The notes under the pieces were generated by a model. That model searched no databases. It saw nothing but the letters and a program-made list of their open reading frames with translations, and was not told the DNA's origin. DNA of 64,000 nucleotides, from positions 52,886,001 through 52,950,000 of the forward strand of contig OZ286460.1 in NCBI GenBank assembly GCA_965644265.1, given 5' to 3'. Of the stretch, positions 1-64,000 are shown in pieces (the stretch's first letter is position 1; every line of letters starts with the position of its first letter). Position numbers and translations under genes: made by a program. This DNA is from Glycera tridactyla (lineage: Eukaryota).

Positions 1-1249
1 TTGCATGTGAACACAGTTAGAATCGGTGGCACGGCATCTTAGACAAATCCAGAGGGGGTAAAACACCCTTGTGCACGCTCCTTCACGGCCTCCGTGTGTA
101 CCAACAATACCTGTGTTTTGTGACTGGCGTCAAAACTGTGTGGCTCACCCACTGAGTCGTTTGCCACTCGAGGGGCCTAACGAGATGACCTGGCCACCGC
201 TCGCAGCACGTGGCCCTAAACAGCTCCCATGCAATGCTCCCAGACCCAACTGCTTTGCTGATAAAAGTCACCAGCATGGGTGCTTTGACCAAGGCGTCTT
301 AGGCACAGCAATATTTGTCCGGCTCACCTTTCCTATTGTGCGGCTAAATTGCTTAACTTTTTCATTGCTGCCTCATACCAGACCTTTCTCCAATTACAAA
401 TACTGCAGTTGTAAATAACGAACGCTTGTCTTAACAAGTGTATACTCTCACAATGATTTCACACTGACACCACTTTTGCAGTTTTGTTTCAAATATGGCA
501 TTTTCAGTTTCATTTTGCTAATGAGAACAAGATGAGAATTTCAAAAGAAATTAGAGAAATCCAACCAAAGTAAAATGCTACTTATTTTGGCTTCACTTGG
601 CACATTACAGGACCTGTGGAGTATATGTCTACATTGATAAGCTATATTCATTTTATTCAAGAATACCCCTTATGAGATTATGGAGACTGACAGACTGACA
701 AACTTCTGTCTCCAGTAGAATGTTTGTTTATAAGAAACCTATCTTACTCAAGAGAATCTAAACTCAGTGATGAGGACAATCATAGCCATTACCGGTACCT
801 TTCCGAAACCTTTGCAACTGTATTTTGATAAAATGGAGGATATTTTTTGATGTCTGAATACAGCACCATTTGGAAATATGGCTGTGATCTTGACTCTGGG
901 GCGCTGTTCGGAGATTGAAGGGTGAGGTGGGGTGGAAGGCTGGCATGTTGGGCCTCCCGCTGGTGCCCTTATGAAGGCTTGCCCTCACCCCATGCTGGAG
1001 TGACTGACGGCAGAGAATATCTCTTTAATAACTGCATTCAATAGATTCCACAGCTCACCAAAGTTCTATTCTGATGATAGAAGTGATAGTCAGCTCTCCC
1101 CCATCTCACACCTATACCGTCATCATTAGCTAAAATCTACACCGGGAGCTGACAGTAGAACCCAGACCACTATACACCTTATCTGATCAAACAACATCCA
1201 TGACCATTCTACTTCCTACAGCACAGTTCACCCACCCACCACCAGCTTG

Positions 1250-1309
1250 CCTCAACCTGTTCTTTTCACTATCTGTCCTCAACTTGTTGTTTTCACTATC
1301 TTTCCTCAA
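1250..1309 (+). repeat. 27-bp tandem repeat, 2.2 copies
   Basis: cctcaacctgttcttttcactatctgt / cctcaacttgttgttttcactatcttt / cctcaa. Confidence 0.85.
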
Positions 1310-4300
1310 AACTTATAAATAAATTAGTGTAACACATACACCAGGAGAAAAAAACTACTAAAAAATCACTATATCATCAAACTCCCAAGTTCTACTCCAT
1401 TCTGACTGATGCCCTGATCCAGTTTGAGATGATATTCAGGTATCCTATCACCTCAATATTCACAAATTGCATCACTCACTATGCACATTTCAACTGTGGT
1501 ATAAAAGCAAAAATATATCCCTGTAACAAATAATCAGGGACCTTCAAAGTCTCAACCTCCAGCCCTAACATAAAGCCACTGAGAAATAATGTGTATCTTC
1601 CACAAGAGGTTGATTCGTTGGACATATCATCCAATATCATAAACCCAAATGTTGAGTAATTTGGCAGCTGGGATTTTTTCAAAGCTTTGAGATGATAGGG
1701 AGAATCACAGTGCTATGTATTGGATGTGTCTCAAGAATGCAACTGGTGTAAGATTATGTTCCTCTCAACCATTTATGCTAGATTCAACTAGAAAATTGGA
1801 CGTATGAGTGAGTCCAGGCATGTAACAGATGTATATCTAAATTGAGTCATCAAAATACATGTGCAGATTGTTATCTTTCACAAAAACAGAATATCGGTTT
1901 TTGAGGGGATCAGTCACATTTAGGACATTGAAAAAGCGCACATCTGAAGAATGAGAAAGGCTCTTAGCATCTTATTCAACAATTCACGATGGAAGACAAC
2001 TCTTCCTTCTCGAACAATCCGAACCATTTCCACCGAGAGATTCTGGTTGAAAAACTGACTCATGTCCCCTGAGCTGATGAACAGAGCTGCAAAATGCGAG
2101 CGATCTTTGGGGGCACAAGGCATACCCATTAGCATTTTGAAAACATTCATATCAGTTGATCTTCGGGGAGAGAAATATGATAATTAATGCACATATTATT
2201 TTAAAAAGCAGTGTGTGTGGCAGCGCTTGCTTTCGTATGCATGAGGCCCTGGCAGTCTGGATTAACCCTTTTCTATTCACATTCATCTTCTGTCTAATTT
2301 TCCAACCAGTTCATATTTGGATGAGGATAAAGCGCATCGAAATAACCTGCAGCAATATCATGCAAGCTGCCATCCTTACTCTATTTTCGGCATTTACAGA
2401 TGTGAGGAAAGTGATAATTGACCGATGATTCAAGTGGAAGAGGTTTTTTGTGGACATCTTCATACAGCAGAAGAGCGCCTGTGGAAATGTTTCATCTGTA
2501 CATGAGTACATTTTCTCACAATTTACACAAAATATTGCCATCTATATTCCCTGATTCCAACAGTAAGATGACTGGACTGATGAAATCATCTTCTATAATG
2601 ATTTTGGAACTCTTGAGATATTATAAAATTGATTCAGTTCAGAAAATGTCATCATGGCCCATTTCAATAATATGGCTGATCTCTGTTATCTTTGTGACTT
2701 TTCACTTTTCACAATTTGGATGACTGAAGTAGTGTGGTGAAATGCAGAGTTGGGGAGGAGTGGAGTATTTGTGAGACAAACCCAGGGAGTTAACTGGCAG
2801 CATGGAAATCAGCCAGCATAATCCACCAGCCCTGCCGAGCAACATTAAAAACACATTTTATGCTGGCAATAAAATGCAGCAAGATGGCTATTGGAAGAGG
2901 TGGAGCATATTTTGCAGTCAGTGATGTTAATTTCTAGCTGCTATTATGAAGTGGAATCTTTAACTCTTTAATAACTAGCTTGATTAATTGACCATTTGTT
3001 GACTACTCTCATTTGCGAGGCCAGAGAATGTTGTTTCCCCAAATTCGAAACTACTTTATAGACTTCTATCTTGCCACCCAATTCTTGCATCTATTCTGCA
3101 GTCTGGGGTGGAAATATTCATAACAATGAAGTCCACAAATGCTGCTTATCCACTATACATAAAGTAATTACCAGAAAATTTAGGCTCCATGGTTTTTGTT
3201 GACAGAGAACAATTCCCCAGATAAGAGAATAATGTCTCTAATGGCAAATATACATGTTTGTGAGCTGGCATGGTAAGCTGGTGGCCAAGTTTGTAATATC
3301 TACTGGGTGATTGTCTATTTCCGGTGAAATGCACCGAAGCCGAGTGGGCGACCAATCATCCTCGCAACCCAACAATCCTAACTCATTAGCAGCACCAGAA
3401 AATCTTCATTTTCTCGTAATTAAACCTGCCTGCATGTGACAGGCAGAAAAAGGCTCAGATGAGAATGAAGAGGCTAGCAGAGTTGGGGGATTGGTGGGGG
3501 GGGGGCTGAATGGGGGAGGGGGTTGGCCATCATGTCAACTCCAGTTGACTGTAAGTGACAGCATGGCTAGACTCGCTACCTCGGGCAACTTCACCTACTA
3601 GGATCCCCAATAACCCTACTACACTAGATTCCTAAATATTTCATCATATATTCTTCACAAGGATTCAAACCTAGAAAATGTAAATATTGACCCTTAATAA
3701 GAATTTTTGTCTACCCTACCTCACACCTTTCAGCTAATTTGAGGTTCTGCTGAGCATTCATCTACATTTAATCAGTTCGCTTGCATATTGCTCATGTGCT
3801 GAATGAACCTATCCTTTGAGATCAAAGATGAAAAATTCTCATCTCATCTAGATTAATTCTTTTTTACCCATATGTTCTCTTATATTGCCAAGTCAGGAAA
3901 TTTGTCAAGAAGCAGATGCCCAACAAAGAAGTATGCCACTGTTATGCAGTGCCACAAGTAGAGTACATCTCAATCATACCCATGCATATTTGGTGTATTT
4001 CGGTGTACTTCTTTGAACCCAACATGGAACTAACTATATCCTCTGGCCTAGGCATTTTGTGTCATCATCTTTGATCTACTTGTCACATGAGTTAGTGACC
4101 AATGAAATCAAGCAGCTTATATCAAGTGACCAACCACCAATCAGATTAACCAACAGATATCCGGATGGTCAAGTGACCAATCGGATTCATTTGTGAACAG
4201 ATGTTCCCAATAATCAGCAGAATTATGATGCAAATGTGCCAAGAGACAAAGAACTGATGCAAACAAAATAGAGACCTAGTAAAGATGAATCTGTTGAAAG

Positions 4301-6704
4301 CATGGGCAAATCTCAGAAAAAAAAGTCATAGGAAAATTTTGAAGCAGGCACAATCAATATCCTCCTCAATCTGTCCTCTAATTCATCTAAACCAGAACTG
4401 AAGACGAAATGGACTGACTTTTGCAGCGGTAGAAGGATTTGTTTTGAGTAAATGCCATGGGACTGCATAATTCCTCATCTTGTGAACTGAAACGGACTGA
4501 ATGGGGGGACTTTCAAACGGAATGTTTGCATAATGATCTCCATGACAATGGAGTTAATTTCTGATTAGACGATTTGTTATGATTAGCATCCATCTTGAAT
4601 CTCCCGTCTTGAATTTAAACACAATTAGAAAATTCATCACAGCGTCTGGATTGTTGAACGACTGGTTACGGCACGAAAATCATAATATTAATGTGGCGGC
4701 TGGCTGCTGTAACTATTATCCACAAGTTAATACTCATCGCTCAGCTTTCCAGTTGCCGCCACAATAACATTATTCATACGCCACAGCAACATAATTCATA
4801 TGCATCATTCTTCAATTCATTGCTCCACACATACTCTTGAGTAAAGGCAGTGACAGTACCTCTTTGTTTTGAAAATAAATTCTAAGCAAGTATATAAAAT
4901 TCAGAAAATAAAAGTCTGATCATTTGCAAAACAAACATGAAATCACCAATATAGGCATCTCTAAAGTCTTCATTATCCTTTGTGTATCTTTCCATCATGT
5001 GAATTTTTCAAACAAAATACAGTGATCACAGTACACTGATGATTCAACATTTGTATGACCAGATAAATGTGCATAAATTGGAGTTTTTTGCGCTCCGAAT
5101 GAGATTTTCAGTCATTGGATATCAAAAATTTAATAGGCAGGTGAAATCAGTGACGATAATTACACCATGCACATCGTTTGAATACTTCAATGCCCTCCGA
5201 GATGGTAGTTGGGTATTTGAAAGAGGCTATTAGTTCTTCTATTCCGATTAGTTCTCCATCTCCTCTGATCACATACTTGTAGGGAGGGCCAGTATCATAT
5301 AACCAACAGCAATCTCAAGTTGGCTATAACAACGCCTGTAGCTGCCTATGGGCTGTGGAGGAGGCAGAATTTTGGCCGGCAGGAGTGTAGCCAGTAATGG
5401 AGCCTTTGTGCTAACAGTTTGCTGAGAGAGATGGTGGAGATAGGATCAAGGCCTGGCTCTGTGTTTATTGGTTCATTCCAGCTCAAGACCCAGCGCACAG
5501 ATCCCAGCAGTCTGCCAGATAAGCGTCCCTCTTCACTATCCTCGGGATTCCTGAAACTGAAACCTTATTGAGGCCCACATTTGGGGTCAAAGGTTGGGTT
5601 AGATTTCCGCTGCTACTCAGCCTAACATCTTGAGGGAAGTATCTGGAGTGTGCCCTGCCCTTCCCCTGTTTCATGCCCAGAGATCATTTTATACCATCAT
5701 GCAATCACTAGACGATCAATGCCCTTGTGGCCCATTTGCAAATAAAAAGATACCCATGTGCAGAATTATGGGTTTCCTCTCAAGATCAAACCCACTGTTG
5801 TGACATCAGAGAATATCACAATACAAGATTAAATCATCTCCACACATCACTCTCTCAAACTCGGTCAAGAATGGGTTACATCAACATGTTCCCCATTAGA
5901 AAAATACACACCGGATTCAGTTTACTAAGTCTATTTTCTTTCATGTGTAGATTCTGATGGGCACCCTACTGTCTTGTATTCAGTAACACTGAGATGTTGT
6001 TCATAAACAAGATCAGGCAGGAAAAATTGTTTCAATTTGGCATCGGATATTTTCACTTGAGAATAACATCAATATTTGTAAAATATTATCTATCCCATTG
6101 AAAATTCATCATTAGCTGATGGAAATGAAATACTCTATTGGAGAAAATATTTGGTTCAACTGTATATTTCTTCTTTTTAAAACAAAAACCGCTCAACATA
6201 GTTAATCAAACTAAGTGGGTGGTTCCTCGATTGTTTTTGTTTTTTATATCAGCAAACTTCATCAAATCCATTTTCATAGCATGATGGAATTAGGAGTGGC
6301 CGTGACAGTTCACAAACATAAAATGTCCGCTGATTTTATAGTTTGGAGAAGTACTAATTTCCGACACTGATGGATGTAACCGGCATCATGTCATAAGTGT
6401 GGCGGGGACACCCAGTACCTGTGACACCATCAAGTGTCACAGGAAAACATCTCCCTCAAGCAACTTGTCACTGAGCTGGTTCTCTGTCATAAAGATGGTC
6501 ATTTACTGCATTGTTAATGGCAAAAATAACCATGGACATACTGTATACAACGACCAGGATGATGGATGACACGTGGAAACAATGACACTAACATTCTCAC
6601 CAAATCTACCATATAAAATTGATATCTATAGTCAATTCATGTCAAGATATCCCCTGCCCCATGGTTTTTCAAGCAGATGAGCTATACCTGTTATCAGTCA
6701 ATTA

Positions 6705-6839
6705 CAGTCACACCTGCTTAACAGACCACCTCTATACAAAGGCCATCCTGGGCTGCGAGATTATTTTTTATCGTATATAACCTCTCTACAAAGGCCAATT
6801 GATGCAACTAAGGGTGGTCTTTGTAGACAGGTTCGACTG
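6705..6839. mobile_element. Tc1/mariner(pogo)-type MITE, related to the 53189 copy
   Basis: TA flanks; TIRs CAGTCACACCTG / CAGGTTCGACTG (10/12 match); internal GACCACCTCT...GGTGGTCTTTGTAGACAGG; 135 bp. Confidence 0.8.
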
Positions 6840-7972
6840 TATACAGACAGATACATAATGATGGAGACACAGGGACACACAGAGAGAATAGTTCCCATAT
6901 TCACACATCAACTCACACGCTAACTATTGTTGACTCTCTGCTGCACACTTCACACACAAGGCTGAGGTGTGAACAAGTGAGTAAACATTTGCGTTCAAAT
7001 TACCCGGCAATATAAAAGTCCTGGCATGCAACAGGTATCATAAATAATCCTGTGGCCAGCACACACTCGACCTGGAAAATCTATGTTGCACACCTTTGCC
7101 AGTCAACAAATTGGTCAGTATTTTGTGCGGGACCATAAAGCCATCATGAGCTAGGATTAGCAGCCTCCCACCCTCCGGTGTGTTATTCACCACATCTGCA
7201 CAATGCTACATCCTCCGCTCACTTTACGATCCTAACCTACTGTAAACCCATCATATTAACTTCATAAAACTTGTCTGAGGTCCTATGAGATATATGGAGC
7301 CCCCTCTGACAGCACACCACTATCTCTAGCTGTGACAAATCATGGTGAATATCATAAATATACCTTCCATTCTCATACTTATATACTTTTCATCATTTTT
7401 CTATATTTGTTTGTGATGAAACACCACTCATTTGGAACACCCAGTACATGCCAACTGGATTCTAAAAGATCAGCCACATATGGGAGTGGCTTAGCTATGC
7501 GGCACATGATTGATCCACTTCCACCCTTTCCAAAGAGCAGGGGATTGTCTCTGACATGAGTTTCTCTTTATGAGCAGGTCGTTTTCCAATTTTAGAGTTA
7601 ATATATGACCTTTACTAATGTGCGTCCATGAGGACAAGTAGCCAGAACACCCAATCCCCCCATTGACCTATTTGTAGAATGTCTAACAGTTGTCTTACAA
7701 GTTTTTCTGTGGCCATGTTTACATTGATAAGGCCTATCTTATCGGCCAGCTCACTCTGTTGGCACACTAAATTAGCTCATACATCTATAGTGTATCTCAA
7801 GATATAAACCCGTGTACATTTCACGTACATTTCACATCCTTACAACTTATAATTTGTTCGCTGTGCCTGGATTCTGTCACTTGTTTCAACACCCCATCTG
7901 GCAATCTCTATCTAGCCTGTGTGTAATTTCTTCTTCGAGGATCCAATTTATCCATCATCTCGAAGTAAAACC

Positions 7973-8155
7973 NNNNNNNNNNNNNNNNNNNNNNNNNNNN
8001 NNNNNNNNNNNNNNNNNNNNNNNNNNNNNNNNNNNNNNNNNNNNNNNNNNNNNNNNNNNNNNNNNNNNNNNNNNNNNNNNNNNNNNNNNNNNNNNNNNNN
8101 NNNNNNNNNNNNNNNNNNNNNNNNNNNNNNNNNNNNNNNNNNNNNNNNNNNNNNN
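7973..8155. other. Assembly gap (N). Other gaps: 23820-23964, 24371-24506, 26617-26797, 32636-32782, 43950-44148, 50480-50614, 58210-58355, 58458-58639
   Basis: Runs of N, several next to simple repeats. ORFs spanning them (X-containing) are artefacts. Confidence 1.
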
Positions 8156-8214
8156 TTACAAATAGGGCACAATGAACTTATCTGATGAGAGGTAGAGATA
8201 TCAGTAGATGAAAC

Positions 8215-8245
8215 ACTCACCTAGGGAACAGGGAAAGAACAAACA
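8215..8245 (-). promoter_or_regulatory. Candidate recursive splice site (ratchet point): 3' splice site fused to a 5' splice site
   Basis: Minus strand reads gttatgtttgttctttccctgttccctag|gtgagt: a long pyrimidine tract, TAG at 8223-8221, then a consensus donor GTGAGT at 8220-8215, in the Meis sense orientation. Confidence 0.6.
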
Positions 8246-8693
8246 TAACATTAATAAATAATCGTGAAAGTGTGCATAATTGACAACACAGGGCAAAATT
8301 ACGAACTGTATACTGGCATGCATGGATACATATACTGAAGGGGTGAGTATTTTTAGCTGAGAGTCCAAGGAACACTGAAACTGAATGTCAAATTGGCCCA
8401 ATTCTCAGCCTTGGCATCCGGAAAATGTCACCCTGCTGAGCACTGTACACATGGTGATCGGCACATATATAATTCTCAACTCGGCCCTTCTTTGTCCAAA
8501 ATCATCACATGAGAGAAACCTTACTTCAAAACACAGTTTTAGAGATTATCCCATATTACAATACTACTAGGATCTCTCTGGTAAAACTCATTAAGAAAAC
8601 TGTTCCCATGAACAGATTTCAGTTTTAGCTAAATATATACGATGGTCAATTATAGAACTTTGGAAGAGATGGCAAAGTGAGCAAAAATTCATC

Positions 8694-8860
8694 TGCATAT
8701 GAGAGACTTCTGCATCAGTATTTTTGCATCAGACAGCATTTTCATTTTTTTCAAGGGACATTGCATCCTTCAGTTTTGCATATGAGACACTTGTGAATGA
8801 GCGTTTTCGCATCCGACAGCATTCTCATTTTTATGGAGGGACATTGCATCCTTCGGTTTT
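8694..8860 (+). repeat. Diverged ~83-bp tandem duplication
   Basis: tgcatatgag...gacagcatt.tcattttt..agggacattgcatccttc.gtttt occurs twice (starts 8694 and 8777). Confidence 0.8.
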
Positions 8861-10739
8861 GAAGCATAATAAGGCCATTTCAGTGCAACACAAGAGGATT
8901 TTTGTCCAGGGTCAGAAAGTCAAGACGAGTTGTTGGTCTGACCAGACTGCTGGCCGGCTTTAGCTGGCGTCACTCATGGGCCATCGACAGAACATTATCA
9001 TGTGAGTAGATCAGCTTGAGCCTATGGCCAGCATTAGGAGGCAAGTCGAAACAAAGCATTCACACCAGCGTGTGAACAGATTTAGAGGCAGTGTTCACAG
9101 CTGGCATATGAGCACCTCCTTATCCTTTCTTGCTGAGCACACACAAGGCATTGAATCGAGGTATGCTCAATTAGAGAAAGGTATAAAGCTCACAAATGTG
9201 TGAAATCATCTTGCAACTTAACCCAGGCCACCATGTAAACCTATACTGGGAGTGTGTGTGTTTGTGCACATGTGTTTGTGTATGTGTACATATGTGGGGA
9301 TGTAGGCATGTATAAATGTGCAAAATGCATATTCTCTCATCTTCACAGCAAAATACACGCATTGAGGAACTAAGCTGAAGAAACAGATCATGCAAATTGC
9401 CAGCGAGAACTGAGTTATTGCAAAATGATAAGATATGTCTGACTACCAGCAGCCAATATGGAAGTTTACACATAAAGCAGGTACAAGGCATGAGATACAT
9501 TCTGTTTCGGCGAATTTTGAGGGCAATATTTGTTATATACGTATACAAGTTCTGGTCGGATATATAATCTAAATATTTGTAGAGGAGGAAGCTCCCGAAA
9601 TGAGATTGGGTTGAGTATAACAGGCACGGCAATTGGGCGCATGCCGAGGAGGCCCATACATGGTCGGCCATGATCATAACACTACAATTTTGCTTGGATA
9701 ATTCCATCTATTCCCTGAGCATAGCCGACTACAATACCCTATCACTATAGCTGTGCCAATAAGATGCGGCCGCACACGAGATTGTTACAATTTCGCTTAT
9801 TACTTTCCACCCGAGCGCTTGCCTTGCAAACACATATTCCATTGACCCGGCGACCTCATCGTGCGCTCACTGCCACCCATAGTAACATTTTATTAATTTG
9901 CCAAGGAGGCAAAAACTTGCTATATCTTTCTATTGATCCAAGAAACATCAAAATGATTAATTTTGGCCGTGGCCATAATGCATAGAACATGCTCGGAATC
10001 TGCAAGTGGGATTGCGTAGCAATATAAGAGCATATCATAACTGTTTATTGCCTGCTGCTCTACTACCCGACAATATTGTGGATTTAGTTTCGTAAATACG
10101 TTCTGTTTCACATCCGGGGCCTCAGCTAGCCCGAATGATGCCTGACAAAAATAGACAGCCCATATGATTGTTCAGATACCCCCATCCTGTTTGGCTAATT
10201 CCAACGACTTTATGGGGATATTAGGATAATTTTGATTTCCTACAGCATGAATCATCCATATCATTTGGCTTGGACTTGCATCAGTTTGAGAAACTCGACA
10301 TCACTTCAACTTTCTGCGGCAAAGTTTGATGAGAATTTCATGTGATGTTTTCCAAATGCAGAAATGGTCAGATCGGTTATGGGAGTTATTTGCTATCACT
10401 GAACAACCGTACAAACTTTTGCATAATCCTCCCATTTGTCTTAGACATCCAGTGTCTGGTTGGATTTAGAGAAGATGCAGCCGAGATTGAGCAGAGCTAT
10501 CCTTTTTAGAGTTATAATTTCTTACAGATGGAATGCCACTGCAACCAGATATGATTTCCACTCATCCATTCCACATCACAAGCAATGTAAATTCAATTCT
10601 GAATCTCGTTCTTCTTGAGATAGGATGAATTCACCATATTCAAACCATCTGCAAACTTCCTACAACTAGCTGAAAGTCATCTAAACAATGATACGGTAAA
10701 GCTGGAAATCAACAGCAATAGTATCACAATAAACCAGGT

Positions 10740-10843
10740 ATATTTGCATCGGACAACACAATCAGTAAAATAGAACATGCATACAGGAAGAATATTTGCA
10801 TCGGACAACACAATCAGTAAAATAGAACATGCATACAGGAAGA
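10740..10843 (+). repeat. Exact 52-bp tandem duplication
   Basis: atatttgcatcggacaacacaatcagtaaaatagaacatgcatacaggaaga x2. Confidence 0.95.
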
Positions 10844-13800
10844 CCATCTTCTGAAGGTTCTTTATTCACTCTTGAGCTACATTCAATAGCAGACAGCCAG
10901 GCATGTAAATATATCCCAGATATAATCAGCCAGGTATGACAAGAAACCATCTGGTTTGTAAGACCACATATTGGTCAGTGGATTTGGCTTTATAACTGGT
11001 TTCACTATAGCCTGTCAAAAGCAGCAACCAAGTCTTCATTTATGCTCAATTGCCAATGCTATTTCGATGATGGTTAATAAGCAAGAAAGCAAATTAAGTA
11101 ACTAGAAAAATCAATAAAAAAAATTTGAAAAGTAAAAAGAAAAATCAAGGCCAGAGTGTCAGTTGTATCATAGACATGCTGGTTAGTTGAATTTCGGCTG
11201 GCTGGATGACACATCACTGAAGTCTGATTGACATTTGCAGGTATCACGGTCATCCTGGCAGTAGTGGATCATCTATGTGGGTTGAGTGTTCTACCAGTAT
11301 CTCCAGTGACACCTGGCTGATCAGGGACACCCTTCACCTATATACCACAGGTGGGAACAGCTACTGGGATGTAGGTACTCTCACGGGTTGGAGTACTATT
11401 GGGTACACCTTGATATCTAAAATGAAATTGGTCCCCAGACCCCTGTCAATATTACATAAGCAAAATATAACATTTATTCTGTGTGCTGTTGACTTCACAC
11501 CTTTGATTTCACATCATAGCCATGAGCGCTGGTAGGTTCTAGGTACAGGATCCTGGTGATAGACCCAGCATCAAGTCCTGGTAATTTTTGTTAAATACAG
11601 ATTGTGCACCTCCATAAGTCACTGGAGACACATATCCAGGAGTCAATATCTTATTTCAAACTCAAGCTGGAAATAGAGTAGCCCTGATTCATTTTCTATG
11701 GGGAGTAATTGCGCTCCAACTTGAATATTCTTTCCATTGCCATGGTCTCCATATCATTGGAACATGTGTTGAGCAAGCACCGAAAGTTCCACAGAATTTG
11801 GTCCCATGATCTTCACACAATCACTGCAGCCGAAGAATCAATAGCAGTTCAGCGACCAAGATGAGGTGTATAGTAGAAGTGCTCGCAGCGAGAGAAGTGT
11901 GAATTTGCAAGGCTGTGAGCCCTGATGATGAAGCATTGTGCTCGTAGGTAAAGGGGCCATGCTGGCGGCGGCAGCAGCTGCGTGATCAATGGGCATACAT
12001 ATGCATGTTGAACGTAAGCCTGACAATACACCCTGATTGGCAAGGTATCGAACCAACGTCAAATTGTTCATCCCTCAGATGCACATGAGCCACTATCCCA
12101 GCTCTATTGCCAACCAGCAGATGCTGCGTAGACTGTTCATTTCCAGAAATCTTCAGACCCCATTGAAATCCGAAGATGATTTTTCTCACGGCACACAGAC
12201 CATAGACACAGATCATACATAAGCTGCAGTCAGCATTACTCATGTTTTATGCCATCTTACTTTACCGATGAAGTAGCTATCAAATTTTCAAATTCTCATA
12301 TTCTTTCACAGTTTGGGCAGCTTCAGTGCCTCAGACATTTTCTTGTGAGCAGTGAGTGTTGAAATCAGTGAAACTCTTAAGATTATATATTATTGGGACT
12401 TACTATTTTTTTCAAGATGCAGGAATTGGCATTTTCAATTCATAATTCTGACTAATTAAAGTTTCAACTGAGGTGGTAGTGACAACCCTGAGTGCTTGTG
12501 ACAAAATTGAGTTCCGTACTGAGTCCACAACTCCAATATTTCTATAAAAAAAAAACCTCCAATATTTCTCTCCACCATGAAGCTTTGACCGAACTTTACA
12601 GTATTCAACTAGTTACTAGACATAGGGAGCTCCATAGACAACTGACCGGGTATTCACCCATCAACTCCTACTTGATACCGAATGGTTACAGTTGGGGAGT
12701 ACGAGCTCCATCAAGTTTTCAATTTTGCATCATCAACTGATTGCTAACCACCCAGAAAAAGTCACTCTCCTCTTTTGTTGGGTGACATGCAGCGTGGTGC
12801 CAAACAAGAGGATGCTACATGCATAGTGTATGAGCCGGCGCTTCCATGAAGTGACTGACAATACTTGTTGATTGTTGGAGAGCAGTTATATGACAATTAT
12901 TGTAAATAGGAGCATATGATGATGATGAAGAGGGGCCTCGTTGTGCCCGCCATGTTCCACTTTCATTAGGTTCATTGCACGACACATATAAACCACCTTC
13001 TGAACTGTTACAAGGGGACAGATGGGCAGAATATGCTGGCCGTAGTATGTTGTGACAATATACTCAATATATATCTGGTGTTAAATCAATGTGGTAACAA
13101 GTCATGAATAGAGGCTAGATTTGGTGGATTATATGCATAGATTTGATGAATGACCCATGACCAAGTGCTATAAACTATCAATTCTGTCAAATTCAACCAA
13201 ACAAAATATCATTTGAAACCGCAAAATATACAAAGAATCATGAAAATCGAAGCACAGATACCCTGGACAAATCACGAACTCCTGACTTACTATTCATAAT
13301 TGTGCTCCATGATATGTTTAACATAAAACTGGTGAAGAACGCCTTCGACTGCATTCCCAAATGAGAATAGCCCACCTACACGACTCCACTCCCTGTTTTC
13401 AGCAACTTCTAAAAACATCCTTTATTTGGCACTACAGGTGCTCACTGGGGTATCCCCATCTTCGGGATAATATGCCCAGGGGGGTTGACATTACTCGTCT
13501 GGGTCCCTTTCAAGCCGGGCCTCCACCTCTAACTAATACCCCGCAGACCCACTTCCAACCAAACGGGGTCATTAACGTGAAATCTAAGCTGCGTTATCTT
13601 GTGTAAGAATCTACCCAAAATTCCTGCAGTGTGATCTGGAAGAGTCGGTACTGGGTTCAGCTGTTGGAGGGCACTCACATTCTAGCACAGATGCAACCCC
13701 TGTCTCATCCTCTATCTTCTACATCCTTCTACACACCAAGTTAGCAAAGCAGCCATCATTCATCAATAAACTGAAATTCACCAGCTTGCCGGTTTCTATG

Positions 13801-16800
13801 TTTGAACTTGCTAACCGATCATTCACCTAAGCAACTGATGAAACACGTCAATAATCACATCTGTATTGGTGGAGTACAGTGTTGTGCATTTCATCTTTTG
13901 GGATGACAAATGTAGCCCACAATTTGGGATAGACTTGGACAAAATCCGATGGAAGTATATATCCCCCACCTCACCTATATTAGGATAATGATTTGCATAT
14001 ATGTAAAATTGGTATAATGCTTTCCAAAATGATTTCACACTGCATAAAGATTTAGCATCAATTTAGCATCAATGCCAAAATCACAAGAGACATAGGTGAG
14101 TTCACTGACATAAATTCTGCAATGATTTTATATTCAATCAAATAGCATATGGCAGAGACCTGTTTTCCATGAGTGAAGGTATTGAAAAAATAGTGAAGGC
14201 AGTGGTGGGAACAACTCCATTGCTCCGATATAAATCTTGGCAAAATTGCCGCCCAGCATGGAATGTGTAATTGTATCAGCGGCGAGTGGTCAAGCTGAAG
14301 TCCATCTGTATTGTGCCCACTCAGAGGATGGCTGTATGGTCAGGGGGCCACCGAGGGTGTTTAAATGATTCAATGAATACCTGATGAAATGGGAAATAAT
14401 GGGCGGAAGGGGGTGCATACCCCATAAATCACATTAGAAACAGGGCAGTGAGCACAAGGGCACCCAAACAGTATCCAACACCCATCTCACATCTTGCTCT
14501 CTAACTTGACACTTCCAACACCATGACAAAAATCTTTCAGTTGCATTTTCTTATATTGAGATATGGCAGAGCCTTGATTATCAAATTACATGAAGGCATC
14601 ATTTTCGTGCTACTCATAAAAGTTTCACATCAACTCGTCACAGAGACTTATTCTGATCTTTTATGTAATGAGTCAAATTAAAGTAATCAGTATTCAAGTG
14701 AGTGAGGGTTAGTTTACTTTCATCCCCCCCCCCCCAACTCTCCATCCTAATTTCATTGTCCACCTGCTGGCCACCTGTTGACCAGCACCTATCTTTAGTC
14801 ACCTAGGATGATAGGGGTTTGCCAGAGGGAGATAGGGGTTCCTGAACCAGGTCAAAATACAACCCAAGAATATGGTTCCCTACTGCCAAAATCTGGCGAC
14901 AGAAATATTTCAGTTAGACAATGATACTTCAACCATCCTTTCGCCACAAACTAAGTTATAAGGCCAGATGCCACAGCAAGACATTCCTGACAATTTCCAA
15001 TTTTATTTTCTTCAAGATATCATGAATGATACATAAACATACCTAAGCAGCTAAAACTTCTGAAAAACAGCAATTCTTCAATATGGAGTAACTGAGATCT
15101 CCTCACTGCAGTACAGAGGCCAAGTTATCTATGTATGACAGTCATCTTTTCATACAGTCAAGCCAGAATGAATAGTTCTGTAAATACACGAGTGACACAA
15201 GTTGCCTAATCACTGTGGGAATGGGGGATAGACAATAAAATGTTGGTTAGTTCCCAGCAACAGCCTCCAGGCTATGTGCCAATGTGTCCACTTTATTACA
15301 TATGAATACATATGTGTTAACAACAACCCTTTAATGACTACATGACTAATGACTGTATCTATCGCCAATGATTCCAAAACTAGATAGTAACATAATACCC
15401 TAAACATCATCCTATTAAATGAACTTGTATGCTGAAATCTTTGACAAAACTGATCTTAGTGACAAGACACATGATCACCCTTTTGATTGACTATGAATCA
15501 TCCACCAAAAGTTATTCTCTTAGCAAAGTGTTTGTCATTGAAGTCTCAAGTATGCAATGATTTGTTCGTTTGTCGTGATTCTAATACAAGGAGCTTTATC
15601 ACAATGCAAACCACCATAATTTCCAACCCTGCAAATTTTCCTGCTAGCAAATATACCTCAAAATAGGAGAGCTAAATATTAAGAAATTCAAACCTGAATT
15701 CCAGTAGGTAATTTGCGATTTACTCCTGCTGTGAAAAGGCAAACTGTGGATTGACAGATACAATATACTGACTTTATGATGATGTGTGAAAATGTAGCTA
15801 AGGCAAAGCCTGTTAATCTCCTGTGTTGACTTTGATATCAGGGAAGTAATCATTGGATAAAATGGCCATAAATGTGTGCAAACACATCGAGAGATGATGG
15901 TATAGTAAATGTTTACTGACATTTAATACACAGCTCTTTCCATTCAGTCCAAACATATTTATGGTTCAATATTATACCATTATATTGTGGATACTGGCTT
16001 TAACACCAAGAGCACCAGTCGCAGTTGATCTTCTTGCATGGCAATGTGCATGTTTGAACAGGAGTGATTCATGTTTCATGCATGAATTCTACTGAAAATA
16101 ACACCGCGCAAGAGACATCAAATCACCTTGATTCAGTACACCCATGGAATGCAAAGGTCAAATGACTTCGGCCAATATCCTGTGGTTTGATATCATATTT
16201 GTCCTTTAGCCATGTTTCTCAAAGACAAGTATGTCCGATCAAAACCACCCAATTTTTTCATGGAATTCTACTTGAAAATGGAATCGGTGGTGGAGGCAAA
16301 GGATGCCACAGAATAGAACAACTTTCATTAAAATCACCTGAAATGTATGAATAAAGGCAAGATTGATTGCTCAATGACAGTGTTAACTAGATTGTAAGTA
16401 ACTTCGAAATCTATCCCCATGTGAAATTGCCAGTACCTAAATATCCCACTTGTTCTCACAAACCTCTGAAAGGCTAAGCTCTAAATAGCAATAGATTTCA
16501 TACGGCAACGTTTTTCTGTCCTGGTCTCTTGTAAAATCATCCATGCATGTTAATGTGTTCTGAATCACCCATGTATAACGGGTGTTCCAAATGATATCAA
16601 AACTCTTGGTCGGTTCACATAGCTGGGAATAAAGTCACGTAGTTTGTCAGTTACTCCACCTGTATATGGGTTCAATGGATAGAGAATACGCATCTAAATT
16701 GCAACTTGTGGTGGCACATGGTGGGTTAATGCTAATATAAATGCTACTCTGTATGGTATATCAAACAACAAAGATGAGATTCAGATTATCCTGGTTAGAT

Positions 16801-19800
16801 TTTAGTGGCACCCAATACATGATTTCAATATTAACATGCATTAGAGCTGCATGCTTTTTCAAAGCTTTTATAAATATTACGTTTGGTATTACTCTATTGG
16901 ATAAGTGGGCCTACAGCATACATACAGTCGCTTATATCCACTTCATCTACTTGCACTCCAATTCAAAGTGCAATCAGGAAATTTCAATCCTCAATGATAT
17001 GAAGAGGAAAGCTATATCCGATGTCCCATTGAAGGCCAAATTGCTTTGACTTTTCTCCAAAATCAGAGCTACCATATGCAGGGCACCTCTCTATCTGCTG
17101 GAGTTTACTATGGATGTCACTGTCTCAAATTGGGGTGTCTGTAATGCTCATCGAAATGATCCCTTAGGTATAGTTTGGCAAGTGATGGGTTTGGGTGGAT
17201 GGAGGCGGCGTGCAGTCAGGCATGCTACACAATGGCCAGAAAGGTATGATAGTCTGAGAGTGCTGTGGGACAAGACGACCATCAAATCCACATTTGGCCG
17301 GTCAGCCGGTCCTTGGACAATGTCAATGTGTGCTTCAGTCCTGCTGAAATGGGCTTCCTTTCTGCTGGTAGGGGTGGCGCATATAATGTGCCTCCTCGGG
17401 CCTGATGAGGTGAGTTGAGAGTGGGCTCACTTGATGATAATGATGATAATGATGACCACCACAGGCACAAAGATGATCATCCTAACTCTGATTTGTATAC
17501 ATTTCTCACCACATTCAAGAGAACCACAATGATATGTTTTAGACGGGTATGATAGGAATGATCGATAAGACAATACCTTTATCTAAGCTATATAATACTC
17601 TTCCTATAGAATTGTGTGATTTCTGAACTTAATGAGGCTCTCAGAAAGTAAACAAAGGCCAAAGGATGCTGATGGTTGCTGATGTGGCAATCATCAGACT
17701 CTTACAACTGATGCTATCTGCCTTGAGCAGCACTGAGCAGCCTCCGAGCAGCACCCCCACTCAATGGCTCGGGTGCCAAATGGTCATTTGTATCCGGTCA
17801 TCTCGGCCACCTAATGTACATCATCTTCACCAGCAATGGCCATCTCGCCACCACACTGACCCCATGATGGACACCAATCAGCAATATGCATCCATAATTG
17901 TCTCAACCCCAGCTCCGACTCCGACCTGGACAGTCCCAACCTATAATTACACACTCATGACTATGCTGATGATGATATTGTGATGTTTCTATTTACGAAT
18001 ATATGTAATACATATATACAAGAGCCGAGGCCTACCTCGATGGCTTTGACCCCTATGTCAATCAGTGGCTATTATTCTGGACAGATATGAGAAGAAAACC
18101 CATATTTCAATCCACCAGACCTTCAGTAGAACATGAAAGAGGCACAACTCAGTACATACCTGTGACCTCATGGATGGTATTTCTCTATCTTAATCCATAT
18201 TTGGATCCATCTTACTTTCTTATAAATATTTGATAAATCAAGTTTCTAAACTCAAGGATGAGAGAATAATCAGAGACTCACAAATATGGAGTCCAACAGC
18301 TTTGGGACTTTGATCCATATATCCATTATGAATTCAAAATATATATTCATAAAACTGGTACAGTATTACTGCAACATGAACAGGAAACGATGACTTACAT
18401 ACGGCACGTTTGATTCATATTTCATGTGATAATACTGATTAGAAATATATCGATGGAGGATGAACACACAGCTGGCTGCTGCAAAAGCATTGTGTTGATA
18501 CCTATATGATGATTTGAGATGAACAGTGGTCGGCATTTCTAGTCAAGCAGGATGATGTAAAGGATGATGGAACACAGACAAGAGCCTAAGTCATCATTCC
18601 AAAGATGGAGTGAGCATGAGGGGTGGGGTGGGGGAGGGGGGGGGGGTGGAGAGAGCGGAGGATGTGTGAACCTAATCCACCACTGACCATTATCTACAGC
18701 AGACATTTCATTGCCATAATCTGCAAGATTAACAGCATATCCCAACAGGCACTCCCAACATTGCTGCTAAATGCACAGTTTATGCGAACCAGCCCCCCCC
18801 CCCCCCCCCCCCACCCCAACCTGCTGCAGCACAGGCAATAGCTTCAGTTCACACATCTGCATCCAAAAATACTCATACTATCTCTCTGTGTTTCTTCATC
18901 TCCATTTCTGTCTGTCTGTCTGTCTATACAAATTTGAAGGCTTACCAAAGGCTCTATATAGATTTCAAAAGAGAAAAATATCAATGCTCATTCAGCTTAT
19001 CTTCATCGGAGGCAATACAGAGGTTTATATACATTTTTTCTCAGCGACATTTGTTAAATAGGGACTCGGAATGGGTGAGAATACTTCCAAGCTCCAAGCT
19101 CCAATCGGATCTGAACTCGTTTGATAACATGTGGCTATCTCACTGGTCATGTGCCCTCACTCTATCATATGAATATACGCACTCACGCCAGCCACAGGCA
19201 ATGCCTTTCACATTCAAATCTGGCATAATCCACTAATGCTATTCATCAATGTATCCATTCAGGATGTATCTTGCCTGATTGTGATCGCCAGCGTGGCCCT
19301 TATCCTTGCCTGGTCAAATCTTATATAGAATCCAAGCACTCGCCCAATACAATATCTTGCCAAACCCGGTCTGACCCGAAAGCCACCTCTAGCAGATATC
19401 TTGCCTGTTTAGGTGGACTGATTAATTTACAAACATAGCCCGTCTGTTTATAGCACCTATATCAGCAAGAATATGTAAAGCAATGGTAAGCGTAGCCTGA
19501 TTAGTGTAGCCCACTCAGTGTCTAGGTGACGCCAAGGTCACGTGTTATTTCCTCACGTCCCAGGCGCATAATATCGTTTCGTTGCCATGAATTTTATCAA
19601 TGTGGAATCGTACCTTTATTATGATAATTTCATACAGCATCACTGCCATAAATTCCACCTGACTTGCCTCCTATGCCACCTAACCTGCTTGAAATATTCA
19701 TCTTGTCCCGGGCCAAAGCGGCAACAATTTCCCGCCACTAGCCATCGTTGATCCTTTCCAGTATAATCAGCACATGACTATGCCCCGTGCCTGGTCACCA

Positions 19801-22019
19801 GAATGTCAATTCCCTGCCTCCTGTTTTGTTCACCTCAACAATAAATGAGCCAAGGCACATATTGTTGTCATGGCTCCTGAAGTCCTCAGCCTGACCTACA
19901 TCATAATGAGTTGCTGCCTTCAGACAAATGACCTCCTGGACAGAATGTCTTTGATTCTGCTAGGAGACTACCCTAAATATATTCTACCTCTACATTTCAT
20001 ACTAAATGTTGCGAAACCCCAAGTTCTGGTGAAACTACAGGCAAGAAATACCAATACAGGTTACATAATATACATCCAAGTCGAAGAATACCATTTTTAC
20101 TTTGTCTCACCCAAACCTACCAATATCAACATCCAACCCTTTGAGAATATATTTCAAATTGAGAAAGAAAAAAAAGAAGAAAAGTAGATGCAGATGCACA
20201 GTTATCCATTTCTCTCAGATTCAATATGATGTTTAAGAATCTAATATTCATTCTAGGTAGGAACAGTTGCCAAGTTTTGTTCTGACCTAGATACAAGAGC
20301 AGACTATATTCTGCTTTTTATCGGATAAATTTGTCACGATAATGATGAAATGATGTATAATGACCCACTTTAGTGCCCAAAGGATCCCACACCAAGCTGC
20401 CAATAGTGCCATATATTGAGACTGCCATCTCGGCAACTGACCTCCTGTGGTCTTGCCACGCTGTACGCAAATTAGGCATTCTGTCGGCGTACGCCTCTCA
20501 TTTAACATGATCGCTCACAGGAAAACATGGCGAATGCTAAACATTCGAATGAGATGCGGCTTTTTTCCCCTTCTACAGACTGGGTAGTAGATGCATACCT
20601 AGAGAAGGTGGCAGGGTATAAATAATGCTGTGACTAGGAGCATCTATCGGGCCATACGTTCTCTCCCCGCCCCCAGCTTCGCAAGTCATACATGATGAAA
20701 TCCATGATCATCTCTTATAGCTCTACCTATCAACTGAGAGACTTCAAGTTATTGCAAACAAAATACTTGAACTGAAGAAAAAAAGGTCAAAATAGACAAC
20801 CTTTGCACCAGTTATCGAAATATATTTCAGTCAAGCAGAACTAATGTTGGAATGAAATGGGTTGGTTTAGGCAATATTCAATTGATGCTCGAAATGCACC
20901 CTAAGGTCCCAGGTGAATACGGACTAAATCTCCAAGCACTTGACAAATATGATCTAAATAATTGCCTTGGTTAATGGATAGCCAACAATGGGGGCGTACA
21001 ATATACCCTCATCCCAGGCAGAGTCTGCCACTGCACGATGACCCTAATATGTTAATGGCTTTAGAATAGAACACCTTCGTGTCCCAACGGTGATGCTTTG
21101 TGTTAAAACAGCATTATGCTATACATTAGTTATATCTATATTGGACTGCACCACATATAGATTATGGATGAACACTGTGGAAACTCCAAATAAATTTGCT
21201 TGTGATTTCATCCGATCCTCTCCGCATGTGAGGCAGTTGGACCATGCGAAATATACAAGTAGTGTTCATCACTGAAAAATTGCACCTCACTTGAATGTGG
21301 ACTATACAGTTGCACCTGCACTAAACAGGCCCATACTAAGAAGTCATCTATCTTAGCCAGCCACACAGAGCATCTGACTATGATTCACCTGTCTCAGAAG
21401 AGAAACTCTCAATAAGTAATTATTTCTTAGCTTTTGCTAGATTGCCTACTTTGGATAATTTGACTCTACGGAGTTTCTTATCAGTCAAAAATGACTTCAG
21501 TATTTCCTTTGACACTGTGTGGGAGGGGGGGGGGGGGGCTACACAGTGAGAATTACACCACAATATATCACACAGGTCATCCATCCATAGATGATTTAGA
21601 ATCCCACATGACTTTTAGCGAGATATAGATCTTACAACTCTGTAATCAACACAGATGAAGTGACTCTAGATGATCAGTTATTCAAAAAAATGTCATGTAG
21701 ACCAGTCACCGAATAGTCTCTGCTACATTCCACATGATATTGCCTGTGAAATATTTGAGCGATTACATCAAACTCAGCATAAGTTTGATGGGGTCATGGT
21801 AGATATAATATATATCACAGCCCATGTGGGTCTCTGCCTATTGTTTTCTTGTGCTGTCCTTGATGAGACTGGGCCGAGCACTCTGAGAGCACCTGCTCAT
21901 GGGGTGTGAGTCACACTCAGTCCAGATGGCCCCCAACAGGCACCCAAGTGTGAGCAATCTAAAGATGCCAGACACTGACCTCTGTGAGCAAACATGCCTC
22001 GTGAGTTCGTGACTTTGCG

Positions 22020-22202
22020 GCTCACACTCACTCTCACACACATGCACACTCTCACACATGTACACACACCAAAATCCACACTCACATGCATGCACACATA
22101 CTCACTCACAAACACCCAACCAGCCACCTCACTCACCCACCCACCTCACTCACCCACCCAATCACCCACCCACCCACACCCACACACCCACATGCACACA
22201 CA

Positions 22203-22255
<53 letters not shown>

Positions 22256-22265
22256 AAACACACAC
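22020..22265 (+). repeat. (CA)n microsatellite and CA/CACC-rich low-complexity region
   Basis: Pure CA run at about 22206-22253 with degenerate flanks; explains the His/Thr-rich ORFs here. Confidence 0.95.
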
Positions 22266-23964
22266 TGGGTCATACTATGCATACATTTTGAAATTTCATT
22301 ACAGTCAAATATCTGCAAACAGAGAATAGGAATGAAGCCTATACAGATAGTATTTGAAACAGAAGCAGGTAATTTTTTTATCGAAGTCTTTGAACACACC
22401 TACTACGCCATTTATTCCGATCACTGCCAACTTGTCAAGATTAGATGATGATCACAGGATATGGTCCGGAATTCAACATTTCAACATCAGCGCTCATTCA
22501 CGGAACACGAGTTTAAAAATGCATTAACCTATTTCAAAAGGTTACCTGCTATAAGCGAGCGTAATAATAACGAAATGGGGTCCGAGTTTTTATCTTAGCA
22601 CTCAACGCCAACAGAACGTGAACAGGATGCCGAATACAGAATACGCTGAATCTTGAAAGGTCATTTTCAGGTGGCTCCCACTGTGTCGGGGTATAGACGT
22701 GAAAATGGTTGGCATAATGGAATGCCATTCAAATGCAAATGAAGCAACACCAAGGCACAGCAGTTAGCGAGTCAGACGGAATTCCATTTGCGCTCACCTG
22801 TTTTAAGTGAGTGCTGTATATATGATGATCGGCTAATCACACCCAGTGCAGCCCTGATTATTCTCCCAGCTCCCCGCCTCATAATCACCTCAACGCCCAT
22901 AAATGCAAGTGGGTTCATTTCCAATGATCAAATAATAAGAGCCATATTAGGTAATGCTATTCTTGGCATCAAGCAACCCCAGTCATGCATGGACCTAATC
23001 TATCCAGTTTCTGTAATGTTCGAAGAAAAACTCATTCCTTCAGTGATGATATTGAGATGAAGCAAAATATCCAGTGATTCTATTTCCTAAACAATCTCAG
23101 CAAATTGAGATTGCTGATTGTTTGGACATCACCAATGATGGGAACCAAAGTAGGTGATAGTCCAAATCAGATTGACCAGAAAAATGTATACCTTTCAAAT
23201 AATGTGAGTTAACATCTAAAACATCATAGAAGCATATTAGTAAGCACAGACATGACAATCTTTAGTAGGTCTATGAATCCCTGATTAATGAATCCCTGAG
23301 ATATTTCCATGCAAATGATGCTGATTATTTTTGGGATATCACAATAAATGTACATTCCTCTTTGTTTGTATAGTCAAACCTACCATGCAAACTCACACAG
23401 AAGAGGCCACTGAGGGTCTTCTTCATTTACAATAATATAATATATTTCTTGACAAGAAATCAGCTCTAAGTGAAACCATTCTTTGCTGTCCTTAAATGAA
23501 CAAAACCATAAAACCTCTAAGACACATTGTCTGAATCAAGAGAGAAGTGGCAAACTGGTGCACTCTTCTACAGGATGTTGTTATCAATTCAATGGGAATG
23601 GTTCAATCCAACACTGAATTGACAATAAGTAACCTTTCACTTGGAAAGAAAGGCAAATGGGTTGTTTTTGACCGGGAGTGCATGGGGAGGTTTTGGGATG
23701 TCAAGGTGACAAATAGACAGTGGCACAAACACAATCCTCCTGCTCATCCTGGTTCTAAGTTCAAACTCAGCCCAACTCCCAGCACTGACCCAATTATCCA
23801 ACCTATCCCTGTGTGTGGGNNNNNNNNNNNNNNNNNNNNNNNNNNNNNNNNNNNNNNNNNNNNNNNNNNNNNNNNNNNNNNNNNNNNNNNNNNNNNNNNN
23901 NNNNNNNNNNNNNNNNNNNNNNNNNNNNNNNNNNNNNNNNNNNNNNNNNNNNNNNNNNNNNNNN

Positions 23965-24090
23965 ATGTGTATGTGCATGCATCAGTGTGTGTGTGGGTGT
24001 GTGTGCAGGCATGCATGCTTCTGTGTGTGCATGTATGCATGGGTGCATATCTGTGAGGGTATGTGGGCGGTATGCAGCCTGCATGCATGT
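23965..24090 (+). repeat. Degenerate TG/TGCA low-complexity repeat next to a gap
   Basis: atgtgtatgtgcatgcat.. repeated variants. Confidence 0.8.
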
Positions 24091-26115
24091 TCATGTGAGA
24101 TATGGGGAATTCATATCCTACATGAAAAGAGATTTCGATATATCTTTATATTCACCATTCACGACAATATGATGATCATAATACTGTGGGCTGAATGCCG
24201 AGTATCTGATTTTGTCCTGGAATGTGAGCTGCAGAGGGTGACACACACATATGTGCGTGCATGATGGTAATGTATCAATACTATGGTAATTATCAGTCAT
24301 TGATTGGTCGCCTGTGATATAACAATGATAACTGATCATATCATGGTACTATGACACTGTCTGCTCATGCNNNNNNNNNNNNNNNNNNNNNNNNNNNNNN
24401 NNNNNNNNNNNNNNNNNNNNNNNNNNNNNNNNNNNNNNNNNNNNNNNNNNNNNNNNNNNNNNNNNNNNNNNNNNNNNNNNNNNNNNNNNNNNNNNNNNNN
24501 NNNNNNCTAGAATTAGACAGGAACCTTTGAATGTCCTGCATGGTCAGCTGTATATCTTCACAATGACTGACGACCAAGCCAGCCAAAAAGTGTGTAGGGG
24601 TAATCAGGTCAGATTAGCTTACATCACATATGATTGACAGTCTAAAGACAATCAGATTATCAGATCTAGACAGCTACCATCATAATCTAACTAGTGTTTA
24701 CAACCTGTCACACAGATACCCTAATCGCATGATCTCCGTATCTCATCCTATCACCATTCCCAAGAAGAAATTTGCATTCTTTGACCAAATGATGACAATG
24801 TTCAAAAAGTTTTTCAAAATCTCTCAAATTCTCCGTAAATGTTTGCGGTATAGTAATTGTACACACAGGAACAATTTGTACCCATGTGTAAGACACTAAC
24901 AGTACCACTTGATTTCAACAGGAATGGGTTCTGTGCCATTTATCTAAATACGGAGGATCGAGTTCCGTTAGATGGGTACATTTACTGTAGTAAATTGCCT
25001 GGGTGTTTAGTAAAACTTCTGTCATTACACATTGTGCAAAAGATGGCACTGAACAGGGCTGTACGTAATCGCCTCAACATAATCATTTCAACGTGTGGTC
25101 ACAAGCTAACCTATAATTTGATGTGATTCAGTAACGCAGACACATGTGAGCGCCATCGTCATTATCCGAATGCATGACATGCCACTGTTGCTGTAATCGC
25201 ACACGCTTTTGTGCTGTGTGCGGCATCGATGACACATGCGACCCACGGCTAACAACAGATCCACACGGACCGGGCGGGTAAGCAGGGACCTGGCGGTTCT
25301 GTGAGCGTTCGTACACATGCGAACGCCCCATAACTGTTAGACATTGCCCGTTTCCCTCATGACCCAAGCCCAACCCTGCCACCCTGTAACAGTTGCTGGT
25401 TCACAACTGACAATTATAAACAAACACATCTCGCCACGATCATCCTTGCAAACCATCGATTTCAACCATCGATTAACTATTCAGGTTCCACCAGAGAGCG
25501 CTATTGACCTTTCAATACGCATTGATCCGCACATGAATGTACCCTTTGTCTGTATTTCGGAGCCTAATGTTATTTTTTATACCAGGCTAGTGATGTACAT
25601 TGACTTATATCTGTTCACTGCTGAATGCATCCAATGCACATGTGGACAGTCAGACGGTGTGTTGTGCAACAGCCGACACAAGTCCTATTTCAGTTGTGAA
25701 GCACAATCTAAACCCATATCCAGATGCCTCAGACATCAAAACTTTACAGCCCATTTTATGACAATAAAACGTTCTTCCACCCATTTTTTACCAATTTTTT
25801 TTTTACTCCAAATGTCGAATGCAGCCCATAGCATTCAATGTCAGTCATTTTGTCCAAGGGCAGATGTCAACTCCAACTGTGCTCAGAAAATGAACTATGC
25901 AATAAAACTTATTTTTGACAAGTATCCTGAATATTCTGACTTGTTGAGCTAGGTTTTTTGTCAAAATTTACAGACTTGTATATAACCACTATGATGTCTG
26001 CCAGTGTCCTAGTGTCTGTCTAGTGAGGCAATTAGTTTGAGAAGGGTGTTGAGGTCATCCTGCAAGCTTGTCTCATCATCACCATCATCTGTGTCATAGT
26101 TTGCCCATTTACCGC

Positions 26116-26347
26116 TGATAAGAGAACACACTGATAAGGTCAACAGGCCAGACGGAAGCACTGATAAGAGAGGCAACAGTCACCCTCCCTAGAACCTCCT
26201 TGATAAGAGAGCGAGAGTAACGTGAAAACAATGTTTGCAGCTGGAGGAGGAGGGCAAAGCCAGCCTGCTCTTGGGAGGTGTCTAGACTTCTAACTAGATA
26301 CACTAGAGTGAGAACACCAAACAGAGATGCTCAACAGGAAGTGACAG
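26116..26347 (+). promoter_or_regulatory. Homotypic GATA-site cluster with ETS and MEIS motifs (candidate enhancer)
   Basis: TGATAAG at 26116, 26132, 26162 and 26201, all in the same orientation; CGGAAG near 26153; CAGGAAGTG at 26335-26343 overlapping TGACAG at 26342-26347. Confidence 0.5.
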
Positions 26348-27253
26348 AGATGCTGCTGCTGGTGTTCCAAAAAAGAAATGGCATTAAATGTTTCTCATTC
26401 CTATGCCCATCACTCTCACTTTCACTCCTTCCAAGCACAAACTCCAATGTTCGAGTCCTTTAAAAAAAGTTTCAAAAAATTTATTAAAAAAAACAAAAAA
26501 ACATTCAAGTTCTATGCTCTGACATGTCAAACCACTTCTGCTGGTCCTGATCAGAGGCTTTGCACCCCCCCCCCCCTTCATGTTTCCTTGTTGAGAATCA
26601 CAAATATGACAGGCACNNNNNNNNNNNNNNNNNNNNNNNNNNNNNNNNNNNNNNNNNNNNNNNNNNNNNNNNNNNNNNNNNNNNNNNNNNNNNNNNNNNN
26701 NNNNNNNNNNNNNNNNNNNNNNNNNNNNNNNNNNNNNNNNNNNNNNNNNNNNNNNNNNNNNNNNNNNNNNNNNNNNNNNNNNNNNNNNNNNNNNNNNTCT
26801 GTCTCTACCTGCTTGTCTCTCTGTTTGCCTGCATCTGTCAATCTCATTCCGTGAGAAGATGAAAAGGCATAAAACTGCTGAAAACTTCAGGAAATGAAAA
26901 TAATCTTCAAGACTTGGGATGTCTTGGAATTCTAAGAGATGCATCTTTGGAATCTGTGCCAGAAAAAAGTATCAAAGAGAAGAATGTAGCTGCATGAGGC
27001 AGGATTAGTCTTCCACATATAATAACACTCCACCTTTCACTAAGAGATAACAAACTCACAAACACATGTCCCTTATAGTTCGGACAGATTCTTCTACCTA
27101 CCACAGCCTGTCTTGATTAAGCAAGATTTTTAATTGGAAGATAAGCAAGTCAGTGATATATAAACACAATTTCAAAATGTGTCTATGAGCGATCCACCAT
27201 TATATGCTAGTGGAAGGGCATGCTTCAAACCAACATTTCTTGCGAGAACAGTG

Positions 27254-27383
27254 CAGTAAAACCTCTCTTGAGGGGTACTGTATTACATTTGAGCTTCATT
27301 ATGTATACTTTTACAAAGAGACCACTAGCTTCCAATCTCTTGTATGACTATGTATGCTTCCACGATACAGGTTTCATTAGTGT
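27254..27383. mobile_element. Highly degenerate MITE-like copy
   Basis: CAGTAAAACCT left end, internal gagaccact, right end caggtttcattagtg. Confidence 0.4.
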
Positions 27384-30300
27384 ACTTGCCAAAAACAGGA
27401 TTTTCTCTGTCAAATCAGAGGATTCGACCATTCAAGAATGCACATCTCTCCACCTGCCTACCGAATGTCCTGAGATGTTCCACGCTATGTACCATGTAGC
27501 ATGGTTTCAAGACCAAACAAAAGCGGGAATAAATCATCAGCAACTGTCCTTCAAACACATCAAAGACCACTAAAACCACAGTCCAATAACATCTTTGGGA
27601 TTATGACCATTCCTAAACATGCAAACAAGCTTCCTATCTCCTCATTTTTAACCCTGTTCCAGTTAATTTTTTTTTTGCTGAATGTGTGAGTTTCTAGGCT
27701 GATAGCTTCTCCGAAGACAGATTACTGCAAAGATGCTGAGAGACGGGTGGTTATAGCTGCATACAAGAAACACCCAAACAGTTTGTTTCGTCTGGCATTA
27801 TGGCAGCTGCGACTAAGGTGTCCTGTATGCAGGAGAGGACACCTTAGGGTGTCCCGCTGTCATGTTGAGATGAAATGATGTATATAATCTATTTCAGGCT
27901 GGCATTAGTCGGAGGCAATCATGCGGTAAAGAAAATGGCTGCCTGCAGTCTACCTAGCCACTCTATAATGGGCTTTTGTCACTCATTAAAGCTAATGCAA
28001 TCTTTCAATCTAACCAGTCGAAACATGGCCTCAATTTCAACTCAACGCACTACTAGTAACCAATAAAGCCGAGCTTGCTTCTAGGTCCCATTGACCCACT
28101 TGTGCATTGACAGAACCACCCATGTGGAAGACGCCAAAATTACACTCAGCCAGACATGATCTGGGCATTTCTGAAGATGGGCTGACACTACTGACAACCA
28201 GATGCAATATGGACTGACCAGGAGGCTCTGACCGCCAGTCACTTCCCTAAACATCACCGTTATACCTATATCATGGCATGGACTCTGGCAGCTCGCTCAA
28301 CAGAGTCAGCACCATGAGTAGTGCAGGAAGTTCCACACAACTCAATATGCAGTAAAAATGTGGTATTTTCACAAATCATGTATAATTGCAATCCATTCAA
28401 TCTAAGGAAATGACAGGATCAGATTTAACATTGTCAAATATCTTACGAAATGGGGGGAGGTTGACAAAAGTGATACATCAGTAACAGTTTCAGTATGGAT
28501 TTTGCCTGAAAAGTTTGACCATATAGTTAGAAATCTGTCAACAAAATTGACAGGGTGACTTTTATACTCAGAATTTCCATGTGTCTATCATTACTGGTTT
28601 GTCATTGGATTCCTGATGCAGAACACACAACATTCCCTTTGCCCTCTGTCCAACAAGATAACAAGCTTGTAATGATGGCAGGAGATGAGGTCCCGGATTG
28701 ATGCTATTGCCAGGTAAGGGGATGGGGATGAGGATGGGGAGGCAGGGAGACAGGGATGAGCAATCAATGTCGGTCCAGTAATAGGATGAGTTACCAGAAT
28801 CCACAGTAATCATAAGAATGCCCACGGTGACCATTACCAGAATGAGTATCAGTATCCCCTCAATGCATGTCCAACACACCCTCCTCGTTCTCCCTTCATT
28901 CCCACTAGCCCGCTAGCCCGACAGGCCTGCCTCAGCTGCTCATTTCACTGGGTCAAATAGCAGTGTCCCCCTCACACATACACAACACATGGGTTCCTCA
29001 TGATGCCAATATGCAGTATCATCAGGAATATAGTGGAATTTTCATGGGGAAAACATACTCTGAAATGTATGCAATTTGAACATTGCATTCAAATTCATGC
29101 TAATTCAAAATATCAATTTTTTACCTGAATTATGCACTTCTGAAGATTTGCAGAAGAGACATGAGTCACCAAGAACATCCTAATTCTGTGATCTTTGTCA
29201 ATTATTGTATTCTGGCTATCATGAGGAAATTTGTCTAAAGATGCTGAGATTTCATGAATGGTAATGCCCACAGCTAATTTTGGGTTAAAAAGCCTATAAC
29301 TGTGGCATGCCCAAGATTGTGATTAGGATCCTAGTGCAAACTGATAGTAGCAAACGGGCAGCTTGGGTGTCGTTGTCCCCATTCAACGTGCCGTCATTTC
29401 ACCACCTACCGAACCCGGACCCCCACCCCGCCATATCTACATCCTGTACTAGCCTCTACCCTGGAACTATAGCAAGCTAGCAAACTAGCAACAGTGTGCC
29501 CTTAGTCAGAGGACTTCAGATACACACGATGACATGGTTAGAGTCAGTCAATCGCTGCATCGTCAGTGCCCACATTTCCAACACGAAATCCATAATTTGT
29601 CAACCAAACTAGTAATTATCTCAACTGTATTGTGCCATATGCAGGTCAGAAAATTTTCCAGTTCATCGAACATTGATGCCTGGGACAGGATATCCTAAAT
29701 CATGATTTAACATCCTAAAAATGCCACATAATACCTCCAATAGTTTCAATGAATTTCCTTAATCAACAATTTTCTGCAAAAGTAGCATCACTTATTTGAT
29801 TCTTCTAGAAGGACAGATTGCATAGCCCTGAGCCTGAGCACAATCCTTCCTCCATCCTGATATGCTCAGATTGAGGATAGACTGAAATACAATCATTGCT
29901 CTGAGGAATGGAATTTCCTGAAGTCATTCCTCATTCTGAATAATACACACTGAACACTTCAAAAGATACATGCACAGACATGAACACCACTCATGTGCTG
30001 GGAAACTCTTTTGGGCATAAAACTATAGTCAGGCTCAATCATCTGAATATTCCCAATTCCTTCAAACTTCATATCTGACTTTCTCCCAAACATCTGAATT
30101 TGAAAATGGTTTAGGAATTCGCATAAGTGAAATTCACTTGTCCATTGACATGTGGTGAGAAGCCCAATGAGAAGCGGGCTAGTCATGACACAAGAGAATA
30201 GATCTGTTCTGAAATTGATCCCGAGACGGCTAGACTATATTCTGCTGCAGAACACAGCAACCCAACTGTGTCAGACACACAATAAAACATAATAAATTGC

Positions 30301-32517
30301 CTCCGTTTGTCATCATTTGACAACCTCCCATCGATTTCTCATTAACATGTTCATGCCATTCGCACCCTGATTGTGTCTGATTATTCCAACAAAAACAAAC
30401 ATTGGCCATGACGCCCATGTCCTATAAAGCTTCTGATCCATATGGTGCTGATGGCCGACTAGCTTCAGATTGCAACATCCCTAAACATCACCCACATTCT
30501 CAATGACAGGAACATTGCAGCTGATGTATTCCAACAGTTGAGAGATGACTGCATTGTTTGCTGAGAATGGGATATACACAGGTCTTTATAATCTATGCTC
30601 ATGTAACATTTGAGCTACTTTTAATGGACAGAATATAATAAATATGCACAAGAATCAATCATGCCTTAGACCAATATTAAATTGGAGTCTCTTGAATAAT
30701 CGGGATAGAAAAAGAATCAGAGAAAGAGAAAGAAAAATTGCGCAGTCCAAAAAGTCACAGTACTCGATAATGCCAAGGGATTGAGAGCCACACAAAATGG
30801 CAGGTCTCACATGCTGCTGCATTAGCAATGTCTACAATGCTCCAATATTCATTCTCCCTTGATAGCAATATGAAATGAAATTGGAAAGGTAGTGTGCACG
30901 TGGGATGATGAACATATTAGAAAATGCTCATCTGAATACCATTCCTCGTATCTTAGTTTCTTCAAGTACCCTTAATCGGCCGGCAAAGATCAGAACTCAA
31001 TGAGATGATTACTGTCACTACCTGATTAAGAAATAAGTGCCTATGCAAAAGCCGATAACTCATCCGACCACTTCTGCCAAGGCTTGCATGCCAAAATGGG
31101 GGGAAAAATATAGCATGGTGACTGATTAAAACCTCTTTTATGAGCGAGCCATTTTAATTTCCTCTAGCTGTGGGTTGGTGCGTTGTCGCAGGCAAGTGAT
31201 TATCACCAAGGGGGGAATGGCTTCATGTAAATGAATATTGCCTCCTTGTATTGCTGACAAAAATTCTATTAGCCAAGCACCAGGCTTGTACGACCACCTG
31301 AGCTATGTGAAATGAGATTAGCCAGGACTGAAATAGACGACATTATATTTCTTGACTATTCTGACACCACGGCTAACCACGTCTCCCGCTCCCGCTGACA
31401 ACCCTGCACAGTAAAATGGTCAGTATGAAGCCATACCAATTATCATATATTTAAGTATTCAGAACTACAAAAGAGGGACCCTTTTTCTCGAGATTCCTCC
31501 CATTCTCAGCTCATTTCACATGACAGACAGAATATTTGTGGGCTCTAATGCATCCCCTATGAGAAAACATCAGGGTCAGTCAGATTCCTTTCTGGGCTGA
31601 GGTTTTCGTTTTCTGAGATATTCAGGTCATAAACTGAGGGAAAGTGGCTGAGACAGTAGAATCTGTGGTCTTCTCTAGGGTTCATGATAAAATCCATCGA
31701 AATAAGTATGAAATGGGAAAAATTGTGATTTTCAAGCATATGTTCATTTTCAAAAAAAAAATGCACTTTCTCGCCATCCACATTGTGGAGAATGAATCCT
31801 TCACTTGCAAATGATGATTTCTTGGGATGGATAGATGGATTGATGACAACAAGGATGCAGGTGTGTGAAGGTCATCGTGATGAGGATGGAGAGGAGGGAG
31901 GGAGGGTAGATCAGCAAACTATTAGCTAGTATAGAGGCCAGCCTTGGCTACATCTACATACATTACTTATTCATACCCTCTCACCTGTGACCACTCTTTG
32001 ACATTGGCCTCACTCAGAAATTGCACTTCCCCCATATTCATCCTGCCCTTTGACCTACTGAGGAATTTGGAACCTTAGTAGATGGGGACCTTACACTACT
32101 TTATCTGCAAATGTGCAATATGTTTGCATGTGTGTGTATGTGAGCAAGAGCAATATGCTTGGGTGTGCAGCTTTCTTTCTCTCCATGTCATATCAAGAGG
32201 TATCTATCTTACAAATCCATATAAAATGTGCTCTCAATTTAAAATCAAATAATTCTCTAGGAGTGTAGAAGTACTGAAACTTGTGATACACTTTCCTTCA
32301 TATCAATGCACCAAGTATAATCAATGAAAAATGTAAATAATGCGAAATATTCTGATGAAACTGATAATACTAACTTATGAAACAGATGATGTGGATATAT
32401 CACACCAAAAGTGGTTGGGTTTCTTTATTGGCTTTCTCCAGAAATGAATGCAGACTACCAATTATACACAATGGAAACAAATTAGCTGCATAGATCCTGA
32501 TGTATCAGGTTACACCG

Positions 32518-32519
<2 letters not shown>

Positions 32520-32572
<53 letters not shown>

Positions 32573-32806
32573 TTAGTGTGTGTTAGTGTGTGTGTGTGTG
32601 TGTTAGTGTGTGTGTTAGTGTGTGTTAGTGTGTGTNNNNNNNNNNNNNNNNNNNNNNNNNNNNNNNNNNNNNNNNNNNNNNNNNNNNNNNNNNNNNNNNN
32701 NNNNNNNNNNNNNNNNNNNNNNNNNNNNNNNNNNNNNNNNNNNNNNNNNNNNNNNNNNNNNNNNNNNNNNNNNNNNNNNNNNTGCATCTGAGCAAGTGTG
32801 TATGTG

Positions 32807-32887
<81 letters not shown>

Positions 32888-32890
32888 TAA
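32520..32890 (+). repeat. (TG)n microsatellites flanking an N-gap
   Basis: TG runs at 32520-32635 (with GTGTTA variants) and about 32795-32890. Confidence 0.95.
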
Positions 32891-34454
32891 TGCATGCATG
32901 TATAGACCATACATACAGACTGACAACAAGTGATCAGAGAGAGTAAATAAACCCTAGTTGTTGTACACAGGTTAACGCTCATAAGGGAAAGTTGATAGTG
33001 GTACTAGACTGATGATTATGACTTAACAGATCACTGAGTAAGATCAGAATCCCACCACATACTAAACTTCTTAACCCTTTCATTCCCAGAAACCATGCAA
33101 TCTGACACTTCATCCAGTTACATCCTCAAATACTGCATTCAAAACAAGTAGGCATCAACTGTTAGTGGATATTTATGGATGAATCATGAATGCCAGGTAG
33201 TTTTATAAATATTTTGTACAATGATCACTCCCGATCTCAACAACAAGGATTATACAGTAGATGGGGAGATGTCCAAAGAGCTGTTCTTGGGATGAGACAG
33301 TCAAAGAGACAGCTTAAGGAGTCAGAGCAACCCCATTGTCACCATCAGACTAAGTGCATAATCAAACACCTTAATAATGCCTGGTCAAGGTGCCCCTCTG
33401 GCCAAGCAGCCGGGTCACTCTACACACCCCTAACAATGCACCCTGAATAGTAAGGGTGATGTAACCCGGCTCAAGTCGTCATAAGCTGCTCACCCTCAGG
33501 CAACCCCTTTTGTCACCCCTTTTGTCCTCGTTAACGCGGTGGAAAACTGGAAGTGGTCAGTCTGCTCATCGGCTGCCACCAATACCCAACAATTTAGAAA
33601 ATTACCCCAGATAAACTGACACGGTCCTAATGCACCTTAATCCGCTAATATCGGGGCTTTTGTGGGTACTTTTCAAGGCTGTTTTGTTTTCGGGATTAAG
33701 ATTCTCCCATAAATTTTGAATAACCCGCTGCCACTTCATCTCGGGTAAGCGATGACAACGCCGACATGTGAGCCCGCTGTCATAATTGCGGGCACAAATT
33801 GATAAAAATACAGGCATGCATTAATGATTATGCATTTAAAGCGCCGATTGGATTTCAGACATTTGGAAACATAATGACTTTATTGAATGTATCACTCTCG
33901 CCCGGTGAGCAGTCCCCAACTGCATAATCAGTTTGATATGATATATGCAAGATGCGTTCGGCAATGAGACAGCCGCCGATGGATTTTTCTGGGATGCAAG
34001 GATGCAGAGATGGCAGTGATGTGTAATTTTAATTAACACACATAATGCACTAATAGCAGTTGTTATTATCACATAGCAATCTCTGATCCAATGTATAATG
34101 CTTCCTGCACATAATTTATGAGTTCCAAATAACAATGTGATGGTGCAGCGAAACTTGTACAGATTGCCATCTCATGATTCTCGCCGGCTTGTGAAATGCA
34201 GCATAAAATAGTTGGCCCTTTTACTCAACAGTCCCACCATCATGGAAGCATTCATTCTGATTTGAGTGCATTGCAACTGATCCAAGATACAAGATTGTAG
34301 CATAAAAGAAGCAGCTAAGCTGAAAGCAATACCCTGCTTGTATCACCATGAAATTTTGATCACTTTCACGAGATTGGCATGGATCACATCAATGTATGAT
34401 GTACTAAAAAAAGTAGCATACATGAATAGGTTTGCATCCGAAATGGTAATTTTG

Positions 34455-34527
34455 CATTGCAAATGGTTCCAAAAATGTAAGTATGCATTTCCGATGCATA
34501 CTTACAATTTTGGAACCATTTGCAATG
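34455..34527. repeat. Near-perfect inverted repeat, 34-bp arms with a 5-nt loop
   Basis: cattgcaaatggttccaaaaatgtaagtatgcat-ttccg-atgcatacttacaattttggaaccatttgcaatg; one mismatch. Confidence 0.95.
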
Positions 34528-37500
34528 TTCAAGATTCCAAGATACTAGCCAGAACCACAGTAAATCCAGATTTTTTAAGTCAACAGAACCACAACCAAAG
34601 GATTGGTCTTTGATCTTGAGGCACACAATAATTATCTTCCTGGGTGATCTGTGAAAATACTTTTGGGTTTGAACTATTCTGCATGGACCCTGGCCTAGTT
34701 TCCTGCTGATTTATTGGTTGGTGAGCTCTGCAATATGTCCACCATCTTGCCTACATTAATCCACTACGGCTGAGAACAAATCTGGCTGAATCACTGATGG
34801 CCAAAGCGGCTGAGTTGATCAGAGGCAATGATCTTGTTCGGTCCAGCCATAACGGCCATTGTAGCTTTATTTAACTGCAGAATGTGGGACAAAAGTGTTG
34901 TGCTTTCCATTAATGGCAACATTAGCCCGTCATCACTGGTAGCAGCAACATCATTGCTTCTCATCACCATTATTGGTCAGCGCTGGAATGGGGTGATGAG
35001 GGGGTGAAAGCAAGGGAGGAGGGCGAAATTTAACTACCTCACATCAGGCTCAGTAAAATAGCACCAAATCTATGGGACTCTCATATCCAACAGCAGCTTT
35101 GTTGGTTGCGTAGAATTCATACATCAAATTTGATGGCATCCATAGATCTGAGGTCTTGAATTTTAGAGTAGGAATCAAGATCACTTCAGTGTCATGGTAC
35201 TTGATTATAAACATTATCTCAAAAATATTGGGAATCCTGATAGGATGACATTCAAATTCAGGATCCATGGAATCCGATATTTCATCTGCTTCATGCTCAA
35301 TATACCCCTTAAATTTTCCCCATTGTTTCCAATTCTCGGCATCCTGAATGGCCCAAATTGGTCGCCACCATTGAAACATGCGCTATTTTCAGCAACTAAA
35401 GTTTGGAAGCTGAGTGGACATTATCAGCAAATTGTGCATGTCTGTCTGGTGCAGCGAGGCATCGAGTGGGAGTCCGTGCCTCTCTACGCACTGCATTTGG
35501 CCGCATCGATTATCGATAGTGTTCAGTCGAGTGTGGTCGACATGAAAAGGTGCACCGTAAGCCCCATCATAATGGCTTGAGTGGTGCACTGCGATCATGT
35601 CGTCAAAAAGCATCAGGAGTGAACGGCATGAAATGCTGCCTATACACCTGCCCTCTAGCCAGCCGGCAGCGCACGGCTCCTGCTAACGCTTCACATTGAC
35701 ATTTTTAACCCCTCTAAGCGCTCCATCTCATATCAACGCTTATCTTGGCAAAAAAGCCGAAAACAATCCTCGATGGAGTAAAACTGATCAGTGGTGTCAC
35801 TGGATTGAAATCAAATTTCATAAAATGTGACCGAATGCTGGAAAATATTTCCAGAGGAAAATTATTTTACAGCAATGACTCGATGTAGGAGCCACTTGCT
35901 GTAGGGATAATCCAGATGACGATAAATGAGATTATAATGGAACTCTATCACTCCATGAGACTCGACTTGCGACTTTCAATCAGTTTTCAGAAGATTTTGC
36001 ACTTCGATTCCAATATAGCAATCTCCTGAACATAAACAAACTTGCACAGAGGAGATGACAATATGATGCTTTTATCAATGTTGAGAATGAAAATGATGAA
36101 CTTTGATTACAAGGCTTGCACGAAATAGCATTCAAGATGAGTCATAGAATGACCATGGTCTGTTTAGATATGACAGGATTTGCTGTGTTATGGTAACAGT
36201 GAGGTGTGTGTATTGCTCGAGGGCACGGTGGTCCGCTGACACACAGTTCTGCTAGTTTAGTCCAGGTAAATGAGTGGAATTATCGGGTTTATTAAAGTGA
36301 AATGAAGTGAGGATGATGAGGGTAGCTCAGGTATGGGCTGTGAGAGATGCTAATCAATGTTTGATGACAAACGCAATGATCGTGAAGCACCGAACAGTGC
36401 AACTTCAGTTGCCGAACAGGCGCCCGTTAGCCGGCAGATGAGTCTTGAACCAGTCATGTGCAAGTGACTGCAAATGGGTTTGTGAAAGCCTTCCACACCA
36501 GTGCCAGTGCCCAATTGCAGGGCCACTTGGTGCTAAATGTCCCACTCATGATGCAAGCTAGAATGCACCGGGATGAAAGTCCTAGACGAACGCGAGCGTG
36601 CAGTTGAGCGCACTCGGCGTCGGCGTCCCATCTGTGACGCTCTTCGTGAGAACCTTCCCCCATAGGACACTCCTATCTCCTACCTAGCCACTCTTATAAT
36701 CAATTCCTAACACAGTTGGCACGCCAGCACAAGCAGGCTAATCAACACTACCAGGTCGGCATTTCCAGTACTTTCACCAAAGACAAGTGAAGCTTACTAT
36801 GACAGGGATGACAATGATTCCATCTCAAGTCCCAGATGCCTTCTTGCATAACACCTCTTCCACTATTATGTCGTGAGATCAGAGATGACGGTCACCTAAC
36901 GGGGACTTAATATGTCTATGTGGGATTGTGATGACTCTGAAGGTGATTCATGATTATAGACCTCAGACCGAGCCACAGCCACCTCATGACCTGATACTGG
37001 ACGCATAAAACTGTCAAACTTGAATAGATTTCCTCATCAGGATTTTTCGATTTGTTGGTCCCTTACCAGCTATACAGCAGCATGTGCTATACTGAGATGT
37101 GTGTCTGATGTCTGGGAAGAGGTAATACCCATTGTCTAATGACCACCATCTTCATAAACCTTAATCAGAGATGGTGCAAAACTACCATTATGATAGCCAC
37201 CTGATGTGATACATGATGGCAGTCACTATCCAAAAATTATTTCAGAATATCTTTGATCAGGATCTGATTAGAAAGAGATGCTCATGGATGAAGAGAATGA
37301 TCACATCTTAGAAAGTGAATACTGCTCAATATAGCACACCTCCCATCTGCCTTAGACTACATTACTAATAAGTGATGCCATGATTATGCAATGGGACAAC
37401 GATTCTAATTCTTTCACCAAACCTTTGTCTTACTAGAAGTTGACACAAACCTGACTGAATTTGGCTAATTCATTCACAGACAGATGAATTCAACATTACA

Positions 37501-38969
37501 GGCAGAGGATGAAATTCCCTTCAAATATTTGTCTGGCCTGACTGGAGTCTGACTTCTATTATTGGGACAGCTGAGCCCTTGATATTCTCCGAGCATGTCG
37601 ACCATAAATAATTTGAAGTGAGCGGGTGGTGCATGTCTGAGATTTGTGCACGAGTGGTGATGCTATCTGAGTTAGGAGACTGTAATGAGTGACCACGGGG
37701 TGGACTCGATGTGACCGCTAGATCCGACCACAGTCAGCCCCGCTTCCGTTGTCTGTTCGCCAGCAAACTCTGACTGGCGGCGAGAACGCGTCTATGTCTG
37801 ATGGTAGCGGGACAATGTGACGTGGAACGAGCTACACAACACCTCTTACAGATCCACTGAGACTGATCAGCATCGTCACATTTCGGAATCCACTAACACT
37901 GATCAATCTTGACCACTCCAACATGATGCTAATTATACGCCCACATCAACCCCTTTCTCACCGATCTAACGAGAGAAATCATGTGTCCACTGTCAACCCT
38001 CAATCCAAACAACTGTAGCGATAATACATTCTTCCTCCAAACCGGTCGTTCCTTTGGAAGGATTTTCAACAAGCTTCACAGCTTCACCAAAAAAAAACCA
38101 AAAAGGGATAAATAAAGAATACAGAGCTGAGACAAACAAGGAATTACCAAATACGCTGATATGCCTCATATCCGTGATGTCAGTCAAAATCGAAATCGAA
38201 GAATACTGTCCATTCTGCAAATCGAGTGATGCTGTATTTTGTGAAATTTCATATTTCAACTCCCTCTTACTTTGGCTGTGCAAACAAAACTCAACACTCT
38301 CCACTTGCTTTTAAGGCAGCATCACCTTTATCTGCTCGTAATGGAAGCACTGCCGAAAACAGGCAAGAGGATGCAAGTGTGAATCACAGAGTATGCTCTG
38401 TGAATGTGATATGCTCATTGCTCATGCAACTGAACTAAGGTGATAAAAGGCAATTTTCTGCTGCTGTAGGTTCTGGCTAAAGCGGCTTGTCTGTTTGACA
38501 CAATCTAGACTACACAACTCACAGTTACTCACACCTCCCCGGCCCAGCCCTCACACTCTACATGTGCTCATCTGCACATTCACACATGGCAGTGGAAATA
38601 TTTACCATAGCATAAGAGAACCTGTATTTCACACTTAGTCATATTATGCAGAATCACAGATGCTCATCCCCTCCATAAAATCATCATAAAGTTGATATTG
38701 ACGGCATCTGCATCGGAGGCCACTAATTAAGATTCAGCAGCGGAGGTAACATCCCAACCCTGAACCCACACCACATACATCTACCTGATGAACACAGGAT
38801 TGAGGGTTTTTTGCCCAGACCACCTCAATTCCAGCCAGAGTAACAATCTTGTACAATGCCACCCCAACCTACAACATCCACGTTCTGAAACCAATTCATC
38901 ACTCATGCATACACATATCAGCTCTCTTCTTCCACACACGAAGAAGTACAGAAAGCACATTGTCGATCA

Positions 38970-39127
38970 CAGTTGAGCCTATTTGAGACCACCTGTATAG
39001 AAAGGCCTCCTGCCTACAATGGCCACTTAGATGACCATGATAGCATTTTTCATGGTATGCAGCCTCTATGAAGGCCAATCATATAAAAAGACCACTTTTT
39101 ATGGGTGGCTTTTGTAGACAGGTTTGG
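38970..39127. mobile_element. Degenerate copy of the same MITE family
   Basis: cagttgagcct..gagaccacctgtatagaaaggcc ... gggtggcttttgtagacaggtttg closely parallels the 6705 element; ends are eroded. Confidence 0.65.
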
Positions 39128-39856
39128 CATCACACCTCCAACGACATAATATCACCTTCACCATTATCTCAAGTAGCCTGGTTCAAATCATAGTGGAGAC
39201 TGAAAGAAAGCTCCCTTTCAGTAGGAGCATAAATGAGAGGCCTCTTTCCAAATTGATATATTGAATCATAACCCGAAGAAGACCTAAACTTTTCTCATCA
39301 CAGGTTTTCAGTGTTGTTAAAATTTCGGAGAAGGTACCATATTTTGGTGAGGGAATAGCAGAGGCGCAGGCACTGATGGAATGCATCGGAGCTGGTATGA
39401 ATGGGATGGCATATTCGACTTTGATACACTACATGACAAAATATTGATCGAGGCCTGAAATATATTTATGGATTCATGACACACACAATATCCCATGAAT
39501 ATCGATTGATCGGCACCCGGATTTGTGTTCCTGGCTGCCATTGACAGCAAAAGATGAAAGGGGAGGGGGCCAGTGCATGGGGCCATGGCAATGGAGACTG
39601 AGAATTAAAATCTGCCAGTATGCCTCACAATGGCTGAAAAATACCTGTAATATGAAACCCTGACTGCTGATGCACATGTTTGAAAATAGTGTCACCTAGT
39701 GCCATGCCTCAACATCTAGTGGTGTCACTAGCGAAAGTCATGAACAGCCCCCCTAAATCCATATCTGAAATTCATCAAAGATGGATGCTTCCGCCATTGT
39801 TGAAAATAGAGAAGAAGGAAAAACGGAAATAATGAAAGATCTCTACTTACATTCAC

Positions 39857-39992
39857 CAACTTCGCTGCCATTATCTGCATTCTGAATTGAACTATTGCTG
39901 GGTGCACTATGAGGGCCGGGCGTATCACCAGACCGTGTTGACAAAGCATCATCGGCTTGACTAAATGATAAGTTTCCTTGTGAGGGTGGTCG
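39857..39992 (-). CDS. Meis: Internal coding exon of Meis/homothorax (TALE homeobox gene); linker between HM domain and homeodomain (vertebrate exon-7 equivalent)
   Basis: Acceptor ggttttcattctgtgtgttttcag|CGA (phase 0) and donor GTTG|gtgaat (phase 1). Translation RPPSQGNLSFSQADDALSTRSGDTPGPHSAPSNSSIQNADNGSEV-G resembles, from recall, vertebrate Meis1 [31 protein letters not shown] and Drosophila Hth RPPSSSLSY...DD...TPGP. The 0/1 phases match the vertebrate exon as I recall it. Confidence 0.9.
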
Positions 39993-42900
39993 CTGAAAAC
40001 ACACAGAATGAAAACCATTACATTTATGATGACAAAAAGAAAATATGCCCACTGGCCAGACACTGACAGCGGATTTAAATAGATGTACAGAAAGCGAATT
40101 CTCTGGGTGGAAATTCGCAAAGCAAGCAGAGTTGTTCTGAGTAAGGAGCTCTACTGCAAAGTATTCAGAAAATTATAAGGATGATTGAATGAATATTTAT
40201 AATTCAGCAGAATTACTATCATGGTTGGGATGTTTATGTCCCGCACATCAGGGAAATCAGAGTGGGTAAATCTTTAATTCTGATCCACATGTCAAAGTAC
40301 TATCCACAGTAAATAAATGCTGAAGTTACAATTTCGATCATTCTTTGTTCATTGGGAAATGTAATCTCGATGTGAATGTAGTAAATGTTTCCTTAGTTTG
40401 CACAGAACATTCAAACGACCCTGCCCAGCCCTTTCAATCAAATTGTGACCACCAGTTGATGTCTTCAAACCCCAAGAATTTGAAGAATGCAACATACAGT
40501 GAGGGTAGTATGATTTTGTAGTACTCTGCTAGCTGAAACACAACACGGGCTGCATTTATGAGCTAGAACAGACTGCTACTGTTTCATGTTTCTCCACGAT
40601 AATCTCATTATGAAAGTGAATTTATAAATAACTAAATTAGTTAATGTAACTGCTGAGATTAACAATATAATGCTGGCAGGGTGTTTTCGGATGACGTCGG
40701 GAGCTGCCGTCAGCCGTCTTCACTTTGTGTCCTTGTTTTCTAAAGTGGCACATTTCTGCCTCAATGTCATTTTCCTATCACAACATGGAGTCCCCGCCTC
40801 TTTAATGAAATCGACTAGGAATGTAATGGGATACTATAATAGCCTCGGGTAGTCACAAAAGGATGGCCTCCTAACTGCGACTGTGGCCAATTGGTGCAGG
40901 TTCGCTCACACCAAATGCCATTATGCATGCGCAGGAGGCAACACAGATTCCGGAAAATATCATGCCAGGACAACTGCCGCGGAGGCAATGACTTCACCAC
41001 ACAACCCAAAATATAAGGTCACATGATCACATTTCACCCAATCAATACCACTTATCATAATTCTGAATGTCTGCGAGGCAGTAAGAAGTCAGCAGCAAAT
41101 CTTATTCTTTTCACAAAAGGTGTCAAAGAGCCAACCCCCCACCCTGCTTCGCCACCGATGAGAATACGTGACCAAAATCCCTATGAGATGCCTCTTCGCA
41201 GATGATGGCCAACAATGAAGTGCTTCTGAATTCACACCACCACGAGTACATGAATCATAAAAATTCGTCAATACTCCTCCTGCTTTTCGGGGACTGATTA
41301 GACTCACAGCTGAAATACAAACAGTCTAATGGGACAACAAACAAAGTGCTTCACAAGTGGCACAATGAATGACATGTTAGAAGTGTTATCTCCAACAGCT
41401 CAGGACGTATGAGCTTCAAATCAATGATTCGAAGGTTACATCCTCAACCGTTAATCTCACGTTAATCTCATGACTACTGCCAAGTAGACCAAAGTCTGGA
41501 GCATGCAAAAGACGATAGCATTCTGCTAAAATGTCCAATACCTTCCATAGGCCTAGTACTTCAAGAAGGCTAGCTTAAGAATGGTGAAGGTTACCATGTA
41601 TGAACCAATCATGGTCATGAATACCTAAAATATAGTGTGAACATTAGAATGTTAGTTTATCCACTAAGCAGTGGAAGGAACAATTTCTCTTTCCAACGTC
41701 AGTAGAAGTTTAAAAGTCAGATGTGAGCAAATTGATGCAGGAAATGAATTTTGCTTCATAGATATAGGCGATATAGTTACAGTATCTTTTACATAGGCAA
41801 GCAAAATCATGAGAATAATAGGAATAATGACTCAGAATGTGCAAGATATGTTGAGAGAAAACACATCCCAACATGTGCCACTCTTGTATTGTATCATTCT
41901 CATCATTATGGCACTGTCCCCAGAAGAATGCATACCATCCAACGGGTGCGGTATGCTTTATGTAGGTTGGCTCACGAGACAAGAGGGAGATGTACTCACT
42001 GACAAGTGTGAATATTTACTAAGTGTCAATTGTGGCAGTCTCACAACAAGTCATCCACAAGGAGAATCTAGCGAGCCAGCTGGCCTACAAGACTGAAGAC
42101 TGATGCTTCAGAGCTTTCCACATGTCATACTCTTTTAGAGGTCATACGCTTTCACTAGCCCTTACCAACCTCTCCGCAGAGCCTTCCTGCGCAACAACAA
42201 TCCCATTGAAGGGAATACATATCCCAAACTGAAGAGAAATTCCTGTTTCCTACAGATTCTTCTTCTATCCAATTTTGCAATCTGCATCCTCCGTAGCAAG
42301 TAAAATGAAAGAATGCTGATTCAACGCCATAGTTGAAGTTGACAATCAAACAAATAGTGGCATGTGGCAATCTATGACTTGAGTCCACTGAAAATACCAC
42401 TCATATTCTCGAAAATATCTGGCTGGATTCCTGCAACTAGCATAAATTTTTTACCATTCTGACCAATTCTGGAAATTTGTTGAAAATTAAAATCATTGAA
42501 AAACAAAGGATCACATTGTGTGATGACAGACTTTGAGATGAAAGTGTGTACCAGGCTCTGATGTTTACATGTTTATAGGAAGAGGGCAGAAGGGTGATAA
42601 CTGATAAGGCAGGCACTTAGACAATACTTTACCCACTGGTAACCGTGGTGATGGGATCAGCTTGTGCCTCAAGTACCCCACCAAATGTCTAGGGTAAGGA
42701 AGAAAGGCTAGTGTCGAACACCCAGCAGCACTCGGTGACACCCTATACCCTTGAGTAACAGAGTAGCTATGTGACCTCTGCTAGCCAGGAAGTGTGAGGC
42801 CAAATATGGCCAACAGATGCCATGATTTTTTTCAACATTTGAAGACATAACTGTGTTTATGCAGCAAATGTGAACATGTGCATTGCCCATCTATATAAGC

Positions 42901-45900
42901 ACTTTATTCTGGGCTACACAAATCTTGGACACTGCATGAATTTCATGATGTCACCCCACCATGAAAACGATAACACATAGAGCATCTCAGGAATTTCCTT
43001 ATGAAACCTGGGGTAACAGAACTGAGGGGCTGGATCAGCAAGAGGGAACATGAATTTGCACTGTAGGGCAAAGATGGTATTTCTATCAATGCAAAGAAAG
43101 AAACAATGGGACACCTCACGATACTCTTCCCGCATGTTATAACAGATCAAGCACCCAATAGCGCAATTCTGCAGATGTGAGAGGGTGGGTTTTAAAGAAT
43201 GAATGTGGTATTTCTTCTCTATAGGATACATGCTCTGCCTGAGATGTGATTCACCGCATGTGACAAGGTGAATGGAGGGCTGCGACATCCTAGACAAGTT
43301 ATAAAGGCCAGCTGCATTCCATAATCTGAGCAGAGATCGAGCCAAGTTTTGGGGACACTGGATCCTTCCAGCATCATCACAGTGGACCACTAAGTGTTTG
43401 TTTCTCCCTGTCACCAAGTGTGGCATCTATGGATACAAACTGTATTCTCCGTCAAAGTTGGATGACCCATTGGATTTTTCCGTGTTCTTTCCATATTATT
43501 AAGCTACCAAACTACCCCAAATTCACCCTTCTGCTCATCCTCCCAGGATCCCCCATCCTGCTCCACATCAGCATCAGATCCCCAGCTTTCCTTCAGTTGT
43601 TAAGGGCCCTAACATCCTGGGCAGCTGCAGACAGGGGCTCCCACATCACCATCCATCCATCCTAGCCCACATCATAACAGAACATATAGACGCACACAAA
43701 TATGAAAACAAACTCTATATTTTGAAGTGTGAACAGCTGTTGTAACAGCAGATTATAAACAATCTGTGGGGTTGTGTAGCTAACATGGTATATCCTTCCA
43801 CCAGTCTCTGCCTCCGCCTTCCCAACTGCTACCACCCCCACCACAAAAACTGCTCCAGAACTACCAGCGGATGATATAAACAGTTATCAAGAACCATCTG
43901 GTGGGAATGGATGGAGTCTCAGCTGGTAATGAATTTCACAAAATTTTTCNNNNNNNNNNNNNNNNNNNNNNNNNNNNNNNNNNNNNNNNNNNNNNNNNNN
44001 NNNNNNNNNNNNNNNNNNNNNNNNNNNNNNNNNNNNNNNNNNNNNNNNNNNNNNNNNNNNNNNNNNNNNNNNNNNNNNNNNNNNNNNNNNNNNNNNNNNN
44101 NNNNNNNNNNNNNNNNNNNNNNNNNNNNNNNNNNNNNNNNNNNNNNNNGATGGATGGCCGGAAAGACAGATGCACACACCCATACCCACACTCACACACC
44201 AGGTTTTGGTGTGGAATAAAACATGTGCATCAAAACATTATAAGCCACAAAGTTTGAAAACATATGCGTGGCAGGCAATCTGTGTTAAAGAGGCATGATT
44301 CACTGGTAAAATAACTGAGCACATTGTTTTGCACTATAGCATCAGCTACAAACCAGAATCTGCCATTTCAGTTATCATATTTGCAGCGATTAACTTAATT
44401 AAGTAGAGGGGATAAATCAAATTAGTCGGGTATGAAATACGACTTGCGAGGCGGCAGAAAACTGTGCGTATTTGAGTAAGGCATCATCTGTGGAGTCATT
44501 AATGAGAAGGCGCCCTGGCAGAGATGGCGCTACAACCCATCTTTTGGGAAACCGGTAAACTGTCGTCCACAGATGATGAATCTTTCTGCGAATAATATCT
44601 CACCATGAATACCTACATCAATTAAATCTATCATTTCCTTTACAAAAGGATGAAAGCAGTGCATTCAGGTCATCTAATCAAGTCAAAGACATATGAATGA
44701 CCTGATAGCTTCACAAGAATACCACATTCTGACATGAAATTGGTATGCATTCTACTGCTAAACAATGAAAAATCGCAATATGATATTTTGAACGTGAGAA
44801 CCAAATGCTGTTGTTATGAAATTTAGCACATACGGAAAAGTATATGATTTGAGGCATTATTCTACCAAATTCTTCCACAAAATGTGTCCGGAGTCTGACG
44901 AGAAGCTGCAAAATCTGACAAGTTAAATTGTATGTCAGCATCAAAGAGTTAATGTCAGCGTAATGATGCTACACATGGAAATATGAAATCAGAGAAGAAC
45001 GCCACACATTGCTAGTCTCATGGGGTAGCTGCCAGCAAGCCAGCAAATGTGCGCGTAGGATGCGCCAACTGATGGCTTCGTCGTAGTCCTCATCGCTTCG
45101 GGGACATGCCAAATGTGGCAAGTGCTTTGAGGACATGCCAAATAGAATGCTTGCTTCGAGGATCTCTCCGAGAATTATTACTCATTAACCACAGAAGAAA
45201 AATGACCTACATCTTAGCATCTTGGAGTTGCCAGTAATGACAAAAATCTGTCACCATCTTGGAATGTTTTGACTTGAAGACCCTCTTAAAAATAACACAG
45301 ATTGATTACAATGAAACATTACTCCAATCTCATCCAATGATTTTCTTGATTCTGAAATTCTCATGAAATTCGGTATTTCTATACACTGCACTGTCCAAAT
45401 TGTATCAAGGCCATACAACTTGTTCAAAAGGCTTACAAAGGCCCAATCAATTTGTCCCCAAATCTGGCCAGTTACCACCAGATAAGTACAACCGTCTGCC
45501 AAGTGGTGGAACACTCAAGTCCTTTCTGAAAAAAGTGGTTGGTAACTCTCAGATCTTGACTTCTAAAAGAAAGGTAATCTCCCACTAAAGGAGCAAAAAG
45601 GATTGGACAAAAAAACGCAACTGATTAGATAGTGGGTGGAGATGATGGTCAGCTTCGCGAGACAAACCACTCGACCTACACCATGTTTCTCGCAGAAACT
45701 TCGAGCTGCCATGCCGGTGCTTTAGTTACCACTAATACTTGTTCTAGCTACTTGACAGGCTCGGAAACCTGGTTCTTGAAACAAGATTACAGCTACTATC
45801 GATATGTCAAGTATTTGACGAAGATGTCGCAATCTGATAATGGACATGCTGTTGAGAATCCAATGAAATCCTTCTTGACTGATAAGTCTATCATTTTATT

Positions 45901-48900
45901 ACAGCAGGCCTGAAATCACAACTGATAGACATATACTCAACCCAGCTATCTTTAGATAACCTCACATTTTCCATGGATATTTTCTATCTCAAACACTACT
46001 GGGGATCTCTTCCATGACTTTCTAAAAAGTCCAGAAGTCCAGATGAAGTTGAGCATGGCAGATGGTCAAATATCTGGAGCTTCAGGGCATTGGGATTAAA
46101 TTTGAGAAATAAAAGCAGTATGGAATTCATGAAAAGAATTTATATCAATGCAAACATGAAAGCATGGCCCCTTTAGATATAGTCAGTCCAATGATTGCCT
46201 CTGAAATTATTGGCCCTGTAAAGATGTCTGGCGTGTGTGAATTACAAGGGACATTCCTCACAAAGTCAGCCAAAGGAGGCTACCGAAGTGGTGAAAATAT
46301 TCCATAATCCTTCAGCAGACCTTGGGCTTATATATCAAGTCTACTTTGATAGGAGTGACCAAGCCAGCATCTTTATTCACCTAAAAGACAACACCATAAT
46401 AACACATAGCTTTTCCAATATTGTCAAATTCTGGGCAATTTGATGGTGTCAACAATAAGATCAACGCACTATGAAATTCTAGAATCATGTTCATGTTAAT
46501 CATTTTAAAATGCATATTTCTGGGAAGTTATTTCTCTACTATCAAATTTCTTGTAATCATTACTGGGATGCAACTTGCATAGAGAATACCTTCTTAAATA
46601 CAATGATCATTCTAATTCTGAATATCAATAGTTGTGTGTCTCCGAGAATGTGTCTGTTCTAAAAGCTGATGAGTGTGACATATCATCACTGTTGCTGACT
46701 GCCACAGAGAGGGACAGTACAACAAAGACCACCTAAATTGTGCTTCCTTACCCACAAGCCAACATGGAATTTTTCACTGGGTGAATTGGAGACATTAAGT
46801 TATGAATGTTGCAGACGAGCATAATGGTGTTCATTGCTATGCTGCTATGGTGCATGTAGCTCGCAGCTGACACGTCGCAATCAGTCCCCGGGGCATAATA
46901 CATACGGAAACACAGCATATTTACCACCAAATATCCCACACCCATCAACTCCTGCATTCGAGTCAGGCCCCAAAAGCATGCACCTTGCGCTGTCTTGCTG
47001 CGTGTAGCAGGAACCAAATTTCACATTAGTGCCATGCTACCCGATTCCCCTAGATTATATAGCGCCAATTATTCTTGCAGTAAGTCTGAATTGGGAGAGC
47101 TCGGACACGAAAATAGGTTGCGATTTCTTGCAAAGCGCAGCACCCCATCAATGGCTTTCTCTCTTCGGCAGCATGTCAACGTGACAACTCCTTAGCGCTG
47201 AATATGCATAATTAGCAGGCACTCAATATGATAGTGAGTGAGTGAGCCACTCAGTCTTCCCCCAGAAACCCCACAACCTCAATCGCAATACATCCATGAA
47301 TTCACCTCTCAAAATACACCCACAACTAGGGCAAAATGTCCCACTATCTCGCCATCATATGACATGTTATATAAGCATGATTATGATTAATCCAACACCA
47401 TGTCAGTATCTTGCCGCCTAATACAAAGTATCTATTTGGTTATGTTACTTATTATTCATCTCCCATCATCAGTAAAGTAGGAGTGATACCAATAATGTAA
47501 AACATACTTAAATGTGCTGTCCTTCCTCTCAATAATGATAGATCAATGATATAGGTTTGTTGAGATGACGCATCTGCGGAGGGTGGGGGGATTTTAGAAA
47601 TAGAGATAATTAGCTGTGTATTGGTAATTCAGAGCATCCAGCAGTGTGGAATCAGCTCAACTGGCCAATATACCATCTGTGTGGATAAGTGCGAAACCCA
47701 GGAAAGCCGTGAGGGACCTACCCAATATAGAATGATCAATGAGAGATGAAACCCAGAAGGTGTTTAAGAGAGATAGCAATATCTGCTCATGGTGAACCAT
47801 TCTAAATACTGATAGAGAAATCGGTCATCATAAAAATGTTATGCAGACCATATAAAATGTGTTGCATACGAATTTTAACATGGAAATCACCAAATCTGAA
47901 TGAATGGCCAGAAAAGAATACTTTTTACTCCAATATCAGCTGAACTTCCTCATATTTTCATCCATATTTTTGGGTTAAGCGTAACCCAGATTTGGAACTT
48001 ATGTGTAAGAACTCACACCTATGATGAAAAAGCGATCAAATCCTCGCCTGAAACAGTTTCTATGCATTATAAATGTCTGACTGTGAGCATCATTCCATGA
48101 TAATATTTCACACATTTTGCTACTTGCAGTCTAATATATTATGCATTGTGTCTTCTGAGCTCTGGTAGAAATCTCCCTGTCCTTTGGCAACTTCCTGATA
48201 GGAGCCCCTCTCCCCTTCATTGGCCACCAGAAATACATGGATGAGCAACGCTTGTATATTACGGGCAAGAAATAGAGAAATCTTTGGACGTGAATTCATC
48301 AAATACCACAAACATTTAGACATTTTCCAAAATTCCAAGTGAATCTGATCGTATCCAGATTGTAATCATTGCTACCAAATCTTTTTTTTTTTCATCTTTG
48401 TGAGTTGGATCTCATCGTGAGCTAATGATAGTTTACAAGCATGATTCCTTCAAAAAGCTAAGGCATTTTTGTGATACATTCTGACATAAAATGGATCCTA
48501 GATCGGAAGAAGCATTTGAGAACTAGGTCATCGAAACTAGATATAAATCTTAATAGAAAGTACTTGCAAACTTCCGATATGCTGGATATGAAACAGGCCA
48601 AAACTTTAGCCTGTAAAACAAAGGTTACTGATTGCATCAACAAAAATTCCTAACCTAGTGCTCTCAGCTGATTAGGAGCAGAACAATTTGTATAGGGAGC
48701 AAATCACAATAAAGTGGCCATCTCCCATGAATGAAATATTCAAGAAGGACAGCTCTAACTTGAAGCCAAACCTGTCAGGTTCACTTAGCGCCAACAAGTC
48801 GGAACATCTCCCTAGAGATGCCCAGCCTGGGTGGGCTAGCATTCCTGAAATTAAGTGCCCATAATGAGGGAACCTCGATCATTGCACTTTCAACACGGCA

Positions 48901-50614
48901 GATGGTATTAAACTTCTGGGGAATCTAACAAGAGTGAAAAACCAATTCATCGTTCATCAGGTCATGTCTGAACAGTGATGAGCTGAAGATGTGGATGTGC
49001 AAGTCAGAAAATTTGAATCTTGCAAACTTGAATTCACAGGAAAAACTGCTATCATGCTTCCGAATTTTTACCTCAAAATATTTTGGATATTCACGATGCA
49101 TGTATTTAGACCTAGATTTTCTTTAAAATGATGCAACAGGATTTTCGATATGCCAATATTCAGCTAAAGATGGAAAATCAAGAGTGTTTATGAGGAGCGT
49201 GTCAAAGAGAAGCAGAATATGTATGAAATATCAAGTGTTAAAGAAAAGTCTACCGCATCACCACACTAACACCATTTAGAACTTCATGTAGAAGTCACAG
49301 TTAGAACCACTACGAGAAACAATGTGCAAAACTGACCTTTAAAATGTCGCCAATTTTTCCTGCGAATGAGCCCATATGATTCCCCTCTTTAAAATCCGGG
49401 CTATTAAGACCCTGAAAGATGGCAGGTGAAATTAAGTTCCAGGGTTTCAACCCAGATGGCAAAATAATGATAAGAAGCAATGAAATGACAACAAAATAAA
49501 GAACAAGGAGAACTGCAATGTCTTCGAGGAGAACTGAAATAAAAACATAGGTTTAAAAATCACAGAAACCTGCAGAATAAAGTACCTGCCACCTGATCCC
49601 TAGCATCTTGGGGAAACTGCCAAAAATAGGCCAGTGGTTATTTGTGAACTTATCCAGGAATTGGAAAAATCACTGCTTATCCTGCCGAAATTCGCATTCT
49701 GGGCCTGAAAGGTTAAAATAACCTTTCAGTAGTGAGAAATGTGAGTCTTGGGAAACCTGATCTCATAATTGTCCATAAATATATTAGCAATGAAAGTACT
49801 GTTAGAAAGCATGAGTGTGCGTATGTGGGGGGGGTCACAGGAGATGCTTTTTAGGGGACGCCCAATCCATGTATTCATCGAGCTCCTATTTCTCGCAGAT
49901 AGCATCTCCACCAAATTAACAGTACCTTCAGCAGGAACTAACCACATCATGTGTGTGTGTGTGGGGGGGGGGGGGTGTATGCGTGTGTATGCATATGTGG
50001 CTGGGTATGCATGTGTGTCTCTTGCATATGCATATGTATGCCTGAGTCTGCATAATAAGTTCTGAGCCCCTATCTTGGTTGGTGTTCAAGTTGTCTGTAG
50101 ATTATTTTGAGTAATGCCACTGCTTGGATGCTGAGTTCATAGGCACCTTGTTGCCAGACTACCAAAATGCCCATAGATGTCAAGTGAAATTTTTGTATGC
50201 ATGCAGCACACAGAGCATTGACATATCCGGTGATTTATTTTCAATTATCACTCTTCGAGGCAAGTGCGACATGCTCTAGACTGCAGTATCAATATCAGAT
50301 ACTTGTCTTCTCTTTTGATCTCAGCGAATGCCGCCCACATGGACAGTGATGGATATCACGAGGCTCAGATTTCTCGCTTTGCATACAAAATCCAGCAAAT
50401 AAATGGGGTGAAAAATCAGGAAAAACAAGAAATTTCTTCAAAAAGAAGAATGGTCGTCGGCTTACAGCAGAGAGGTGGTNNNNNNNNNNNNNNNNNNNNN
50501 NNNNNNNNNNNNNNNNNNNNNNNNNNNNNNNNNNNNNNNNNNNNNNNNNNNNNNNNNNNNNNNNNNNNNNNNNNNNNNNNNNNNNNNNNNNNNNNNNNNN
50601 NNNNNNNNNNNNNN

Positions 50615-50715
50615 ATCGCAGTTTGAAATTCCCGCCGAGAATGGCAGATCATGTGAGGTGTCAATCAAGCGGTTTAGACACACCCACTTGGAGGCTGACA
50701 TCTTCACAGTCGCGT

Positions 50716-50785
<70 letters not shown>

Positions 50786-51270
50786 CAGGTATAAATTGCG
50801 TGAATCCGTCGTATTCTCGCAAGAAACAGTGAACTATTGATCGCTACCGATACTTTCGGAGATGACCCGATGCGTACGGTTCGGCAATCTTCGGCCACAC
50901 ATATGACGTCACGAAGGGGTTTCCCCGCTAACGGCGCTCTGTTTATCCGCTGTGAGTCGCTTTCGATGATATATTTTTCGTTTCAAACGTTCTCACACAG
51001 TCATCAATCTACCATATCCGAATTTAGCAATGTTTCACGCGAAATCTATTGTTTCTCACACATTTCACACATTTTTCAAGCAGTTTCAGTCTAATTCTGA
51101 TGATTCTATACCAACCGTTTACAAATGGTCGTTTGCACATTGTGTGCGTTGAACGATGTCAAATTGCATCGAATTGCTCCACAATATGGACGATAGTAAT
51201 GTCTAGATTAGGTGGGAATCCCAAAGTGAAAATAGTACCGTCTCCGACGGAAAAAGCAGAGATTTCCGTT
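50615..51270. promoter_or_regulatory. Intragenic CpG-rich promoter/enhancer-like island with (GA)n tract, CRE and TATA-like box
   Basis: About 20 CpGs counted in ~175 bp (50800-50975) against a CpG-poor background; TGACGTCA at 50904-50911; TATAAAT at 50790-50796 (+); (GA)n at 50716-50782. Confidence 0.55.
50716..50782 (+). repeat. (GA)n microsatellite
   Basis: About 33 GA units with one interruption. Confidence 0.95.
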
Positions 51271-52967
51271 ACTAAACATCTCCCCTTCTATATGATCAAG
51301 TGAAAAAATGGTGCTGTGATGAACCTCGGTCAAATTTGGGGATGTTCTTCACAAATCTTCGGTAATCTTCACAGTCATCCTAATTTTCAATCCCTTTCTC
51401 TTTTTTCTTCCCCCCCCCCCCGTCTCGTTCTCTCTCTATCTATCTCCCTCTCCTTCTCCATCTATCCATCTATCCATTTCTCTCTATCTACCGATCTTTC
51501 TCTTCTCTACATTTGAGCATCTCAGCTCCCTCTGTGTACTAAAATCTCAGTAACAATATTCAATTCAACATGCAAACCGCATATCTCCACCACCAACCAC
51601 CCGCTTCTATTTGCTCAGAATGGTGATAGTCCAAATGTCAACATGACACCACATCCATTTCTATTTGCCAACGGATGAAGAGCTAACATAGCTGTATCCC
51701 ACCTCCATGATGGCAGCCTGGAATATTTCATGTTTGAATCTTACTTAATGCCATGGAAACAGATCAAAATATGAAATTACCATCACAATTTCTACTCAAA
51801 CCATCATCATTGGTGTTCGTTTCAAGTACTCCAGTCATAAGTCTGTATTCTCCAACTTGCTTCAATATCTGGTACTGTTTCGAACTATAAGAAGACATGT
51901 GAACTTGGTGAATATCTCGCTCACCATGTGTGAAAACCTCAATGTTACAACTGATGTTTTGATATCAAATCTGTATGCCCACAGCTCAATGGTCGGCTTT
52001 TCCTGGCTCTTTAACTACATAATGAATGCAGATTCAAGAGCATACAACCTTAGATGGGATGTTAGGATCCCAACCCCATATCAAAGCAAGTCAAACAAGA
52101 TCTGCGGCCCACCACCTCTCACTCCACCATGGTGTCTTAGTCAGCTCCATCACAATATTGTCTATTTCATCCACAAAATATCCTCCGCAAACTTGTTACT
52201 TCACACCATATTACTAAAATGCAACTTTCTCTGGCCAGCCTCGAATTCAGTGAACACTCATCATGTCTACTTGAATCAGCGAGTCGAAACTAGGGCCCCT
52301 CTGAACTGGACTGTTTCAGATGAGATTGCAAAGTTACATGAGGGAAATATAATACAATCCTGTCAGCTAGGATGGTGGGATAAAGTGAAGGAGATCGGTT
52401 TAGTATAACAAAAGCATCATTATTTGACAGATGAATAGGTATTAGTCAAGTGTTTGTATACACAAAAGATCTAACATTTGAGCGATCTGCCGGGAAGGCC
52501 AAAACATCCATCAGAATGTGTGCATTCATTTGCCACGATTATGCATGTATCCAGTCCTCTGTTCAAGACCCAAACCAACACAGTACTTTCATGTCAATGG
52601 CCAACACTTATTTGGGGACAATTTACACTGACACTGTTTTGACAGCGTGCCAAAACGGCCCAATCAACCGCCGATTGGCTCTGATTCCATCGCGAAACAT
52701 CCATGTCGCTTTAATGTCCCATTTCCGGCTATTGTACTCCAGGGTGGCCTGGAAAAAATGACTACTGGGACCTTTGTGATCAGCCGCTGATCGTTGTCGG
52801 CTGGCACACAGGACAAAACAAGCATATCATTGGCTTCATTTCTGGCAGGTGGGATGATATGGCCCAATTAGTACGTGTGAAATCAAGCAATTGGGTCAGA
52901 AACTGCTCCAACAAAGATAATTCTCTCATCAAGTTGATGGAGATTGGACAAAAATGCTGCATAAGAA

Positions 52968-52990
52968 CCCCCCCCCCCCCCCCCCCCCCC
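52968..52990 (+). repeat. Poly-C run (23 nt); shorter C/G runs near 3496, 14724, 18620, 18793, 21525, 26565, 49963, 51410
   Basis: Seen directly in the sequence. Confidence 0.9.
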
Positions 52991-53188
52991 AAGGTATTTC
53001 CTGGTGCTCCACTTATTACGCTACTCCAAGTACCATCCCTTTTCTCTGGGATACCTCCTGTTCCACCCAGATTAAAGGAAGGAATAGATATAAATACAAT
53101 CTTAAGTTACTCTAGATTGAAAGATAAATCCTTCAAGGGCACAGACAAAGATAAGCCATCCAATCTCAAGACTATGAATTTGAATATA

Positions 53189-53364
53189 CAGTGAAACCTG
53201 CGACGAGAGACCGCCCTAAATGCCACCAAAAAGGGGTATCTCAAAAGAGGTGGTCTCTCCTTGGGGGTATATTTGACTCTGTCAAAAAGAAAAGCTGCCC
53301 TGGAAAAGTGGTCTCCCGTCGGAGGTGGTCTCTCGTCGGGGGTCTCTCATCACATGTTTCACTG
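53189..53364. mobile_element. Tc1/mariner(pogo)-type MITE
   Basis: TA duplication on both sides; terminal inverted repeats CAGTGAAACCTG / CATGTTTCACTG (11/12 match); internal GAGACCGCC / GGTGGTCTC sub-repeats; 176 bp. Confidence 0.85.

Positions 53365-64000: not shown

What the first reader, a model, noticed from the sequence alone, without database searches (positions are those of the whole stretch)
8201..8250. Consensus recursive-splicing ratchet point inside the giant Meis intron
Seen: on the Meis sense strand, tttgttctttccctgttccctag|GTGAGT, a strong acceptor directly fused to a consensus donor, 31.6 kb downstream of the exon donor. Joining the exon end (..GTTG) to it would regenerate TTG|GTGAGT. 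Established: such zero-length AG|GT sites mediate recursive splicing of long introns in Drosophila (e.g. Ubx) and in long vertebrate neural genes. Inference: this intron is removed in steps, which to my knowledge is little documented outside insects and vertebrates. If the regenerated donor is not used, the frame reads G-E-C-F-I-Y-stop (TGA 8203-8201), a homeodomain-less product, so the site could also act as an isoform switch.
Basis: partly seen in the sequence, partly recalled or inferred. Interest (0 to 1): 0.7.

Follow-up and report, generated by a model that had tools for sequence, protein, structure and literature searches.

The report
Stepwise-splicing cassette in Meis giant intron
Half-way along a 60-kb intron of this animal's Meis gene sits a "splice in, then splice out again" signal followed 39 bases later by a spliceosome docking site that cannot itself be cut; about 90 sites in this genome share this design, which points to stepwise intron removal, though no RNA data show that it is used.

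Summary
The motif is real. On the minus strand, an 18/20-pyrimidine tract plus TAG|GTGAGT lies at 8221/8220. It is single-copy and sits 31,636 nt into a 60,247-nt phase-1 Meis intron (52%).

The core motif alone is not beyond chance: 2 found against 1.6 expected in the window, and 163 against 150 control hits genome-wide. CAG|ATAAGT, a consensus U1 site with A instead of G at +1, lies 39 nt downstream.

Genome-wide, RS-like sites followed by CAG|NTRAGT carry A 40 times, against G 6, C 4 and T 2. Strict patterns find 65 sites, plus 29 more with A, G or T at -3, against 9 and 5 control hits. The "exon" between the two signals is 33-66 nt in 59 of 65 sites. All 11 neighbouring pairs share a strand. 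Two duplicated cassette pairs are conserved only across the cassette. A second such cassette lies in the next Meis intron.

Best reading: a recursive splice site whose cryptic 39-nt exon is defined by a U1 site that cannot be spliced. Use in vivo was not shown; no RNA or orthologue data were reachable. The proposed isoform switch has no support.

The scan had already noted this design elsewhere in this genome (s1-333353, s1-312364, s1-302890).

The parts
39857..39992 (-). Meis exon before the homeodomain (RPPSQ...NADNGSEV, 136 nt, phase 0 in, phase 1 out). The acceptor is ttttcag| at 39993.
   Evidence: It lines up with the ...DD.AST.S.GTPGP...GDNSSEQ| exon of vertebrate Meis (own knowledge). 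The downstream exons confirm Meis.
39845..39856 (-). Two tandem 5' splice sites 6 nt apart, both phase 1: TTG|GTGAAT (39857/39856) and AAT|GTAAGT (39851/39850).
   Evidence: Joined to the next exon (AC GAT GGT...), the first gives ..SEV-D-DGADN and the second gives ..SEVGE-Y-DGADN. U1 duplex energies are -5.4 and -7.0 kcal/mol.
8221..39856 (-). First intron segment (31,636 nt), which step 1 of recursive splicing would remove.
   Evidence: Coordinates.
8250..8254 (-). Candidate branch point ttaAt (A at 8251, 30 nt before the AG).
   Evidence: Read. It matches yUnAy; this is inference only.
8223..8243 (-). Polypyrimidine tract (18 of the 20 bases before the AG are C/T).
8215..8223 (-). Ratchet core TAG|GTGAGT: 3' splice site AG at 8222-8221 fused to 5' splice site GTGAGT at 8220-8215.
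   Evidence: U1 duplex energy is -12.5 kcal/mol as it stands and -11.1 after joining to ..GTTG.
8182..8220 (-). Cryptic 39-nt RS-exon with an in-frame TGA at 8203-8201.
   Evidence: The length falls in the class mode of 33-66 nt.
8176..8184 (-). CAG|ATAAGT: a 5'-splice-site consensus with A in place of G at +1. It is U1-complementary at 8 of 9 positions and is presumed not to be spliceable.
   Evidence: one of only two CAGATRAGT on the sense strand in 124 kb, both just after the two RS cores. See also (genome-wide enrichment; duplex -5.4 kcal/mol, like the gene's real donors).
7973..8155 (.). Masked N run starting 21 nt after the CAG|ATAAGT site. It was not filled or looked up.
1..8220 (-). 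Window part of the second intron segment. In full it is 28,611 nt and ends at the acceptor tttgcag|AC of the homeodomain exon at G000:C4:52865609 (L013:9609), outside the window.

Best explanation
Site A (8221/8220, minus strand) is a recursive splice site that divides the 60.2-kb Meis intron into two pieces of 31.6 and 28.6 kb. It is the start of a 39-nt cryptic RS-exon. The proposed sequence of events is as follows. The strong 3' splice site (pyrimidine tract + TAG) is recognised by exon definition, helped by U1 snRNP bound 39 nt downstream at CAG|AUAAGU. The upstream Meis exon is then joined to position 8220, which removes the first 31.6 kb and creates UUG|GUGAGU. That regenerated donor is the only one nearby that can be spliced, because the downstream site has A at +1. 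It is then used to remove the RS-exon and the remaining 28.6 kb, so the mRNA carries no trace. The GT-less site would give the benefit of exon definition without the risk of including a stop-containing exon. Shown here: the sequence anatomy, the genome-wide enrichment, the spacing, the strand consistency, the clustering, and the conservation of duplicated cassettes. Inferred: U1 binding, the order of steps, and any use in vivo.
For: (1) Anatomy. In 124 kb of the gene, the sense strand has only two AGGTRAGT. Both have 18-19/20 pyrimidines upstream, both read CTAG|GTGAGTGT, and both are followed by CAG|ATRAGT (at +39 and +43). The three antisense AGGTRAGT have 7-12/20 pyrimidines and no such site. 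The two sites share no other similarity. CAGATRAGT occurs only twice on the sense strand in 124 kb, and those are these two.

(2) Genome-wide. YYYYNYAGGTRAGT-N(25-60)-CAGNTRAGT gives 170 hits against 23 for the control. Among the non-satellite rows listed, N is A 40, G 6, C 4, T 2. The A-only pattern with a gap of 5-120 gives 68 hits against 9, which is 65 distinct sites. DAG|ATAAGT adds 29 hits against 5. The -3 preference is C > A > G >> T, as at real donors.

(3) Spacing. The RS-exon is 33-66 nt in 59 of 65 sites, out of a possible 14-129 nt. This is the size range of fly cryptic RS-exons, about 50 nt (PMC8605326).

(4) Clustering. All 11 neighbouring pairs closer than 200 kb lie on the same strand, 27-134 kb apart.

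(5) Selection. Two cassette pairs 31-36 kb apart are 87-88% identical across the measured span from -30 to 9 nt past the A of the AT site. By eye the alignable island begins about 60-80 nt before the junction. The flanks are unalignable.

(6) Signal quality in 42 cassettes. The tract is T-rich back to about -25. T is at -5/-6 in 39 and 36 of 42, as in fly ratchet points (10.1101/006163). There are no GT[AG]AG inside the RS-exons, and lengths show no preference for multiples of 3.

(7) U1. The genome's U1 has the canonical 5' end. The AT sites pair with it about as well as this gene's real donors.

(8) Precedent. Fly homothorax, the Meis orthologue, has an intronic ratchet point with a cryptic RS-exon that was tested by reporter (PMC8605326).
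Against: There is no RNA evidence of any kind: no junction reads, no saw-tooth coverage, no lariats. No orthologous intron could be compared.

The core motif alone is not enriched, so the case rests on the composite.

Site A has CC, not TT, at -5/-6, which puts it in the minority of its class.

U1 binding at an A(+1) site, and its inability to splice, are inferred from general knowledge of 5' splice sites and were not tested.

The sequence from 21 nt after the AT site is masked for 183 nt, so a canonical donor there cannot be excluded.

Host-gene orientation was checked only for Meis. The other class members were not annotated.
Confidence: 0.65

Rival explanations
1. The cassette is functional but is not used for stepwise removal. 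Instead it acts as a non-productive 'decoy exon': U2AF/U2 at the acceptor and U1 at the dead donor hold the intron in a stalled complex. This would regulate Meis output through intron detention, or protect the long intron from premature cleavage and polyadenylation.
For: The downstream site is GT-less and so cannot complete exon definition into a spliced exon. The class is conserved and strand-specific, which fits any RNA-level function. U1 sites that are bound but not spliced are known, for example the intronic U1 site that promotes mod(mdg4) trans-splicing (PMC4387717).
Against: A decoy or anti-polyadenylation element does not need a consensus GTGAGT fused to the AG. Yet that donor is GTGAGT in 41 of 42 cassettes and is the strongest predicted U1 site in the cassette. 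The 27-134 kb spacing of co-oriented cassettes fits subdivision of long introns.
Confidence: 0.15
2. The acceptor at 8221 starts an alternative terminal or poison exon. This would give a homeodomain-less Meis ending ...SEV-GECFIY, the reader's 'isoform switch'.
For: There is an in-frame stop 6 codons after the junction. Homeodomain-less hth/Meis isoforms are known (own knowledge). Other first-reader notes propose such isoforms at two other places in this gene (unchecked).
Against: There is no AATAAA or ATTAAA in the 1.7 kb downstream, of which 183 nt are masked. There is no spliceable donor after the 39-nt segment. About 90 unrelated sites share the same design with non-coding, frame-indifferent 'exons'. 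A search with the exon's peptide found no short product.
Confidence: 0.05
3. It is a chance juxtaposition of splice-like motifs with no function.
For: YAGGTRAGT is at chance frequency in the window. The 10-pyrimidine core is at control frequency genome-wide.
Against: The baseline for CAGATRAGT is about 2 per 124 kb per strand. The chance of one falling 33-66 nt after a given site is therefore about 5e-4, yet both RS cores in this gene have one. Twelve of the first 100 strong cores genome-wide carry one, against about 0.2 expected.
Confidence: 0.05

Closest known systems
Drosophila intronic ratchet points with cryptic RS-exons (Burnette 2005; Duff 2015; Joseph 2018 and 2021, PMC8605326)
   Same: Both have a strong pyrimidine tract plus YAG fused to GTRAGT deep in long introns of developmental and neural genes. 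In both, a short cryptic exon of about 50 nt ends at a U1-type site, and the regenerated donor is used so that nothing remains in the mRNA. T at -5/-6 is typical of the class in both. The fly orthologue hth has such a site.
   Different: In flies the downstream site is a canonical GT donor, and exclusion of the RS-exon depends on competition between donors. Here the downstream consensus site has A at +1, about seven times more often than G among strong-consensus sites, so competition would be abolished. Site A itself has CC at -5/-6. The animal is neither an insect nor, as far as can be told, a vertebrate. Other notes of this scan call it a marine worm; I did not verify that.
Vertebrate RS-exons in long neural genes (Sibley 2015; Blazquez 2018, PMC6224609)
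   Same: Both have an RS-exon defined first and then removed through the regenerated 5' splice site. In both, the RS-exon carries a premature stop, so inclusion would be harmful.
   Different: Vertebrate RS-exons have a usable GT donor and are sometimes included, under control of donor competition and the exon junction complex. Here no usable donor is visible.
Bound-but-not-spliced U1 sites, such as the TSA element of Drosophila mod(mdg4) (PMC4387717) and the pseudo-5' splice sites of the P element (own knowledge)
   Same: Both are sequences complementary to the U1 5' end that act through U1 binding and are not used as splice donors.
   Different: Those elements are not paired at a fixed short distance with a fused acceptor-donor, and they do not form a genome-wide class.
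U2-type AT-AC introns with /ATAAGT donors (own knowledge)
   Same: Both share the hexamer ATAAGT at a donor-like position.
   Different: AT-AC introns need an AC 3' end and join real exons. Here the 'exon' is non-coding and contains a stop, and the site always lies 33-66 nt after a fused AG|GT.

Membership tests
Intronic recursive splice site (ratchet point with cryptic RS-exon) | Fused 3' and 5' splice sites (pyrimidine tract, YAG|GTRAGT) on the sense strand deep inside a long intron | tested here: met
   18/20 pyrimidines + TAG|GTGAGT, 31.6 kb into a 60.2-kb Meis intron, sense strand.
Intronic recursive splice site (ratchet point with cryptic RS-exon) | Joining the upstream exon regenerates a usable 5' splice site | tested here: met
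   The result is TTG|GTGAGT, or AAT|GTGAGT from the second donor. Predicted U1 duplex energies are -11.1 and -7.4 kcal/mol, as good as or better than the gene's own donors.
Intronic recursive splice site (ratchet point with cryptic RS-exon) | Canonical GT donor 40-80 nt downstream that closes the cryptic RS-exon | tested here: not met
   A donor-consensus site lies at +39 but reads CAG|ATAAGT. No GT[AG]AG occurs between 8214 and 8156, and the sequence is masked after that. The same holds for the class: A 40, G 6.
Intronic recursive splice site (ratchet point with cryptic RS-exon) | TT at -5/-6 of the acceptor (99.5% of fly ratchet points) | tested here: not met
   Site A has CC. The class has T at these positions in 39/42 and 36/42 (fly figure from 10.1101/006163).
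Intronic recursive splice site (ratchet point with cryptic RS-exon) | Conservation of the core in related species | not testable with these tools
   No related animal genome is reachable. As a substitute, two duplicated cassette pairs in this genome keep 87-88% identity in the cassette only. This does not include site A.
Intronic recursive splice site (ratchet point with cryptic RS-exon) | RNA intermediates: exon-to-RS junction reads, saw-tooth coverage, lariats | not testable with these tools
   No RNA data are available. A peptide search with the exon found nothing.
Genome-wide class 'RS core + GT-less U1 site' of this genome | YYYYNYAG|GTRAGT followed at 33-66 nt by (C/A)AG|ATRAGT, same strand | tested here: met
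   Site A is listed among the 65 strict members, with a 39-nt RS-exon.
Alternative terminal exon giving homeodomain-less Meis | Open frame of meaningful length and a poly(A) signal after the acceptor | tested here: not met
   There are 6 codons before the TGA. No AATAAA or ATTAAA occurs in 1.7 kb, of which 183 nt are masked.
Meis/hth TALE homeobox gene (host gene) | Meis-type homeodomain downstream of the exon, on the same strand | tested here: met
   [19 protein letters not shown] is 19/19 identical to MEIS1/2 chains. [26 protein letters not shown] hits Pfam Homeobox_KN above its cut-off.

The most novel reading that the evidence does not exclude
This animal removes many of its giant introns by recursive splicing at cassettes in which the cryptic RS-exon is closed by a near-consensus U1 site made uncuttable by A at +1, not by a weak GT donor. 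This would be an exon-definition handle that can never cause exon inclusion. It would replace the donor-competition and EJC safeguards of flies and vertebrates. Meis would carry at least two such cassettes, and the design may be widespread in the animal's lineage.
Probability: 0.5. Interest if true: 0.8.

Novelty: new variant of a known kind. Interest (0 to 1): 0.68.

Why it matters
Recursive splicing is well documented only in flies and vertebrates. There, a recognised danger is that the cryptic RS-exon, which usually contains a stop, is included by mistake. Flies and mammals guard against this through donor competition and the exon junction complex.

A genome-wide set of cassettes with a near-consensus but GT-less downstream site would be a third and simpler safeguard. 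It would also be a natural experiment that separates U1 binding (exon definition) from 5' splice-site catalysis.

The idea is directly testable with total or nascent RNA-seq and with minigenes. The strict motif gives a ready list of about 90 predicted sites.

For Meis, it would explain how a developmental regulator with introns longer than 60 kb is processed accurately. The fly orthologue hth also uses a ratchet point.

Tried and rejected
(1) Repeat or transposon origin. The 265 nt around the site are single-copy. Sites A and B share only the 12-nt core. The 42 cassettes share no sequence beyond the signals.

(2) A dedicated variant U1 snRNA with C8 changed to U, which would pair perfectly with AUAAGU. 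None was found with the pattern ATACTTATCTGGYNNNGGRGA. All 42 scored U1 genes come from one tandem array. The 30 of them that were fetched all carry the canonical 5' end. Only array copies were scored, so divergent variants are not excluded.

(3) A GATA-type DNA motif (AGATAA). This was rejected because ATGAGT variants occur (6/42), because the -3 preference is C > A > G >> T as at donors, and because the class is strand-consistent.

(4) A genome-wide excess of the core motif alone. It was not found: 163 against 150.

(5) RNA or protein traces of a product ending at the in-frame stop. The search for homologous proteins with the 45-aa exon found nothing. That search sees only proteins of 25-79 aa that share exact words, so the blank is weak evidence.

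(6) Orthologue conservation. No collection of animal genomes is reachable with these tools.

(7) Literature. No held paper joins 'recursive splicing' with annelids in a relevant way or with AUAAGU/ATAAGT. One search was wasted on poor term design, and Joseph 2018 (PMC6709686) is not held.

I did not build or search a joined (spliced) Meis protein. Exons were searched singly by reference. The N runs were not filled. Nothing in the window looked human.

Full report
**The observation.** The minus strand at 8243-8215 reads a pyrimidine tract, then TAG, then GTGAGT, with the junction at 8221/8220. It ends ...GAAGTTG|GTGAAT, and a second consensus donor (AAT|GTAAGT) lies 6 nt downstream. Both donors leave phase 1. 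The window is G000:C4:52886001-52950000.

The window itself has no homeodomain exon, so I fetched 60 kb below it. The next exon starts at window coordinate -20391 (acceptor tttgcag|AC) and encodes ...[26 protein letters not shown]. That sequence is 19/19 identical to solved MEIS1/2 homeodomain chains. The exon after it ([26 protein letters not shown], about -32959) matches Pfam Homeobox_KN above its cut-off. The host gene is therefore Meis.

The intron is 60,247 nt long. The site lies 31,636 nt from its 5' end and 28,611 nt from its 3' end. The 265 nt around the site are single-copy in the 2.04-Gb genome.

**Is the core more than chance?** By itself it is not. YAGGTRAGT occurs twice in the window on both strands, against 1.63 expected from shuffles. 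Genome-wide, the core preceded by ten pyrimidines gives 163 matches, against 150 for the reversed control. A strong AG|GTRAGT alone is therefore weak evidence.

Notes from earlier readers of this genome mention ratchet points followed by a "splice-dead AT site" (s1-333353, s1-312364, s1-302890). I looked for one and found CAG|ATAAGT at 8184-8176, 39 nt after the junction. This is the 5' splice-site consensus with A instead of G at +1.

In the 124 kb of the gene that I held, the sense strand has exactly two AGGTRAGT. One is site A. The other, site B, is at window coordinate -59614 (L017:337-393), in the next long intron. Both have 18-19 of 20 pyrimidines upstream, both read CTAG|GTGAGTGT, and both are followed by CAG|ATRAGT at +39 and +43. 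The three antisense AGGTRAGT have 7-12 of 20 pyrimidines and no such site. Sites A and B share nothing else. CAGATRAGT occurs only twice on the sense strand in those 124 kb, and those two occurrences are these sites. That gives a chance of about 5e-4 per site for such a neighbour within 33-66 nt.

**Genome-wide test.**
- The pattern YYYYNYAGGTRAGT-N(25-60)-CAGNTRAGT gives 170 matches against 23 for the control. After setting aside tandem satellites, where the second site is simply the next repeat unit, the variable base in the listed rows is A 40, G 6, C 4, T 2. Base composition would predict A about equal to T.
- The A-only pattern with a gap of 5-120 gives 68 matches against 9, which is 65 distinct sites. 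The distance from the G of GTRAGT to the G of CAG is 33-66 nt in 59 of them, out of a possible 14-129 nt.
- Eleven pairs of neighbouring sites lie within 200 kb of each other (27-134 kb apart), and all eleven pairs are on the same strand.
- Allowing A, G or T at -3 of the second site adds 29 matches against 5, split A 21, G 7, T 1. With about 50 for C, this is the exon-side preference of real donors, not of a GATA-type motif.
- Twelve of the first 100 strong cores listed carry the strict second site, where about 0.2 would be expected.

**Selection.** Two pairs of cassettes 31-36 kb apart (L028/L029 and L030/L031) are 87-88% identical across the measured span, from 30 nt before the junction to 9 nt past the A of the AT site. 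By eye the alignable island starts about 60-80 nt upstream. On either side the sequences cannot be aligned. The cassette has therefore been kept while the surrounding intron decayed. A third pair (L053/L054) looks the same in the listing, but I did not align it.

**Anatomy of 42 cassettes.**
- The tract is T-rich back to about -25.
- T is at -5 in 39 of 42 and at -6 in 36 of 42. This matches the TT rule of fly ratchet points (10.1101/006163). Site A, with CC, is an exception.
- The fused donor is GTGAGT in 41 of 42. The second site is ATAAGT in 36 and ATGAGT in 6.
- No GT[AG]AG occurs inside any RS-exon, and only 4 of 42 have one in the next 130 nt.
- Only 10 of 42 lengths are multiples of three. 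There is no shared sequence apart from the signals.

**U1.** The genome's U1 genes form a 2.1-kb tandem array at C4:77.04-77.17 Mb. The 30 copies I fetched have the canonical 5' end. I found no variant with the compensating change. Predicted duplexes of U1 with the AT sites of A and B (-5.4 and -7.4 kcal/mol) equal those of this gene's real donors (-5.4 and -7.0). The fused donor gives -12.5, and -11.1 after joining to ..GTTG.

**Interpretation.** The closest known system is the fly ratchet point with its cryptic RS-exon. That is an exon of about 50 nt, closed by a downstream donor that is needed for recognition. It is then removed because the regenerated donor wins the competition (PMC8605326). 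Vertebrate RS-exons work alike (PMC6224609, abstract).

The cassette here has the same parts at the same spacing, except that the downstream site cannot be cut. I therefore read site A as a recursive splice site whose 39-nt RS-exon is defined by a U1 site that is bound but not spliced. After step 1, only the regenerated UUG|GUGAGU can be used, and the stop-containing RS-exon cannot reach the mRNA. The site falls half-way along the intron. Fly hth, the Meis orthologue, has a tested ratchet point of its own. Both facts fit this reading.

U1 binding, the inertness of A(+1) and the order of steps are inferences from general splicing knowledge. Nothing here shows use in vivo.

**Rivals.**
- A stalled "decoy exon", or a U1 site that protects against premature polyadenylation, would explain the dead donor. 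It would not explain the near-invariant GTGAGT fused to the AG.
It also does not fit a design shared by about 90 sites.
- Chance is excluded for the composite.

**Limits.** No RNA data and no related animal genome were reachable. The 183 nt that start 21 nt after the AT site are masked and were left so. Host genes of the other cassettes were not annotated. The identity of the animal ("marine worm" in other notes) was not verified. The held literature has no relevant paper on recursive splicing in annelids, and none that links it with an AUAAGU site. That library is incomplete.

The scan had already noted this design on other DNA of this genome, and at site B of this gene. My contribution is the test on site A, the base-by-base control at +1 and -3, the spacing, the strand and clustering statistics, and the conservation of duplicated cassettes.

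Noticed in passing
window 39845-39857 (-): The Meis exon has two tandem donors 6 nt apart (TTG|GTGAAT and AAT|GTAAGT). Both are phase 1 and both are in frame with the next exon. They would give ..SEV-D-DGADN or ..SEVGE-Y-DGADN. The first matches the vertebrate exon boundary in length.
   Followed up: partly
L017:337-393 (-) = G000:C4:52826337-52826393, window coordinate about -59614: A second cassette of the same design (19/20 pyrimidines, CTAG|GTGAGTGT, 43-nt RS-exon, CAG|ATGAGTAT) lies in the next long Meis intron, after the second homeodomain exon. It was already noted by the scan as s1-302890.
   Followed up: yes
G000:C4:77045576-77171102 (L059-L088): This is a tandem array of at least 42 U1 snRNA genes with equal scores, at a period of about 2.1 kb, all on the minus strand. 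The 30 copies fetched have the canonical 5' end ATACTTACCTGG.
   Followed up: partly
L028/L029 (C11:17.06 and 17.10 Mb), L030/L031 (C17:70.91 and 70.94 Mb), L053/L054 (C39:24.41 and 24.45 Mb): These are pairs of co-oriented cassettes 31-37 kb apart that are clearly related in sequence. In the two pairs I aligned, similarity is confined to an island of about 130-150 nt around the cassette. They look like old intron-segment duplications in which only the cassette was kept.
   Followed up: partly
G000:C34:80764524-80764648 (-): One RS core is followed by three CAG|ATGAGT sites at a 26-nt period, forming a small tandem repeat of the GT-less site.
   Followed up: no
G000:C1:1535233-1539609; C4:22149760-22150603; C17:102520071-102521284; C28:41208365-41208826: These satellites, with periods of 38, 52, 48 and 64 nt, each carry CAGGTGAGT in every unit. 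They dominate naive pattern counts for paired donor motifs and have to be set aside.
   Followed up: no
window 7973-8155, 23820-23964, 24371-24506, 26617-26797, 32636-32782, 43950-44148, 50480-50614, 58210-58355, 58458-58639: The window has nine masked N runs of 135-199 nt. The first begins 21 nt after the GT-less site of the cassette. They were left as they are.
   Followed up: no
window 36438 and 45482 (+): These are the only other CAGATRAGT in the 124 kb. Both are on the antisense strand with no acceptor-donor core upstream. I used them as the baseline frequency.
   Followed up: yes
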